Assembly: GCA_963762565.1 (NCBI GenBank)
Contig: CAVXLD010000001.1
Span: 320,001 to 384,000, forward strand
Direction: 5' to 3'
Length of the DNA: 64,000 nt
Origin: an uncultured Verrucomicrobiae bacterium
Lineage (GTDB): Bacteria > Verrucomicrobiota > Verrucomicrobiia > Chthoniobacterales > JAFAMB01
In this document: piece after piece, positions 1-64,000 of the stretch
How positions within the stretch are numbered: the first letter of the stretch is position 1
Layout of the letters: every line of letters starts with the position of its first letter
The notes under the pieces: model-generated
What the model was told of the DNA's origin: nothing
The model's database searches: none
Seen by the model: only the letters and a program-made list of their open reading frames with translations
Translations under genes and position numbers: made by a program

Positions 1-96
1 GTGAAATTGTGAGCCTCTCATATTGGCGCTCCTGAATCGCGGCTGAGAGCTCGCCCGGCCATCCGCATTTCCCGGCCATTAATCTACCTGGGCGCC

Positions 97-882
97 GTGC
101 TTATCGTGCTTTGGTCGGTTGGACCGTTTCTATGGCAATTTTCCAGTTCCCTGCAATTTGATCGAGATCTGATCGGTGATCCACCGAAACTGCTGCCCAT
201 CCCGATCTGCTTCGATCATTTCGTCAATATCTTCGTGGCGAAGAGCTTTCATCGTTACATTTTCAATTCGCTGGTAGTGGCGGGTGCTTCCACTCTGCTT
301 TGCCTGGTCATTGGCTCTGTTGCCGCCTACGCGCTGGCTCGGCTCGATATCCGGGGCCGGTTCGGCATCCTCGGTTTTGTGCTGGCAGTCTCGATGTTTC
401 CTCAGATTGCCGTTGTGGCCCCGCTTTACATGTTAGCCTCGAATCTCGGCTGGCTCGATACCTACCGGGTATTGATTGTCGTCTATCTCGCGCTGGGCCT
501 TCCGTTCGTGATCTGGGTCTTGTTCGGACACTTTCGCACGATCCCGATTACCCTGGATGAAGCAGCTCGGTTGGACGGCGCCAGACCGCTCACGATCTTC
601 TTTCGGATCATCGTGCCGATCACCTTACCGGGAATTGTGACCACCGGGTTGCTTTCTTTCATCGCGGCTTGGAACGAGTTCATGTTTGCTCTCGCGTTCA
701 CGTCGGATATCGACCGGCAGACCGTCCCGGTTGGCATCGCGAACTTTACCGATCTGCATTATGTGCCCTGGGGCGACATCGCAGCGGCGTCAGTCGTGGT
801 CACATTTCCCTTAGTGGCGCTGGTGTTGATTTTTCAAAGAAAGATCATCTCGGGAATTACGGGAGGCGCAGTCAAGGAATGA
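97..882 (+). CDS. Carbohydrate ABC transporter permease (MalG-like)
   Basis: Multiple TM segments; EAA loop LDEAARLDGA; C-terminal GITGGAVKE; true start may be slightly upstream. Confidence 0.93.
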   Translation: MLIVLWSVGPFLWQFSSSLQFDRDLIGDPPKLLPIPICFDHFVNIFVAKSFHRYIFNSLVVAGASTLLCLVIGSVAAYALARLDIRGRFGILGFVLAVSMFPQIAVVAPLYMLASNLGWLDTYRVLIVVYLALGLPFVIWVLFGHFRTIPITLDEAARLDGARPLTIFFRIIVPITLPGIVTTGLLSFIAAWNEFMFALAFTSDIDRQTVPVGIANFTDLHYVPWGDIAAASVVVTFPLVALVLIFQRKIISGITGGAVKE

Positions 883-2072
883 ACCTGGATTCCTGGGAAG
901 AAAAATATCTTTCCCTGGTCCCGCGACTGACCGGCCTGGCGCGAGGGATGCCTCTGACATTGTGCGGCCTGGCCACATGCACCGATGCTTATTTGCGCTT
1001 AGCTGATGCCGAACCGCTCTTTGCAGCTCGGAACGGCCCGGCCGCCCGTCTGGCCGAACTTCTCCAGCAACGCGCTGCAAGCGGCATCGGCGGCGAACTA
1101 CTTTTCGAATGGCCCGAAGCCGAGGAATGGATTGCCCAGAACTTAGCTATCTCTAGTTGGGGGTTAGGCGGAAGCGGAGCGCAAGCGGCGCAGATGTTGA
1201 CCGTGCTAGGCGCCCGCGCGCTCATCACTTTAGAAGATCGCAGCCGGCGACAGCTTTCCGTGATTCATCCCGATGTGCTGGTTGCCACCCAACAAGGTTT
1301 GGTCAAGCGCGGCGCAATAAACGATACGGGTCCCAGCAAACCCGCTCATTATATTTTCGAATTTAACGTAGGCGAACAGATCGGCACAGAACGCGCAAAA
1401 CGATCGACCCGAGTTATTGTTCGATTCGCGGATGATCGTCTCGATCGCGACCCGGCTTTTGTAGAGGCCAGCGTTGCCCATGCCAGCCAAGCAGGCGCTG
1501 CTGTAATCTGTGGATTCAATGAGGTGGCTCCAGCATCCCTTTCAGCAGAATTGGAGTACACCAAGACTCTTTTGTCTGCTTGGCGAGATCAAGGTTTGTT
1601 CAGAATCCACTTGGAACTCGGCGGTTACGAGGATTTCTCGCTCCGTGACCAAGTCCTGACTGCGTTAAGCCCGTTGATCTCTTCACTGGGTATGAGCCAC
1701 TCCGAGCTGCGGGAGATCGGGCCGGGCGACGTTGCAACTGAGGCCGGCCGTCTTCGGGCGACCTTAGGGCTCAACCGGATCTGTATCCATGCCGACACCT
1801 GGGCATTAGCGATCACTAACCACGATCCCGAACCTGAACTAGAATCGCTGATGTCCGGCTGTCTCCTCGCGGCCTGCCGAGCTGCTCAAGGCCAGGTATC
1901 AGTCCCCACTGGCGTTCCGGCGGACGCTGAGTTCCAGGATCCGCCCTATCCGCCGATTCATAAACAGAACGATAACACCCTGGTTTGCTGCCCTTCCCCC
2001 TACCTGGAACGACCAAAAGCAACCATCGGGCTCGGAGACACCTTCCTCGCCGGAACGCTATTGATGACATAG
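879..2072 (+). CDS. ADP-dependent glucokinase/phosphofructokinase family protein
   Basis: ATG at 879 overlaps permease stop (ATGA); motifs LGGSGAQAA, HYIFEF, IHLELG, SLGMSHSEL, RICIH and PKATIGLGDTF resemble the ADP-GK/PFK (ribokinase-fold) family. Confidence 0.8.
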   Translation: MNLDSWEEKYLSLVPRLTGLARGMPLTLCGLATCTDAYLRLADAEPLFAARNGPAARLAELLQQRAASGIGGELLFEWPEAEEWIAQNLAISSWGLGGSGAQAAQMLTVLGARALITLEDRSRRQLSVIHPDVLVATQQGLVKRGAINDTGPSKPAHYIFEFNVGEQIGTERAKRSTRVIVRFADDRLDRDPAFVEASVAHASQAGAAVICGFNEVAPASLSAELEYTKTLLSAWRDQGLFRIHLELGGYEDFSLRDQVLTALSPLISSLGMSHSELREIGPGDVATEAGRLRATLGLNRICIHADTWALAITNHDPEPELESLMSGCLLAACRAAQGQVSVPTGVPADAEFQDPPYPPIHKQNDNTLVCCPSPYLERPKATIGLGDTFLAGTLLMT

Positions 2073-2117
2073 AGCCCGAACTTTGAACCCCTTAGCCCGT
2101 GAATCCGAAGATGAAAG

Positions 2118-2271
2118 ATCCGCAGATTACGCAGATTACACAGATTTCGTCTTACGGCTGGCTCGGGCACAGGAACAACAGGCGCACTGGGCGGTCCACG
2201 ACGGCCCCTTTAGCTCAGCCGCACTGTTCAATCTCGAATCGTAATCTGCGTAATCTGTGTAATCTGCGGAT
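2118..2271. repeat. Inverted pair of 9-bp periodic repeats (GCAGATTAC-like x3)
   Basis: atccgcagattacgcagattacacagatt (2118-2146) and aatctgcgtaatctgtgtaatctgcggat (2243-2271) are near-perfect reverse complements. Confidence 0.85.
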
Positions 2272-2301
2272 TTCAAATTTCAGCTTTTTTGAGCTTAACC
2301 C

Positions 2302-3315
2302 ATGGAGAAAACAACCGTAATGAACAACAAAATCATCGATCCCGGCAAACTGCGCAGCTTTCAACGAGTGACCAGCGCAGACGGATATTTCCTGATCTGC
2401 GCACTCGATCATCTTTCCGATTTTCAGGAACTGTTAGACAGCGACGCCAACCGAGTCAGTTACCAGCAAACCGGCGAAGCAAAAAATCAACTCATTAGGG
2501 CTTTGGCCGATCAATGCACCGCTTTCCTCTTAGACGCTAGGTTTGGCTTGGCTCAAGCGATTGCTTCTCGCGCGCTTCCCGGAAGCATCGGCCTCATGGC
2601 CAGCGTTGAAGATGAGGATTACAAACCAACAACAGCGACCCGCAAGACCCGGTTTCGCGAGAATTGGGGAACGAAACAGATGAAAATGCTGGGCGTGGAT
2701 GTGTGCAAACTGTTGTGGTTCTTCCGACCGGATAGCAGTGTTGCCGATCATCAAAGAGAGGTGATCCGCGGTTTAGTTCAGGAATGTGCGTCGCTCTCAC
2801 TTCCACTCGTTGTTGAACCGATCTGGTATCCGTTAGAAGGAGAAGATCCGAAATCCGAGGCTTGGCGCGAGCGTCGCGTAGAAGGGATCATCGAGAGCGC
2901 CCGGGAAGCGAATGAGCTCGGAACCGATATGCTGAAGGTGGAATTTCCGGGCTACGTCGAGACTGAGGCCGGCAAATCGAAAGCCGCGGAGGCATGCCAA
3001 CGACTCGATTCCGCGGTGACCGTTCCCTGGGTCATTTTATCGGCCGGGGTCGGTTATGACAGCTTTAAGACTCAAGTCGAAATCTCGTGTAACGCCGGGG
3101 CGTCCGGGTTTCTCGCCGGTCGTTCAATCTGGCGGGATGCCGCTTCTACCAAGGATCCCGAGCTTCGAGAGCGAGCAGGCCTGGATGCAGCCAATCGTTT
3201 AGCCGAGCTGGCTAACATTACTCGAGCTTGCGGAAAACCATTTCGCCCTCAGCTTGAAGGCGAAGAGTTAACTCGTGCTTTCCCTGAATTCTGGTATGAG
3301 AAGTGGCAACGGTAA
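2302..3315 (+). CDS. Class I ketose-bisphosphate aldolase, LacD/YihT (tagatose-1,6-BP / sulfofructose-P aldolase) family
   Basis: ALDH, LLD, PLVVEP, Schiff-base DMLKVEFP, PWVILSAGV, GASGFLAGRSIW. Confidence 0.85.
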   Translation: MEKTTVMNNKIIDPGKLRSFQRVTSADGYFLICALDHLSDFQELLDSDANRVSYQQTGEAKNQLIRALADQCTAFLLDARFGLAQAIASRALPGSIGLMASVEDEDYKPTTATRKTRFRENWGTKQMKMLGVDVCKLLWFFRPDSSVADHQREVIRGLVQECASLSLPLVVEPIWYPLEGEDPKSEAWRERRVEGIIESAREANELGTDMLKVEFPGYVETEAGKSKAAEACQRLDSAVTVPWVILSAGVGYDSFKTQVEISCNAGASGFLAGRSIWRDAASTKDPELRERAGLDAANRLAELANITRACGKPFRPQLEGEELTRAFPEFWYEKWQR

Positions 3316-3468
3316 GGGCGGGGCTATTCCTCGACCAGCACGCCATTAAACAACCTCGAATCAAAGCCGGCCTGATCGGACCGCCAGAGAACCAGCCGTC
3401 TTCATGCGCTTAGGGGGATGAGGGGTTTAAGCGAACCTTCGCCTAAAATGAAAAACAAAGGGAGGGAC

Positions 3469-4011
3469 CTACGGCGATACGTTTACAATTCCCATTCGCC
3501 GTCGGAACTGGGCAAGTAAGGGACCAGCGAGCGGTCGCCATCCAACCCAGCTTGCGATGATGCCGCTCACAAACGTCCAAAATCCCCAGGACTCGAAACC
3601 AACATAAGGACTTTCTAGAATCCCTCCACTTGCGAGGCGCAGATCGCTCGGGTGACCTTTTCGGTAGGCTATCTCGATTGTCTGCCCCTCTTTAACGATG
3701 TCCCAATGACTGTGTCTGTCCAGCAACCAGACTTTAGGGGACTCCGCCTTCAGGTTTGCATTACCCATTGGTTGGCAAAGGAGATAATAATCTCTGTAGG
3801 TGCTTTTTCTGGTTCTTACCACTCTGCAGAGCTTTTTTACTACAAGCCCAGACTCCGTTGCGCTCTCTTGCTGAAAAGTGTATTCGCGCCAGATAAAGGA
3901 GCTACCGATCGTCAAAAGCACCGCACCAATAACGGGAAGAATGAAACTCTTTGGGCCAAGTTCTATCTTGCTCGTTACCGTTGGTTCGGTTTCTGCCATA
4001 ACGACATCCAT
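3469..4011 (-). CDS. Hypothetical 2-TM membrane protein (DUF3592-like layout)
   Basis: TM - soluble region with G(Q)TIEIAY..HP - TM architecture. Confidence 0.55.
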   Translation of the reverse strand: MDVVMAETEPTVTSKIELGPKSFILPVIGAVLLTIGSSFIWREYTFQQESATESGLVVKKLCRVVRTRKSTYRDYYLLCQPMGNANLKAESPKVWLLDRHSHWDIVKEGQTIEIAYRKGHPSDLRLASGGILESPYVGFESWGFWTFVSGIIASWVGWRPLAGPLLAQFRRRMGIVNVSP

Positions 4012-4107
4012 TTGACGCCCGGAAGCCGTTCATTTTGCAGAAATATCTAGGGAACCGCGAAACGATTTCCTAACTCTCAGTTCCGCCGCACACGGTCACA
4101 CGCTCCC

Positions 4108-5118
4108 TCACAGCCTCACTTCCTGCTTCTTCAATACCGACTCCAAACTCCCAAATACCACAGCGAGCGTTTTACGATTATCTTCGATACTCGGCTCCGG
4201 CTGCTGACGCTGTTCTATGCTATCGATGAAATGTTCGAGCAGCGGTAACCGGCGTTCTTGCACCGGCTCGATGGACATGAGCTCCTGAGTTTCCTGACCA
4301 GGAATCTCTAACCGGACCGAGGTCCGGAAAGAAGCCTTGTCCAGCACCCCATCCCAGAAAAGCCGGCCTTTGCTGCCGACAAACTGCCACTCCCCTTCCC
4401 AAGAGGTGGTAACCGCTCCGCGGGCGCACCAATCACCATCCCAGATCACCGGGATACCGCCCTGGAGACGCATTAAGCAAAAAGCATTCGAAGGATGCTT
4501 GAACGCGTTATCGGGAGTGTCGTGTTCCACCGCCACAACGCTGGTCACTTCGTGCTGAGTTATGAAACGCAGCAAATCAACGTGATGTACCGACATATCG
4601 AGCAGAATGGAATGCGGTAGCGCGTAAATGGAATGTTGCCGGTTTTCAATCACCTCGGGCAGATGCTTACGAAACCGAATTTTTACCGCTTGCAAATCGC
4701 CGATATCGCCTTGGGCAAGCCGTTCCCGAACTAATCCGGCTCCACCCATAAATCTGTAACCCTGAGCTGCCATCACTTTACCGGCGGCGTTTTCCGCCGC
4801 AGCCGCAATCTCCACGGCTTCCGCAATGGAGGTAACCATCGGTTTTTCTACCAGGACATGTTTCTGCAGCCGTAATGCCTCCAGTATGACTGGCTTATGT
4901 TGAGTGGGATTAGTGACCACCAACACCGCATCTGCTGAGGTTTTCGCCGTAGCGGTCGCCAGATCGGGAAAACAGGCAATACCGTATGTTTGCTGCGACC
5001 AGACAGCCGCAGCTTCGCTCTTGTCTACAGTCGCCACGACTGAAGCGCGTGGATGCGTCCGCAAAAGTTCGACCCATTCTCTTCCCCAAAATCCGATACC
5101 AACGACAATAAACTTCAT
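4108..5118 (-). CDS. Gfo/Idh/MocA family oxidoreductase
   Basis: MKFIVVGIGFWG Rossmann motif; HVLVEKP; LLDMSVHHVD. Confidence 0.92.
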   Translation of the reverse strand: MKFIVVGIGFWGREWVELLRTHPRASVVATVDKSEAAAVWSQQTYGIACFPDLATATAKTSADAVLVVTNPTQHKPVILEALRLQKHVLVEKPMVTSIAEAVEIAAAAENAAGKVMAAQGYRFMGGAGLVRERLAQGDIGDLQAVKIRFRKHLPEVIENRQHSIYALPHSILLDMSVHHVDLLRFITQHEVTSVVAVEHDTPDNAFKHPSNAFCLMRLQGGIPVIWDGDWCARGAVTTSWEGEWQFVGSKGRLFWDGVLDKASFRTSVRLEIPGQETQELMSIEPVQERRLPLLEHFIDSIEQRQQPEPSIEDNRKTLAVVFGSLESVLKKQEVRL

Positions 5119-5131
5119 ACCCGAATTTCTC

Positions 5132-5255
5132 ACAGAAGATCACAAAGGACGCAAAGATGGTTTTTAAACAGAAGAAAACCAAGGCAGCAAAGTTCAGCCT
5201 GGATGATCAGCGAAAAAACGATGCATCTATCTTCGTGACCTTTGTGACCTTCTGT
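5132..5255. repeat. Inverted pair of 9-bp periodic repeats between divergent genes
   Basis: acagaagatcacaaaggacgcaaagat (5132-5158) vs atcttcgtgacctttgtgaccttctgt (5229-5255). Confidence 0.65.
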
Positions 5256-5273
5256 TCAAAATTCCGTTGAGTC

Positions 5274-5987
5274 ATGTTTGATATTTCCGGAAAAACAGCC
5301 CTGATCACCGGCGGAACCAGCGGCATTGGCGCCGCGCTGGCCAACCGATTCTTTGAAGCTGGCTGCCGGGTTGTGGCAGCCGGGCTTCCTGAGGAAAAGC
5401 CAAGCCCAACCCTGAACCCGAAGGTTGCCGTTGCGCCGTTGAATGTCTCTGATCCCGAAAGTATCCAGCGGCTGGTAGCCGATTTTCAAGAGCTCGACAT
5501 CCTGGTGAATGCGGCCGGGATTATCCGCCGGAGCGCCGAATACGATCTGAACAACTTTCAGACCGTCATTGATGTCAATCTTATCGGCACCATGCGGGTA
5601 TGCACAGCTTGCCATCCGCTTTTGGCTAAACGCGGCGGCGCTATTGTTAACTTGGCTTCCATGTACAGTTTCTTCGGCGCAGGGTCAGCCCCAGGCTACG
5701 GCGCCAGCAAGGGCGGCGTAGTGCAGCTAACCAAAAGTCTCGCGGTCGGCTGGGCTGCAGACAACATTCGGGTGAACGCAGTCGCTCCCGGCTGGATCGC
5801 AACTCCTTTAACGCAAGTTTTGCGCGATGATTCTGCCCGCTACACCGCCGTGATCGATCGCACTCCGCTTAAGCGTTGGGGCCAACCCGATGATATTGCC
5901 GGCGCCGTGATTTTTCTGTGCTCACCTGCTGCAGCTTTTATAACCGGGGTCGTCTTACCGGTTGACGGCGGCTATTTGATCAATTGA
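5274..5987 (+). CDS. SDR family NAD(P)-dependent oxidoreductase
   Basis: TGGTSGIG, NAAG, YGASK, IRVNAVAPG, VDGG. Confidence 0.95.
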   Translation: MFDISGKTALITGGTSGIGAALANRFFEAGCRVVAAGLPEEKPSPTLNPKVAVAPLNVSDPESIQRLVADFQELDILVNAAGIIRRSAEYDLNNFQTVIDVNLIGTMRVCTACHPLLAKRGGAIVNLASMYSFFGAGSAPGYGASKGGVVQLTKSLAVGWAADNIRVNAVAPGWIATPLTQVLRDDSARYTAVIDRTPLKRWGQPDDIAGAVIFLCSPAAAFITGVVLPVDGGYLIN

Positions 5988-6005
5988 AAGTTGAAGGCAC
6001 CCCCA

Positions 6006-6545
6006 ATGAACACAAACCAGCTCGAACCCACGCAGCAGGATGAAGCCCGGATCCCCTATCAACTCCCGTTTCCGGTTGAGGCTCAGACCGAGATTGTCCA
6101 ATCGCCCGCACTCCCGACAGACGAACGACTTTGGGTGCCGCAGGCGACAAACGTCTGGCTAAGGCCGCTGTGTTTGAATGCATCCCAAGGTTACTGGGTC
6201 AATTTGCTGCGGGTGCGTAAGTCGGGAGTCTTAACCCGGCATCGCCATCCGGCGCCTGTACACGCTTATGTGTTACGCGGCAGCTGGCATTATCTCGAAC
6301 ACAATTGGATCGCGAAGGAAGGCGCTTACGTGTTCGAACCACCAGGGGAAACGCATACTCTGGTAGTACCGGACGATGTGCCGGAAATGATCACCCTGTT
6401 CCATGTCAGCGGCTGCATGATCTACGTCGATCCTTGGGGTAAACAGACCGGCTACGAAGATGTCTTTACCAAGATCGAGATGTGCCGGAAGCATTATACG
6501 GAGAACGGCCTAGGCGCGGATTTTGTGGATCAGTTTGTGAGGTAG
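6006..6545 (+). CDS. 2,4'-dihydroxyacetophenone dioxygenase-family cupin
   Basis: RHRHPAPVHAYVLRGSWHYLEH and FEPPGETHTL cupin motifs; ATG at 6006 preferred over TTG at 5991. Confidence 0.85.
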   Translation: MNTNQLEPTQQDEARIPYQLPFPVEAQTEIVQSPALPTDERLWVPQATNVWLRPLCLNASQGYWVNLLRVRKSGVLTRHRHPAPVHAYVLRGSWHYLEHNWIAKEGAYVFEPPGETHTLVVPDDVPEMITLFHVSGCMIYVDPWGKQTGYEDVFTKIEMCRKHYTENGLGADFVDQFVR

Positions 6546-6547
6546 GA

Positions 6548-6718
6548 GTGTCAGGACCACGATCGGGGAGGGCGCGCTGCCTGTCCGCCATAGCTTTAGC
6601 GACGGAGGATCCCCGCGCGCCGCGAGGACGTGTCAGGACCTAAAGATGCACTTTCGTCCTCGATTACGACTCGCGCTCGGCTTCGTTAATAAAGGATCGC
6701 GAGGACGCGATCCCTCCC
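6548..6718. repeat. REP-like palindromic pair with nested micro-insertion and 11-bp flanking direct repeat
   Basis: gtgtcaggacc at 6548-6558 and 6630-6640; ggagggcgcgct..ccccgcgcgcc interrupted at 6579-6610; inverted partner ggatcgcgaggacgcgatccctccc at 6694-6718. Confidence 0.65.
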
Positions 6719-6825
6719 GGGAGATGGGCGTGCACTCAATCCAAAGACGAAGCGCCTCAGGGAGCATCCTGAACCGGTAATTCCGACTTGGCGCATTAGT
6801 CGAGCACTCCGCGTGGCCGGCTTCG

Positions 6826-6879
6826 AGCACGAGCACGAAACGCCGAACGCCGAACGCCGAACGCCAAACGCCAAACGCC
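6826..6879. repeat. Tandem 7-bp repeat (AACGCCR) x5-6 preceded by GAGCAC x2
   Basis: aacgccgaacgccgaacgccgaacgccaaacgccaaacgcc read directly. Confidence 0.9.
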
Positions 6880-6888
6880 TGAGCAGCC

Positions 6889-8073
6889 CTACACCAGCTC
6901 TAACGCTAAAGCGATCCCTTGGCCGCCACCGATACAGAGCGTGACCACGCCACGGCTCAATCCATCTCGTTTCATGGAGTGAAGCAGCCGCACCGTCAGT
7001 ACCGTGCCTGTCGCTCCGAGCGGATGGCCGTGCGCAATCGCGCCTCCTTCAACGTTAATAATATCTTCGGGAATACCTAGCTCTCTCGCGACTGTCAGTG
7101 GGACCGCAGCAAATGCCTCGTTGATTTCAATTCGCTCGACGCTACCCAGCTTCCATCCGGCTCGTTCGAGTGCTTTCCGAACCGCCGGGATCGGACCTAA
7201 TCCGAAGAAACCAGGTTCGACCGCCGCGACGCCGTAACCGGCGAGCCGGGCAACAATCTTTAGCGACTTCGCTTCCGCAACCCGTTCATCTGCCACAATC
7301 ATCGCTGCCGCTCCCGCATTGAGGCCTGGAGCATTACCGGCCGTAATCAAGCCGTTGTCCCGGAAAGCCGGCCGAAGTTTCGCCAACACTTCTAACGTGG
7401 TTTCAGGTCTCGGCGCCTCATCCTGGTCAAAGAGAACGGCGCCTTTCTTTCCCTGGACCTCAACCGGGACGATCTCATCCCGGAACTTGCCAGCCTTTTG
7501 TGCCTGGCTAAAGTGCCGTTGCGAGCGCTCAGCAAAACGATCCAAATCTTCCCGGCTCAATTTCGCCCGGGAAACAAGGTCTTCGGTGTGCCAGCCCGAA
7601 TGTTTCCCTGAGAAGGCGTCATCAAGCCCGTCACGGAGCATACTGTCATAGATCTCAGCCGGCCCCATTCGATAACCCCAGCGTCCACCGTCCATTAGAT
7701 AGGGCGCGCGATCCATATTCTCCAGGCCGCCGGCAACAGCAATATCAACCTCTTCTGCGACGATCTGTTGAGCGGCGGTCACAACGGCTTGCGCGCCCGA
7801 GCCGCAAACCCGGTTCACTGTAATCGCCGGAACCGACACCGGAACACCGCCGCCGATAGCCGCCTGTCGCGCCGGGTTCATCTTGTTACCCGCTTGAATC
7901 ACGTTGCCCATGACGACGCTCTCTATCGCGCCGGCATCGAGCCCCGCCCGTCGCAAGGTTTCTCGTATCACCACTGCACCAAGCTCGGTGGCCGGCACTG
8001 TTTTGAATGATCCGTTGAACGCCCCGATCGCAGTTCGGACCGGGCTACAGAGAACGACTTCGCGCGTTGCCAT
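6889..8073 (-). CDS. Acetyl-CoA C-acetyltransferase (thiolase)
   Basis: NRVCGSG, EINEAFA, GAIAHGHPLGATG, CIGGGQG thiolase signatures. Confidence 0.96.
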   Translation of the reverse strand: MATREVVLCSPVRTAIGAFNGSFKTVPATELGAVVIRETLRRAGLDAGAIESVVMGNVIQAGNKMNPARQAAIGGGVPVSVPAITVNRVCGSGAQAVVTAAQQIVAEEVDIAVAGGLENMDRAPYLMDGGRWGYRMGPAEIYDSMLRDGLDDAFSGKHSGWHTEDLVSRAKLSREDLDRFAERSQRHFSQAQKAGKFRDEIVPVEVQGKKGAVLFDQDEAPRPETTLEVLAKLRPAFRDNGLITAGNAPGLNAGAAAMIVADERVAEAKSLKIVARLAGYGVAAVEPGFFGLGPIPAVRKALERAGWKLGSVERIEINEAFAAVPLTVARELGIPEDIINVEGGAIAHGHPLGATGTVLTVRLLHSMKRDGLSRGVVTLCIGGGQGIALALELV

Positions 8074-8278
8074 ACCTATCTTTAACGATGCGATCTGGAG
8101 TTGTCCATCGATCCTCGCGAGGATTCTTTGGTTCTAGTCCGCGTGCTCGAATGGTCAGCGCGGGAACGGCGAATTGTACTTGAGCTCGTATATACAGACG
8201 TCCTCTGTCTTGCGTCACGTCGTGCGTTCGGTAATTTATTGGCTGGCACGTTTCCAGGACGTTAAACGCGCTAAACAA

Positions 8279-8321
8279 ATCGAGGACGAGGACGACGACG
8301 AGAACGAGAACGATTACGAGT
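8279..8321. repeat. Periodic GA(C/G)GA(C/G) intergenic repeat
   Basis: atcgaggacgaggacgacgacgagaacgagaacgattacgag; same family at 14578-14607 (reverse) and 14716-14774. Confidence 0.85.
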
Positions 8322-8375
8322 AATCCTGCGATTCCTTGACTCCCGTTCAGGCGGCTTCGGAGCCGACGACTATCT

Positions 8376-8498
8376 TTAGCTGCGCGACAAAACCGGCAAC
8401 AAAACCCAGGCTAACGCCAGTGCTGCCAGCGCCAAGAGCAGATATCGCCTACGAACTTGCGCATCTGCCAGAAACGATGCGTTGGTAACTCGCTTCAT
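8376..8498 (-). CDS. Possible 40-aa single-TM protein
   Basis: MKRVTN..RRRYLLLALAALALAWVLLPVLSRS; basic stretch followed by a hydrophobic helix. Confidence 0.35.
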   Translation of the reverse strand: MKRVTNASFLADAQVRRRYLLLALAALALAWVLLPVLSRS

Positions 8499-8880
8499 AA
8501 ATGTAAATCGTCTAGGACGATGGTAGTTTTCTGTCTTTCTGTAGGTTCCCCGGATTAGCCCCCGACAATCCTGTTGGCTTCCAAACGGGCCTTCTACGAA
8601 AAGCAGAAGACACACGAACAACGAGTTCCCGACTCCATTCGGTCCGATCCTTTCCTGTCACTATCAGTTAATACCGGAAATCGACCGAAAAGTTTCAATA
8701 AAACTGGACTGTTAGAAACCATGGGAATGAAGTCATTGCTTTCGATTCCGCAACAAGCCATACGACGGACGAACGCGAGTGGAACCGGTCGTCGCCCAAG
8801 CGCTATCGTAGACCGGAGATGGGACTCCTATCCGTCTACGATTTAGCGGCAGGACAAATGGTTTGATAGTTTCGGAGTCG

Positions 8881-9823
8881 TTACTCCGCGCGGACGACCA
8901 GCTGGCAGGCGCCGATGTTCCCAAAGTTGATGAAGTTGGCGTTGATCAGCTTTCCGGTGGTGGCGTTGTATTCGCTAACCCCAGCGGCCTCCGCCACGAG
9001 GAGGTGGGTGCCCGAGACCGCGAGCCCGGTGGGCTCGTAGCTGGACCCGGTAACTAAGGTGGCGTTAATCGGGGCTCCCGTAGTAGCGTCGTATTCGCCA
9101 ACTGTCCCTCCCGTACCCGGGTTGGTTAAGCCAGTAACCCACGTAAAGGTGGTTGTTCGACACGGTGAGTGCTCCAGGAGTATAGGACCCAAGCACAATG
9201 AAGTCGGGGGTCGTCGCGCCCGTCGTAACGTTGTATTCACAGATCGCGGCCCCATTAAAGCCGTCGCTATATCCAAAGTAGAGGTTGTCGCCCGAGGCTG
9301 TGAGAGCGCCGGGGAGGTCGCCGCCGGGGTCGTTTCGCACGATGAGGTTGGCGTTTTTCAGGGCTCCCGTGGTGGCGTTGTATTCGGCAACCGTGGCGGC
9401 GTGCTCCCCGCCGGGGTCACTGTCGCACGCCACGAAGAGTTTGTTACCCACTACCGCGATTCCTGTGTCGTAGGAGAGCCCGGTGATGAAGTTCAGATTA
9501 ATCACAGCTCCCGCGGTGGTGTACTGGCTAACCGTGGGAGTACTGGACGTCCCATTCTGCAACGCGAAGATGGTATATCCGAGATTCTTGATCTTGCCCG
9601 AGAACGCCATCGCCACGGGGCTGGTCGGGACGATGAAGCCGGACTGGATCAAGGCTCCTGTCGTGGCGTCGTATTTGCCAATCGAATAACTGCGAAAGAC
9701 GGCATAGAGATTAGGATCCGCGTCCGCGTTTCTGGGCATAGCCCATAGCGCGGTGGTCCCCAGAAGGAGTGTGCAGAGGGCACTACGCAGCGCGCTCGAA
9801 TTTGATGTGATGATTTTTTTCAT
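8881..9823 (-). pseudogene. Secreted beta-propeller-like repeat protein (Y[DN]ATTGA repeats), frameshifted near 9100-9140
   Basis: Signal peptide MKKIIT..AMPRNADA; the repeat continues in a second frame (GTVGEYDATTGAPIN, SEYNATTGKLIN). Confidence 0.75.
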
Positions 9824-9980
9824 GTTTTTGTTCCCGCCACTTCATTTAGAAAACGACGGTCTCACTCGGTACAGATGGAAATCACCGGGTAAGTTTCAGA
9901 AAAGATGGGAATGAAGTCCTCAGGAAGAGGAATCTCAGGCTAAGCAGACTTCGTCAGGCAAGCCGCCGGAAATCCGCGGG

Positions 9981-10180
9981 GGCGGAGCCGTGGAGCGCGC
10001 CTCGCTTGCGAGGCCGTGGTGAGCAAGGCTAAGGATAGGGCAGACTCACCGCTATGCCGCGCTCTTGAGCTTGAAGAAACACAGGCCCTAACATAGAGCG
10101 CTGACAGAACTTAGGTGTGCACCGCGATGTTCCCTTGCGTACCACGGCCTCGCAAGCGAGGCACGCTCCACGGCTGCGCC
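9981..10180. repeat. 48-bp inverted repeat pair (REP-doublet/MITE-like)
   Basis: 9981-10028 vs 10133-10180, 44/48 identical as reverse complements, each with internal hairpin gcctcgc-ttg/aag-cgaggc. Confidence 0.85.
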
Positions 10181-10231
10181 TCTCACTAGTCACCTCCGCC
10201 CCAAGAGCCCAGCCTACTGCGTCCTGCTTTA

Positions 10232-10260
10232 TTGACAGCAATATCCTACAATACTACATC
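10232..10260 (+). promoter_or_regulatory. Probable sigma70 promoter of the TA operon (near-leaderless)
   Basis: Perfect TTGACA at 10232-10237; weak -10 (TACATC) 17 bp downstream; ATG at 10267. Confidence 0.4.
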
Positions 10261-10266
10261 TCTAGT

Positions 10267-10485
10267 ATGAAAGTGACCGTCGAAGTGTCGGAAGAGGAGC
10301 TTAAGGATATCCTAAAAGCAACCCGCGAAAAAAGGAAAGGCGCCGCGATTCGCCAACTGGCATTAGAAGCCCTGATGCTCAAGAAACGACGAGAACTGCT
10401 CGACGAGGTCGAGGCCGGTAAATGGAGCGTTGATCTTCCACCCATCGAACGGTTGCGAGAAGACCGAAATTTATGGCGGTCATAA
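10267..10485 (+). CDS. vapB: Type II antitoxin, VapB/DUF2191-like (RHH)
   Basis: 72 aa, MKVTVEVSEE ribbon-helix-helix-like start; overlaps the downstream PIN gene. Confidence 0.75.
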   Translation: MKVTVEVSEEELKDILKATREKRKGAAIRQLALEALMLKKRRELLDEVEAGKWSVDLPPIERLREDRNLWRS

Positions 10486-10877
10486 TCGACTCCTCGGTTT
10501 GGGTCGACTGCGTTAGAACGGGTAGTCCGGAGCCCCTAAGGAGGCAAACCAAAGCGATCATCATGGGGCCGGACAGTTTCCTGTGTGAACCGGTCTTGTT
10601 CGAATTGTTGCGGGCTGTGCCCAAGCGGAATCGGGCGCGCACGGAGGCCTTGGTAGCCACCGTTCCGATATTATCGACCCCCGCCGATCTCTGGATCTCT
10701 GCGCGGATCCTTGGTCAGAAGTGTATCGATGCCGGTTCGCTACCGCCGGCGATTGATCTCTTGATTGCGCAAATCGGATTGCATCATAACGTGCCAATCA
10801 CGACGTTTGACAGTCACTTTCAACAGATCGCTAAAGTCAGCTCGCTCCAGGTCAATTTTTTGATGCGCGCGAAGTAA
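10473..10877 (+). CDS. vapC: PIN-domain toxin
   Basis: IIDSSVWVD, FELL, IDLLIA, TFDSHF acidic PIN motifs. Confidence 0.9.
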   Translation: MAVIIDSSVWVDCVRTGSPEPLRRQTKAIIMGPDSFLCEPVLFELLRAVPKRNRARTEALVATVPILSTPADLWISARILGQKCIDAGSLPPAIDLLIAQIGLHHNVPITTFDSHFQQIAKVSSLQVNFLMRAK

Positions 10878-10991
10878 GCAAGACTGACTAATCACCCCGC
10901 TGCCGCCTTATTCTCCCAATTCCTTGTTCACCAGATCGAGGTCCTTTCCCACCCTCTGCGTCCGCTGCGACCTTTGCGCGAGGCTTTAGAC

Positions 10992-12707
10992 TCACTCCTG
11001 CCCTAACTCTTTCTTCACCAACTCGAGATCGGTTTTCCAGGTTGGACTGTGACCATGAAGCCGGATCAGATTCGTCAGAATGTCGAGACTGGCCTGAAAA
11101 TTTTGTCGAGCAGCGTTGCTGTCCCCTTGCTGCTTAAACAAGCTCCCCAGATCCTTATAAGAGTTCGCCAAAAAGAGTTGCGCATCGCTGCTACCCGGTT
11201 CTTTTTTGGTGAGTTTTTGTGCCACCTCCAGCGCCCACTGATATTCGGTCCTGGCGGTGTTTAAATCCCCTTGCGCCGTCAATATGTCGCCGAGTTTCCC
11301 ATAAATTTGCAACAAATACTGTTGCAAATAGCCGTTGCTCGGGTCCTGCTTAACTAGTCTCTCCACTATCTCCAGTGCATTCAGGTATTGGACTTTGGCG
11401 CCTGGCAAATCATCTTCCTTTCTTAGCACCTCCCCAACATTGCTATAGCTGACCGCCAAGTCTGCTTGCCATTCGCTGTTGTCGGGATCCTGCTTGACCA
11501 GTTTTTGAATGACCTCGAGTTCGCCCTGATAATTCGCCCGGGCGGCGTTCAAATCCCCTAGGGCTTCGAATACAGTACCGAGCCTGTTATACGGGAACGT
11601 CAAATCTCGCTGCACATCGCTGTTTCTGGGATCTTGCTTGGCCCGTTTCTGGGTTATCTACAGTCCACGCTGGAATTGGGCCTTGGCGCCGTTTAGGTCC
11701 CCTTGCGCCTTCAACAGGTCGCCGAGTTTGCCATAAACCAGCCCAAGATCGCGTTGCCAAAGGCTATTGCTCGGATCCTGGTTAGCCACTTTCAGCGCGA
11801 TCTCCAGCGAGCTCTGGAATTGGCTGTTGGCGCCCCTCAAATCCCCTTGGGCGAGCAAAACCGTGCCGAGGCGATTATAACTGGCTACCAGGTCGTGCTG
11901 CCAAAGGCTGTTGCTCGGGTCCCGGGTGGCTAGTTTTAGCGCGATCTCCAACGCCGGCTGACTGTGCGCCTTCGCTCCGGTCAAATCTCCTTGGAGATAC
12001 TCAACCAGGCCGAGCCTACCATGGATGACCGATAAATTTCGTTGCCAGGTGGTGTCCGCCGGAGCCTGCTTCACCACCTTCTCCGCGGCTTCCAGGCTTT
12101 GCTGGAACTTCGATTTAGCGCCGTTGAGATCACCTTGCGCCTGGAGGCGATCACCTTCCGACCTCAGGAGGGTTGCCCAATTGTTCAGGGCGTTGGGGTC
12201 CTCTTGGCTGAAACCTAAATTCTTATAGTAGGTTTCAACTTGCTTCTGCACGTCCTCGATAATATCGAGATGCCCAATCGGCTTCAGCTTGTCATTGAGC
12301 TGATTCAGCAAATAGTTGAGGATCCCTTCAGCGCTACTCCTGGCGGAAACGGCTCGGGTCTCACTTTGCACGGCTGCTCGCCATTCCCAGACTGCCGCTC
12401 CTGCTACCGTTGTGAGTGCCGCTATCACTCCGGCCACAATTAGCCGCCGTCGCCGGAGACCTCGTGCGACTATTGCTCGCGAAACTAGGATGTAGCTCCT
12501 TTCCTCTGGTTCCAGGCTTGACTCGTAATTCCTTAGAAGATCCTCAGCTTCGGCTAAGGGCCGGCCCGGAGCGAGTAGATAGTCACTCTGCCGGTTACAT
12601 TCCACCCATCTAGCCATTGCTTCTCCGACCCGAGCTCGGACCCGCAAAAAGTCGCGATTCTCTTTTTCCCAGCGATTGATCTCCGGCCAGACCCGGAACA
12701 AGGCTTT
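10992..12707 (-). pseudogene. 5'-truncated nSTAND1-type NTPase/TM/TPR protein remnant with in-frame TAG at 11658-11660
   Basis: ALFRVWPEINRW..FLRVRARV..W..DYLLAPGRPLAEAEDLL (post-NTPase region), TM helix, many WQRDL..YxxLG TPRs; ORFs 11658-12800 and 10992-11615 are in the same frame. Confidence 0.75.
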
Positions 12708-12805
12708 TCGGCCGCACGAAAGAACGGGATGAGATCTTGGGGACGCTGCAGGCCCGCTCGATCGAAGAGAATAAGCCGTTTCAAGTAGGAACTGGAGCAA
12801 AGACC

Positions 12806-13306
12806 AGCATCAGCTCCACGGGTGCTCTGACCGCGATCTCTGGTTCCCCTTTGCAACGGGTACATCCCCTGTTGCGGTTGCGGCGATCCCTACGACTCGG
12901 TTCACTTACGTGGTCAATGAAAGCGCTAATACAGTTTCCGGCTACAGCATTGGTTTTGATGGTGCACTGACCGCGATCTCTGGTTCGCCTTTCGCAACGG
13001 GAAGCGGACCGATTGCAATTCGCTTACGTGACAGACCGCACTCTTAACACGGTTTGGGGCTACAGCATCGCCTTGAATGGTGCTCTGAAACCGGTCACGG
13101 GTTCGCCCTTTGCAACAGGGAGATTACCCTATTGGGTGGCAGTCGACCCCAGCGCGGAGTTTGTTTACGTCGCAAACCAGACGGATAACACAGTATCCGC
13201 CTACAAAATCGGCTCCAAGGGTGGTCTGACCGCCGTTCCAGGATCTCCATTTGCAGCGGGAAACATTCCCACAGGAGTGACTGTTACCCAAAAGACGAGG
13301 CCGTGA
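12806..13306 (+). pseudogene. Lactonase-like beta-propeller remnant (GSPFATG repeats), 5'-truncated with two frame breaks
   Basis: GALTAISGSP / FATG..FTYVVN..YSIG..GALTAISGSPFATG / FAYVTD..GSPFATG..GSPFAAG pieces lie in different frames (breaks near 12850 and 13018). Confidence 0.75.
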
Positions 13307-13360
13307 TCTTTGAACGTGGATTCCGGCTGGAACCGAGCATACTGTTCTGGCTCTGCCGCC

Positions 13361-14524
13361 ATGCAAGCGATCACCTTCTCCGCCGCCAAACTCGATACCC
13401 TGCTCGATGAATCCGGCATCGAGGTGCTTTTGGTCACCTCAAAACATAACCTGCAATATTTGTTGGGCGGGTATCGCTATTATTTTTTCGAACATCTGGA
13501 TACGATCGGGTTGGGGCGATACCTGCCGGTACTCGGCTATGTAAAAGGTAACTTGGCTCAATCCTTCTACGTTGGGAGTGGAGATGAAACGTGGGGCATC
13601 GAAGTATTTCCTTTCTGGCCACAACGGATTTCGACCGAAGTCTGGACTTCAACCGAGGCGGCGCAAATCGCCGCTCAGTATGTAAGGTCGCTTGGAATAA
13701 AAGCTCCTAAGATCGGTCTGGAACTTGAGTTCTGGACAGCGAACGGCTGGGAGACATTAAAGGCCCAGCTACCAGAAGCAACTTTTGTGGATAGCACGGA
13801 AGTTCTGGAGGAGCTGCGAGCGGCCAAGACTCCCGAAGAACTCGCCCAATTACGAAAAGCGGCTGCCGCCATTGTCGACTCGATGGTAGCAACATTTCAT
13901 TGGTTACGAGAAGGGATGACAGAGACAGAGATCGTTGAACACTTGCGGATCGAAGAAACGGGTAGAGGTCTCGATTACGGTTTTACCTTAGTTGCCACAG
14001 GTCCAACATTCGGCAGAGGACCCTCAAGTCGAAGGATTGGGAACGGTGAGATAATTTCGATCGATACCGGCGGCCATTGGCACGGCTATCTAGCGGATAT
14101 GGCAAGAATGGGCGTGTTAGGAGAGCCCACTCCGCTGATGAAAGAGTTGTTAGACGAAGTCAGTTCCGTGCAGGCGGCAGCCAGGGTTCCAATCAAAGCG
14201 GGAGCTCTCGGAGGCGGAATCTATGACCACGCTCTGGAAGCTTTAGAATCGTGTCCACATCGGGCGGACATGCATTTTGTTGCCCACGGTATGGGCTTGA
14301 TCCCGCATGAAGCGCCTCGACTCACCGACACCGGCCCAATACCTTATCCGGCTAAACACGCGAAACGGCCTTTGCAGACCGGCATGGTTCTGTCGATTGA
14401 AACCCATGTAAAACACCCTGAGGTCGGGTTCGTGAAGTTGGAGGACACAGTCGCGGTGACTGATTCAGGATGGGAAGCTTTTGGCGATTGGGGACGAGGC
14501 TGGAATCGGCCTGAGGGAACTTAA
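13361..14524 (+). CDS. Xaa-Pro peptidase / M24 family protein
   Basis: Creatinase-like N-domain; DTGG..GYLADMAR, HGMGLIPHEAP, SIET, KLEDTV. Confidence 0.88.
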   Translation: MQAITFSAAKLDTLLDESGIEVLLVTSKHNLQYLLGGYRYYFFEHLDTIGLGRYLPVLGYVKGNLAQSFYVGSGDETWGIEVFPFWPQRISTEVWTSTEAAQIAAQYVRSLGIKAPKIGLELEFWTANGWETLKAQLPEATFVDSTEVLEELRAAKTPEELAQLRKAAAAIVDSMVATFHWLREGMTETEIVEHLRIEETGRGLDYGFTLVATGPTFGRGPSSRRIGNGEIISIDTGGHWHGYLADMARMGVLGEPTPLMKELLDEVSSVQAAARVPIKAGALGGGIYDHALEALESCPHRADMHFVAHGMGLIPHEAPRLTDTGPIPYPAKHAKRPLQTGMVLSIETHVKHPEVGFVKLEDTVAVTDSGWEAFGDWGRGWNRPEGT

Positions 14525-14577
14525 CCGCAGATTAACGCGGATAGACCCTTGGAGGACGTGCCATCGTTCTCGCAGTA

Positions 14578-14774
14578 AATCGTTCTCGTCCTCGTCGTCG
14601 TCCTCGATATTAACCGCGCAGCTCCCGGCAGCTGGAAACCAAAAACCGAGTCGATCAGAGCCCAGTCCGAATTTTCCGGGAGCACACATCACAGGTATAA
14701 CGGCGCCACCTATGAAGGACGACGACGAGGACGGCCTGCCGCGCCGTAGGCTTGGCGGAGGCGGGAGAACGATT
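14578..14774. repeat. 27-bp inverted repeat whose right arm is split by a 32-nt insertion (14734-14765)
   Basis: 14716-14733 joined to 14766-14774 is the exact reverse complement of 14578-14604. Confidence 0.9.
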
Positions 14775-14920
14775 GATCAAGTCGCACAGGGCCGGATCCC
14801 GCAAACCGTACAGGTCCGGTTCTCGTTTCGAACAGCAATTGCGGCAACTGGGACAAATAGAGGTCGACCGGCCAATCCTAGAGTCTATTGGCACCGTCTG
14901 TTAATCCATGTTTTCTCTTT

Positions 14921-15661
14921 ATGACAAACAAAACGTTTCTCATTACTGGTGGAACTACCGGGATCGGTCTGGCCACAGCTCAACTCCTAAGCGCCGAAGG
15001 GGCGAAGGTCATCGTCACCGGGCGCAATCCCGAAACTCTCGCTTCCGCTAAGAAGGTTCTCAACGGCGTAACCGTACATCCTTCGGACGCCGGCGACCTA
15101 GCCGCCGCACAGGCGCTGGGTGAAGAGGTCAAAAAATATGTGGGTCATCTCGACGGAGCTTTCCTGAATGCGGGCGTCGGGGATTTCAAACCAATTGAGG
15201 CGGTAACGCCTAAGGACTATGACGACATGTTCAATGTGAACGTACGAGGTCTTTACTTCCAGCTTCAATCGCTGCTACCGGTATTGGGCAATCCGAGCTC
15301 CGTCGTATTCAACGCCTCCATCGCAGGTTCTACCGCCTTTGCCATGGCGTCGATCTATTCGGCAACGAAGGCTGCGGTCATCTCTCTTGGCAGGACCCTA
15401 GCGGTCGAGTTAGCCCAACGCGGCTTGCGGGTCAACGTGCTGAGCCCGGGACCGATTGACACCCCGATTGCAAAGAAAAGCGGCCTTCCTCCTGACCAGG
15501 CGAACGGGGTTGTGGAAATGCTGGTTGCCAGGTCGCTCTCGAAGCGGATCGGTACATCCGACGAAGTGGCCCGGGCTGCAAGATTCCTACTCTCGGAGGA
15601 TTCGAGCAACATTACCGGCACGGAGTTGATCATCGACGGCGGTGTTAGCCTCGCAAAGTAA
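14921..15661 (+). CDS. SDR family oxidoreductase
   Basis: TGGTTGIG, NAG, YSATK, RVNVLSPG, IDGG. Confidence 0.95.
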   Translation: MTNKTFLITGGTTGIGLATAQLLSAEGAKVIVTGRNPETLASAKKVLNGVTVHPSDAGDLAAAQALGEEVKKYVGHLDGAFLNAGVGDFKPIEAVTPKDYDDMFNVNVRGLYFQLQSLLPVLGNPSSVVFNASIAGSTAFAMASIYSATKAAVISLGRTLAVELAQRGLRVNVLSPGPIDTPIAKKSGLPPDQANGVVEMLVARSLSKRIGTSDEVARAARFLLSEDSSNITGTELIIDGGVSLAK

Positions 15662-15820
15662 CGTTCACCGCCTGGGCCAGCCGAAATTAACCGTAGAATC
15701 CGGTGACGCTTCCACAGTGTGTTTGCTAGCCGGATAAGAACGATTGGGCTGGGTGCTAGAAGCGCTTTCGGCGCTTTCGCTCAACACCCTGGAAAACAGT
15801 TAGAATAACAACTGAACACG

Positions 15821-16207
15821 TCACCATAGCAGCTTTACTTTGTAGCGACGAAACACCGGATCGGGAGTGACGATTCTGAGATCATGAACCGCTGATTGCG
15901 CTAGTAGCAAACGATCAAATGGATCTTTGTGATACACCGGTAGATCTGATGTGCGGTGAATGGTTTCAAGATCAATCGGCCAATCCGTTACTTGGCGCGC
16001 AGAGAGCTGTTGAGCGATCCACGAGCGCGGTTTCTCTGGCAGAACAAGCTTCCCCGCCAGGGATTTCATATGGATCTCCCAGGCGCTCGCGTGGCTCAAG
16101 AATAATTCAGAACTCACATCCGATAGCGCTTTACGCGCTCGAGTACTCAATTTATCGGGATCGGCAGCCAGCCAGATGAAGGTACAAGTATCTAGCAGAA
16201 GTCGCAT
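15821..16207 (-). CDS. vapC: PIN-domain toxin
   Basis: LLLDTCTFIW, SAWEI, HKDPFDRLL, TPD. Confidence 0.92.
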   Translation of the reverse strand: MRLLLDTCTFIWLAADPDKLSTRARKALSDVSSELFLSHASAWEIHMKSLAGKLVLPEKPRSWIAQQLSARQVTDWPIDLETIHRTSDLPVYHKDPFDRLLLAQSAVHDLRIVTPDPVFRRYKVKLLW

Positions 16208-16447
16208 TCACACGCCCCACTCTCGCAATTCTTCATCAGTCAAAGGCGCGAAACAATCGTCCGAGTAATGGACCGGTTTCGACGTGATAATGCCGGCAGT
16301 TGGCCGTTTTTTATCATTTCGCTGCAGGCCGACCAAGCGAGCAACCGGTTCCTTATCCCGGTACAACACAACTTCCTTACCCGATTCCACTTCTGTAATC
16401 AGCTTTGAAAGGTGCGTTTTGGCTTCATGGATCGTGGCTTTGATCAC
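16208..16447 (-). CDS. Phd/YefM-family antitoxin
   Basis: TIHEAKTHLSKLI..GKEVVL..PVARLV; abuts the vapC start. Confidence 0.9.
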   Translation of the reverse strand: MIKATIHEAKTHLSKLITEVESGKEVVLYRDKEPVARLVGLQRNDKKRPTAGIITSKPVHYSDDCFAPLTDEELREWGV

Positions 16448-16488
16448 ACCGCAGTATGAATCGGAACCTAAGGTTAGTCAATGGTTAG

Positions 16489-17259
16489 CTAAGCAGCTAT
16501 CAATGTCTCCGTTGCCGCCCGAGCGCGGGCCTCGATTTCCCGTTGGGCCGGCGCCTCCCTTACCCTCAGCAAAAGCCGGATCAGGAGATCACCCCAAAGC
16601 ACCGAAAGATAGCGGGCTGCCAGCGCTGTTGGATCGGCGGCAAGGATTAACCCTCGGGCTTGAGCTTTTCTGATCAGTTCGGTGAGCGCTTTTTGGTTAC
16701 CCTCCCGACCAACGCTATCAAGTGTCCGACCAATCTCAGGCGCCAGATCGGATTCTGAGATCGCGAGCCGGAAAACCGTTAACACCTCGGGTTGGCACGC
16801 TATTTTCAAGATTGATGCGCCGACCTCAACGAGCAAGGCGGCGAGCTCATCCTGGGTTTGCGCCGCAGCAGCCGGAGTGTCCAAAGGCCGGCGCATCTGT
16901 TGGCAGCGTTCGTTGATGCAGGCTGCTAAGACGGCATGTTTATTATTGAACAGAGCATAAAGGTCACGTTTAGAAATTCGGGCTCGCGTGACAATGTCCA
17001 GCATGCTGGTGCTGGAAAAGCCGTTCTGACTGAAAAGGGTAAACGCCGCCCTGAGGACGCGATCGCGGACGGAGGTGGAGACGTCTTTGGACTGAGTCTT
17101 GGACGCAGGTGCGTTTGCGATCAGCCCTTTCTCGACAGCAGGTTTCTGCACTCCTGCAACTCCCGCCCGCAACGCTCCCGCCGCGGCGGATGCGGGCGGG
17201 CCTTGAACTCCGGAACTCCTTCTTTCTATGTGACGCTTAGGTTTTTTAGTTTCTGACAT
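16489..17259 (-). CDS. TetR/AcrR family regulator with a repeat-derived N-terminal extension
   Basis: RVLRAAFTLF..GFSSTSMLDIVTRARISKRDLYALFNNK HTH; TetR_C-like C-terminus. Confidence 0.88.
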   Translation of the reverse strand: MSETKKPKRHIERRSSGVQGPPASAAAGALRAGVAGVQKPAVEKGLIANAPASKTQSKDVSTSVRDRVLRAAFTLFSQNGFSSTSMLDIVTRARISKRDLYALFNNKHAVLAACINERCQQMRRPLDTPAAAAQTQDELAALLVEVGASILKIACQPEVLTVFRLAISESDLAPEIGRTLDSVGREGNQKALTELIRKAQARGLILAADPTALAARYLSVLWGDLLIRLLLRVREAPAQREIEARARAATETLIAA

Positions 17260-17273
17260 TTTCACTTGCTTTT

Positions 17274-17322
17274 GGTACGATACTGTACCATTCATCGAGA
17301 GTTAACGGTACGATATCGTACC
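17274..17322. promoter_or_regulatory. Two 16-bp TetR operator-like palindromes
   Basis: GGTACGATACTGTACC (17274-17289) and perfect palindrome GGTACGATATCGTACC (17307-17322) between divergent tetR and target genes. Confidence 0.85.
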
Positions 17323-17354
17323 TACGACCGATTTGCTACTCCTCTTTTCTTATC

Positions 17355-18167
17355 ATGATTAACTCCACAATTCTCCTAACCCGCGCAACCGGAATAACCG
17401 GCGCGACTTTGGCCTCAGGTCCGTATTTCTGGTTGTTATCCTCTTATCTCGTCGCCGCCAACATCGTGATCACACTCGTTCTTCTATTCGGGGTGCGAAT
17501 TGCCTTGCTGAAACAAGGCAAAACCAAGTTCGAGGTACTCCCGATCATTTCGGCTCTCGGTACCGTTCTCATCGCTTGGTACGCTCTGGTACTCTTCTTG
17601 GCCTGCCAGGGAGTCTTCACCTCCGCCCTAAATCAGCAGGTACCCTTAATCGGTTTCGCGATTGGAATTCCGATCATCATTGGTGCTGTGCTGATGACAA
17701 CGTTACGATCCGTCCGCGAGATCATCGCTGCCGTACCTCAGAGCTGGCTGGTGAGGTTCCAATTCTACCGGGTGCTCGGCGTCGTCTTCGTTATCCTGTA
17801 TATGGCGGGTCAATTGCCGGCCATTTTTGGAGTGCCGGCCGGCTACGGTGATGTCCTGGTTGGGGTGACCGCTTTGTTTGTGGGCGCCGCCCAAGCACGC
17901 AGTCTGGCCGCGCGGAATCAGCTGGTCGTGCTGTGGAACTGGTTTGGGCTCGCTGACTTCGTTGTCGCCGTAACCACCGGATTTCTCAGTGCCCCCACCC
18001 GTTTCCAGATTTTCTCACTCGACGCACCCAATACCCTCATCGGTTCGTTTCCGCTCGTGTTGATCCCAATCTATGCGGTGCCGTTGTCCGTGCTTCTTCA
18101 TATAGCATCCCTGACCAAGGTAGCTAAAGCTCACCGGACAGGTGTTGAGAACATGGTGACCGCCTGA
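17355..18167 (+). CDS. Integral membrane protein (about 7 TM), unknown function
   Basis: Hydrophobic segments; QFYRVLG, PAGYGD, WNWFGLAD, FPLVLIP..VP..LH. Confidence 0.8.
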   Translation: MINSTILLTRATGITGATLASGPYFWLLSSYLVAANIVITLVLLFGVRIALLKQGKTKFEVLPIISALGTVLIAWYALVLFLACQGVFTSALNQQVPLIGFAIGIPIIIGAVLMTTLRSVREIIAAVPQSWLVRFQFYRVLGVVFVILYMAGQLPAIFGVPAGYGDVLVGVTALFVGAAQARSLAARNQLVVLWNWFGLADFVVAVTTGFLSAPTRFQIFSLDAPNTLIGSFPLVLIPIYAVPLSVLLHIASLTKVAKAHRTGVENMVTA

Positions 18168-18208
18168 AAGCTCACGCTCTGCGAATTATTACTCGAATTC
18201 TTTTCGCC

Positions 18209-19318
18209 ATGACTAAGCCAAAAATCCTTGTCACCGGTGCAACCGGAAAAACCGGCGGCGCCGTTGTCAGTCAACTGCTGGCCAGCGGTTGGCCAGTACG
18301 AGCCATCGTCCGCGTGCGAGACGCACGTAGCGAGCGGTTGCAGCGCCGCGGCGCGGAGATCGTCGTTGCCGACATTTTCGATCCCGGTCAGCTGATGGAT
18401 GCCATGCGCGGTGCGCAGCGAGCCTACTATTGTCCGCCTTATCATCCCTTCGTGATCCAGAGTGCGTCAGCATTTGCGGCCGCCGCGCGAGAGACGGGCC
18501 TCGAACAGATTGTCGGGCTTTCGCAATGGCTCGCTGGACCCAATCACCCGGCACTAATGTCACGTCAGCTTTGGCTGATCGACCGCATGTTCGGGGCGCT
18601 TCCGGGCATCGCTCACACCGTTGTAAATCCCGGCTTCTTCGCGGACAGCCCGTATCTGGAAATGATGCCGTTCGCAGCCCAGCTCGGAGTGTTGCCGTTG
18701 CCAGGCGCTGCGGAAAGCCGCAACGCCCCGCCCTCGGTCGACGATATTGCCCGCGTTGTGGTCGCTACGCTCCTCGATCCAGCCCGTCATGCCGGGAAGA
18801 GCTACCGCCCGACCGGGCCGAAATTGCTCACCGGTACCGAAATGGCCACGGTCATCGGCCGCGTTGTGGGCCACAAAGTTCGACACGTGAGGACGCCGCT
18901 CTGGATGTTCTACAAAGGGGCCAAGGCACTAGGCATGCAGCCAATCCTGCTCAGCGGCTTGCGGTATTGGCTCCAAGACAATGACCGTGGCGCGTTTGCC
19001 GTCGGCGCACCTAACGATACGGTACGCGAGCTCACCGGCAAGGAAGCCGAAGACTTCGAAACCATCGCCAGGCGCCACGCCGCATTGCCAGCATCACGTC
19101 AGAGCTTCAGCGCGCGGCTCGCCGCCTGGGCGCGCTTCATGGCACTGCCGACGATGCCTGGGTTTAATCCCGGAGCCTACGATCGGGCGCAAGAACACCC
19201 CGTACCGCCCACGCCCCATCTTGCGCTCGACGATACCGACTGGCGAGCGAGCCATCGCACCGAGAGTTCGATCGCCGGAATCATTGGGGGCGAGCTTCAG
19301 GCGAGCGCACATGGCTAG
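18209..19318 (+). CDS. NmrA-like NAD(P)-binding protein
   Basis: ILVTGATGKTG; atypical SDR layout. Confidence 0.88.
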   Translation: MTKPKILVTGATGKTGGAVVSQLLASGWPVRAIVRVRDARSERLQRRGAEIVVADIFDPGQLMDAMRGAQRAYYCPPYHPFVIQSASAFAAAARETGLEQIVGLSQWLAGPNHPALMSRQLWLIDRMFGALPGIAHTVVNPGFFADSPYLEMMPFAAQLGVLPLPGAAESRNAPPSVDDIARVVVATLLDPARHAGKSYRPTGPKLLTGTEMATVIGRVVGHKVRHVRTPLWMFYKGAKALGMQPILLSGLRYWLQDNDRGAFAVGAPNDTVRELTGKEAEDFETIARRHAALPASRQSFSARLAAWARFMALPTMPGFNPGAYDRAQEHPVPPTPHLALDDTDWRASHRTESSIAGIIGGELQASAHG

Positions 19319-19508
19319 AGCAACTGTCCCAGCCAGAGAGATACAGGTCGTGCCGCCGGCAAAACCCGTCATCTGCCCGGACGGAGGCAAACCCTGAACT
19401 CATTGCCGTGAGACCGGCATATTTGCTCTCGATCACGGAAGGATCGTTTTCGAAATGCAGGCAGTCGCGACAAGCCGGTCCGGGTTGAGGGGAAAAGAAT
19501 CGATTCAT
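19281..19508 (-). CDS. Small 4-Cys protein (possible Fe-S/metal binding)
   Basis: CRDCLHF..DDGFC..GWDSC; lies directly downstream of the YeiH-like fragment. Confidence 0.55.
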   Translation of the reverse strand: MNRFFSPQPGPACRDCLHFENDPSVIESKYAGLTAMSSGFASVRADDGFCRRHDLYLSGWDSCSSHVRSPEARPQ

Positions 19509-19512
19509 GAAA

Positions 19513-19896
19513 TCAGTGGGTCACGGTCGTTGACCAGTATTTACCGAAGATCAACACCGAGAGGATGAATCCGAGGATGATGTTAACGATGGCTCCTGCG
19601 GCAAAGGCCAGGAAAGGCTTGCTGCCGGCGGAGACAAAATCCTTCACGCGTGTGGTAAGACCGATGCTCAGGAAACTGAAGGTAAAGGCCCAGGTACGCA
19701 ACGCCGTAATCGGCGCGATGAGGCCTGGTTTCACCAGTTTATTGTAGTCGCCCAGGGTATAGGCATGCACGATCAGGGTAGTAAGCAAAGAAGCGATCAA
19801 AAATCCGATGACAAATTTCGGGAAACGCCACCAGATCTGCCCCGCTTGAACCTTGCCTCCAGCCTCTTGTTTCTCCCATCGGGTCACTGCGATCAA
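19513..19896 (-). pseudogene. C-terminal fragment of YeiH/putative sulfate exporter family membrane protein
   Basis: IWWRFPKFVIGFL, LRTWAFTFSFLSIGLTT; N-terminal majority absent. Confidence 0.7.
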
Positions 19897-20213
19897 AGCC
19901 CCGGCTTATTGTGCAGAAGCACGAGATCGAACGGCTCCGGAGAGTTGGAAACGATAGTGTGTATGGTATCCATCCAGAGGTCGCTAGACCGGAAATCAGG
20001 GACCTTGTAGCCAAACGCGCGTAGAAATTCATAGGCGTATTGTTGGCAGTTTGCACCACCTGCCAGACCCCGAACGCCGGGAGCTCCCGGGTAACGCTCA
20101 TAATTATAACGGACTTTATGGAACCACTCTGGAATTCTGATCGGCGATTTAGACAAGTCTAATCGGGCGTCTACCATCTGCGAAGACTTTATCTCCTCCA
20201 GAGCAAATGTCAT
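19893..20213 (-). pseudogene. 3'-truncated NlpC/P60-like hydrolase
   Basis: GANCQQYAY (catalytic Cys), RSSDLW, PFDLVLLH; stops before the expected H-x-G strand. Confidence 0.5.
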
Positions 20214-20357
20214 CGCCTCGAAGATTGCCGCTCGGGCGCTCGCACCGTTAACTTAGCAGACTATCGAAGAACGGTTTCGACGGGCCGGGCGTTAGCCGCG
20301 AAGCGGCGACTCATGATAGCCTAGTGTGCTGTCCCGGAGGGACAAGGTAATAGCAGC

Positions 20358-20652
20358 CTGGCCTGGAGGGGAGCCGCTTTGGAACGAGCCTAAAGTTCTC
20401 GTGATATTCTATCCATTGCGAGGAACGCCAAATAGGGTGTTAAACAGGCGGCTCCCGGGAATTACCGCACGCAATGTTTTGTCCATAGTTCCGTTCGGAG
20501 ATTGTTCATCCGGGCCTCGTGCCAACAAACCTAACACGCGTTGAAACGTTCCCGGGAGCCGCCTGTTTAAGGAGATTTCCGCTCATGAACCCGTCCAGGC
20601 AAATATCGCGGGGTCTTCTGTTACGTGCCAAAGCGGCTCCCCTCCAGGCCAG
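20358..20652. repeat. Nested perfect inverted repeats (25 bp outer, 22 bp inner)
   Basis: Outer 20358-20382/20628-20652; inner 20440-20461/20549-20570. Confidence 0.88.
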
Positions 20653-20716
20653 AAGACATGCGTTTTTCAACCGCTTGTCAGGTTCGACACCGTAGATCCG
20701 CGCCGTATTTTGGTTA

Positions 20717-21175
20717 ATGGACGTCCTATTCCTAATACTGATTTGTTCGACCGCCCTGATCCTAGGAAATGAATTCAGTATTCTGTTTTTTATTCATCCG
20801 AGTTTGTCCCGGGCGAATCATTTGAACTTCTTACCGGCGATACAGGTCTTCGCCAAGCTGTTCGGAAAGGTTATGCCGTTCTGGATGGGGGGTACCGTAC
20901 TAGCTCATTTAATCGTTCTTTGGATTACCTGGCACTGGCCCGCTGCTCATTCGCTTTGGCTCTTACTCGCCTCTCTTCTCTGGATCGCAATCGTCCTATT
21001 TAGCCTTATGGGGCCGGTTCCGATTAATGATCGTGTAAAAGGTTGGGACGTTGCGAAGTTACCTCCAGATTGGGAAAACCAGCGCCGGACATGGGACCAG
21101 CTGAATGCTATCAGGGTTGTCTTGATCGTGATCGCGTTCATATCGTTACTTCTAAGTTACAAAAGCCTTGGTTAA
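20717..21175 (+). CDS. DUF1772 / anthrone oxygenase-like membrane protein
   Basis: 4 TM; MPFW, VPIN..W...P.DW..R..W...N.IR. Confidence 0.82.
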   Translation: MDVLFLILICSTALILGNEFSILFFIHPSLSRANHLNFLPAIQVFAKLFGKVMPFWMGGTVLAHLIVLWITWHWPAAHSLWLLLASLLWIAIVLFSLMGPVPINDRVKGWDVAKLPPDWENQRRTWDQLNAIRVVLIVIAFISLLLSYKSLG

Positions 21176-21207
21176 GGCCGCAGGCGACCGAACGGAATCG
21201 CATTACA

Positions 21208-21654
21208 ATGGGTATAGATTATGGCCATCCGCCGAAAGGCGGTTTCGCGAAACTGGTATCCGAACTTCTCGTCGAAGAACTGGGCGAAAGCCTTTCCTTT
21301 TGGCAAGAGGTGCTCGGTTTCGAAATTGCTTATCGGCGGCCTGAGCAGAAATTTGCCTATCTAGAACGACCTGAGGGCGCACAAATCATGTTGTGCGAGC
21401 GATCGGGAGGAAGATCGGAAACCGGACCCATGGAAAAACCGTACGGACGTGGTGTGATGTTCCAAATTTACGTTTCATCAGTCGATCCGATCATCGATCG
21501 CTTGAAGGATTTGCGAGTGCCAATCCATGCCGGTCCAAGGGAAGTATGGAGACGGTATGGTGACCGGGAAGGAGGTAGACTGGAGATTATTGTTCTGGAT
21601 CCTAGTGGTTACCTCATCATGCTGGCCGAAGACCTCGGCGAGAGACTCCTCTAA
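21208..21654 (+). CDS. VOC family (glyoxalase/bleomycin resistance) protein
   Basis: SLSFWQEVLGFEIAYRRPE, PYGRGVMFQI, DPSGYLI. Confidence 0.88.
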   Translation: MGIDYGHPPKGGFAKLVSELLVEELGESLSFWQEVLGFEIAYRRPEQKFAYLERPEGAQIMLCERSGGRSETGPMEKPYGRGVMFQIYVSSVDPIIDRLKDLRVPIHAGPREVWRRYGDREGGRLEIIVLDPSGYLIMLAEDLGERLL

Positions 21655-22056
21655 CGGTCGAGAACCGCAGCATTCAGCTCTTAGCGTCAGTAACCGGAGT
21701 GGTTCGATAGCCGGCGCCCCGATCCGAAGGAATAGACAACGTCGTCTTCCGTATTCCGGAAAAGGCTGGTCGGAATGATGCCCGATACCTGGGTGATGAA
21801 AACTCCACTGTTACGCGCCTGCAACGCGAATCTGCAGGAGCCTACGGCAAGCATTCGCTTTGGGGCCCTTTCACGGATCTCGAAGCATCCAAACTACCGA
21901 TGAGGCCCTCCCGACCCTAGGCCTTAGGTGTGATCTGCTTCGGACGATCTCAGGGTTCACCCGATAGGGATTCAGCAATCACCCCTACCAAAGGAGCATG
22001 GTCTAGCCCGATTTCCTAACTCCTTCGCGCTGTTATCTTTTCAAAAGAAAATAACT

Positions 22057-22641
22057 ATGGACACAGAAACGATATCAAACATTGAATCGAAGTCGGATGC
22101 TGAATTAATGGAAGCGGTTGGCAGACGTGAGCCCGATGCGATTCAAGAAATTTATAAGCGGTACGAATCTACCCTTCGCACGGTGATCCAGAGTGTCTTG
22201 CATGACGACAGCGAGACCGACGACGCTTTGAACGATGTATTTCTGCAGCTTTGGGATCAATCAGACCGATTCATTGCGGAAAAAGGCCTGCATGGCTTTC
22301 TAGTCACTATGGCTCGTCGCCGGGCTCTCGACCGGTTACGTCGGCGCTTAGCCTATCATCGAACCAGGGATCGTTTCGAGACCGAACTAAAAGCCACGTA
22401 TAGAGAGGAAGCAAGAGTGCACCAACCACCAAACGCAGACCTGGCAGATCTGTTGCGCGGGGTCATCGGCACTCTTCCGGTTCCTCAACAGGAAGTGGTG
22501 AACCTGGCTTTTTTTGAAGGCCTAAGCCAACGCGAAATCGCAGCTCGCAAATCCATCGCTCTGGGCACGGTGAAGACGCGCCTCCAGCTTGCTCACAAGA
22601 AACTCTTCAACCAGTTAGCTCCGCTCCAGGCTATGATTTGA
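22057..22641 (+). CDS. ECF RNA polymerase sigma factor (SigK-like)
   Basis: Region 2 DVFLQLW..RRRALDRLR; region 4 EGLSQREIA..LGTVKTRL. Confidence 0.92.
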   Translation: MDTETISNIESKSDAELMEAVGRREPDAIQEIYKRYESTLRTVIQSVLHDDSETDDALNDVFLQLWDQSDRFIAEKGLHGFLVTMARRRALDRLRRRLAYHRTRDRFETELKATYREEARVHQPPNADLADLLRGVIGTLPVPQQEVVNLAFFEGLSQREIAARKSIALGTVKTRLQLAHKKLFNQLAPLQAMI

Positions 22642-22669
22642 TTTTCAATAAAATAGGAAACTCTTCATT

Positions 22670-22909
22670 GTGGCAGACCAACCAGACCAAAAGCAACCGG
22701 GCACAACACTCGCGTTTCAAGCAGCATTGACGCAAGCCATCGAGCTCTGGGACAAAACGCCGGTATCAATTCTGGACCAACAAGCGGTGCAGACCCATGC
22801 GTTGCTATTGGCGATGGGCAAGTACATCACCTATCGCAAAGAAAAAGGGGAGCTAGAGTCGTGCGCGGCTGGCTCAGACTTTTTGAATCGTCTCATAAAA
22901 GAGCTATAA
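22670..22909 (+). CDS. Hypothetical 79-aa protein
   Basis: Co-directional, 28 bp after the sigma gene; helical composition. Confidence 0.45.
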   Translation: MADQPDQKQPGTTLAFQAALTQAIELWDKTPVSILDQQAVQTHALLLAMGKYITYRKEKGELESCAAGSDFLNRLIKEL

Positions 22910-23060
22910 ACAAGATCGAGATCCATAAACTCGTTGATCGCCGCCACGCTTCCCGCTCCGATCGCAGGACAAGAAGATCAAACGGCGCAGATTCGGTGGT
23001 TTGATGGAATGGACGCCCGCAACGAAAAAGCCTCGTTAGTTTACCTACCGGCCGATAAAA

Positions 23061-23936
23061 TCACATCGGCATTTGACCCCCAGTCGCGCCATAGATCTCT
23101 CCGGTGACATAGCTACTTTGACCGCTCGCTAGGAAAACAAAAATAGGAGCAATCTCGGCGGGTTGGGCGGCTCGCGCAAAGACCGTGTCTGAGCCGAATT
23201 CTTTCACCTTATTCTTGGGTAATGTAGAAGGGATAAGTGGAGTCCAGACAGGACCTGGTGCAACGGCATTAACTCGGACGCCCTGTTTGATGGCGAGACT
23301 AGCGAGCGATCGCGTGAAACTAACAATCGCCGCCTTGGTCGACGCATAGGCGATCAGACTCGGACTGGGATCGAAGGATTGGATGGAGCCGGTATTAATC
23401 ACGGAGCCACCCGGTTTCATTTGCGGGAGGATGGCTTTGCAAAGACGGAACATCGCGAACACGTTTATTCGATAGGCTTCCTCGAACTCCTCATCGGAAA
23501 TGTCTTCGAACTCGTCATAACTCCGTTGAAAGGCGGCGTTGTTCACCAGGATATCGATGCTACCGAAAGCATCGATCGCTTTTTGGGCGACCTCTTTGGA
23601 TACCGATCGTTCGCCGATATCGCCCGGAATAAGAACCGCTTTGCGGCCGGCCTCGGTAACCAAACGTTCCGTCTCCTTGGCATCTTGGTGCTCCGAAAGG
23701 TAAGAGACAGCAACATCCGCTCCCTCTCTAGCGAAAGCGAGGGCTACCGCCCGGCCTATGCCGCTATCAGCTCCGGTGATTAGCGTATGGAAACCCGCGA
23801 GCTGGCCCGTGCCCGTGTAGGTCAACTCTCCATGATCGACTTTTGGGCTCATTTCCTCCTCGCTTCCGGGAGGAGATTGCTGCCGCTCTGAGTAAGGAGG
23901 CTGTTGATAGAGTTTGCGAGGATCCTGCGTTTTCAC
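23061..23936 (-). CDS. SDR oxidoreductase, YhxC/YdaD/YghA (general stress) type
   Basis: GTG start at 23936; DHGE..Y.G.G.L, TGADSGIGRAVA, YASTK, PGPVWTPL. Confidence 0.92.
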   Translation of the reverse strand: MKTQDPRKLYQQPPYSERQQSPPGSEEEMSPKVDHGELTYTGTGQLAGFHTLITGADSGIGRAVALAFAREGADVAVSYLSEHQDAKETERLVTEAGRKAVLIPGDIGERSVSKEVAQKAIDAFGSIDILVNNAAFQRSYDEFEDISDEEFEEAYRINVFAMFRLCKAILPQMKPGGSVINTGSIQSFDPSPSLIAYASTKAAIVSFTRSLASLAIKQGVRVNAVAPGPVWTPLIPSTLPKNKVKEFGSDTVFARAAQPAEIAPIFVFLASGQSSYVTGEIYGATGGQMPM

Positions 23937-24414
23937 GGATATCTTTCTGGGATTACGGTTTCTCGTTGGTTCGCTCGCGGAGCGGTACGCGGCCGCGTAT
24001 GGTCGACACCTATAAAAGGAATGGCTTGAATAGCCACTGTACCTTTTTGCGTGACCGGCATGCTGCCGGTTGTATCGAGTCATTTTCTCGAGCTCAATTC
24101 GAAGAGAAGAGTGGAACGTCGGAACGAAGAGATTCGCTACTCTGCGCCTCGGAATTCAAGACACCAGCGCCGAAATCGATTCGGAAGAACGAGATGCAAA
24201 TGGCCAACGCCGTGGACCTAATGTCAGTCCCGAAACAAAGCCTCTACAAAAGGGCGCCGGGCGCTTTCTAGAAAGCGCCCTGATGCCAAAGCCGGGAATA
24301 TTCTTATGCAGGCAAACCCAGGACCTCACCAAGCTGTCGCACCTCAAGGGTGCAACCTCCCATACCTTTTTTGAAGTGTTGCTAGAGCATTTCTATATAG
24401 GAAAAAGCCGAGCG

Positions 24415-24531
24415 AGCGCACCCGAAACGGTCGGACGTTCCGCCAGCCACGGCTGTATTCGGTTGACGAATTGGGATGCCATCCGCGTGCTTAACTTGAT
24501 AACTCAAGGTGCTACGGTCCGGATTTATTGA
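24415..24531 (+). pseudogene. L,D-transpeptidase (YkuD) C-terminal remnant
   Basis: PETVGRSASHGCIRLTNWDA..GATVRIY; upstream part of the ORF is not recognisable. Confidence 0.6.
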
Positions 24532-26074
24532 GTCGCATCCGCTTCTAGCATCGGACGCGAACGCCGGTGGGAGCTGCTTTGTGAGATCCGCCGCGATATT
24601 AAAGGCTAATCATCCACCCAGCTCGCGGCTTGGTGACGTAGTTGAAACGACTATCCCCGATCGTCTGGATCGATTGCCATGGTCGCGATGGCATTGGTTT
24701 GTCGTGATTGCTCTCGGGGTTACCTGGATCCTGGATGGACTGGAGGTCACGCTCGCCGGAGCCATCAGCGGCGTCTTACAAAAGCCCGAAGCGCTGAGCC
24801 TGACCGATGCCGAGGTCGGCATGAGCGCTACGTTTTATTTGGCCGGGAACGTATTCGGAGCGCTGGTTTTCGGTTTTCTAACCGATCGATTCGGTAGAAA
24901 AAGGCTGTTTTCTCTGACTCTGCTTGTCTATCTGCTTGGCACCGCTCTATCCGCTTCTTCCTGGAACTTTGTTAGTTTTGCTCTCTTTCGATTTTTGACC
25001 GGTTCCGGTATTGGCGGCGAGTACGCCGCCATTAATTCCGCAATCGACGAACTCATTCCGGCGCGTATTCGCGGGCGTATCGATATTACCATCAACGCCA
25101 CGTACTGGATTGGCGCCGCGCTTGGTGCGGTGGGTACCTACCTATTGTTAAATCCGATCGTTATTCCTACCAGCATCGGCTGGCGAGCCGTATTTGTGCT
25201 GGGCGCACTACTTGGCTCGGTGATCATAATTTTTCGGCATTGGGTTCCGGAAAGCCCGCGTTGGCTCACTATCCACGGACGAAAAGAAGATGCGGATAAG
25301 ATCGTCAAAGACATTGAACAGCAGATTGACGCCCATCAACGCGATTGGCCTGACTCCTCTTTAAAGAAACTGACCGTTCGCGTTCGTAGTCACACGCCAT
25401 TGAAGGAAATCTGGGAAACGATATTTCGCCGGCATCGGGCCCGAGCGCTCTTGGGGTTTGTGTTAATGATTGCTCAGGCCTTTTTCTTCAACGCCATTTT
25501 CTTTACCTACTCGCTCGTCTTGGTTCGGTTTTATAAAATTGCACCGGAATTAACGGCTCTCTATTTGATCCCCTTTGCGCTTGGTAATGTTCTCGGTCCG
25601 CTGCTGCTAGGGCCTCTGTTCGACAAAGTGGGACGAAAACCGATGATCGTTCTGACCTATGCGGCTGCCGGGCTGTTTCTGGCAGTCAGCGGTTGGTTGT
25701 TTCAGGCGGAATTACTCACCGCGCAGACCCAAACTCTGGCTTGGAGCGCGATTTTTTTTGTGGCCTCGTGTGCGGCTAGTTCCGCCTACTTAACTACTAG
25801 CGAAATCTTTCCTCTCGAGATTCGAGGGCTAGCCATTGCCTTATTTTATTCCGCTGGGACCCTCTGTGGCGGGATGATCGCCCCAACCATCTTTAGTCTG
25901 CTGATCCAAACGGGTTCTCGGGATGCCCTACTGCTCGGTTATCTTAGCGCCGCGTTTTTGATGATCGGCGCTGCCGTCGCAGAGGCGATCTTGGGAGTCA
26001 AAGCCGAAAGGCGCAGTTTGGAGGACGTAGCGTCGCCACTGTCACAAGCCGGCAGGGGGGGTGATGAAGTTTGA
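24509..26074 (+). CDS. MFS transporter (sugar/aromatic acid-like)
   Basis: RLDRLPWS, DRFGRK, GIGGE, PESPRWL, SEIFPLEIRG; start codon uncertain. Confidence 0.93.
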   Translation: MLRSGFIESHPLLASDANAGGSCFVRSAAILKANHPPSSRLGDVVETTIPDRLDRLPWSRWHWFVVIALGVTWILDGLEVTLAGAISGVLQKPEALSLTDAEVGMSATFYLAGNVFGALVFGFLTDRFGRKRLFSLTLLVYLLGTALSASSWNFVSFALFRFLTGSGIGGEYAAINSAIDELIPARIRGRIDITINATYWIGAALGAVGTYLLLNPIVIPTSIGWRAVFVLGALLGSVIIIFRHWVPESPRWLTIHGRKEDADKIVKDIEQQIDAHQRDWPDSSLKKLTVRVRSHTPLKEIWETIFRRHRARALLGFVLMIAQAFFFNAIFFTYSLVLVRFYKIAPELTALYLIPFALGNVLGPLLLGPLFDKVGRKPMIVLTYAAAGLFLAVSGWLFQAELLTAQTQTLAWSAIFFVASCAASSAYLTTSEIFPLEIRGLAIALFYSAGTLCGGMIAPTIFSLLIQTGSRDALLLGYLSAAFLMIGAAVAEAILGVKAERRSLEDVASPLSQAGRGGDEV

Positions 26075-26222
26075 TTCTGCCGGATGCCAACATCGGGGGA
26101 GTTGACTTTTTGGTTTTCGAACGACCCAAAAATTACCGTCTTATATGCAATTTTTTTCGCGCCGGGCAGATTCCTACGTCCGCAAACTGAAAGTAGTACG
26201 AACGTCTTGATCCGGAGACTCC

Positions 26223-26571
26223 ATGAATCGGCATAGTTTCGTTTTTAGGACCCTGTTTTCGGCGGCGCTCGGCATCGCTGTCCGGCCCGCTTTCCTGGGA
26301 CTATTCGCTAAATCTACCGACTTCAGTTGTTATTACCGAGATCGATAACCAGAAAGTCCTGGATCAGGCATTCGAAGCCGTAAGAACTTTTCATCCGTTA
26401 GATGAGAAGGAAGTGGCCGCTATTATCGCGAAGACTGAATCAGTTGCTGCCGACGGCAAGTACGAGCTGTTCAAGACATCTTCCCATTTCGATACGATTG
26501 CGAAACACCCGGATTGGTTAGGAGATGATAGTCCGTCCGTGCAGAAGCTCGCGCCGCAAACTGCGGGGTAG
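26223..26571 (+). pseudogene. Aldo/keto reductase remnant with a large internal deletion
   Basis: Leader MNRHSFVFRTLFSAALG joined out of frame to the C-terminus YSLNLPTSVVIT.ID..VLDQA..GKYELFKTSSHFD..AKHPDWLG. Confidence 0.6.
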
Positions 26572-27117
26572 GGGTAAGGGGTGGGTAACAGTACAAGAGG
26601 CAAACCGGGGACTCCGTGGCCTCGAGCCGTCGATAGCCCCTACGCCCAGAGCGGAACGATTACCCTTGAAAGCCTCTTTGAGGTCGAGCCCGATTACCCT
26701 GTTCAAGTTGGTCCGTTCCGTATAATCTGGGTTCAATACACTATCTGTAAGAAGCTTTCGCTCTAAGTATGATCGCCGAGTTCCAGAAATGAAGACCAAA
26801 GTTATCTGTGGTCGAACGCCCACTGCCAGAGAGGGGAAGACAAAGACAAGGATTAACGCCGGCCAGGGGAACCGCGGCGTAATCATTAGCCCGCCCGGAC
26901 GACGAAGCAACTTGATCCTCATGGCGTTGCAACTCATCGCTCGAAAAATCCGAGCAAAAGAATAAACAATCGCGATGCGTTCGCTTTCCCAATTGTAATA
27001 CCGCATCGCAAACGGTGTAAGTTCTTCAGGAACGATCCCTCTCGGGATCGGGCTGCGTTTAGCCCGCTAAAGGCCGAATCTTTCTACAGACCAACTGCTT
27101 TCACCAGGGAGGGCGAT

Positions 27118-28779
27118 TCAGGCAGAATTACCGGCATCGGTGCGCAGTCTAGCCAACGCCAAGATAGTCTGGACAAGCTCGTCAGGATCAATGGGTTTGC
27201 TCAGGTGTGCCTGGAAGCCGGCCAATCGGGTCCAAACCCGATCTTTCTCACGAGCTGCGGCTGTAAAGGCAATCACAGGCAGCCGAGCGATGTCTGGCTC
27301 TAGACTCCGGACTTTTTCTAAGAGTTCGTAACCGTCCATTTCTGGCATTGCCAGGTCGCAAATTAGAACGTCGGGATGAACATTCCTGATCGCCTCGAGC
27401 GCTTCTTGTCCTGAACCCACGACGGTGGCCTCAGCGCAGCAATGTTGCAAAATGGCCCTCAGGAGGTCTCGCGAGTCGGCATTATCGTCTACACCCACCA
27501 CCCTAATGCTTTGGAGTCTGCTATCAGGCGCCTTTCCCTCTGCTGCAACCCCACTCGTTCCGGTACGCTCGGCGCCAGGCGCGGAATTGCTTGCCATCGT
27601 CGGCAATTCGACCTTGATTAAGGATCCGCGACCTGGTCCTTCACTCTCGGCGCTGATCGAACCGCCATGCAACTCGACAAGATGTTTGCAAATAGCCAAG
27701 CCTAGCCCCAATCCGAGATTCTCTGTCCCTTCTCGGGAGAAACGTTCAAAAATATGGGGAAGGAACTCTGGTGAAATTCCTTTGCCCGTATCTTTTACCA
27801 CGAACACCGCTTTTGATTGAGCTTTTCTTAGCTGCACTGTCACCGAACCTGCGCTGGGCGTAAATTTTAGGGCGTTACTCAAAAGGTTACCTAGAATTTG
27901 GCGTAGCCTCGCCTCGTCTCCCCAGATCCTGCAGCTAACCTCCTGTGGAATTTCAACCACACTCTCCAAAGCAATCCCTTTTTCGGCTGCCTGCGGTCGC
28001 AGCGTTTCGACACTTGTAGTAACGATCTGCTTCAAATCGACCCCTCGGTAGTCTAATGCCAACCTCCCAGTAACGATCCGGGAAGTATCAAGGAGATCTG
28101 AGATTAGTTCGGCTAAGACACCGGTATTACGCTGCAGCACCTCCAGCCCTTGCGCCATGAGGGCCTGGTCGTTAGGCGTTCCCCGCATGAGATAGGTCCA
28201 TCCTACAATGGCATTCAGCGGAGTCCGAAGCTCGTGAGCAACCATCGCTAGGAACTGGTCCTTCGCTCGATCGGCAGCCTCGGCCTTTAGACGGGCTTTT
28301 TCGAGTTCGACAGCGGCGCGACGTTGAGATTCCAGCAGATCGCGAACCTGATACTGGCGTGCGCGCGCCTGCAGCGCGACCCGCAAAGCCCCGACCAAAG
28401 CGGTCGGGCGAAGCGGCCGTTCAAGTAGCGTTACCGCACGAGACCGAAGAGCTCGCACGCGCTGCGATGTGACTTTAGTTTGCGGCCCCGGGCGAATAAG
28501 AAGTACGATCGGTAGGTCCGACCAAGGCTCTTGGTCTTCGAGCCAATTAGTCAGGCTTGAGCAATCCGCAGATGAGACTAAGGATTCCTCGGTCAGTAGC
28601 AGAGCTCCGACAGAACCTCCCTCAGCTTGCAGGCGCTCAGAAAGTTCGGACAAACTCCCGCACAGTTTCGGAACTATTTCCGCGGTGCTTAACACAGAAG
28701 CTGCCAAATCGCCATCTTCGCCCATTGGCGCTAAGATGAGAACGACTTGAGAGGCACCGGTTTTGTTGGTCGGCATCAA
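27118..28779 (-). CDS. Hybrid histidine kinase (pseudo-receiver - HisKA - HATPase - REC)
   Basis: HELRTPL, NLLSNALKFT, DTGKGI, GLGLGL, REC DLAMPEMDG. Confidence 0.95.
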   Translation of the reverse strand: MMPTNKTGASQVVLILAPMGEDGDLAASVLSTAEIVPKLCGSLSELSERLQAEGGSVGALLLTEESLVSSADCSSLTNWLEDQEPWSDLPIVLLIRPGPQTKVTSQRVRALRSRAVTLLERPLRPTALVGALRVALQARARQYQVRDLLESQRRAAVELEKARLKAEAADRAKDQFLAMVAHELRTPLNAIVGWTYLMRGTPNDQALMAQGLEVLQRNTGVLAELISDLLDTSRIVTGRLALDYRGVDLKQIVTTSVETLRPQAAEKGIALESVVEIPQEVSCRIWGDEARLRQILGNLLSNALKFTPSAGSVTVQLRKAQSKAVFVVKDTGKGISPEFLPHIFERFSREGTENLGLGLGLAICKHLVELHGGSISAESEGPGRGSLIKVELPTMASNSAPGAERTGTSGVAAEGKAPDSRLQSIRVVGVDDNADSRDLLRAILQHCCAEATVVGSGQEALEAIRNVHPDVLICDLAMPEMDGYELLEKVRSLEPDIARLPVIAFTAAAREKDRVWTRLAGFQAHLSKPIDPDELVQTILALARLRTDAGNSA

Positions 28780-30290
28780 TCGTTTGGATCTCGGGTTGCG
28801 TCATTCTCCGTCGCTCTCGGCCCTGGTTCCAGGATTGGAGTGCCGGTAAGCACTCCTCTGAAGTGATGAAGCGGCTCACCGACCCACAATCCTTTTTCAG
28901 TCACTCTAAACTCGCGAATGGTGCGCTCGTGCCTGCCACTACGCTTCTTCGCGACCGAAATTGACTGGCGGACCGCGCCAGCTGCCTCAAAGTGGCGCAT
29001 TATTATCACGGTATCGGCCAGATAAGTGAGGTCGACGGGTGAGCGGATCTCGTTCAAGAAGCCCGACTGGGCAAGAACCATAAGGGTGAGGACCCCTAAT
29101 TGACCGAGGGAGGAAAGAGTCTCGTGTAGTTGCAACTCAAGCATGTTGCCACTCTGCATTGCCTTGCTGTAACCGTTGAGGCTGTCAATGATGATCATGC
29201 GCCCTCCTTCCTTTTCTACGAAGTTCAGCAGCAAGTGGGCGAACTGACCGGGGCTGAGCTCTGCCGGATTAACCTGCTGGGCATGCACGAGCCGATCGCG
29301 AATGAAAGGTTGAAGATCGACGCCGAAGGATGCCGATTTGGCCAGATAAAGGCCTAGATTTTCATCGAAAGTGAACAGGGCCACTCGCTCCCCTCGCGCG
29401 GCAGCAGAATGAGCGTAGGTAATCGCAAGGCTCGACTTTCCAGTCCCTGAGGGACCCATCAACAAATTGCTTGTGCCTCTATCGAGGCCGCCTCCTAATA
29501 GACTGTCGATCCCTTCGACGCCGCACGATACATGCTCCCGGGCAAACTCTCGGTGATGGTCTCCCGGTACAATTCTGGGAAATACCCTGAGACCGCCGGT
29601 CTCAATCAGGTAATCGTGCGAGCCACCCAAAAAAGTGCTTCCTCGAATTTTCAGGATGCTCAGTTGATGACGCTCAGCGCCGTAGGGCAGCTCCTCGCGA
29701 TGCAAGTTGATCACCCCGTGGCAAACGCTCTCCAGCTGTCGATCGTCTCTATTACCATCGGAGGTAAGATCATCCAACAAAAGAGTGGTACACGTTCGCG
29801 CACCCAGGAATCGTTTGATACTTAAAATTTGGCGCCGATATCGAAGGGCGCTCTGTGAAAGAAGGCGGAGCTCAGACATCGAATCAAAAACCGCCCGCCG
29901 GGGTTTGATCCGCTCGATTTCAGCGAAAAGGATCTTCGTAACATCGTGAAGCTCAACATCACCGGGATCAAAAAGAGTGTTTTCCGCCTCTGCCGTAAGC
30001 TGCTGGGCAAAGTTCGAAAGGTCGAAAACATCAATGCCATCAAGTGCCCATCCGTGTGAGTGCGCAACCGCGGAAAGTTCGTCGCGCGTCTCAGAAAAGG
30101 TAACGTACAGACAAGACTCACCCTTGCGGGCGCCAGCCAAAAGGAATTGCAGTGCCAGCGTCGTTTTGCCGAGCCCCGGATTGCCCTGAATCAAATAAAG
30201 AGCGCCAGCGGGAAAGCCTCCACCCAAAATATGATCGAGACCGCCAATTCCACTATTACGTCGCGCTGACTCTGATGCTTCGGCGCTCAT
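28776..30290 (-). CDS. KaiC-like / RAD55 double RecA-fold ATPase
   Basis: Two Walker A motifs (GNPGLGKT, GPSGTGKS), FDS/IDS Walker B, KIRG/KKR fingers; 4-bp overlap with the kinase. Confidence 0.93.
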   Translation of the reverse strand: MSAEASESARRNSGIGGLDHILGGGFPAGALYLIQGNPGLGKTTLALQFLLAGARKGESCLYVTFSETRDELSAVAHSHGWALDGIDVFDLSNFAQQLTAEAENTLFDPGDVELHDVTKILFAEIERIKPRRAVFDSMSELRLLSQSALRYRRQILSIKRFLGARTCTTLLLDDLTSDGNRDDRQLESVCHGVINLHREELPYGAERHQLSILKIRGSTFLGGSHDYLIETGGLRVFPRIVPGDHHREFAREHVSCGVEGIDSLLGGGLDRGTSNLLMGPSGTGKSSLAITYAHSAAARGERVALFTFDENLGLYLAKSASFGVDLQPFIRDRLVHAQQVNPAELSPGQFAHLLLNFVEKEGGRMIIIDSLNGYSKAMQSGNMLELQLHETLSSLGQLGVLTLMVLAQSGFLNEIRSPVDLTYLADTVIIMRHFEAAGAVRQSISVAKKRSGRHERTIREFRVTEKGLWVGEPLHHFRGVLTGTPILEPGPRATENDATRDPND

Positions 30291-30477
30291 CCGTAAATCT
30301 AAGCTGTGGCAAGTAACAGCTCAACAGCTCCGGCTAAGCGAAGAGGTTTTATCGAGTGCCTGTCAGTACATGGGTCGATTGCATGCCCACAATGTTCCGG
30401 CTTCCGCATTCAGGAAGGTTCCTGAAGAGATGGCTTAGGGACCCGCCCTTGTATCCTGAGAGGACTTACCCATTACT

Positions 30478-30660
30478 TCATCCTTCGAGGATGTGACGGA
30501 CCTCCTCGGCGGTCTTCCCCAGCTTCTTCTGAAGTCTTCCCACTAATTCATCGTCCTTCCCCTCCGCGTACGTCAAATCGTCGTCCGTCAGCTGAGCATA
30601 CTTTTGTTTGAGCTTGCCTTTAACTTCATTCCAAGAACCCTTGAATTGCAGTTTGTTCAT
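30478..30660 (-). CDS. csbD: CsbD-family general stress protein
   Basis: [23 protein letters not shown]...[12 protein letters not shown]. Confidence 0.95.
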
Positions 30661-31069
30661 ACCAAGTGTTCGTTTTTCAGCTCTCTTGTGGCTGCCAGGT
30701 TGACCGTGGGACTCCGCTCAACGTGTGGAACTAGTGGGCTTCGAGACCGACCTGACGGGGGGACAGCACCGGGCGCCTCACGCAGACGACGCCCTGATGC
30801 CTGAAGCGGGCAATGTCCCCGACCTCATCCTTTGTTCGCTGCAAGAATGCCGGATGGGTCCATTTTTCTTACCCCAGGAGAGTAGGAGTCACATAATTCG
30901 TGTGCCAGGAAATCGCTCGCCCACGCCAGCCAGGAACGATTTAGCTCCGTCAAGCCGGACTTCCAATACGACCACTTTTTCGAGCTTTGACGATCATTTG
31001 AGAAGATGGTGCGCTGTCTGACCATTTTTCTGGGCACCACAATTCACACCCCAAAAAGCCGGAGACCTT

Positions 31070-31486
31070 ATGAAAGGAGCAACAGACTACGAAAATCAAG
31101 ACGACTTGAAGAACCCTGTGAATCAAGTCGTCGCGATTCTCCCGGGCGGCGCGGATGTCGAAGGTATCGTGGCTATCTTGCATCAGGCCGGCTTTTCATC
31201 GGAGAGCATTGGAGTGTTATCCGGTCGCAAGGACGCTCATAAGCTAGATGCTGCGTCAGGTAAAACGGGGCTGGTTCGCAAACTAGCTCAAATCGGGCCG
31301 GACTTTGGAGACCTAGACGCCGGTCATTTAAAAGCATACGCGGAGGCGCTCCGCAACGGTGAGACGGTGATCGCCGTCACGGCCAAATTCGGTGAAAAGC
31401 GTCGGGAGATCGCGGAACTGCTCAAAAGCCACGGAGCCAAGTTAATCAATTCGTATGGTCTATTTAGTATTGAGGGCCTGGGATAA
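31070..31486 (+). CDS. Hypothetical protein (general stress 17M/YflT-like layout)
   Basis: L..AGF..ESI.V and Y.EAL..GE.VIAV..L..HGA pattern. Confidence 0.65.
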   Translation: MKGATDYENQDDLKNPVNQVVAILPGGADVEGIVAILHQAGFSSESIGVLSGRKDAHKLDAASGKTGLVRKLAQIGPDFGDLDAGHLKAYAEALRNGETVIAVTAKFGEKRREIAELLKSHGAKLINSYGLFSIEGLG

Positions 31487-31756
31487 CGTTATAATAGTAT
31501 CCATCTGCCCCGCCCCGAAGTGGTTGGATCCGAGGCAGCAAGACCTGACGCGTCTCCAGAAGTGCCGGTTACGCCCACAGAACCGCCTTCCCTACTCCCA
31601 CGGAGCCGTTGTCCGTACCGATTCCTACCAAGCCTAATTCATTATTACCTCAGGTACGACCGGCGCTAGTTGTTGCCGCGAATTTAGCGCGGAAATGACA
31701 TCGAAAGGGGCGGAGTTCACTCCAAACGGTGTCGCTCCTGGAAATATCGGATCGAG

Positions 31757-32416
31757 ATGCCTCAGATATTTTCTCCAGGTACAAATACCGTATTCAGAAC
31801 CGCTTTGGTCCTGAGCCCGTTCCTGTTGGTCGGAAGCCTATTTGCCATCTATCGCCTGAACTATTCCTCATGGGCGACTCAAGTCGGAGTGCCCATTGAT
31901 CAGCCGGTCCCTTTCAGCCATGAACATCACGTAGCTGGCCTCGGGATCGATTGCCGCTATTGCCACACTTCCGTTGAGCAATCGGCTTTTGCCGGCATGC
32001 CATCGACCCGGACCTGCATGACTTGCCATTCCCAGATTTGGGCCCAGGCTCCGATCCTGGCCCCGGTTCGGGAGAGCTTAGCCGGGAGTCAGCCGATTCG
32101 TTGGACCCGGGTGCATCAGCTGGCGGACTACGTGTACTTTGACCATAGCGTTCATGTGCGCAAAGGAGTTGGCTGTGTGAGTTGCCACGGTCCGGTCGAC
32201 CAGATGCCAATCACTTGGAAAGAGCACACCTTGCAAATGGGCTGGTGTTTGGATTGTCACCGGCACACCGAGGCCGCTCTCAGACCACCCAGCGAAGTAT
32301 TTAACCTGAATTGGAAACCGTCAGGTAATCAGAGTGCAGACGGACTGAAGCTAGCAAAGGAAGCCCGAATCAAGTCCGTCCAGGAGATTACCGATTGCAC
32401 CACTTGCCACCGGTAA
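31757..32416 (+). CDS. actA: Alternative complex III pentaheme cytochrome c
   Basis: N-terminal TM; five CxxCH; QPVPFSHEHH. Confidence 0.93.
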   Translation: MPQIFSPGTNTVFRTALVLSPFLLVGSLFAIYRLNYSSWATQVGVPIDQPVPFSHEHHVAGLGIDCRYCHTSVEQSAFAGMPSTRTCMTCHSQIWAQAPILAPVRESLAGSQPIRWTRVHQLADYVYFDHSVHVRKGVGCVSCHGPVDQMPITWKEHTLQMGWCLDCHRHTEAALRPPSEVFNLNWKPSGNQSADGLKLAKEARIKSVQEITDCTTCHR

Positions 32417-32418
32417 TC

Positions 32419-35400
32419 ATGCGCCAAATTTTAAACGTTCATGGGGTTGATCGAACTCAATGGGGCAGTCTCGAAGAGTTAACCTCCGCTCCGGAATTCC
32501 GAAGCTGGCTAGATCGAGAATTTTCAGAAGGAGCCTCGGAGTTCGCAGACCCACTGGCCAGACGCGAATTCATGAAGTTAATGGGAGCGAGTCTGGCTCT
32601 GATGGGTTTCTCCGCCTGCCATAGGCCGCCCCAGCAGAAAATCGTGCCTTACCTTGAACAACCAGAATTTCTAGTCCCGGGCCGACCGCTATTCTTTGCC
32701 ACGGCCATGCCGTTCAACGGTTCTGCGACTGGTATTCTCGTTGAAAGTAATGAAGGCCGTCCGACAAAAGTCGAAGGCAATTCCACTCACCCACTCAGCC
32801 TCGGCGCCACCGGCATTTTCGAACAGGCTTCGATACTCGGTCTGTACGACCCGGATCGTTCGAAAACAATCTCTAATGATGGGCAGATCGAGACTTGGAA
32901 CCGCCTGGTTTCAGCTTGGTTAACCGAGCAGGATCACCATCTAACTCAAGGAGGCCAAACGCTGCGCTTTTTGATTGATTCGATAACGTCACCGACGTTG
33001 AGCTGGCAGATCGCTCAACTGCAAAAGCGTTATCCCGCCGCGAAATGGTATCAATGGGAACCAATCTCTCGCGAGACCATCCTGGAGGCATACGGATCTA
33101 TCTTCGGTAAACCGGCTCAGCCGGAGTATGACCTTGGTGCTACGGATGTTATCGTCGCTTTCGATAGCGACTTCCTGTTCGACTCCCCATTTCGCCTGGC
33201 GTATACGCGAGCTTTTGCCGGCCGTCGCAACTATCGGCGGACCGATTTTTCAAATCCCAATTATCTTTACGTAGCGGAACCAAGCCCGACTATCACAGGC
33301 TCGATGGCCGAGATGCGCCTGCCAATGGCCGGATGGAAGATCAGTGGATTAGTGCAAGCACTCGCGAATCAGCTTAGCGCAAAGGAATCCAAGGCTGAAG
33401 TTGATGAGCCGGACGCCGTGGCCTGGATGCAGGAGTGTGTCGCCCGGTTACAAGCCAGTCGCGGACATTCCCTGGTAGTCGCCGGTTATCGTCAGCCGGC
33501 TCTGGTTCATCACTGGGTTCACGCGATTAATGTCGCGCTAGGAAATATCGGTAAAACGGTCAGCTATCGACAGGTCACTGGGATTTCTCTGGCATCGCCG
33601 TCCCAGGGTATCGCGAAACTCGCACAAGAGCTCGCCTCCGGGCAGGTAGAGACGTTGGTCATCCTGGGTGGAAATCCGGTGTTTGATGCGCCCGCTAACC
33701 TGGAATTCGAGAAGCTTCTATCCCGCGCCCGATTTTCCCTGCACCTCTCTTTGTACGATGATGAAACTTCAGCCGGCTGTCATTGGCATGTTCCGGAGAG
33801 CCATTTTTTAGAAAGCTGGAGCGACGCCGTTGCTAGCGATGGCAGCACTTCCATTATTCAGCCACTGATTGCTCCGCTTTATGGGGGTTATTCCCGGCAT
33901 CAGCTCTTGGCTCTCTTTCTGGGCCAGGTTTCTACCGAGGATCACGATATTGTTCGCGAATATTGGAAATCGAATGGAAATTGGGATGATTTCGAGAAGC
34001 AATGGCGGCAAGGATTGAGCGATGGGATTTTCCCGCTTAACTTAGCGCCAGTCCTCTCTAACACTTCGGGTAGCAATTCGCTGCAGCCCATCGCCCCGAT
34101 TTCCGAAGAAAGTCTCGAAATTGAGCTATCATTCCACCCGGATCCTACCTTGTGGGACGGACGCTTCGCAAATAACGGTTGGTTACAAGAGTTACCAAAA
34201 CCCTTCACTCGACTAACCTGGGAAAACCCGGCTCTGGTCAGCCCGGCACTGGCAAGGGAACTACAAGTTGTTAGCGGTGACATCGTCGAAATTCGCACCG
34301 ATACCGGTACTCTGGAGATTCCGATCTGGATTCTTCCCGGACAGGCAAAGCGGACAATTTCACTTTATCTCGGAGGAGGGCGCAGCCGAGCTGGGCATGT
34401 CGGCAACGGCGCAGGTTTCAACAGCTATCGGCTCCGAGATCTTCAATCCCTCTGGTTCGTTCGCAAAGCAACCGTTCTCAAAAAAGGCACCTTTCATCAG
34501 TTAGTCAGCACCCAGTTCCATCACGGGATGCAGGGAAGAGATCCGGTCAGAACTCGCACTTTCGAAGAGTTTAGGCAGCAGCAAATACCAAAGACGGAGC
34601 TCGCCGAGAAACCAGAACCAGACCAGACCCTGTACAATTTCGGCGAGATGCTGACCGCGGAGCACCAGTGGGGCATGGTGATCAACCTCAATACTTGCAT
34701 TGCCTGCAACGCCTGTGTCGTCGCCTGCCAGTCCGAGAACAATATTCCGGTGGTTGGCCGCGATCAGGTTTGGCATGGCCGCGAGATGCATTGGATTCGC
34801 ATCGATCATTACTACGAAGGTGAACCCGATTCCCCTAAGCTCTATCATCAACCCGTTCCTTGCATGCACTGCGAGACAGCACCCTGCGAGCTCGTCTGTC
34901 CAGTGGAAGCGACCCTGCACAGCGCGGAGGGCTTAAATCAGCAGATCTACAACCGTTGTATTGGTACCCGGTATTGTTCCAACAACTGTCCTTATAAAGT
35001 ACGCCGCTTCAACTTCCTCCAATTCGCAGATACCAAGACGCCTAGCCTCCAGTTGGGTTGGAATCCTCAGGTGACGGTACGGTCCCGTGGCGTCATGGAG
35101 AAATGCAGCTACTGTGTGCAACGGATTCGAGCCGTAGAAATCGACGCGGAAAAAGAAAATCGGCGAATTAAGGATGGCGAGATCATTCCGGCTTGCGCCC
35201 AAGTTTGTCCGGCCGAAGCCATTACCTTTGGCGACATTAAAGAGAAAGACAGCTTGGTAGCGGAACTGAAAAGGAGTCCGCTTAACTATGGTCTGCTCGA
35301 GGAGCTTAACACCCGACCAAGAACCACCTATCTGGCGAAAGTCGTACCCCTAGGTTCGCAAAAGCCGGGCGCAACTGATCAACCGCCGAATCAAGGATGA
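32419..35400 (+). CDS. actB: Alternative complex III molybdopterin-like / Fe-S fusion subunit
   Basis: Tat-lipoprotein leader RREFMKLMGASLAL..C; EGRPTKVEGN; Cys clusters CIACNACVVAC, CMHC..PC..VCP, CIGTRYCSNNCP, CSYC..CAQVCP. Confidence 0.94.
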   Translation: MRQILNVHGVDRTQWGSLEELTSAPEFRSWLDREFSEGASEFADPLARREFMKLMGASLALMGFSACHRPPQQKIVPYLEQPEFLVPGRPLFFATAMPFNGSATGILVESNEGRPTKVEGNSTHPLSLGATGIFEQASILGLYDPDRSKTISNDGQIETWNRLVSAWLTEQDHHLTQGGQTLRFLIDSITSPTLSWQIAQLQKRYPAAKWYQWEPISRETILEAYGSIFGKPAQPEYDLGATDVIVAFDSDFLFDSPFRLAYTRAFAGRRNYRRTDFSNPNYLYVAEPSPTITGSMAEMRLPMAGWKISGLVQALANQLSAKESKAEVDEPDAVAWMQECVARLQASRGHSLVVAGYRQPALVHHWVHAINVALGNIGKTVSYRQVTGISLASPSQGIAKLAQELASGQVETLVILGGNPVFDAPANLEFEKLLSRARFSLHLSLYDDETSAGCHWHVPESHFLESWSDAVASDGSTSIIQPLIAPLYGGYSRHQLLALFLGQVSTEDHDIVREYWKSNGNWDDFEKQWRQGLSDGIFPLNLAPVLSNTSGSNSLQPIAPISEESLEIELSFHPDPTLWDGRFANNGWLQELPKPFTRLTWENPALVSPALARELQVVSGDIVEIRTDTGTLEIPIWILPGQAKRTISLYLGGGRSRAGHVGNGAGFNSYRLRDLQSLWFVRKATVLKKGTFHQLVSTQFHHGMQGRDPVRTRTFEEFRQQQIPKTELAEKPEPDQTLYNFGEMLTAEHQWGMVINLNTCIACNACVVACQSENNIPVVGRDQVWHGREMHWIRIDHYYEGEPDSPKLYHQPVPCMHCETAPCELVCPVEATLHSAEGLNQQIYNRCIGTRYCSNNCPYKVRRFNFLQFADTKTPSLQLGWNPQVTVRSRGVMEKCSYCVQRIRAVEIDAEKENRRIKDGEIIPACAQVCPAEAITFGDIKEKDSLVAELKRSPLNYGLLEELNTRPRTTYLAKVVPLGSQKPGATDQPPNQG

Positions 35401-35406
35401 TTCGAT

Positions 35407-36798
35407 ATGCCCGACCAGAGACTAACAGAGGACGAATCAATTGAATCTTCCGGATCACCTCGTTTGTTAGTCGGTCCTGCAGAAACCTTTGAGTCCGTTA
35501 GTTCAAAAATCGGCGGGATTGTTCTGGAACGAAAGCATCCTCCGTTTTGGTGGGTTAGCTTTGCTATCGCGTTCCTTTTGTTGATGGGCCTGCTTTACGG
35601 CGTCACCGTCCTTTTTACGGTCGGCGTCGGTATCTGGGGCATCAACATCCCGGTGGCTTGGGGTTTTGCCATCGTCAATTTTGTTTGGTGGATTGGAATC
35701 GGACACGCAGGCACGTTGATCTCTGCCATTCTGCTCCTACTACTCCAAAAATGGCGCAATTCGATTAATCGCCTATCCGAAGCAATGACGCTCTTTGCGG
35801 TCGCTTGCGCGGGTATGTTCCCGCTGCTTCATCTCGGCCGGCCATGGGCGTTCTTTTGGATTCTGCCCTATCCAAACACCATGGGACTATGGCCACAGTT
35901 CCGAAGCGCGTTAGTCTGGGATGTTTTCGCGGTGGGAACCTATTTCACGGTTTCGTTAGTTTTCTGGTATACCGGATTGGTTCCGGATCTTGCCACGATG
36001 CGGGACCGAGCCCGGACGCGTTTCTCGAGAATCGTTTTTGGATTTCTTGCCCTGGGTTGGCGCGGGTCTGCCATTCACTGGAAGAACTATCAAACCGTTT
36101 ACCTCATATTAGCCGGACTTTCGACTCCCCTTGTCCTCTCTGTGCACAGTGTGGTGAGTTTCGATTTTTCAACCGCCATCCTGCCGGGTTGGCATACTAC
36201 GATCTTCCCGCCTTTCTTCGTGGCCGGCGCCGTGTATTCGGGTTTTGCGATGGTTCTCAATATCCTTATCCCGCTTCGCTACGTGTATGGACTGCAATCC
36301 CTGGTGACACCGCGTCACTTGAATTGTATGGCGAACGTCATGCTCACAACCGGCTTGATGGTCGGCTATGGGTATATCATGGAGACTTTCACCGCCTGGT
36401 ATAGCGGTGACATCTTTGAGCAGTACCTCATTATTAACCGCGCCTTTGGGCCATACGGGCCGATCTATTGGGCATTAATTCTGTTTAATATCGCCCTCCC
36501 CCAGTTGCTCTGGTTCCGGCGTATCCGAACGAACCCAATCTCTCTCTTTTTCGTTGCCCTGAGCGTCAATATCGGCATGTGGCTCGAGCGATTTGTGATC
36601 GTTATCGTCAGTCTCCATCGGGATTTTCTGCCTTCCAGTTGGGGAATCTTTGCTCCTACCGGGTGGGACTGGCTGATCCTCTTTGGCTCCGTTGGTTTAT
36701 TCGCTTCTTTAATTTTTTTGTTCGTTCGGTTTCTTCCGATGATCTCGATTTTTGAGGTGCGAGAGATTATCGCAGAACGCCAGAAGGAGACCGCATGA
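35407..36798 (+). CDS. actC: Alternative complex III NrfD-family quinol-binding subunit
   Basis: NFVWWIGIGHAGTLISA, HLGRPW, SVHSVVSFDF, GMWLERF. Confidence 0.95.
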   Translation: MPDQRLTEDESIESSGSPRLLVGPAETFESVSSKIGGIVLERKHPPFWWVSFAIAFLLLMGLLYGVTVLFTVGVGIWGINIPVAWGFAIVNFVWWIGIGHAGTLISAILLLLLQKWRNSINRLSEAMTLFAVACAGMFPLLHLGRPWAFFWILPYPNTMGLWPQFRSALVWDVFAVGTYFTVSLVFWYTGLVPDLATMRDRARTRFSRIVFGFLALGWRGSAIHWKNYQTVYLILAGLSTPLVLSVHSVVSFDFSTAILPGWHTTIFPPFFVAGAVYSGFAMVLNILIPLRYVYGLQSLVTPRHLNCMANVMLTTGLMVGYGYIMETFTAWYSGDIFEQYLIINRAFGPYGPIYWALILFNIALPQLLWFRRIRTNPISLFFVALSVNIGMWLERFVIVIVSLHRDFLPSSWGIFAPTGWDWLILFGSVGLFASLIFLFVRFLPMISIFEVREIIAERQKETA

Positions 36799-37337
36799 GT
36801 GCAGCAGCTCGTCTATACGGTCTTACCGCTCAGTTCGATTCGGCCGAAGAACTAACGGAGGCAGCGCGGACGATGTTTAACGCGGGGTTCCGGCGAATCG
36901 ATGCGTTTACGCCCTATCCGATCGAAGGCCTAGCCGAAATCATCGGTCACAAGAAATCCGCAGCCCCCCTGATCATGTTGATTGGCGGAATAATTGGCGC
37001 CGTGACCGCATACGGCATGGAGCTCTATGCCATGGGATATTTCTATCCGCTCAATATCGGCGGCCGGCCCTTAAACAGCTGGCCTTTATATATACCGATC
37101 ACCTTCGAACTCACCGTTCTTTTCTCCGCCCTTTCCGGATTCGCCGGACTCCTTTTTTTAAATCGGCTGCCTTGTCTCTATCATCCGCTGTTTAGTGTTC
37201 CAGGATTCGAGCGAGCCAGCACGGAACACTTCTTCCTTTGGATCGAAGCGACCGATCCTCGCTTTGAGGAACGTCAGGTCCGGGAGCTTCTCGACCGGCT
37301 GGCGGCCAGAGCGATTTGCGAGGTGCGCGGCAAATGA
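36795..37337 (+). CDS. actD: Alternative complex III subunit (DUF3341)
   Basis: DAFTPYPIEG, NIGGRP, PITFELTVL. Confidence 0.92.
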   Translation: MSAAARLYGLTAQFDSAEELTEAARTMFNAGFRRIDAFTPYPIEGLAEIIGHKKSAAPLIMLIGGIIGAVTAYGMELYAMGYFYPLNIGGRPLNSWPLYIPITFELTVLFSALSGFAGLLFLNRLPCLYHPLFSVPGFERASTEHFFLWIEATDPRFEERQVRELLDRLAARAICEVRGK

Positions 37338-37900
37338 AAACGAGCGGATTCATTTGCTTGTTGTTCGCGATGGCTGCCGTGGGCTGCCGAGAAGAAATGC
37401 GGAACGATTCGCGCCTGAAACCGTTACAAGAAGATCCCTTCTTTGCCGACCGTAGCTCCTCTCGTCCACTGGTACCAGATACGGTCCCTCGCGGAGCAGC
37501 TGACAATGACGACTTCTTTTACCGTGGTGAGGTCAATGGCAAATTGGTACGGGGGGTTCCGGTTCCCGTCACCAAGGATCAACTCGATCGAGGCCGAGAT
37601 CGATTCAATATCTACTGTTCGGTTTGTCACGGCCCCACAGGCGAAGGCGATGGCATGATCGTCCAGCGCGGCTTTCCTCAGCCCCCTTCGTTTCATGAGC
37701 AACGTCTACGGGACGCTCCGGAGGGCCACTTCTTTTATGTTATCAGCCATGGCTACGGCGTCATGTACTCATACAGCGATCGTTTAACGCCGGCGGATCG
37801 TTGGGCGGTGATCGCGTACATCCGAGCGCTGCAGCTCTCGCGAAACTCAACGATCAACGATGTGCCGCCTGAGCAAAAAGCTCGGCTGATGGGGCCCTGA
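37334..37900 (+). CDS. actE: Alternative complex III monoheme cytochrome c lipoprotein
   Basis: Lipobox AVGC; CSVCHG; DRWAVIAYIRALQ. Confidence 0.92.
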   Translation: MKTSGFICLLFAMAAVGCREEMRNDSRLKPLQEDPFFADRSSSRPLVPDTVPRGAADNDDFFYRGEVNGKLVRGVPVPVTKDQLDRGRDRFNIYCSVCHGPTGEGDGMIVQRGFPQPPSFHEQRLRDAPEGHFFYVISHGYGVMYSYSDRLTPADRWAVIAYIRALQLSRNSTINDVPPEQKARLMGP

Positions 37901-37902
37901 CA

Positions 37903-39036
37903 ATGGAGAGCGTCGCTTCCAGACTGGCCGCAGCGCAAAAATTCGGTGTGCTCCTTTTTTGCATCGGCCTCCTGGTAGTAGGAGCCAGTTTGTTCCTGGC
38001 GCCAACTCACGCTTTTCCCTCCTATTTGATCGGGTTTCTCTTTTGGATGGGACTCACCCTGGGATGCTTCCCGATTCTGATGATCTATCATCTCGTCGGC
38101 GGAATTTGGGCGGTTCCGGTCCGAAAGTTTTTGGAGGCGGGGATAAGTACCCTGCCCCTGATGGCGTTCTTGCTAATCCCGCTCCTATTCGGCTTCGGTT
38201 ACTTGTATCGTTGGACTCAACCGGCGGGATTGCGGACCGATCTCTTGCTTGAGCACAAGGCCGTTTACCTCAACCCCCCGGCCTTTCTCGTACGAGCCTG
38301 TCTATTCTTCTGTATCTGGGAAACCTTATCGTTTCTTTTATTGCGTTGGTCCCGACGCCTGGTTGCAACGGCTGAGCCAACCGTCGCTCTAACTCTCCGA
38401 AAAATCAGTGCTCCCGGGCTCATTCTATTCGCACTAGCAACATCCTTCTCGGCGGTCGATTGGGTGATGTCACTAGAGCCCGACTGGTATTCCAGCATAT
38501 TTCCTCTGATCATCATCATGGGACAAATCCTCTCGGCGCTGGCATTAAGCGTCGTTCTTTCGAGAGTGCTGTTAACTTCCGGGGAGGAGGCAACGCCGGA
38601 TCAGCTGAACCAACTCGGCGATTTGCTCTTAGCGTTTGTCATGCTGTGGGCCTACATGAGCATCTCGCAAATCATTATTATCTACGCAGGGAACCTACCT
38701 CACGAGGTCAGTTGGTATCTGCACCGGATGCGCGGCGGATGGCTTGCTTTGAGCTGGATCATCGCTCTCTTTGCCTTTGGCGTTCCCTTCTTTCTTTTGC
38801 TCTTTCGCCAATTAAAACGAGCGCCGGTCTGGCTCTGTAGCATCGCCGGCAGCCTGCTGATTATGCACGCGGTTTGTGTGTTCTGGTATGTTGCCCCGAC
38901 TTTCCGCACCTCAATCTCGCTAGACTGGTGCGATCCCTTTGCCTTCTGCGGGATTGGGGGAGCCTGGGTCGTCGTTTTTTGTCGCCGATTAACCCGTGAC
39001 CCCTGGTCAAAAGAGCCGAAGGAACAATCCGCCTAA
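37903..39036 (+). CDS. actF: Alternative complex III NrfD-like membrane subunit
   Basis: HKAVYLN, DWVMSLEPDWYSSIF, W.Y...SQ..IIY.GNLP.E..WY..R. Confidence 0.9.
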   Translation: MESVASRLAAAQKFGVLLFCIGLLVVGASLFLAPTHAFPSYLIGFLFWMGLTLGCFPILMIYHLVGGIWAVPVRKFLEAGISTLPLMAFLLIPLLFGFGYLYRWTQPAGLRTDLLLEHKAVYLNPPAFLVRACLFFCIWETLSFLLLRWSRRLVATAEPTVALTLRKISAPGLILFALATSFSAVDWVMSLEPDWYSSIFPLIIIMGQILSALALSVVLSRVLLTSGEEATPDQLNQLGDLLLAFVMLWAYMSISQIIIIYAGNLPHEVSWYLHRMRGGWLALSWIIALFAFGVPFFLLLFRQLKRAPVWLCSIAGSLLIMHAVCVFWYVAPTFRTSISLDWCDPFAFCGIGGAWVVVFCRRLTRDPWSKEPKEQSA

Positions 39037-39048
39037 TCGAAACCTCTT

Positions 39049-39525
39049 ATGCCGCCCAACGGATCCGCCGAAGTCGCCAAGAAAGGCTACGAGACGAGCG
39101 ATGTCTCGTTTCGTCCGTGGGCGTGGTTTGTGGCCGTTTTCATCGTGACCATGGTCGTCATCTACCTGGCCGTGCTCGGTTTCATGCAAATTCTAGCGGG
39201 TCCGAATAAGGTTCTTGGTCGAACAGAACATCCGGCGGATCAGAGTCTAAGCCAATTCCCGCAACCGCGGCTTCAAACCGATCCCGCGAGCGATCTTAAG
39301 AGTTACCTAAAGCAGAAAGAAACGGAGTTAACGACCTACGGTTGGATCGACCGGAAAGCCGGTATCGTTCGGATTCCAATCGATCAGGCGATGAATACTT
39401 TTGTCAGTCGAGGCTTTCCAGTGCGGCCGGCGGACAGCGGCTTGACGGAACTCGACATTCAAATTCAAAAAGCCGGAGGCGCTAAGATCCTACCGCCTGC
39501 CGCCAGCCAGCGACAAAGCCCATGA
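39049..39525 (+). CDS. Single-TM ACIII-associated subunit (ActG-like)
   Basis: GYETSD, TM, PQPRLQ, YGWID...RIPIDQAM; position in the operon. Confidence 0.75.
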   Translation: MPPNGSAEVAKKGYETSDVSFRPWAWFVAVFIVTMVVIYLAVLGFMQILAGPNKVLGRTEHPADQSLSQFPQPRLQTDPASDLKSYLKQKETELTTYGWIDRKAGIVRIPIDQAMNTFVSRGFPVRPADSGLTELDIQIQKAGGAKILPPAASQRQSP

Positions 39526-40334
39526 ACCCAAGAATTTTAGCCGCAGCTCTGATTCTTGGAAGCGGCGGGATCGACAACGGTTTTGCCCAGGTGAGTGACC
39601 CTAACACTGACCCGAACCGCGATATCAAATTTGAACAACGCGTTGGTCAGATGGTCAGCGCAGACATCGACTTTACCAACGAGTCGGGCCGGCGCGCCGT
39701 GCTCGGAAACTATTTTCACCAACGCCCAATTGTTTTAGCCTTGGGCTACTATGAATGCCCGATGCTGTGCGGGGTCGTCCTAAACGCGCTCGTTCAGAGT
39801 TTGGAAGACTTACCGCCTACTTTGGCAAAGCGGGATTTTAACTTTCTCTTTGTCAGCATTGATCCCCGCGAAACGAGTGCCTTGGCCAAAGGCAAGCTCG
39901 AAGACTATCTTCGGCGTTACGGTTGGGCGCCTGCGGCTGAGCGCTGGCATTTTCTAACCGGTTCGGAGGCGTCCATTGGCCGTCTCGCCGCACAAGTTGG
40001 CTTTCATTACCGTTATGATGCCGTCTCGAAGCAATATGTTCATCCAAGCGGCCTCGTGGTCCTAACCCCTTCGGGTAGGATTTCGAGTTATCTGCTCGGG
40101 ATTGAATACCCCGCGAAAACCATCGATCACGCGATCACCCTCGCCCGCGACGAACGTGCTACCGCGCCGGCGGCAGCCTTTACCTTGCTCTGCTTTTCCC
40201 AGAATTTCGCTCCGGGAACGGTCGCATTTATCGTGCTAATGGTGCTACGCGTGGGGGCCGTCCTGACCCTGATGGGTCTGGCCATCATCATCTACCGCGC
40301 GAGCCGAGGGGCGAAGAGGAAAACCGTCCCATGA
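39522..40334 (+). CDS. SCO-family copper chaperone
   Basis: YYECPMLC, WHFLTG, YVHP. Confidence 0.9.
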   Translation: MNPRILAAALILGSGGIDNGFAQVSDPNTDPNRDIKFEQRVGQMVSADIDFTNESGRRAVLGNYFHQRPIVLALGYYECPMLCGVVLNALVQSLEDLPPTLAKRDFNFLFVSIDPRETSALAKGKLEDYLRRYGWAPAAERWHFLTGSEASIGRLAAQVGFHYRYDAVSKQYVHPSGLVVLTPSGRISSYLLGIEYPAKTIDHAITLARDERATAPAAAFTLLCFSQNFAPGTVAFIVLMVLRVGAVLTLMGLAIIIYRASRGAKRKTVP

Positions 40335-41305
40335 CACGGCTGGTCGTGATTGCTCAGATTCAGTTCTTCCCCAGCCAAGCCTCAAGATTGGCGAGCCAGG
40401 TGGATCTACTTGTCCTTTGTCTTCTGTTGGTGACCGGCGGCGTAGCCCTGGCGATCGCGGTTGTGACCGTTTTCTTTCTAATAAAATATCGCCGGCGGGC
40501 ATTCGCAGATCGAACGCCGCTGAAAGATTCCAGTTGGGCGGTCGAGGTGACTTGGAGTGTGATTCCATTTTTTATTTTCGTGGGTCTCTTCGGCTGGGGA
40601 GCGAAGATTTATTTTAATGAATCCCTCGACCCCCGAAACGCCATAGAGGTTCACGTCATCGGGAAACAGTGGATGTGGAAACTCGAGCATCTGCAGGGGA
40701 AGCGAGAAATCAACGAGCTCCATGTTCCGATCGGCCAAACCATTAAACTGGTGATGACCTCCCAGGATGTCATCCACAGCTTTTTCATGCCGAGTTTTCG
40801 CATCAAAGAAGATGTCCTGCCCGGGCGCTACACTACTCAGTGGTTTAAACCGACGGAGCTGGGAACCTATCCCATTTTCTGTTCCCAGTATTGCGGGACC
40901 AATCACGCCTTAATGATCGGGCAAGTCGTAGTAATGAACCCGGCCGATTTTGCCGCCTGGCTTAGCACCGGCCGGGAGACGCTATCTGTGGCGCAAACCG
41001 GAGAGCAGCTCTTTCATTCCTTTGGCTGCAGTGGTTGCCATTCGGCTCAGGCCGCCGTTCGCGCCCCTCTCTTGGAAGGTGTCTACGGCTCGCAAGTCCC
41101 TTTGCAGGACGGCCGCATCGTCAATGCCGATGACCACTATATCCGTGACTGCATCCTGGTCCCCAATACGCAAATCGTGGCGGGCTTCGATCCCGTGATG
41201 CCGAGCTTCCAAGGCCGTCTGTCGGAGGACGATCTCTTTGCTTTAATCACCTATATCAAAAGCATCGGCTCATCACGGCCGGCGTTAACCAGCCCCACCC
41301 CTTAA
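40331..41305 (+). CDS. coxB: Cytochrome c oxidase subunit II with fused cytochrome c (caa3 type)
   Basis: DVIHSF, CuA motif CSQYCGTNHALM, C-terminal CSGCH. Confidence 0.95.
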   Translation: MTRLVVIAQIQFFPSQASRLASQVDLLVLCLLLVTGGVALAIAVVTVFFLIKYRRRAFADRTPLKDSSWAVEVTWSVIPFFIFVGLFGWGAKIYFNESLDPRNAIEVHVIGKQWMWKLEHLQGKREINELHVPIGQTIKLVMTSQDVIHSFFMPSFRIKEDVLPGRYTTQWFKPTELGTYPIFCSQYCGTNHALMIGQVVVMNPADFAAWLSTGRETLSVAQTGEQLFHSFGCSGCHSAQAAVRAPLLEGVYGSQVPLQDGRIVNADDHYIRDCILVPNTQIVAGFDPVMPSFQGRLSEDDLFALITYIKSIGSSRPALTSPTP

Positions 41306-41403
41306 GACTCGAGCTTTTAACAATGGACACTCAACGACTACTCACTAACGCCGCCGGATCAAGTCACCGGCGTCGCCCGAAGCTGTCTTAGCCGCCACGC
41401 GTT

Positions 41404-43050
41404 ATGCCGTCTGTCCTTCAAAGTGTAAATCTGAGCGACCTTGAAAATCCGCCGTCCTATCTTAGCGAGCAAACGCTCAAGTCTTGGCTGTTAACGACAG
41501 ATCATAAGCGGATCGGGCTGCTTTACCTTTTCACGATTATTCTTTTTTTTGCGATCGCAGCAGTAGCAGCAGCGATCATGCGGCTGAATCTATTAACTCC
41601 GCGCGGTGATCTGGTCCAGGCGGAAACTTATAATAAGCTGTTTACCCTTCACGGTGTATTGATGGTCTGGTTTTTTCTCATTCCGTCGATCCCAAGCGTG
41701 CTCGGAAATTTTCTAGTTCCGCTGATGCTCGGAGCCAAAGATTTAGCCTTTCCCAAATTAAATTTGTTAAGCTGGTACATCTTTATTGCCGGCGGCGGGA
41801 TCGCTCTCTATGCACTCTTAGCCGGCGGTGTTGATACCGGTTGGACCTTTTATACTCCCTATAGCAGCACCTATTCGAATTCTCATGTCGCCCTTATGGC
41901 GGCCGGGATTTTCATCAATGGGTTTTCCTCGATCTTAACCGGTCTCAACTTCATTGTTACGACGCATAAACTGCGGGCGCCCGGCCTGACCTGGTTCCGG
42001 CTTCGGCTTTTTATCTGGTCAATGTACGCTACGAGCCTGATCATGGTCTTGGCGACGCCGGTCTTGGCCATGACTTTGACCTTGATGGCGTTAGAACGGA
42101 TCTGGCACGTCGGCGTTTTTGATCCTGCGCTGGGCGGCGATCCCCTTCTATTCCAACACTTGTTCTGGTTCTATTCGCATCCCGCCGTCTACATTATGAT
42201 TCTGCCCGGGATGGGTGTGGTGAGCGAGCTCATCTGCGCATTTTCTCGGAAACGCGTGTTTGGTTACCACTTCGTGGCGTTCTCCAGCCTGGCCATCGCG
42301 CTACTCGGTTTTCTTGTCTGGGGACATCACATGTTTGTGAGCAGTCAATCCGTCTTTGCCGGGATGATCTTTTCATTCTTAAGTTTTCTGGTGGCCGTCC
42401 CTTCGGCAATAAAGGTATTTAATTGGACTGCCACCCTCTACCGCGGGTCGATCGCGTTGGATACACCCATGCTGTATGCGATCGGGTTTGTGGGTCTCTT
42501 CACGATTGGCGGCATGACCGGCCTATTCTTGGCGACACTTGGCGTCGATGTTCACGTTCACGATACCTATTTTGTCATCGCCCATTTCCACTACATCATG
42601 GTCGGCGGAATGGTGATGGCCTTCATGGGCGGTCTCCATTTCTGGTGGCCGAAGATTTCCGGGCGAATGTATCCGGAATTACTCGGAAAAATGACGGCCC
42701 TCATCACTTTCCTGGGATTCAATCTCACTTTCTTTCCTCAATTCGTTCTGGGCTACCTAGGTATGCCGCGCCGTTACCATGCGTACCCCGAACAGTTTCA
42801 GGTCTATAACGTGCTTTCCACCGCCGGAGCTTCTATTCTCGGCTTAGGTTATCTGTTGCCGCTCTGTTATTTCCTATGGTCCTGCAGGTACGGCAAACAA
42901 GCAGGAAACAACCCCTGGGGAGCCAAAGGGTTCGAATGGGAAACCACTTCTCCGCCGCCGGTCGAAAATTTTGAAACACCGCCAGTGCAAACCGAGGAGG
43001 TCTATGCTTATCCTCCCCCAAGTTCTCAACCGGTCATAGAAACGCTATGA
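41404..43050 (+). CDS. coxA: Cytochrome c oxidase subunit I, type A2
   Basis: [23 protein letters not shown] (YS motif), WGHH, HFH, MPRRY. Confidence 0.97.
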
Positions 43051-43691
43051 ACGAGCAAGCACTTCTTCACGAGCAATTCACTGACCTCGATCAGCAGCGA
43101 GAAAGTGCAACGGCCGGTATGTGGGTTTTTCTCGCCTCCGAAATTATGTTTTTTGGCGGTCTGATGCTCGCCTTTACCGTCTATCGATTGAACTATGCTC
43201 AGGCTTTCGATGCGGCTAGCCGACAGTTGAACGTGGTTTTGGGGAGTATTAACACGGCGGTCCTTTTTACCAGTGGATTAACCATGGCGCTGGCGGAGAC
43301 CGCCAATAAAATGGGAGCGAAACGCCGCGCCATTATTCTCCTTCTGGCGACCGGAGCGCTGGGGGTTCTGTTTCTCGGAATCAAAGCCGCGGAATACCAT
43401 GAAGATTGGACTAAAGGACTCTTCCCCGGCTCGACCTTTGCTTGGACGGCCCCGGACCAAGCCCATGTCCAGCTCTTCTTCGTCCTCTATTTTATTATGA
43501 CCGGCTTTCACGCTCTACATTTAACGGTTGGAATCGGCCTTATCGGAGTGATCGCATTATTGACAGCGACCGGCTGGGTCAATCGCCAACGCTATCTGCC
43601 GCTCGATGTCGCCGGCATTTACTGGCATTTTGTCGACCTCGTCTGGATTTTCCTGTTCCCGTTGCTTTATCTGTTAGGCGGAAAGACATGA
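43047..43691 (+). CDS. coxC: Cytochrome c oxidase subunit III
   Basis: [28 protein letters not shown]. Confidence 0.95.
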
Positions 43692-43975
43692 CTTTGAAAA
43701 ACCGGGACAGCAAAGTCGGAGTCATCTATTCGGCCCTCCTCGGCCTTTTGTTGGCTGGGCTTGGTTCTCTCTTTATCCACTTCGGTCCATGGCAGCCGGT
43801 CATTCCTCTCTTCATCGCGGTCGCGCAGGCTACCCTGGTCATTCTTTTTTTCATGCATGTCCGCAGGAGCTCCCAATTGATCTGGCTATTGGCCGGGAGC
43901 GGGTTCCTTTGGCTGGCTATTCTTTTGGTGTTAGTCCTCGCCGAATATGCAAGCCGACCTTGGTTTCGAGGATAA
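43688..43975 (+). CDS. coxD: Cytochrome c oxidase subunit IV
   Basis: ATGA overlap with coxC; 3 TM; LFFMHVR. Confidence 0.88.
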
Positions 43976-44327
43976 GCCATCGGTCGTCACAGCGGATTTG
44001 TAAAAGCCGACCAATCAGCTCATTAGAGCCTCGGAGCCTCCCAATCGTCGTCGGCAGAAAAAAAAGAGAGACGCGCCAAAAAGCCTCTTTCACATAAACG
44101 ACTTGTGTCCGAAACGGAGTTACTAGATCAACAGAATTACCCTCTCGGGAAACGAGGCATCACTAGAAAGCGGCCCCATAGTACTGACACACTGCTTACT
44201 GCTTACTGCTCCTGTGCGAGGATCATGGGTATGGAATTATCACGTTTCTGTGACAATTCTCATCGCATAGAAACTATCCCATCACACAGACGGGACAGCC
44301 GCCGGTATTTCGGTGTCTGTCCTGGGT

Positions 44328-45332
44328 TTATGGCTGCCCGGATCCGCCCGCTGATCCGTAGATTTGCCCAGTCGCGTAACTCGCATCGTTGGCAGCCAGC
44401 TGCACATAAATAGACGCCAATTCTGCCGGCTGGCCGGGCCGGCCCAGTGGCGTTTCGCTCCCGAATTTTTGAAGTTTCTCCTGACTGTCACCGCCACTCA
44501 CCTGCAAGGGGGTCCAAATTGGACCGGGGGCAACGCCGTTAACCCGAATGCCTTTCGGCGCAAGCCGCTTTGCCAGCGATTTAACATAGTTCATCGTGGC
44601 TGCCTTCGTTTGCGCATAGTCATAAAGATCTGGCGATGGATTGTAAGCTTGCACTGAGGTCGTCCCAATGATCACCGATCCAGGCGGCAAGTGCGGCAGG
44701 GCAGCCTTTATAATCCAAAACGGCGCATAGATGTTCGTCTTTATCGTCCAATCGAACTGCTCAGTCGAGATATCTAACAAAGACGCGTGCGATTGCTGTC
44801 GCGCGGCATTACTGACCAAAATATCCAAACCGCCCAAAGCATTGCATGCATCGAGCACCAATTTTTGGCAGAAAGATTCTTCTCTTAGATCTCCTGGCAG
44901 AGCAATCCCCTTGTGGCCCGCCGATTGGATCAAGGCAATGACTTCCTGCGCATCTGGCTCTTCGGTCGGATAATAATTGATCGCCACGTCAGCTCCTTCC
45001 CGCGCAAATGCAATCGCCGCCGCGCGTCCTATGCCGGAGTCGCCCCCTGTAATTAACGCCTTTCGGCCGGCCAAGCGGCCTGAGCCTCGATAGGTCTCTT
45101 CCCCATGATCAGGACGTGGGTCCATCTTGCTGGCCAAGCCCGGCCAAGGCTGCGACTGGCTCTTGAAGGGTGGTTTTGGATACTTGCTCAGCGGATCTTG
45201 TAGTTCTTGCATGGGAAGTTCCTGCTTTGTGGTTCGCTCGGCGGCAAAGCTTCGGGAAGCGGCTGCCGCAACCAGCCCTGCCCCTAAACCGCGAATCGCT
45301 TTACGGCGATTAATCGGACTTCGTTCGTTCAT
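44328..45332 (-). CDS. SDR oxidoreductase, YghA type, with Tat-like leader
   Basis: PDHGEETYRGSGRL, TGGDSGIG, YAQTK; N-terminus NRRKAIRGLGAGLVAAAASRSFA. Confidence 0.92.
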   Translation of the reverse strand: MNERSPINRRKAIRGLGAGLVAAAASRSFAAERTTKQELPMQELQDPLSKYPKPPFKSQSQPWPGLASKMDPRPDHGEETYRGSGRLAGRKALITGGDSGIGRAAAIAFAREGADVAINYYPTEEPDAQEVIALIQSAGHKGIALPGDLREESFCQKLVLDACNALGGLDILVSNAARQQSHASLLDISTEQFDWTIKTNIYAPFWIIKAALPHLPPGSVIIGTTSVQAYNPSPDLYDYAQTKAATMNYVKSLAKRLAPKGIRVNGVAPGPIWTPLQVSGGDSQEKLQKFGSETPLGRPGQPAELASIYVQLAANDASYATGQIYGSAGGSGQP

Positions 45333-45681
45333 AAACGGGACCTTTAGCTAAGTTTGTTACCCGATCTTTCCGCGATTCAATTCAGGCCTTGTTAGATCGC
45401 GGCGCTCGCTCGGGCTCGGTTGAGGGGTTCGCATCCAAGGCAGTTCTTGGACGGGAAGTCGCGATTGTTCCGATGGTCGAGCGGCGAAATGCTGGTTTTC
45501 CTGGGAGCTGGTTAGTCCGTCCTCGTCTTCGCTCCAATTCGCGCGACCAAACCTTAGGCTTTTTAGAAACGGTCCAGATTGCTGATTGAAGACCGCTAAG
45601 GTCTCGACCCGCGAATCTGCAATGGCATGACGGATCGGCTATCTCTCAACTACCGGGGCCGAGCAACGAAAGAGCTGGTTC

Positions 45682-45909
45682 GTGTGCGCGGACCCAAAAT
45701 CTACAAATTCTTTGAAAAAGCGTAAGAGTTCGCGCAAGCGCCATGCGCAAGCGGGTCGCTCAATCGGACCCGACCAGCCAAGAGAAGCCGCGATCGAGGC
45801 AATCGCCCGACACCTGCATGAACTAAAGCCGGAGGAAGCGGCCGTGATCACGTTGCTTCGGCAAGAGCTGGCCCGGCGCTCCGGAAACGGTCAAGGCTCT
45901 AAGACATGA
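45682..45909 (+). pseudogene. Possible DNA topoisomerase IB C-terminal remnant
   Basis: AAIEAIARHL / ELKPEEAAVITLL resemble two separated segments of bacterial TopIB C-termini. Confidence 0.3.
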
Positions 45910-46853
45910 GAATTGCGCTCGTTCACAATCCTAAGGCTGGTAACGGGACGTTCAAGGTTTCCGAGTTCGTTCGACAGATTGAGAACGCCGGACACCAGGT
46001 GTTGTACGTGTCGATTAAAGAAGCAGATTGGCCGAAAATCTTCGGGGAGCTGGTTGACCGAGTGATCATCGCCGGGGGCGACGGCAGCGTCAGTCGCATT
46101 GCGCCCTGGTTAGCAGCCCGGCGTTTGCCGTTTTGCATTCTTGCTCTCGGCACTGCCAATAATTGCGCAAGAGGTCTCGGACAAATGCAGGCCGCCGAGA
46201 GGCTGATAGCGAGTATTTCTTCGGCTCCAACCAGGAAGATCGACCTTGGCCTGGTCACCAGTCCGGGCGGCCAGCGCTGCTTCATCGAATCCGCCGGTGT
46301 CGGATTTTTGCCGCGTTTTATGGACGAGATGCGGGCATCCCAAAAGAAAAACGGTTCTAAATTTCGGAGCGGCGCACACAAAAGATTAGCTGACGCCAAG
46401 AAGTACCTCTGGGCTATGGCTAAAGAAACTCCGGCGTTCGAAGGTGAGATCCTCCTTGATGCAGAGAAAATCAGCGACGAAGTCCTCCTTTTCGAAATCG
46501 CCAATATCGGATTAATCGGCCCAAGTCTCGATCTAGCACCCGGCGCAGACCCAAGCGATGGCTTCCTTAACGTGGCTTGGGTAAGGGGCGAGCATCGGAA
46601 AGAATGGCTCAACTATCTAAAACACTTAAGAACAAACGGAAAAGCTTCGGCGCCGGTTGAGCAGCGACGGTGCCGACAGATCACCTTTCGCCAATTAGAT
46701 GTTCCGTTGCATGTCGACGGCAAAGTATTTCCCGAAATAGAAACGCCGTGTTGCGTCACGGTTTACCCTGGCGCACTTGATTTGATCGATTTTAGCAAAC
46801 CGTTAACCGAGACCTTGGATGTGCATTCGATCTCCTCATTGTCTAACCGGTAA
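45906..46853 (+). CDS. Diacylglycerol kinase-family protein
   Basis: NPKAG, AGGDGS, LGTANN, DPSDG, HVDG. Confidence 0.9.
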   Translation: MRIALVHNPKAGNGTFKVSEFVRQIENAGHQVLYVSIKEADWPKIFGELVDRVIIAGGDGSVSRIAPWLAARRLPFCILALGTANNCARGLGQMQAAERLIASISSAPTRKIDLGLVTSPGGQRCFIESAGVGFLPRFMDEMRASQKKNGSKFRSGAHKRLADAKKYLWAMAKETPAFEGEILLDAEKISDEVLLFEIANIGLIGPSLDLAPGADPSDGFLNVAWVRGEHRKEWLNYLKHLRTNGKASAPVEQRRCRQITFRQLDVPLHVDGKVFPEIETPCCVTVYPGALDLIDFSKPLTETLDVHSISSLSNR

Positions 46854-47004
46854 TTTCTACTACACAAAGGCGCCGCCGCACTCGCGGGGTTTAAACCACC
46901 TCAAATTCTTAACTTCCTGCGGATTGAGGAGCTGCGAAAATGGGCTTCACAAATTTCGCAGCCCCATTGATCCACGGGTAAAATATTTGGCGAGTTTAGA
47001 GAGA

Positions 47005-47523
47005 CTATTTTCCCGCCACCCTAGTCGCGGTGAGATTTACGTCGCTTTCGGCTACCGCCGTTAGTTTTTCGTCCGCGGCTCTCTCCTCTTCAAGTGTCTT
47101 TTGCAGGATCTCGACAATGTCATGCAGTCCCAGTCTCTTTGCCAACGTCCGAGCGGTTCCATATCCGGCCATCTCGTAATGCTCGACTCGCTGGGCGGCT
47201 CCGATTAAGCCGGCATCGCGGACATCCGGCTGGCCTTTGGCTTTGATGAATTCTTCGCCTTCTTTTACCAGACCCTTCATCGCCTCGCACGTTTCGCCGC
47301 TCGCTTTTTCGCTAAGACTCTTGAAAGCGTCGTCAAGGCGACTCACGTGCTTTCTGGTCTCTTCCAAATGGTGATTGAACGCGTTCCTCAGTTCTGTTGA
47401 GGAAGCCGCTTCGGCCATTTTTGGTAGCGCCTCAACCAGCTGCTCTTCCGCGTTGTGTAGATCGCGCAATTCAGCGATCAGAAGGTCCTTTACCGATTCT
47501 AGTTTTAGGGATGTGATTCTCAT
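47005..47523 (-). CDS. yciF: Ferritin-like YciE/YciF (DUF892) stress protein
   Basis: ELRDLHNAEEQ, HLEET..H, CEAMKGL, AQRVEHYEMAGYG. Confidence 0.93.
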   Translation of the reverse strand: MRITSLKLESVKDLLIAELRDLHNAEEQLVEALPKMAEAASSTELRNAFNHHLEETRKHVSRLDDAFKSLSEKASGETCEAMKGLVKEGEEFIKAKGQPDVRDAGLIGAAQRVEHYEMAGYGTARTLAKRLGLHDIVEILQKTLEEERAADEKLTAVAESDVNLTATRVAGK

Positions 47524-47676
47524 ATCTTCCAGAATTCGCCGATTGGGAAGCGATCGGTTCTGTTTGTCCTGTCTATCTCGCTTATATAGCCGAACAGATC
47601 CGTTCTGCAGGAGAAGGCAGTGTTTGCTAGCGATTTGTGTCAGCCACTTTTCGGCGAGCGTTTTAAGCCGCTTATT

Positions 47677-48348
47677 TCAAAACATCGCGCTGTCGGAGTC
47701 GTCGGACAGGAGACGTGGTCCGAGTTGGCGGAAAGACCACGGCGCATCTGGGGCGATACGATCAAACCGCATCACCAAGTCGTAGCGTTCGCCATCCCAC
47801 CTGACTGGCAATCCTTTGATGGGTTGATCCCTGGCGATGGCCGGCAAAAGCGTTTTGGTGATCGCATTGTGCTCCCAGGCAATGAGCACCACCCCAGTCT
47901 CGCTCGTAACCAGCGAAGCCAATTCCAGCTCTTGTCCTACTGCGTAGTCGGTTACTATCCTAAGGCTTAATCTTTCCGCAACCGGGATCACCGTCTGGAA
48001 CGGACGTTGACTTGGTTCCTCACCGGTGGTCGCAGTTGGGTCCGCTGCATAGATCACTGAGGGTCTGGGATAGTCACCATCTCGAATGTTCCCGGCGAAT
48101 AAGGTGGCCCAGGCACCCGCCCGTTGCCAACCTCGCACAACGAGCGATTTTTCATCCTCCGTTCCTTCCGGAGTGAGGCCAGGACCTGGCCATCGATGTC
48201 CCGCCTTTTCTGCGTGCCGAATGATTAGGATCGAAAGAGAAAAGTCGCTCACCGAGTACTTGAGAGTAGAGTTCATCCTCGAATCCCCTTCCTTAATTCG
48301 TTTCCCGTCGAACATTTGGCCGCCTTTCTCTCGCCCTTTAAAGGGCAA
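47677..48348 (-). CDS. Histidine phosphatase-superfamily protein
   Basis: IIRHAEK, RPFQTV.P, LIAWEH; true start probably downstream (about 48276). Confidence 0.75.
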   Translation of the reverse strand: MPFKGREKGGQMFDGKRIKEGDSRMNSTLKYSVSDFSLSILIIRHAEKAGHRWPGPGLTPEGTEDEKSLVVRGWQRAGAWATLFAGNIRDGDYPRPSVIYAADPTATTGEEPSQRPFQTVIPVAERLSLRIVTDYAVGQELELASLVTSETGVVLIAWEHNAITKTLLPAIARDQPIKGLPVRWDGERYDLVMRFDRIAPDAPWSFRQLGPRLLSDDSDSAMF

Positions 48349-48460
48349 CCGCTTCGGGGCTGGATACTATCCTCTGTCATGCTGAAGACTCGCTCCAAGA
48401 CCGGGGAACGCCTTATCCACGAACCAGGATAAATGCCCCGAAGCACCACAGAAGGTTCCA

Positions 48461-48925
48461 ATGAAAAGCCAACTTATCAGCGACAACTACGACCGACCTG
48501 CCGGAACCAATCAGAAAAGTTTTGCGATCGTTTTTGATGATGGAGATGAGGTGATAGCCGGGCTCAAGAAATTCGCCGGACAAGAACGCCTTGCAGCCAG
48601 TCATTTTACCGCCATCGGCGCGTTTAAGGACGTAACCCTTGGATACTTTGACTGGGAGAAGAAAGACTACATCAAAATACCGGTCCAGGAACAGGTCGAG
48701 GTTCTTTCGCTCATCGGCGATATTACCTTAAACGACTGGAAACCAAACATCCATGCCCACGTGGTCTTAGGAAAACGGGATGGTAGCACGGCGGGAGGCC
48801 ATTTGATCGAGGCGCGCGTACGGCCCACTCTCGAAGTGATTTTGACCGAATCTCCCGAGCACCTAATTCGACGGCACGACAAACGGTCAGGACTTGCATT
48901 GATATCACTGAGAGACAGTCAATAG
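48461..48925 (+). CDS. PPC-domain (DUF296) protein
   Basis: AIGAF, EVLSLIGDI, HAHVVLG, GGHL. Confidence 0.92.
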   Translation: MKSQLISDNYDRPAGTNQKSFAIVFDDGDEVIAGLKKFAGQERLAASHFTAIGAFKDVTLGYFDWEKKDYIKIPVQEQVEVLSLIGDITLNDWKPNIHAHVVLGKRDGSTAGGHLIEARVRPTLEVILTESPEHLIRRHDKRSGLALISLRDSQ

Positions 48926-49059
48926 ATCCGATGGAATCAGCCTCATGATCGAGGTTCCAATCATTACTTCTGCTGTGTAGCCGAAGATCCGTTCCGCAAC
49001 CTGAATCCAACTTGTCTATCAGGGGAGCGTGAAGACACCGATGGACGCGCCTACGCCCT

Positions 49060-49755
49060 TCAGGGATTCCATTCAACTTTGATCACACCTGGCTCAGCGA
49101 GAATTGTCTGAAGGAATTTCGGCGGTCGTACATCGTGAGAGTAAGCACGCCACCGCACTTCGGCTCGCAGTTCGCGCTGCGAGGTGGGTTTCGTGCAGCT
49201 GAAACTCCATGGCCCGATCTCGTAACCTCCCTCTTTCAAGTTTTCGGCGATTTCATCTTCGGTGGGACCGTTCTCCTCAACCGCGACCGTCAACGTCGCA
49301 TGACGATCCTGTTTGCGGCGCTTCTCTACCAATTTTAAGCCATCCAGTGTGAACAAACCTATCACCAATACCGCCGAGCCAAGGACTAACTGTCCCCCTC
49401 CAAAACACAAACCGAGAGCGGTCGCGAACCAAAGGGTAGCTGCAGTTGTCAGGCCGTGCACTAAACTGCCTTTCCGAACAATTGCGCCGGCGCCAATAAA
49501 ACCCATGCCCGATAAAATGCCCAACGGAAGCCGCATGAGGTCTAACACGGAAAAGGATTCCGGAGTCTTGCCCGATACGGGCAACAAAAGATTAACCTGA
49601 AGCATGCTGACCGAAGCCGCCAAACATACCAGTAAGGTTGTCCGCAAACCGGCTGCGTGGCCGTGTTCGCTTCGATTAAGACCCAGGAGCGCTCCTGCTA
49701 CAACCGTAAGGAGCAGTCGCAGCGCGATCTCAGGCCATTCGATTGAATAAGGCAT
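49060..49755 (-). CDS. MgtC/SapB family membrane protein
   Basis: AGLRT, GMGFIGAGAI, GLTTAATLW. Confidence 0.93.
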   Translation of the reverse strand: MPYSIEWPEIALRLLLTVVAGALLGLNRSEHGHAAGLRTTLLVCLAASVSMLQVNLLLPVSGKTPESFSVLDLMRLPLGILSGMGFIGAGAIVRKGSLVHGLTTAATLWFATALGLCFGGGQLVLGSAVLVIGLFTLDGLKLVEKRRKQDRHATLTVAVEENGPTEDEIAENLKEGGYEIGPWSFSCTKPTSQRELRAEVRWRAYSHDVRPPKFLQTILAEPGVIKVEWNP

Positions 49756-50015
49756 AGAATTAATAATGCCATCTGTGCGCCGATCACTCCAGCGGCCCCT
49801 CGTTGATTTCACCAGTCGACAATCTGTTTACCGATCCGCCGCGCGGCTAAAACATTAGGCTAACCACCAGTCACTTCCTGACGCACACAATCACGCGCGG
49901 CAGCCAAAATGAAGACGAGAGGCGTCGGCATAAACGGACGAAGCTTTCCGACTAAGAACTCCGAATTGGAGCTTTCTCTAAACGTTGTTTTTCAAGCGCG
50001 AAAGAAGAGCTACCT

Positions 50016-51035
50016 CTATCGGCGGACCAATAAGTTCCGCCCCAGCAGATTTAGTCCGATCGTGAAAACGCCGCACAGAACAACCGCGATTAAGGCATCG
50101 CGATGGAGGTCTGTCCAAAGTTGGGAACTCGTGGTCCGTGCCTGGCTATCAAATCGCCCATGGGCGCCATGATCGCCAGCCAGCGGTTCGTAAAGGTTGA
50201 AAGGTCGGTCCGGATTCTCTGGTTCTCCCGTTTGTTGACCCTCAAAAGCGGTATTGGCTAAATATCGGTCGAGCAGCCCCGGAAAGAGCCGGTTGCCAAT
50301 GATCGCCTTTATGGTCGGCATTCCGACAAAGATCTCCCGCCGGCGATGGCGGGAAGCGTAAACGACGGCTTTAGCTCCCACCTCTGGCTGATAGATTGGC
50401 GGTACCGGTTGGGCTTTCTTTCGGAGTCGGCTTTTTACCCAATCAAACTGCGGAGTGTTCATTGCCGGCATCTGAACCATAGTGACCCAGACCTGGCTTT
50501 TGTCATGGATCAGCTCGCTTCGCAGCGAGTCCATGAAACCTTGAATGGCGTGTTTGCTGGCACAGTAGGAAGCTTGTAGTGGAATACCGCGATACGCTAA
50601 AGCGCTGCCGACTTGAATGATAATTCCTCGATCACGCGGCAGCATCCGCTTGAGCGCCGCCAGCGTACCATTAACTACACCCAGGTAGGTAACCTCTGTT
50701 ACCCGCTTAAATTCGGCAGCCGTCATTTCTTTGACCGGCGAAAAGACGCTGGTCATCGCGTTATTGACCCAGACATCTATCGGTCCGAGCTCGGATTCGA
50801 CTTTCCCGGCTGCGGCTTCGACGGCATCGGCGTCAGACACGTCGGCGGGCAGTATCAGCGCCTGGCCCCCGAGCATTGCTACTTCGTGTTTGGCGCCCTC
50901 CAGGCCGTCTTTCCCACGCGCGATCAGCCCTATTCGAGCGCGTTCGCTGCCAGCAAAAGCTTTCGCAATTGCCCGGCCCAGGCCGGCGGAAGCCCCTGTG
51001 ATGACGATCACTCTTGGAGCATCATGACTTTTCAT
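50016..51035 (-). CDS. SDR oxidoreductase with C-terminal TM
   Basis: TGASAGLG, NNA, YCASK, PAMNTPQF. Confidence 0.93.
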   Translation of the reverse strand: MKSHDAPRVIVITGASAGLGRAIAKAFAGSERARIGLIARGKDGLEGAKHEVAMLGGQALILPADVSDADAVEAAAGKVESELGPIDVWVNNAMTSVFSPVKEMTAAEFKRVTEVTYLGVVNGTLAALKRMLPRDRGIIIQVGSALAYRGIPLQASYCASKHAIQGFMDSLRSELIHDKSQVWVTMVQMPAMNTPQFDWVKSRLRKKAQPVPPIYQPEVGAKAVVYASRHRRREIFVGMPTIKAIIGNRLFPGLLDRYLANTAFEGQQTGEPENPDRPFNLYEPLAGDHGAHGRFDSQARTTSSQLWTDLHRDALIAVVLCGVFTIGLNLLGRNLLVRR

Positions 51036-52887
51036 GAGTACCTTTCGTACGATTCTTGAGACCATTTCTCGCTTCAGCAACCGCCCGGATGGCGCGGGCG
51101 TATTCAACCTGTGCAAACAAGAGTGGCGTGTTACCGAGGAAAATTTGTTCGCCGGGATCCGCCTCTTCAGCAAACACCCCCACTTCGTCGGCAATCGATT
51201 CACACTTTATTAAAATTGCTTCCGCCTCCTCGACGCGACCACACTTGGCAAGTACGTGCGCGTACCAGAACGTCGCAGGTAAGAAAGCACCCTCGTAGTC
51301 GCCGACCGGCAGCTGGTCTCCACCGAGCGTCGCGTCCGGCTGGAAACGGTAAACAAATCCGTTAACCATCAGCTTTCGTTCGATTGCCTGTAGCATGCCG
51401 GCGACCTTCGGATGTTCAGCTGGCAAGAAGTCCATCAGTGGAATCAATAGAACCGCTGCGTCCAATGCCTCAGAATCATAACGCTGCACAAACGAGTTTG
51501 CCTTGCTGCTCCACCCTCTTTTCATGACCTCAACGTGGATTGCCCTGGCGGCATCGCTCCAGCGTGCGAGGTCTTCATCGACCCCGAGACCTGTCAGCTT
51601 TGCGATATGCAGCGCTCGTTCGAGGACTACCCAGCTCAAGACTTTGCTAGCAACATAATCGGCCTGTATCGATAGTTCCCAGATCCCATTCTCGGGCAGG
51701 TGCCAGTTGGCCGAGGTGTAGTTAGCGACTCGCCTGAGTAAGCGCCAATGTTTATCTTCCCAAGTGCCGCCAGTTTCAACGTAGATACGCGCGCAGTCAG
51801 CAAAGAAAGCTAGAGAACCAAGCTGACTCTGTTTGGCAGCTCGATTCCCATACCGTACGGGTCGGCTGTCCGCGTAGCCGCGTACTGCGGAAAGCTCGAT
51901 CTCGTCGAGTCGAACCTCACCATCTATACGATAGCAAACCTGCAAAGGTGCATCCGTCGAAGAATCGAGTTCGCAGAGCCAGTCGAGATAGTGCTGCACT
52001 TCGTCGGTCTTTCCGAGCCTGGCCAGCAAGGCCAGCGAAAGAGAAGCGTCCCGGACCCAAGCAAACCGATAGTCGTAATTGCGATCGCCTCCGCGCCGCT
52101 CGGGAAGTGATGTGGTCAACGCTGCCACCGAACAGTCGTACTCGGCATGGGTAAGAAGATGAACGGTCATGGCCGAGCGATGAAGACGGGAGCCAAGTGT
52201 ACCGGCCGCATCAATGCATAAAGTCGCGTTCCAGTTCCGCCAGTATCCGAGCGCTTCTTCAAAAGCCGTCGCCACTCGTTCCAGAGTCCACGCTTCGAGG
52301 CTCAAATTCCAGGCAATCACTGCCCATAAGTCATCCTTCCAATCTTCGAGCTCTGCCCGCGCCGCCTCATCTCCAACGACTAATGGAAACGAGGTCCAAA
52401 CTGCCAGAGTGCCTTTGCGAAAGCGGAACACGACACCACCCAGCGCCGGCCTAGTCTCTTTGGACTGGCCCGTGAATCCCCATCGAGGACAGATTTCAAA
52501 ATGGATCATTTCGGCTCCAGCGCGAAGCCGACGGATAATCACCCGCGAATCACGGAGCGACCGTTCCCGATGATTGGACGGCCAAGTCATTACGTCGGTT
52601 AGCTCCGAAAAGCTATCTCCACTATCTTCGGCCCATGTGGTCGCGACTGCCGCAGTTTCCGGGAGGTAACGCTGTTGGCCCAGGCGAGCCGGCACCGGGC
52701 CGAAACGGCAAAATCCGCCCATCACCGGGTCGAGCAAAGCTCCAAAAATCGGCGTGCCGTCAAAGTTCGGCACACATAACCAATTGAGTGTACCATCCGC
52801 TGCGACTAAAGCACCCGTGCGCCGGTCCCCGATGACGCCATGGCGATTGATCGGAGGAAACGCTAGCGGTTGCTCGACTGTGTTCAT
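51022..52887 (-). CDS. Glycoside hydrolase family 15 (trehalase/glucoamylase-like)
   Basis: IGDRRTGALV, TTSLPE..GGDRNYDYRFAWVRD, GIWE, AEE, LGNTP. Confidence 0.93.
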   Translation of the reverse strand: MNTVEQPLAFPPINRHGVIGDRRTGALVAADGTLNWLCVPNFDGTPIFGALLDPVMGGFCRFGPVPARLGQQRYLPETAAVATTWAEDSGDSFSELTDVMTWPSNHRERSLRDSRVIIRRLRAGAEMIHFEICPRWGFTGQSKETRPALGGVVFRFRKGTLAVWTSFPLVVGDEAARAELEDWKDDLWAVIAWNLSLEAWTLERVATAFEEALGYWRNWNATLCIDAAGTLGSRLHRSAMTVHLLTHAEYDCSVAALTTSLPERRGGDRNYDYRFAWVRDASLSLALLARLGKTDEVQHYLDWLCELDSSTDAPLQVCYRIDGEVRLDEIELSAVRGYADSRPVRYGNRAAKQSQLGSLAFFADCARIYVETGGTWEDKHWRLLRRVANYTSANWHLPENGIWELSIQADYVASKVLSWVVLERALHIAKLTGLGVDEDLARWSDAARAIHVEVMKRGWSSKANSFVQRYDSEALDAAVLLIPLMDFLPAEHPKVAGMLQAIERKLMVNGFVYRFQPDATLGGDQLPVGDYEGAFLPATFWYAHVLAKCGRVEEAEAILIKCESIADEVGVFAEEADPGEQIFLGNTPLLFAQVEYARAIRAVAEARNGLKNRTKGTHEKS

Positions 52888-54647
52888 TCCCGCATGAGGC
52901 TCCGCCCGATTGCTCCAGGGCGCGGAACCCCACGTCCATGCGTTCCGGGCGGTGAGAGATAACGCCGAATCGGGGGCGCTGACAAGTCTCGACGATCTGA
53001 GTTAAAAATCTGTTCTGCCTGTGAAATTAGATAGTCAGCGGTCCTGGCCGCCAGCGCTTGAATCGTCAGTCCCGGATTGGCAGAGCCCTGAGTCGGCAAA
53101 ACGCTTCCATCGCAGATGAACAAATTGGAAATATCATGGGTGCGTCCGAAGCAGTCCACAACAGAGGCGGCCGGATCCCGACCCATCCGCGCACCCCCCA
53201 CCAAGTGCGCATACCTAGGCTCCTGAACGACCTCTTCAGCTCCCGCCGCCGACATGACTTCGACGACCTTGTTTTTGCCAAACTCGATCAATTTCTTGTC
53301 GTTCTCGTGGAGGTTGAAACTGACTCGAGCGACGGGTAATCCAAATTGGTCCTTTTCATCCGCGATGGTCACTCGATTGTCAGCCCACGGTAGAATCTCG
53401 CCTAACAGACCGAAGGCGGCCCAATGGTTATAATCCATCATGACCCGCCGCATCCCCCAGCCCCACACCTGCTTTGCTCCCATCATGTGTTTTGCAAACG
53501 AGATGGGAAGCGGTGAGACGCTCTGAATCGCAAAACCACGCGCGAAATCCCGACGACGATCGGTTTCATAAAATTCTTCCGTCATGGCGTGGGCCGGCGG
53601 AGCTTTGTACATGCGGATAGGTTCGCTAAAGCGGCCCAGAATCACATTTCCGGCCTGAGCCATCAGAAAAAGGCCCAGCGTGCCACTGGAGTTCGCGAGT
53701 CCAGTCTCAAATCCCGAACAAGCCGAGTTCAGCAAAAGGCGGGGCGTCTCGACGGCGTACCCTGCTACAATAACAACCTTTGCTCTCTGAAAATGTTCAC
53801 GGCCTTCTCTATCGTAATAAAGAACGCCTTGAACACGGCGATCTTTGCCAAGCTCGATACGGCCGACCATCGATCGATCCCGAATTTCGGCGCCGCTTTT
53901 TAGCGCATCGGGAACATGCGTTATCAGTGTGCTTGCTTTGGCCCCGACCTTACATCCTTGCAGGCAGTACCCGCGATAAATGCAATGTGGTCGTTCCCCC
54001 CGTGAACCACTGAGAATCGCTACGGGACCACCGATGCTGACTCCGATCCCTAACTTCGTGCACCCGCGGATTAACGCGTTTCCAACCCCGCCCATCGGAT
54101 GTGGCCCAAACGGGTATCCGTGCGGATCCCCCCATGGATACCAGGCTGGACCAGCGACCGGCATTTCCAGCTCGAGCAGCTCGTAGTACGGTTTTAGATC
54201 GCGATAGGTGATCGGCCAATCCGCTCCAACGCCGTCCTCCGAATAAACTCGAAAATCGGAGGGATGAAACCGCGGGGCGAAGCCCGCCCAGTGCACCGAA
54301 CCACCTCCCACGCCTTTACCGCTATTGTTAGCCCCCAACGACAATGGATTGGCGCCGTCAATAATTCTCAAATCCTCCCAATAGAGCTTGCGCGATCCCG
54401 CCTCGTCGCTCACCCAGTCTCGCTCCGTGTCCCAAAATGGACCCGCTTCAATACCAACTACTTTAAATCCCGCTCGCGCTAGTCTCTGAATCAAGACGCC
54501 TCCGGCGGCGCCTACTCCAATGACCAAAAAATCGACGGTTTCTCCCTCGGAATAGTGACACATGGTTCGATTGATCCGTTGCATCGAACCGAGACGGTGC
54601 CGTCCACCGGTTAGTCTCTTGAAAATTCCGCCAAACGGTCTTCTCAT
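52884..54647 (-). CDS. GMC-family flavoprotein dehydrogenase, large subunit
   Basis: GVGAAG FAD motif, VGGGSVHW, CIYRGYCLQGC, HLVGGARMG, NPGLTI. Confidence 0.93.
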   Translation of the reverse strand: MRRPFGGIFKRLTGGRHRLGSMQRINRTMCHYSEGETVDFLVIGVGAAGGVLIQRLARAGFKVVGIEAGPFWDTERDWVSDEAGSRKLYWEDLRIIDGANPLSLGANNSGKGVGGGSVHWAGFAPRFHPSDFRVYSEDGVGADWPITYRDLKPYYELLELEMPVAGPAWYPWGDPHGYPFGPHPMGGVGNALIRGCTKLGIGVSIGGPVAILSGSRGERPHCIYRGYCLQGCKVGAKASTLITHVPDALKSGAEIRDRSMVGRIELGKDRRVQGVLYYDREGREHFQRAKVVIVAGYAVETPRLLLNSACSGFETGLANSSGTLGLFLMAQAGNVILGRFSEPIRMYKAPPAHAMTEEFYETDRRRDFARGFAIQSVSPLPISFAKHMMGAKQVWGWGMRRVMMDYNHWAAFGLLGEILPWADNRVTIADEKDQFGLPVARVSFNLHENDKKLIEFGKNKVVEVMSAAGAEEVVQEPRYAHLVGGARMGRDPAASVVDCFGRTHDISNLFICDGSVLPTQGSANPGLTIQALAARTADYLISQAEQIFNSDRRDLSAPPIRRYLSPPGTHGRGVPRPGAIGRSLMRE

Positions 54648-54681
54648 GGCGATTCTATTCTCATGAAGGAGGATACTGGGA

Positions 54682-55413
54682 TCATTTGCTTATGCCCTTT
54701 CGATCCGGATCGGACAATGCTTCGGAGGGAGCATCCCATTCGTAGCGCTGCTCCTCGACTTCCCAGTATTCCGGTTCCCCTCGCTCAAGGCGCATATAGG
54801 CACGCGGGTAGGCTGGACCGCCGAACCCAATCTCATCCCAGCTCCACGGATGAGCGTAGTAGACTTCCACACAGTCCTGAACTAACAGCGCCCAATATCG
54901 ATCGGCCGGCAAACGTTTCCAGACATCCTGAGCTGGCGTTGGTTTGCCATCATGAATTGACTTCAAGATTTCCTCTTGCTCACGCCAGCTGATCTCCAGA
55001 AACTTGTGACCGGATAACTTTTTCGCCATGGAATTGATCGCGCGCAGACCTAACTGATAAGCTTCTCCGTCCGGCGGCATGCTGGCAAAGCGAAACCCCG
55101 GGATTCGTTTTTCATAAAGACGCTGATCGATAAACGGCACGATCGGGATGCGGTGAGACACATCACGGTCGTCCTGGGGCAAAACATGGTCACAAATGCA
55201 TTCAAGGAGACCCGCCTCTTCGCTGGAGAAAAATCGAATGGCGGGTGGCGGCTCTAGCCTGCCCAGGACAATTTCTCGGGTGGCGGCATCCCAAAACCCT
55301 TGCTGACTTAGCGTGCTGTATCCCGGATAATAGCCCGGCTGAGTTCGCGGCGAAATCGGTTCTCCGGTCTGCGGATCTCTTAGAAGGCGGTCGCTGTTCC
55401 CGATTGTTCTCAC
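54682..55413 (-). CDS. Gluconate 2-dehydrogenase subunit 3-family protein
   Basis: ICDHVLPQ, YYAHP.SW.EIGFGGP; adjacent to the GMC gene. Confidence 0.85.
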   Translation of the reverse strand: MRTIGNSDRLLRDPQTGEPISPRTQPGYYPGYSTLSQQGFWDAATREIVLGRLEPPPAIRFFSSEEAGLLECICDHVLPQDDRDVSHRIPIVPFIDQRLYEKRIPGFRFASMPPDGEAYQLGLRAINSMAKKLSGHKFLEISWREQEEILKSIHDGKPTPAQDVWKRLPADRYWALLVQDCVEVYYAHPWSWDEIGFGGPAYPRAYMRLERGEPEYWEVEEQRYEWDAPSEALSDPDRKGISK

Positions 55414-56414
55414 GTTGTCTCTCTCCGCATCAAGCTAGCAAGAAGTCCGACCACGCCACAGGCGGCAAACAGAAGCGGCGCAAACAGTGGTGGTCCATAG
55501 ATGATGTTATACAAAAGAGTTTTCCGGCCGCCCGGCCGGCGAAACACGCCGCGAGCGTGATAAAAAAAACCGACCGCGCCGTCCGCGATTGCGCAAACCG
55601 ACATCAGCGGCAACCACGTTCGCGCTGTTTTGGGATCACCTATCGCTCCGGCAGCGGCTCCCATCAGTAGCGGCGCGACAATCACCGGCGTCCATTGCGC
55701 TTTGTAACGAAAGTTATTCTTGTAATGCGAGTAGAGCGCTTCGAAACCGCTGAAAAATGTCCCTAACAGGGTGACAGTCGCTAAATGCTTTTGAAAACGA
55801 CCTTCGCGTAAGCCTGGCGTTCCCAAAATGGCGCGGCTAACTTCGGCATACGGCGACAGGCGTCTGAAAAGGCCTGCCTTCGACGACATCTCTTCCGGCC
55901 GCAGAAACGAGGCGATGAATCCGAGATAAGCGCTCACGCCGAAAAGGAGCGGAGCAAAGACCGGAGGCCCCATCACAATGTTAGCGACTGGCAACCGCCA
56001 CCCGCCCGGCTTCCGTTGAATCCCTCGCACATGGAACAAAAAGCCGATCAGGCTGTCCAAAAGGGTCAAGCCGGACACGAAACGGAGTACCGTCCGCGCA
56101 GCCCATCGATTCAAGAAGCCCCACACCCCGGCACCGGCCAGCGCGAAACTCAATATCACGGGCGTATACATAATACGCTGGCCATAGCTCCCTTTGTAAT
56201 GCTCGTAGGCCACTTCGACTCCAGCCAGAACGCTCGAAAGCCCTGACATCAGAGAGAGCGAGCGCTGAAAGCGACCTTCCCGAATGTGAGCGTCGATCCC
56301 GGTTAAATCACGCGCAAGGGTTGATGGTGATCGTTGCTTTGATTGTCTATCCCAGAAAGGGATCTGGCTATGCGATCCTGTGGGCTTCGCGGAAGTCAAT
56401 ATTCTAAGTCCCAT
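55410..56414 (-). CDS. Uncharacterised membrane protein with two homologous 4-TM halves
   Basis: Repeat EGRFQ..HY..TPVI..G..[FY]H.RG...PGG...N...GPP.FAPLLF occurs twice. Confidence 0.85.
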   Translation of the reverse strand: MGLRILTSAKPTGSHSQIPFWDRQSKQRSPSTLARDLTGIDAHIREGRFQRSLSLMSGLSSVLAGVEVAYEHYKGSYGQRIMYTPVILSFALAGAGVWGFLNRWAARTVLRFVSGLTLLDSLIGFLFHVRGIQRKPGGWRLPVANIVMGPPVFAPLLFGVSAYLGFIASFLRPEEMSSKAGLFRRLSPYAEVSRAILGTPGLREGRFQKHLATVTLLGTFFSGFEALYSHYKNNFRYKAQWTPVIVAPLLMGAAAGAIGDPKTARTWLPLMSVCAIADGAVGFFYHARGVFRRPGGRKTLLYNIIYGPPLFAPLLFAACGVVGLLASLMRRETT

Positions 56415-56446
56415 TCACTGGCTCCATGTGTGCGTCTCCCCAGCTT

Positions 56447-57541
56447 TTAAAAATGCTGCCGGTATCGTTCTGCGTCAGCTCGACGAAACGTAACTCCTAG
56501 TCCTGGTCTTGAAAGATCAGGCTTCAACGAACCGTTGGCCGGTTCGGGAAACCCTTCGAAAAACATTCGCTCGATCCGAACGTGGTCATGAAAATATTCG
56601 GCGTGCCGAAAAGGCAGAACGGCGCATCCAGGGTGCAAATGTAGTAGGGGCGCACAATGTGAAGATAAGGGAATGCACCACGATTCACAAAGCGCTGCTA
56701 CTTTCAGAAAGCCACTGATTCCGCAACAACGGGTTGCATCTGCCATGACGACGTCGACGGCGCCTGATGCGATCATTTCCCGGAAATAGGGAAGGTCAAA
56801 GCCATATTCACCATCCGCGATGTCCATATGAGCTGGACTTCGCTGTCTTAGAAAGCGCATCCCGCTTCGATCCTCCGGTGCGAGAGGCTGTTCCATCCAA
56901 CGTACGTCGAATTCCTCAGCGAAACGCTGAATATAGTACAACGCAGTTTTTCGATCGTAGGCGCTGTTCGCATCGACGAATAGCTCCGCTCGATTACCGA
57001 TTGTCCGCCGAGCTAGAGCGACCCGCTTTAAATCCATGCCGGGCTCGCGTCCCACTTTCATCTTTACTCTTGGAATCCCTTGCTCTACCCAATCGCCGAA
57101 CTGCTGCTCTAACTGTTTTTCACTGTAGGAGGTAAAACCTCCGCTCCCATAGATTGGCGCTTCCGCACGCACCCCTCCTAACAGACTGACCAACGGCAGC
57201 TCTAATAGCTTCGCCTTTAAGTCCCATAACGCATTGTCGAGCGCCGAGATCCCCATGGCGGCCATTCCCGTTTGACCAAGGTTTCGCACCTGACGGATCA
57301 TTTCCGTCCATAGAGATACGATATTCATTGGGTCGGCCTCCTCCACTAACGGTACGAGAATGTTTCGCACAAAGGCGGCGGTGCTGACGTCCGCATAGGT
57401 ATAGCCCAGGCCGGTGATCCCTCCGGCAGCCCGGGCCTCCACCAAAACCATCGTCGTCTTGTCCCACGTCAGCGTCCCGTCTGATTCCGGAGCATCGGTT
57501 GGGACCGTGTACGCGGAAACGAAGACCTCCTCAATTTTCAT
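56447..57541 (-). CDS. Mandelate racemase / enolase superfamily enzyme
   Basis: ALWDLKAK, KMK, VDAN, EQP, GEY, HC. Confidence 0.92.
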   Translation of the reverse strand: MKIEEVFVSAYTVPTDAPESDGTLTWDKTTMVLVEARAAGGITGLGYTYADVSTAAFVRNILVPLVEEADPMNIVSLWTEMIRQVRNLGQTGMAAMGISALDNALWDLKAKLLELPLVSLLGGVRAEAPIYGSGGFTSYSEKQLEQQFGDWVEQGIPRVKMKVGREPGMDLKRVALARRTIGNRAELFVDANSAYDRKTALYYIQRFAEEFDVRWMEQPLAPEDRSGMRFLRQRSPAHMDIADGEYGFDLPYFREMIASGAVDVVMADATRCCGISGFLKVAALCESWCIPLSSHCAPLLHLHPGCAVLPFRHAEYFHDHVRIERMFFEGFPEPANGSLKPDLSRPGLGVTFRRADAERYRQHF

Positions 57542-57582
57542 TTTATCTTCAACACGCCGTCTTTAATTAAGGAGTCGATAGC

Positions 57583-59373
57583 TTAAGGTTTCTGCGGAAG
57601 AAGGGTTGCAACCGCGTCTTTAATCGTTTGCTTGATAATTCCTCCCTCTTCAGGATCGCCTTTCAGTAGTGCAGAGGAATAGGCAGCAGCCTGCTTGAGG
57701 GTGATGTGGGGTGGGAGCGGCGGTACGTTTGGATCTGTGTACGCCTCAAGGACAACGGGCCGATCAGCTGAGAGCGCCTCTTCCCAGGCCGGAGCTATCT
57801 CGTTGGGCTTGTCAACGCGAATCCCACGCAGCCCGAGTAACTCAGCGTAGCGGGCAAAGGGAAAGTCTGGAATATCCTGCGAGGCTTCGTACTTCGGATC
57901 GCCCTCCATTACTCTCTGTTCCCAGGTCACCTGGTTAAGATCGCGGTTGTTCAAAACCAGAACGACTAAACGGGGATCACTCCATTCTTTCCAGTACTTG
58001 CTGATCGTGATCAACTCGTTATTGCCAAGCATCTGCATCGCTCCATCGCCAACCAACGCAATTGCCACGCGGTTGGGAAAAGCGAACTTCGCAGCAATCG
58101 CGTAGGGCACCCCGGGACACATCGTAGCGAGATTCCCAGAAAGGGATGCGAGCATCCCACGTCGAATTTTCAGATCGCGGGCAAACCAATTGGCCGCGGA
58201 CCCTGAATCACTAGTAATGATGCAGTTGTCAGGCAGACGAGGCGATAGTTCCCAAAATACCCGTTGCGGATTGATCGGGTCGGCCTCTTGCATCGCCCGG
58301 GCTTCCAGCACCTTCCACCATTCGACGATTTCTTTTTCGAGGCTCTTTCGCCAGGACCTGTCTTTCTTGCGCACAAGCAAAGGAATTAAAGCGCGCAATG
58401 TCTCGGCACTGTCCCCCATTAAATTAACCTCCATTGGATACCGGATACTGAGCATCCGCCCATCAAGGTCAATTTGTACTCCCCGGGCTTGACCCTCCTT
58501 TGGCAAAAACTCCGAGTAAGGAAAGCTCGAGCCGACCATTAGCAGCGTGTCGCAATGAGTCATCATTTCCCAGCTGGGTTTTGTGCCAAGTAATCCGATA
58601 GCGCCCGTCACAAAGGGCAGATCGTCTGGCAACACGGCTTTCCCAAGCAGTGCTTTCGCAACTCCTGCGCCCAGCAAATCGGCGACCTCTACGACCTCAT
58701 TGACCGCCCCTAAAGCTCCGGCGCCGATCAGCATCGCCACCCTTTCTCCGGAGTTAAGAACCTCCGCAGCGCGCTTCAGATCGCGATCGGTCGGCACGGT
58801 TCGCGGTGTGGTGAATCCAACCCCGGAATGGACGGTGCCATGTGCGCGAGGAGGCATTTCAACGGCATCGAGCTCCTGCACGTCATTGGGAATGATGATG
58901 CAGGTGACCGTTCGCTCAACCTTGGCGATCCTCACTGCCCGGTCGACCAGATGTCGGATCTGGGCTGGATGCGATGCCATTTGGATGTATTCCCGCGCAA
59001 CATCTTTAAAAAGGGAAACCAGATCGATCTCCTGTTGATAGTTACCACCTAAGGCCGCGCGAGACTGCTGACCAACGATCGCAACCACAGATTGATGATC
59101 GAGTTGCGCATCATAGAGACCATTGAGCAGGTGCACTGCGCCCGGGCCCGACGTTGCTAGGCACACTCCCACTTCGCCGGTAAATTTGGCATGCGCACAC
59201 GCCATGAAAGCCGCCATCTCCTCATGGCGGACCTGGACGAAGTCGATCAGATCGCCCGCACGATCAAACGCGCCGACGATCCCATTGATCCCGTCTCCCG
59301 GAAATCCGTAGATCCGTTTTATTCCCCACTCCGAGAGTCGTTTCAGTAAAAAATCGCTGACTTTATCCTTCAT
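57583..59373 (-). CDS. ThDP-dependent enzyme, pyruvate oxidase (PoxB)-like
   Basis: PGDG, RHEE, TSGPGAVHLLNGLYDA, GDGAM..NN ThDP motif. Confidence 0.93.
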   Translation of the reverse strand: MKDKVSDFLLKRLSEWGIKRIYGFPGDGINGIVGAFDRAGDLIDFVQVRHEEMAAFMACAHAKFTGEVGVCLATSGPGAVHLLNGLYDAQLDHQSVVAIVGQQSRAALGGNYQQEIDLVSLFKDVAREYIQMASHPAQIRHLVDRAVRIAKVERTVTCIIIPNDVQELDAVEMPPRAHGTVHSGVGFTTPRTVPTDRDLKRAAEVLNSGERVAMLIGAGALGAVNEVVEVADLLGAGVAKALLGKAVLPDDLPFVTGAIGLLGTKPSWEMMTHCDTLLMVGSSFPYSEFLPKEGQARGVQIDLDGRMLSIRYPMEVNLMGDSAETLRALIPLLVRKKDRSWRKSLEKEIVEWWKVLEARAMQEADPINPQRVFWELSPRLPDNCIITSDSGSAANWFARDLKIRRGMLASLSGNLATMCPGVPYAIAAKFAFPNRVAIALVGDGAMQMLGNNELITISKYWKEWSDPRLVVLVLNNRDLNQVTWEQRVMEGDPKYEASQDIPDFPFARYAELLGLRGIRVDKPNEIAPAWEEALSADRPVVLEAYTDPNVPPLPPHITLKQAAAYSSALLKGDPEEGGIIKQTIKDAVATLLPQKP

Positions 59374-59400
59374 TTTTGGCTGCGGGTATTGTTGTTTTCT

Positions 59401-59796
59401 TTATTGAGAGGCCACCGGGTTGCCGCTCGGGTAAGCAATGGTGGTCATCAAAGCGTTTTCGCTTTGCCTCGAATCCAAGCGGGTGTGCTGGACAACGACC
59501 GGCTGGTCCGACTCAAGCAAACTTGCATAGGAGGTCCCCACTGGAATTGCTTCCGGGTCCCTAAGATCGTTAAAACGAAAGTGCCGGGTTCGTCTGGCGG
59601 GCACCGTCAATCGATAAGGCCCTACCGGCTCACGATCGGCGTAAAAGATGGTGAGATCGATGTGCGCGTCATCATTCCCAGCGTTGAGAACGCAAAAAGC
59701 CTCATGACTGGTAAATTCGGGGCTCTTTCCGTGGCTGCGAGGAGGAATATAGCCTTCGGGAATCACCCAACGTCTCTGGCCGATCGCGTTCTCCAT
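59401..59796 (-). CDS. Sensory rhodopsin transducer (ASRT) family protein
   Basis: W.IPEGYIP, SHE..CVLN, DREPVGPY, ARRTRH.RFNDL, VVQHTRLDSRQ. Confidence 0.9.
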   Translation of the reverse strand: MENAIGQRRWVIPEGYIPPRSHGKSPEFTSHEAFCVLNAGNDDAHIDLTIFYADREPVGPYRLTVPARRTRHFRFNDLRDPEAIPVGTSYASLLESDQPVVVQHTRLDSRQSENALMTTIAYPSGNPVASQ

Positions 59797-60162
59797 CAAC
59801 ATCCTTTTGCACGAACTGAGATCCTTGGATTGAGCTGAGCTGGTTTCGCTCTGCAGTTTTTGACCGTGAACTCTTTTCTCTCAGTTCCACTGATGTTCGC
59901 CGAACACCTTCCTTGAGGTCTTATTGAGGTGGTAACAGAGCCTCGTTTTTTAAAAGAAAGTGAAACTGTGGCCTTCGGGACGGCCCCATTTTTATGAGGT
60001 TTTTGCGCCACGCTGATCAAGCAGCGAAGAGTCCGATTGGAATCAATTCGCAGTAGACGCTCTGGGCTTCGAGGTGCCGATTAAGGGGCCACATCTAGAT
60101 CCTCAACACAATCTGGAATGATGTACCGAAGATAGATCTGACCCGACTTGGCTCCCATTAAG

Positions 60163-61197
60163 CTATTTCAGGCACTCCTCGATTTCCGAGAGCTCGCCAT
60201 CAGTTAACGGGGGAAACGCAAGGCCGGCATGCAGTTCTTCAACTTGGCCCGGGCGACTGGCTCCGATAAGGACCGAAGTAATTTGCGGTTGGCGCAAGAT
60301 CCAGGTTACCGCCAGTTGAGCCAGACTTTGGCTACGTTGCCGGGCTACCGCAGCCAGTTTCCGGGCGCGTTCAACCACCTCTTGGCTAACATTCGACGGT
60401 TTCAAGAACCGGCCGGCCTTCCCCGCTCGCGAATCGGCCGGGACCCCGTCTAAATATCGCTCGGTGAGAAGACCCTGAGCTAAAGGGGAAAAAACGATAC
60501 AACCGATCCCTTCCTCTGTCAGCACCCCAAGCAGACCTTCCTCGATGTGGCGATCGAACATATTGTATCGAGGCTGGTGGAGAAGACAGGGCGTACCTAA
60601 AGCGCGCAAGATCTTTGAAGACTCGCGGGTTTGTTCGGGAGAATAATTGGAGATCCCGACATAGAGGGCTTTGCCGCTGCGAACGATCTGGTCGAGCGCT
60701 CCCATGGTTTCTTCCAGCGGCGTCTCCGGGTCAGGGCGATGCGAATAGAAGACATCCACGTAATCCAGCCCCATTCGCTTGAGGCTTTGGTCCAAGCTCG
60801 CGATTAAATATTTTCGGGAGCCCCACTCCCCGTACGGACCGGGCCACATATCGTAGCCGGCTTTCGTGGAGATCACCATCTCGTCCCGATACGCCTTGAA
60901 ATCGGCGGCAAAGATTTGACCAAAGGTGCGTTCGGCAGCGCCTTGAGGAGGGCCATAATTGTTGGCCAGATCGAAATGGGTGATACCGAGGTCGAAAGAG
61001 CGCCGTAGAACGGCGTGGCTGTTAGCGATCGGATCGGCATCGCCGAAATTCTGCCAAAGCCCAATAGAGATTGAAGGCAACAACAACCCGCTCCGGCCTG
61101 CCCGCCGAAAGGCCATCCGATCGTAGCGGGCGGTCGAGGCGACATAGGTCGTGGGTAGTTGCGGAGCCGTTGGTGATAAGAAGCGCTGGGGTATCAT
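60163..61197 (-). CDS. Aldo/keto reductase, YghZ (L-glyceraldehyde-3-phosphate reductase) type
   Basis: GLWQNFG, GITHFDLANNYGPP, STKAGYDMWPGPYG, SPLAQG. Confidence 0.93.
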   Translation of the reverse strand: MIPQRFLSPTAPQLPTTYVASTARYDRMAFRRAGRSGLLLPSISIGLWQNFGDADPIANSHAVLRRSFDLGITHFDLANNYGPPQGAAERTFGQIFAADFKAYRDEMVISTKAGYDMWPGPYGEWGSRKYLIASLDQSLKRMGLDYVDVFYSHRPDPETPLEETMGALDQIVRSGKALYVGISNYSPEQTRESSKILRALGTPCLLHQPRYNMFDRHIEEGLLGVLTEEGIGCIVFSPLAQGLLTERYLDGVPADSRAGKAGRFLKPSNVSQEVVERARKLAAVARQRSQSLAQLAVTWILRQPQITSVLIGASRPGQVEELHAGLAFPPLTDGELSEIEECLK

Positions 61198-61328
61198 GAG
61201 TAGCAGAAATCTCACGCCAAGACGCAAAGACGCAAAGGAGAAGAGTAAGAAAGCGGTGCCCGCAATTTACGTCCTTTACGTTGAAAGATCTGCCTCCTGT
61301 CGCGCCATAGCGAAGCGGCGGCGGATCG

Positions 61329-61562
61329 CTAGAACGCACCGATATAACCGGCGAACCCGACCCCAACGGCCGCCACTAGCATGGCCAGGATGCCCAGGTA
61401 CATGGTCCAATAGATCCGATTCCCCCGCTCCAGCGCGTTAGTGCTCTCCAACAGGTCTCTGATCGGACTAACGGTTGGCAGTACTTCTGTAAGTGGTTTT
61501 AAAACAACGACTTTTGTCAACAAGTCTGACGAAATTTTTTGCATGGTTGCGTTCTCTACCAA
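61329..61562 (-). CDS. Possible small membrane protein
   Basis: C-terminal hydrophobic helix; no recognisable motif. Confidence 0.35.
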   Translation of the reverse strand: MVENATMQKISSDLLTKVVVLKPLTEVLPTVSPIRDLLESTNALERGNRIYWTMYLGILAMLVAAVGVGFAGYIGAF

Positions 61563-61665
61563 GAGGACGAACTCGCACCCTCTGCTTGCAACAAATCATC
61601 AAGGCTTGAAACATTTAGCCGCCGGTTCCAGCCCCACCACGAGGATCAGCACGTGGCTAACGTAT

Positions 61666-62772
61666 TTACGGGATTCTCAGAAAACCGTGATCGGCACCAT
61701 TGGAATCTATATAATATCCGCTGAGATCGCCTTCGAAGTTGAGACCGCCCGGAATAGTGCCCTGACCACTGCCCGTGCCTGCACCCGGTACGTCAAAGGT
61801 GGTGATGGAACCGTTCGGGTCGCGAATAAATCCGTGCGATACGCCGTTCGAATCGATATAGGGGCCCGAAACTACTCCCTTTAAATTGAAGACCTCAGGC
61901 AGCGTGCCTTGCCCCGCTGCTGTGCCGGCGCCGGGAACATCGAACTCGGTGATGCTGCCATCGGGAAAACGGATGTAGCCGTGACTGGCGCTATTCGAAT
62001 CATAGTACGGGCCAGGAATAAAGTACGCATCGTTGATGCCATCGGTATCTGTGCCTTGGAAGGGACCAGTACCCGCGCCAGGGGCGTCGATTACGACGAA
62101 GGTGCCGTCAGGTTGCCGAAAATGGCCGTGCAACACATTCTGATCATCGATTATGGCGCCGGCAATCGCACCCTCCACATTCAGGCCGGTGCCCGCTGCC
62201 GTGCCGGTACCCTGACCCGATCCCGTCCCCGCGCCTGGACCCTCGAAGCTCGTGAACGATCCAAAGGGCGACCGCAGAAATCCGTGTGCTCGCCCGCCCG
62301 AGTCGAAGTAATATCCGCCGATCTCTCCCCAGAGATTAATGTTGTAAGAAAGCGTCCCTATGTTACCTGCGCCGGTAGCCGCCCCCGGGGCATCGAAGGT
62401 GGTGACACTGCCATCGGCGGTGCGGATGAAACCATGGTTGACGCTGTTCGAGTCGAGGTAAACACCCGTTATCGTGCCGAAGACATTGATGCTGACCGGC
62501 TCTGTGCCTTGGCCAGTGCCGGTTCCCGCTCCGGAGACGTCGAACGTCGTGTAGTGTCCCGATCTGCTACGAATGAATCCGTGGGCGACGCCGCTAGAGT
62601 CAACGTAGTTTCCGAAAATCACGCGGGAGTCGGTCACGTTCTGTGGAAAGGTTCCTTGGCCTTTGCCAGTACCGGCCCCTGGTGCATCAATGGCGATATA
62701 CGTCTGTGCGTGGGCGATACCCATCGCCAGAAGGGAGATAAACCCTGGCATCCATAGTTGCTTTCGGTTCAT
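61666..62772 (-). CDS. Secreted Gly-rich HGF-repeat (probable 7-blade beta-propeller) protein
   Basis: Signal peptide ending AHA; seven repeats with D.PGAGT..GQGT and HG[FYH]..R. Confidence 0.88.
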   Translation of the reverse strand: MNRKQLWMPGFISLLAMGIAHAQTYIAIDAPGAGTGKGQGTFPQNVTDSRVIFGNYVDSSGVAHGFIRSRSGHYTTFDVSGAGTGTGQGTEPVSINVFGTITGVYLDSNSVNHGFIRTADGSVTTFDAPGAATGAGNIGTLSYNINLWGEIGGYYFDSGGRAHGFLRSPFGSFTSFEGPGAGTGSGQGTGTAAGTGLNVEGAIAGAIIDDQNVLHGHFRQPDGTFVVIDAPGAGTGPFQGTDTDGINDAYFIPGPYYDSNSASHGYIRFPDGSITEFDVPGAGTAAGQGTLPEVFNLKGVVSGPYIDSNGVSHGFIRDPNGSITTFDVPGAGTGSGQGTIPGGLNFEGDLSGYYIDSNGADHGFLRIP

Positions 62773-63119
62773 TGCATCCTCTCGATCTAAATTCGGTTAG
62801 AATGGTTTAATGGAGCTAGACGAATCTTGATTGGTACAGCAACCCTTCGCTCGAGGGCATAACCACTTCGATTCAAAATGACATGACCATTTTGGGTTTA
62901 AGCAGGGTCGAATCGAGCCCGGGTGAGGTCCCCGAACCAGACTTTTTGAACAGGAGCAAGCAGAGGGCCTCTGTTGTCTCCCTTAGCTCCTGGTAAGATT
63001 TTTTCCCAAGGACCGGGCAGTTGTCCTAAATGCGCGATGTCATTCGTCGGAGAATGAGGTGAAAATAAGAGCCGGCACCCCCCGCTGTTTACGACGCCTC
63101 CCAATCACTTCTCCATCCT

Positions 63120-63854
63120 ATGCCGCAGAAAATTCTGAATCAACGTGGCTCCCTATTATCAATTGAGGTGGCAATCTTGTTCCATCTGTTATTGCCCACC
63201 GCAACCTGGCAAGCCCGGGCCGAGACGGCGCAAACGCCGTATCCGGTAATGGCTCCTCTCGATCAGTATCTGATGCCGGATCAAAGCTCGGAAATCGCTC
63301 TGGCGCGAAGCGCAGCTCCCAAGTCTGTCTCTGACGAGGCCGAAGTGCTGGTTCTTGGGCGAGACGGATACAAGACCGCAGTCAAAGGCAAGAATGGCTT
63401 TGTCTGTATGGTGGAAAGATCATGGACGGCCCCGAGCGATGATCCGGACTTCTGGAATCCGAAAATCCGCTCCCCCATTTGTTTCAATGCACCGGCTGGG
63501 CGGACCTACCTGCCCATCACGCTGATGAAGACGCAATTGATCCTGGCAGGAAAATCGAAGGACGAAATGTTCAAGGCGCTCGCGTCAGCATTGGATAACA
63601 AAGAACTGCCGCCGCTCGAGAATGGCGCGATGTGCTACATGATGTCAAAGCAGCAGTACTTGAGTGACCGAGCCAACTGCTGGCATCCCCATCTGATGTT
63701 CTTTGTTCCACTCATGGCTGCTGAAAGCTGGGGAGCTAACCTTCCTGGGACACCGATTGTCGCCGGCGAGGTCCCTGAAGACCGACTGACGATCTTCATG
63801 GTTCCTGTCGGTCACTGGTCCGACGGGACGGCAGCTCCAGTGTTTGGCGACTAA
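63120..63854 (+). CDS. Secreted hypothetical protein
   Basis: Signal peptide ending ARA; EIALARSAAP, NGFVC.VER, YMMS, WHPHLM. Confidence 0.82.
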   Translation: MPQKILNQRGSLLSIEVAILFHLLLPTATWQARAETAQTPYPVMAPLDQYLMPDQSSEIALARSAAPKSVSDEAEVLVLGRDGYKTAVKGKNGFVCMVERSWTAPSDDPDFWNPKIRSPICFNAPAGRTYLPITLMKTQLILAGKSKDEMFKALASALDNKELPPLENGAMCYMMSKQQYLSDRANCWHPHLMFFVPLMAAESWGANLPGTPIVAGEVPEDRLTIFMVPVGHWSDGTAAPVFGD

Positions 63855-64000
63855 CGCCGAAAGATAGCTGAATAATAGCGTTGGGGCGATAGAATAGAAA
63901 CCCTACTCTATTACCGGTTTCTAAAAAAATAGCGCTCTTATCGTAGACCGGCGTCGTCCCGCAAGAAGAGGATCAGCGAAATCTTCTAGCGATAGCGGCG

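What the first reader, a model, noticed from the sequence alone, without database searches (positions are those of the whole stretch)
50016..59796. Candidate sugar-oxidising, quinone-linked operon (ASRT - ThDP oxidase - enolase - membrane protein - GMC small/large - GH15 - SDR)
Seen: eight co-directional genes with overlaps or gaps of about 40 bp or less. Known: GH15 enzymes release glucose from trehalose or alpha-glucans, GMC plus subunit 3 pairs oxidise sugars or sugar acids, enolase-superfamily members often dehydrate acid sugars, and PoxB-like enzymes reduce quinones. Inference: a pathway from stored or imported disaccharide, through oxidation and dehydration to oxidative decarboxylation, delivering electrons to the quinone pool. 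I know of no characterised pathway with this gene set.
Basis: partly seen in the sequence, partly recalled or inferred. Interest (0 to 1): 0.75.

Follow-up and report, generated by a model that had tools for sequence, protein, structure and literature searches.

The report
Conserved membrane-linked sugar oxidation gene cluster
A tightly packed set of eight genes, kept together in soil bacteria of at least six phyla, most likely oxidises a sugar inside the cell and passes the electrons to the respiratory chain through a membrane protein family that has no name yet.

Summary
Eight co-directional minus-strand genes lie at 50016-59802 with gaps of 41 nt or less, or short overlaps. They are ASRT, a PoxB-like ThDP enzyme (PRK08273), an enolase-superfamily enzyme, a 334-aa membrane protein with no Pfam family (MEM), a PF13618 small subunit, a GMC large subunit, a GH15 and an SDR.

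The set is conserved. Next to MEM homologues, the small subunit follows in 73 of 75 and 49 of 49 loci. The five-gene core is present in 41 of 52 and 10 of 11 loci. SDR, GH15 and ASRT recur more variably. Named carriers span Verrucomicrobiota, Acidobacteriota, Pseudomonadota, Deinococcota, Actinomycetota and Armatimonadota, often on plasmids.

New here:
- The GMC subunit keeps the FAD-histidine, the catalytic His/Asn and the three 3Fe-4S cysteines of Burkholderia FAD-glucose dehydrogenase.
- The small subunit has no Tat signal, and no cytochrome c is encoded.
- MEM, a duplicated 4-TM unit, takes the place of the cytochrome c subunit and occurs naturally fused to the small subunit.

The enzyme therefore appears to face the cytoplasm. 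My literature searches found no characterisation of the cluster.

The parts
59401..59802 (-). ASRT-family small beta-sandwich protein (133 aa). It is a putative sugar or small-molecule sensor and a variable member of the set.
   Evidence: PF07100 scores 186 bits over positions 1-119 of 119. It is single copy in the genome. It lies within 5 kb of MEM in 14 of 52 loci and 0 of 11, and is present in the Deinococcus plasmid cluster.
57583..59373 (-). ThDP-dependent enzyme of the PRK08273 family, related to PoxB and pyruvate oxidase (596 aa).
   Evidence: NF006129 scores 1081 bits against a cut-off of 724, while the PoxB model NF006591 scores 376 against 792. The best solved relative is E. coli PoxB 3ey9 at 298 bits. 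E51, G442-D443-G444 and N476 are kept in at least 97% of 94 cluster homologues.
56447..57541 (-). Enolase-superfamily enzyme of the mandelate-racemase subgroup type (364 aa). It is a putative acid-sugar dehydratase.
   Evidence: MR_MLE_N and MR_MLE_C are present. The best named model, L-talarate/galactarate dehydratase, scores 193 bits against a cut-off of 500. The best structure is 3cyj at 409 bits, deposited without a function. K160, K162, D190, E217, E245, D268 and H295 are kept in at least 97% of 82 homologues.
55410..56414 (-). MEM: a membrane protein of a family with no Pfam model (334 aa). It is two tandem 4-helix units and is the proposed membrane subunit of the dehydrogenase.
   Evidence: There is no Pfam or NCBIfam hit. 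The internal repeat is 34% identical. The AF2 model has pLDDT 83.8 and pTM 0.80, with eight long helices. H72, H128, H230, H286, E71, E225, R130, R288, N145 and N303 are invariant in 69 sequences. The gene is followed by the small subunit in 73 of 75 and 49 of 49 loci. Natural fusions to the small subunit exist: P0271, P0273 and P0274.
54682..55413 (-). Small subunit of the Gluconate_2-dh3 (gamma, 'hitch-hiker') family, without a Tat signal (243 aa).
   Evidence: PF13618 scores E 5.1e-25. No hydrophobic N-terminal segment is found in 74 of 75 homologues. It has a 4-nt overlap with MEM.
52884..54647 (-). GMC-family catalytic subunit, predicted to carry FAD and a 3Fe-4S cluster (587 aa).
   Evidence: The best solved relative is the B. 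cepacia FAD-GDH alpha subunit 6a2u_B at 195 bits. H119, C222, C228, C232, H481 and N524 align with His105, Cys212, Cys218, Cys222, His476 and Asn519 of that enzyme. All are invariant in 65 sequences.
51022..52887 (-). GH15 glycoside hydrolase with a trehalase-like N-terminal domain and no signal peptide (621 aa). It is an accessory member.
   Evidence: PF00723 scores 158 bits and PF19291 44 bits. The best NCBIfam model is archaeal trehalase TreH1 at 282 bits against a cut-off of 820. GH15 genes lie near MEM in 12 of 52 and 3 of 11 loci and in the Deinococcus, Paraburkholderia, B. multivorans and Frondihabitans plasmids.
50016..51065 (-). SDR of the PRK07109 subfamily with a C-terminal hydrophobic anchor. 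It is an accessory member. The start is ATG 51035 or 51065.
   Evidence: NF005495 scores 482 bits against a cut-off of 264. A C-terminal hydrophobic 17-mer is present in the window protein and in 32 of 39 homologues. It lies near MEM in 31 of 52 and 4 of 11 loci.

Best explanation
The eight genes form one functionally linked, horizontally mobile gene set.

Its heart is a three-part flavoprotein dehydrogenase that faces the cytoplasm:
- a GMC catalytic subunit with FAD and a 3Fe-4S cluster;
- a gamma-like small subunit that has lost its export signal;
- MEM, a new 4+4-helix membrane protein that takes the place of the cytochrome c subunit of the classical periplasmic enzymes. MEM anchors the complex and passes its electrons to the quinone pool.

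This module is coupled to an enolase-superfamily acid-sugar dehydratase and a PoxB-related ThDP enzyme.

The most likely sequence of reactions is as follows. A sugar is freed in the cytoplasm from trehalose or an alpha-glucan by GH15. The GMC complex oxidises it to an acid. That acid is dehydrated to a 2-keto-3-deoxy acid, which is then decarboxylated, probably oxidatively. The membrane-anchored SDR and the ASRT sensor are accessories.

Shown here: the gene set, its conservation, the cofactor and catalytic residues, the absence of export signals and of haem c motifs, and the genetic fusion of MEM to the small subunit.

Inferred: the substrate, the order of steps, quinone as acceptor, and any cofactor in MEM.
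For: Conservation around close MEM homologues (80 loci):
- small subunit adjacent in 73 of 75 loci
- large subunit in 68 of 71
- enolase within 5 kb in 45 of 52
- ThDP in 42 of 52
- all five core genes in 41 of 52

Conservation around distant MEM homologues of about 40% identity, mostly half-size (80 loci):
- small subunit in 49 of 49 loci
- large subunit in 25 of 25
- ThDP in 11 of 11
- enolase in 10 of 11

Annotated plasmids of cultured strains carry the same set in shuffled orders. Examples are Paraburkholderia caledonica (ThDP-ENO-MEM-small-large-SDR-GH15) and Deinococcus sp. D7000 (all eight families).

The GMC subunit keeps the covalent-FAD His, the catalytic His/Asn and the 3Fe-4S Cys triad of BcGDH.

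The small subunit lacks a signal in 74 of 75 loci. No CxxCH motif occurs in any of the eight proteins.

MEM-small-subunit fusions occur in at least three diverged lineages, 54-67% identical to each other. Small-large fusions also exist.

Enolase and ThDP catalytic-type residues are kept in at least 97% of homologues.

Terminal-oxidase or complex-III-type genes lie beside the cluster in the window (ACIII and cox), in Deinococcus, B. multivorans and B. japonicum, and in L101 and L122.
Against: - No substrate, activity or transcript was tested, and no RNA run holds the region.
- MEM has no recognisable cofactor motif and no solved relative.
- The fusions place MEM's termini in the cytoplasm. Its four invariant histidines and many invariant arginines then face outward, away from the 3Fe-4S cluster. 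That does not fit a simple haem relay.
- The complex predictor was not available.
- The fold of a natural fusion gave confident domains but pTM of only 0.52, so no confident interface.
- The modules are separable. Of 26 genomes in the order with a PRK08273 enzyme over cut-off, 13 lack MEM. In 10 such loci ThDP stands alone or with the enolase only.
- GH15, SDR and ASRT are present in only a minority to a little over half of loci.
- The two asparagines that BcGDH uses to hold glucose fall in a stretch absent from this protein. Glucose itself is therefore not assured.
Confidence: 0.55

Rival explanations
1. MEM is the importer or channel for the pathway's substrate, not an electron-transfer subunit. 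The GMC pair hands its electrons to quinone or to another acceptor on its own.
For: MEM has eight helices with conserved polar residues inside and at the ends of helices: E67, D120, N145, E225, D278 and N303. It has no cofactor motif and no haem c motif. The conserved histidine and arginine loops face outward if the termini are cytoplasmic. Weak Foldseek rows are transporters, but at E of 0.05 or worse and TM of 0.21 or less.
Against: The small subunit follows MEM in 122 of 124 testable loci. MEM is fused to the small subunit in at least three lineages. The usual form is a 4-helix half-size protein (71 of 79 loci), which is unlike known sugar carriers. No other electron-acceptor subunit is encoded.
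Confidence: 0.17
2. The ThDP enzyme is simply a pyruvate:quinone oxidoreductase. The GMC complex and the dehydratase feed a non-phosphorylative Entner-Doudoroff-type route whose aldolase lies elsewhere, and the pyruvate is then oxidised to acetate.
For: The closest solved and named relatives are PoxB and pyruvate oxidases. A KDPG/KHG aldolase and a 6-phosphogluconolactonase-family gene flank the cluster in L011.
Against: The enzyme scores far below the PoxB and pyruvate-oxidase cut-offs (376 against 792, and 477 against 742) and belongs to its own model, PRK08273. No aldolase is a conserved member. It was seen in 1 of the 9 first-survey loci (L011) and in none of the 15 second-survey loci whose flanks I annotated. 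The ThDP gene is paired with the dehydratase gene itself, even where the GMC module is missing (PMC2739507).
Confidence: 0.15
3. The genes are only a co-regulated stress or dormancy island, kept together by shared regulation and transfer rather than by one pathway.
For: Neighbours include DUF892, MgtC and PCC/PPC proteins in the window and in several loci. They also include BON and ferritin-like proteins, a universal stress protein, LigD and an MsrPQ-like fusion. Distribution is patchy: 14 of 201 genomes of the order, 19 of 121 of an acidobacterial family and 1 of 151 of the phylum sample. Many copies are on plasmids.
Against: The five core genes stay adjacent through changes of order and down to about 35-45% identity in at least six phyla. 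There are start/stop overlaps and gene fusions. The stress genes vary from locus to locus, while the core does not.
Confidence: 0.08
4. The substrate is not a sugar. The GMC enzyme oxidises some other alcohol, and the enolase-family enzyme is a racemase or cycloisomerase acting on a non-sugar acid.
For: All named enolase-family and GMC models score below their cut-offs. M24 peptidase-like and PF04199 'cyclase' genes sit inside the cluster in Acidobacteria and other loci. The BcGDH glucose-binding asparagines are not matched.
Against: GH15 genes of several subfamilies recur next to the cluster. An aldose 1-epimerase is present in Frondihabitans. ASRT proteins are linked in print to sugar operons (PMC2739507). 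The closest solved GMC relatives are sugar dehydrogenases.
Confidence: 0.05

Closest known systems
Bacterial FAD-dependent dehydrogenase complexes (Burkholderia cepacia FAD-glucose dehydrogenase gamma-alpha-beta; Gluconobacter fructose dehydrogenase; gluconate 2-dehydrogenase)
   Same: Both have a GMC catalytic subunit with the covalent-FAD histidine, the catalytic His/Asn and the three 3Fe-4S cysteines, plus a PF13618 small subunit encoded just upstream.
   Different: Here the small subunit has no Tat signal and there is no multihaem cytochrome c. A new membrane protein stands in the position of the third subunit. The enzyme should therefore sit on the cytoplasmic face, not in the periplasm. 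The small subunit shows no sequence match to the solved gamma subunits.
E. coli PoxB / Corynebacterium pyruvate:quinone oxidoreductase / Lactobacillus pyruvate oxidase
   Same: Both share the three-domain ThDP fold family. PoxB is the best solved match at 298 bits. The ThDP motif and the activating glutamate are kept.
   Different: The enzyme belongs to a separate NCBIfam model (PRK08273) and fails the PoxB and pyruvate-oxidase cut-offs. It is genetically paired with an acid-sugar-dehydratase-like gene, which suggests a different 2-oxo acid. FAD binding and quinone reduction were not tested.
ASRT - 'pyruvate decarboxylase/oxidase' - 'sugar acid dehydratase/racemase' gene neighbourhood described by De Souza, Iyer and Aravind 2009 (PMC2739507; passages read)
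   Same: It is the same three families in one predicted operon, as reported for Rubrobacter xylanophilus and others. ASRT was proposed as an intracellular sugar sensor.
   Different: In the passages I read, that note mentions neither the MEM-small-large GMC module nor GH15 or SDR as partners, and it assigns no reaction. Its supplementary neighbourhood list was not opened.
Succinate:quinone oxidoreductase (complex II) as an architectural analogy (recalled, not tested)
   Same: Both would have a cytoplasm-facing flavoprotein whose last iron-sulfur centre is a 3Fe-4S cluster, docked on a small helical membrane anchor.
   Different: There is no sequence or fold relation to the SdhC/D anchors. MEM is a duplicated 4-helix unit of its own family, and whether it holds haem is unknown.
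Oxidative, non-phosphorylative sugar routes (non-phosphorylative Entner-Doudoroff, Weimberg/Dahms) (recalled)
   Same: The logic is the same: sugar to aldonate to 2-keto-3-deoxy acid through a dehydratase.
   Different: Those routes use NAD(P)-dependent or periplasmic dehydrogenases and then an aldolase or a second dehydratase. Here the first step would be membrane-linked and the 2-keto-3-deoxy acid would go to a ThDP enzyme.

Membership tests
FAD-dependent dehydrogenase complexes (BcGDH / FDH / GADH type) | GMC-fold catalytic subunit related to the BcGDH alpha and FDH large subunits | tested here: met
   6a2u_B scores 195 bits at E 1.9e-56, and 7w2j_A scores 189 bits. GMC_oxred_N and GMC_oxred_C are present.
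FAD-dependent dehydrogenase complexes (BcGDH / FDH / GADH type) | Histidine for covalent FAD and the catalytic His/Asn pair | tested here: met
   H119, H481 and N524 align with His105, His476 and Asn519 (residue roles from PMC6719666). They are invariant in 65 of 65 sequences.
FAD-dependent dehydrogenase complexes (BcGDH / FDH / GADH type) | Three-cysteine motif that binds the 3Fe-4S cluster | tested here: met
   C222, C228 and C232 align with Cys212, Cys218 and Cys222. They are invariant in 65 of 65 sequences. The cluster itself cannot be tested here.
FAD-dependent dehydrogenase complexes (BcGDH / FDH / GADH type) | Small subunit of the Gluconate_2-dh3 family | tested here: met
   PF13618 scores 88.8 bits against a cut-off of 23.4.
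FAD-dependent dehydrogenase complexes (BcGDH / FDH / GADH type) | Tat signal on the small subunit (hitch-hiker export to the periplasm) | tested here: not met
   No hydrophobic N-terminal 14-mer is found in 74 of 75 homologues. The one exception is an ORF that runs into the upstream gene. The window protein starts directly with polar sequence.
FAD-dependent dehydrogenase complexes (BcGDH / FDH / GADH type) | Multihaem cytochrome c as the third, electron-transfer subunit | tested here: not met
   No CxxCH motif occurs in any of the eight proteins. The third conserved gene is MEM.
PoxB / pyruvate:quinone oxidoreductase | Three ThDP-enzyme domains, the GDG...N ThDP motif and the activating glutamate | tested here: met
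   PF02776, PF00205 and PF02775 are present. E51, G442-D443-G444 and N476 are kept in at least 97% of 94 homologues. The roles of these residues are recalled.
PoxB / pyruvate:quinone oxidoreductase | Score over the curated equivalog cut-off | tested here: not met
   NF006591 scores 375.7 against 792, and NF006377 scores 477.2 against 742. NF006129 (PRK08273) scores 1081.4 against 724 and is met.
PoxB / pyruvate:quinone oxidoreductase | FAD cofactor, membrane binding and quinone reduction | not testable with these tools
   There is only an unaligned C-terminal tail of about 25 residues beyond the PoxB match.
Enolase superfamily, mandelate-racemase subgroup (acid-sugar dehydratases) | N-terminal capping domain and C-terminal barrel domain | tested here: met
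   PF02746 scores 58.7 bits and PF13378 scores 183 bits.
Enolase superfamily, mandelate-racemase subgroup (acid-sugar dehydratases) | KxK base, three acidic metal ligands and a His-Asp dyad | tested here: inconclusive
   K160, K162, D190, E217, E245, D268 and H295 are kept in at least 97% of 82 homologues. Assigning them to these roles rests on the recalled subgroup pattern, not on a structural superposition.
Enolase superfamily, mandelate-racemase subgroup (acid-sugar dehydratases) | Membership of a named dehydratase family (score over the curated cut-off) | tested here: not met
   The best model, L-talarate/galactarate dehydratase, scores 193.1 against 500. Arabinonate dehydratase scores 116.1 against 650. 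The nearest structure, 3cyj, has no stated function.
GH15 trehalase / glucoamylase | GH15 catalytic domain with a trehalase-like N-terminal domain | tested here: met
   PF00723 scores 157.9 bits and PF19291 scores 43.9 bits.
GH15 trehalase / glucoamylase | Score over a curated trehalase or glucoamylase cut-off | tested here: not met
   TreH1 scores 282 against 820, and TreH2 scores 207 against 1000. There is no solved relative by sequence.
ASRT (PF07100) | Full-length match to the family model | tested here: met
   186 bits over positions 1-119 of 119.
SDR subfamily PRK07109 | Score over the curated cut-off | tested here: met
   NF005495 scores 481.9 against 264.

The most novel reading that the evidence does not exclude
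The cluster encodes a self-contained sugar-oxidation pathway wired directly to the respiratory chain, and no such pathway has been described.

1. A cytoplasmic GH15 frees glucose from stored trehalose or alpha-glucan.
2. A cytoplasm-facing FAD/3Fe-4S GMC dehydrogenase, held by a new 4-helix-repeat membrane protein family, reduces quinone.
3. The aldonate is dehydrated by the enolase-family enzyme.
4. The 2-keto-3-deoxy acid is oxidatively decarboxylated by the PoxB-like enzyme. This would be a second quinone-reducing step and would give a 2-deoxy-aldonate.
5. The membrane-anchored SDR carries that product onward.

The route would need neither ATP nor NAD at its early steps. It would let soil bacteria draw maintenance energy from compatible-solute stores during starvation or after rewetting.
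Probability: 0.15. Interest if true: 0.85.

Novelty: new variant of a known kind. Interest (0 to 1): 0.68.

Why it matters
If the reading holds, three things follow.

- The FAD-dependent sugar dehydrogenase complexes are so far known as periplasmic enzymes with a Tat-exported hitch-hiker subunit and a cytochrome c subunit. They would have a widespread cytoplasm-facing branch with a different membrane partner.
- A large unnamed membrane protein family would gain a role. It has 4159 hits in one search and 697 representatives at 50% identity.
- A PoxB-like enzyme family and an enolase-superfamily family, both without a known reaction, would be placed in one pathway.

The cluster sits in abundant but poorly understood soil groups (Acidobacteriota, Chthoniobacterales) and on plasmids of cultured strains. 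It can therefore be tested at the bench. It may also bear on how such bacteria use stored sugars for persistence.

Tried and rejected
**Complex prediction.** At the tool said it was not available. Nothing was folded, so the MEM-GMC contact is untested by that route.

**Fold of the natural fusion P0271** (alignment A9). The domains are confident (mean pLDDT 79.1), but pTM is 0.52 and the linker is disordered. It gives no usable interface.

**Fold searches.**
- Foldseek with both models found nothing at E of 0.001 or better.
- The VIA-align wide search gave as best hit a soluble tandem four-helix 'conserved metalloprotein', 3d19, at Z 15.3. By the tool's own note this is borderline for helical bundles. 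I take it as architecture only.

**Sequence searches of the PDB.** Nothing was found for MEM, the small subunit or GH15.

**Artefacts set aside.**
- Alignment A7 was misaligned and discarded. A9, with four fusion rows as anchors, replaced it.
- The apparent fusions P0128, P0272 and P0035 are frameshift or gene-call artefacts.

**Expression and signals.**
- No RNA holder is listed. Four soil-metagenome DNA runs of one study hold the region.
- The promoter and terminator scan found nothing beyond chance: 8 against 6.1 expected, and 14 against 14.2 expected. No promoter-like site lies in the 360-nt upstream spacer.
- An ECF-type motif (GGAAC-N17-CGGT at 59863-59888) is not distinguishable from chance: 5 matches in the window against 2.42 expected.
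- Base composition shows no island signal.

**Earlier findings of this scan.** Nothing to show.

**Literature.** Searches found no paper on the cluster. PMC3155924 concerns the classical periplasmic gluconate 2-dehydrogenase BCAM1356-1358. PMC10551460 only lists PF13618 in a table. Supplements of PMC2739507 were not opened and may list this neighbourhood in more detail.

**AKR gene upstream (60163-61227).** It is not part of the set. It gave no hit in any surveyed locus.

Full report
**What is in the window.** Eight ORFs lie head to tail on the minus strand between 50016 and 59802.

| Gene | Coordinates | Junction with the gene before it |
|---|---|---|
| ASRT | 59401-59802 | first gene |
| ThDP enzyme | 57583-59373 | 27-nt gap |
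| enolase-superfamily enzyme | 56447-57541 | 41-nt gap |
| MEM (334 aa) | 55410-56414 | 32-nt gap |
| small subunit | 54682-55413 | 4-nt overlap |
| GMC large subunit | 52884-54647 | 34-nt gap |
| GH15 | 51022-52887 | 4-nt overlap |
| SDR | 50016 to ATG 51035 or 51065 | 14- or 44-nt overlap |

A 360-nt spacer precedes the set and a 203-nt spacer follows it. A consensus scan finds no promoter-like or terminator-like sites beyond chance, and none in the upstream spacer. The layout fits one operon, but transcription was not tested. No RNA run holds the region.

**Is the set conserved?** I anchored two surveys on the least common gene, MEM.

Survey 1 used an alignment of close homologues against one genome per species. 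It matched 349 stretches, of which 325 were confirmed and the best 80 were kept. I ran tblastn with the window's proteins and counted only loci with enough flank (hits needed E of 1e-10 or better and at least 40% coverage).

Survey 2 used a homologue only 40% identical (P0136) against metagenome contigs. It matched 194 stretches, of which 122 were confirmed and the best 80 were kept. Here 71 of 79 MEM genes are half-size, with a single 4-helix unit.

| Gene near MEM | Survey 1 | Survey 2 |
|---|---|---|
| small subunit directly downstream | 73 of 75 | 49 of 49 |
| large subunit | 68 of 71 | 25 of 25 |
| ThDP enzyme | 42 of 52 (within 5 kb) | 11 of 11 (within 6.5 kb) |
| enolase-family gene | 45 of 52 (within 5 kb) | 10 of 11 |
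| all five core genes | 41 of 52 | 10 of 11 |
| SDR | 31 of 52 | 4 of 11 |
| ASRT | 14 of 52 | 0 of 11 |
| GH15 | 12 of 52 | 3 of 11 |

In survey 2 the small subunit is only 30-46% identical and the large subunit 54-60% identical to the window's proteins.

Annotated plasmids of cultured strains show the same set in different orders:
- Paraburkholderia caledonica: ThDP-ENO-MEM-small-large-SDR-GH15, which is the window's order.
- Deinococcus sp. D7000: ThDP-ENO-SDR-half MEM-small+large (one 865-aa CDS)-ASRT-GH15-GH15.
- Burkholderia multivorans: SDR-GH15, ThDP, and ENO-MEM-small-large, lying between cytochrome c oxidase and cytochrome bd genes.
- Bradyrhizobium japonicum: ThDP-ENO-MEM-small-large-PPC-SDR.
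- Granulicella tundricola: ThDP-ENO-cyclase-MEM-small-large.
- Frondihabitans: half MEM-small-large, with GH15 and an aldose 1-epimerase nearby.

By record titles and annotations, the carriers span Verrucomicrobiota, Acidobacteriota, Pseudomonadota, Deinococcota, Actinomycetota and Armatimonadota.

**Distribution.** The cluster is an accessory trait. MEM was found in:
- 1 of 151 genomes sampled from the window's phylum, namely the window's own genome;
- 14 of 201 genomes of its order, and in none of 3 same-genus genomes, which are 81-89% complete;
- 19 of 121 genomes of the family of Silvibacterium.

In the order, 13 of the 14 MEM genomes also have a PRK08273 enzyme. The reverse does not hold: 13 of the 26 genomes with that enzyme over cut-off lack MEM. 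In 10 such loci, ThDP has the enolase gene beside it in 4 (with ASRT too in 2 of these). None has a MEM, small-subunit or large-subunit hit.

The set is thus built of two modules: ThDP-enolase(-ASRT) and MEM-small-large. The first module was already noted in 2009 as an ASRT neighbourhood (PMC2739507, passages read).

[quoted passage not shown] In that alignment:
- H119 matches the histidine that carries FAD covalently;
- C222, C228 and C232 match the three cysteines that hold the 3Fe-4S cluster;
- H481 and N524 match the catalytic pair.

The residue roles come from PMC6719666 (passages read). All six residues are invariant in 65 sequences. Four of 68 loci were left out of that alignment because the tblastn match ran past the stop codon.

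The small subunit belongs to PF13618, the 'hitch-hiker' family. In the classical enzymes this subunit carries the Tat signal that takes the complex to the periplasm. Here the N-terminus is polar, and no hydrophobic segment is present in 74 of 75 homologues. No protein of the cluster has a CxxCH haem c motif. Two defining features of the classical complexes, export and a cytochrome c subunit, are therefore tested and not met. The enzyme should work on the cytoplasmic side.

**MEM.** This protein has no Pfam or NCBIfam family and no sequence relative in the PDB. It is common in metagenomes: 4159 hits at E of 0.001 or better among 8000 scored candidates, and 697 representatives at 50% identity.

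MEM is an internal duplication (34% identity between its halves), and most distant relatives are single 4-helix units. The AlphaFold model is confident (pLDDT 83.8, pTM 0.80) and shows two four-helix bundles. Fold searches give nothing specific.

Invariant residues cluster at one end of helices 1 and 3 of each unit: E71-H72, H128-x-R130, N145, and the GPP-x-FAP motif.

Besides adjacency, the strongest link to the GMC pair is genetic fusion. P0271, P0273 and P0274 are full MEM proteins joined by a linker of 20-35 residues to a full small subunit. They are 54-67% identical to each other and come from different sources. Small-large fusions also exist.

The fused small subunit has no signal. This places MEM's C-terminus, and by helix count its N-terminus, in the cytoplasm. 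A weak positive-inside count agrees (19.2 against 12.9 K+R). The invariant histidine and arginine loops then face outward.

That orientation is awkward for a simple haem relay from the 3Fe-4S cluster. What MEM binds is left open: quinone, haem, a metal, or nothing. The complex predictor was not available. The fold of a natural fusion gave no confident domain packing (pTM 0.52).

**The other enzymes.**
- *ThDP enzyme.* It scores 1081 bits on PRK08273 but only 376 on the PoxB model, whose cut-off is 792. PoxB is its best solved relative. The acidobacterial copies are a sister group, scoring 641-653 bits on the same model.
- *Enolase-family enzyme.* It keeps K160-x-K162, D190, E217, E245, D268 and H295 in at least 97% of 82 homologues. 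By recall this is the pattern of the mandelate-racemase subgroup, which holds the acid-sugar dehydratases. It passes no named dehydratase model. Its nearest structure, 3cyj, has no stated function.
- *GH15.* It is trehalase-like by domain content but scores below all cut-offs, and it has no signal peptide.
- *SDR.* It is a clear PRK07109 member with a C-terminal hydrophobic anchor, shared by 32 of 39 homologues.

**How it most likely works.** Two kinds of enzyme in the set can make a 2-oxo acid: a dehydratase acting on an aldonate, and a GMC dehydrogenase of the gluconate-2-dehydrogenase kind. The set also holds a ThDP enzyme of the family that decarboxylates 2-oxo acids and, in PoxB, reduces quinone.

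Together with the recurrent GH15 genes, scattered neighbours point to a glucose-level sugar handled inside the cell:
- an aldose 1-epimerase;
- a 6-phosphogluconolactonase-family gene and a KDPG aldolase;
- further alpha-glucan hydrolases.

Terminal oxidase or complex-III-type genes lie beside the cluster in the window (ACIII at 31757-39036 and cox at 40331-43691) and in several carriers. This fits a respiratory role.

It is the best explanation, amended by the cytoplasmic, MEM-anchored dehydrogenase.

Against it:
- Nothing enzymatic was tested.
- The asparagines that hold glucose in BcGDH have no counterpart here.
- The modules can exist apart.
- Stress-type neighbours (DUF892, MgtC, PPC, BON, LigD, an MsrPQ-like fusion) allow the weaker reading of a co-regulated island.

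**Novelty.** My searches of the paper library found no characterisation of the cluster, of MEM, or of a Tat-less GMC/gamma pair. Only the ASRT-ThDP-dehydratase neighbourhood is in print. I rate the finding a new variant of a known kind of enzyme complex, embedded in a possibly new pathway. It can be tested directly in cultured, harmless carriers.

Noticed in passing
window 31757-43691 (+): An alternative complex III operon lies about 6 kb from the cluster. It has a cytochrome c7-like protein, a 1001-aa Fe-S subunit, NrfD, ActD and a cytochrome c. It is followed by SCO1 and cytochrome c oxidase subunits II, I and III. Oxidase or complex-III-type genes also flank the cluster in the Deinococcus, B. 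multivorans and B. japonicum plasmids.
   Followed up: partly
window 47005-49812 and loci L023, L029, L055, L061, L062, L071, L101, L176: DUF892 (47005-47523), a PCC/PPC-domain protein (48461-48925) and MgtC (49060-49812) lie just downstream of the cluster. They recur near it in other genomes. In B. japonicum the PPC gene sits between the GMC gene and the SDR gene.
   Followed up: partly
window 59863-59888 (-); L002, L003, L007, L019 upstream regions: GGAAC-N17-CGGT lies about 60 nt upstream of the ASRT start. Four Chthoniobacterales loci share GAATCC/GAGTCC/AAATCC-N17-CGTT upstream of the cluster. This may be an ECF-type promoter, but in the window the pattern is no more frequent than chance (5 matches against 2.42 expected).
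   Followed up: partly
G265:C20:21015-21949 and G265:C21:31391-32312: One genome of the same family carries MEM split into two half-size genes, and in two copies. Each copy lies about 1.3-1.4 kb from a PRK08273 gene.
   Followed up: no
L130, L132, L140, L146, L042: A fusion of cytochrome b561 with a molybdopterin oxidoreductase domain (MsrQ-MsrP-like) recurs next to the half-size-MEM form of the cluster. So do a Pyr_redox_2 flavoprotein and a PF04199 'cyclase'.
   Followed up: no
L140, L146, L035, L176: Crp/Fnr-type or cNMP-binding regulator genes lie directly beside the cluster in several carriers. This hints at control by oxygen or cyclic nucleotides.
   Followed up: no
window 61666-62772 (-): This is a 368-aa protein with a signal-like N-terminus and about nine repeats of a 'DAPGAGTG.GQGT...G...D..G..HGF.R' unit. 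It has no Pfam family.
   Followed up: no
window 669-3315 (+): A gene of the ADP-dependent glucokinase/phosphofructokinase family is followed by a DeoC/LacD-family aldolase gene, next to an ABC permease gene.
   Followed up: no
window 27118-30290 (-): A KaiC-like double ATPase gene lies directly upstream of a hybrid histidine kinase/response regulator gene.
   Followed up: no
P0248: This is a distant single-unit MEM homologue with a weak LEA_4 (late embryogenesis abundant) motif at its N-terminus. The motif scores 29.9 bits, below the cut-off of 51.1.
   Followed up: no
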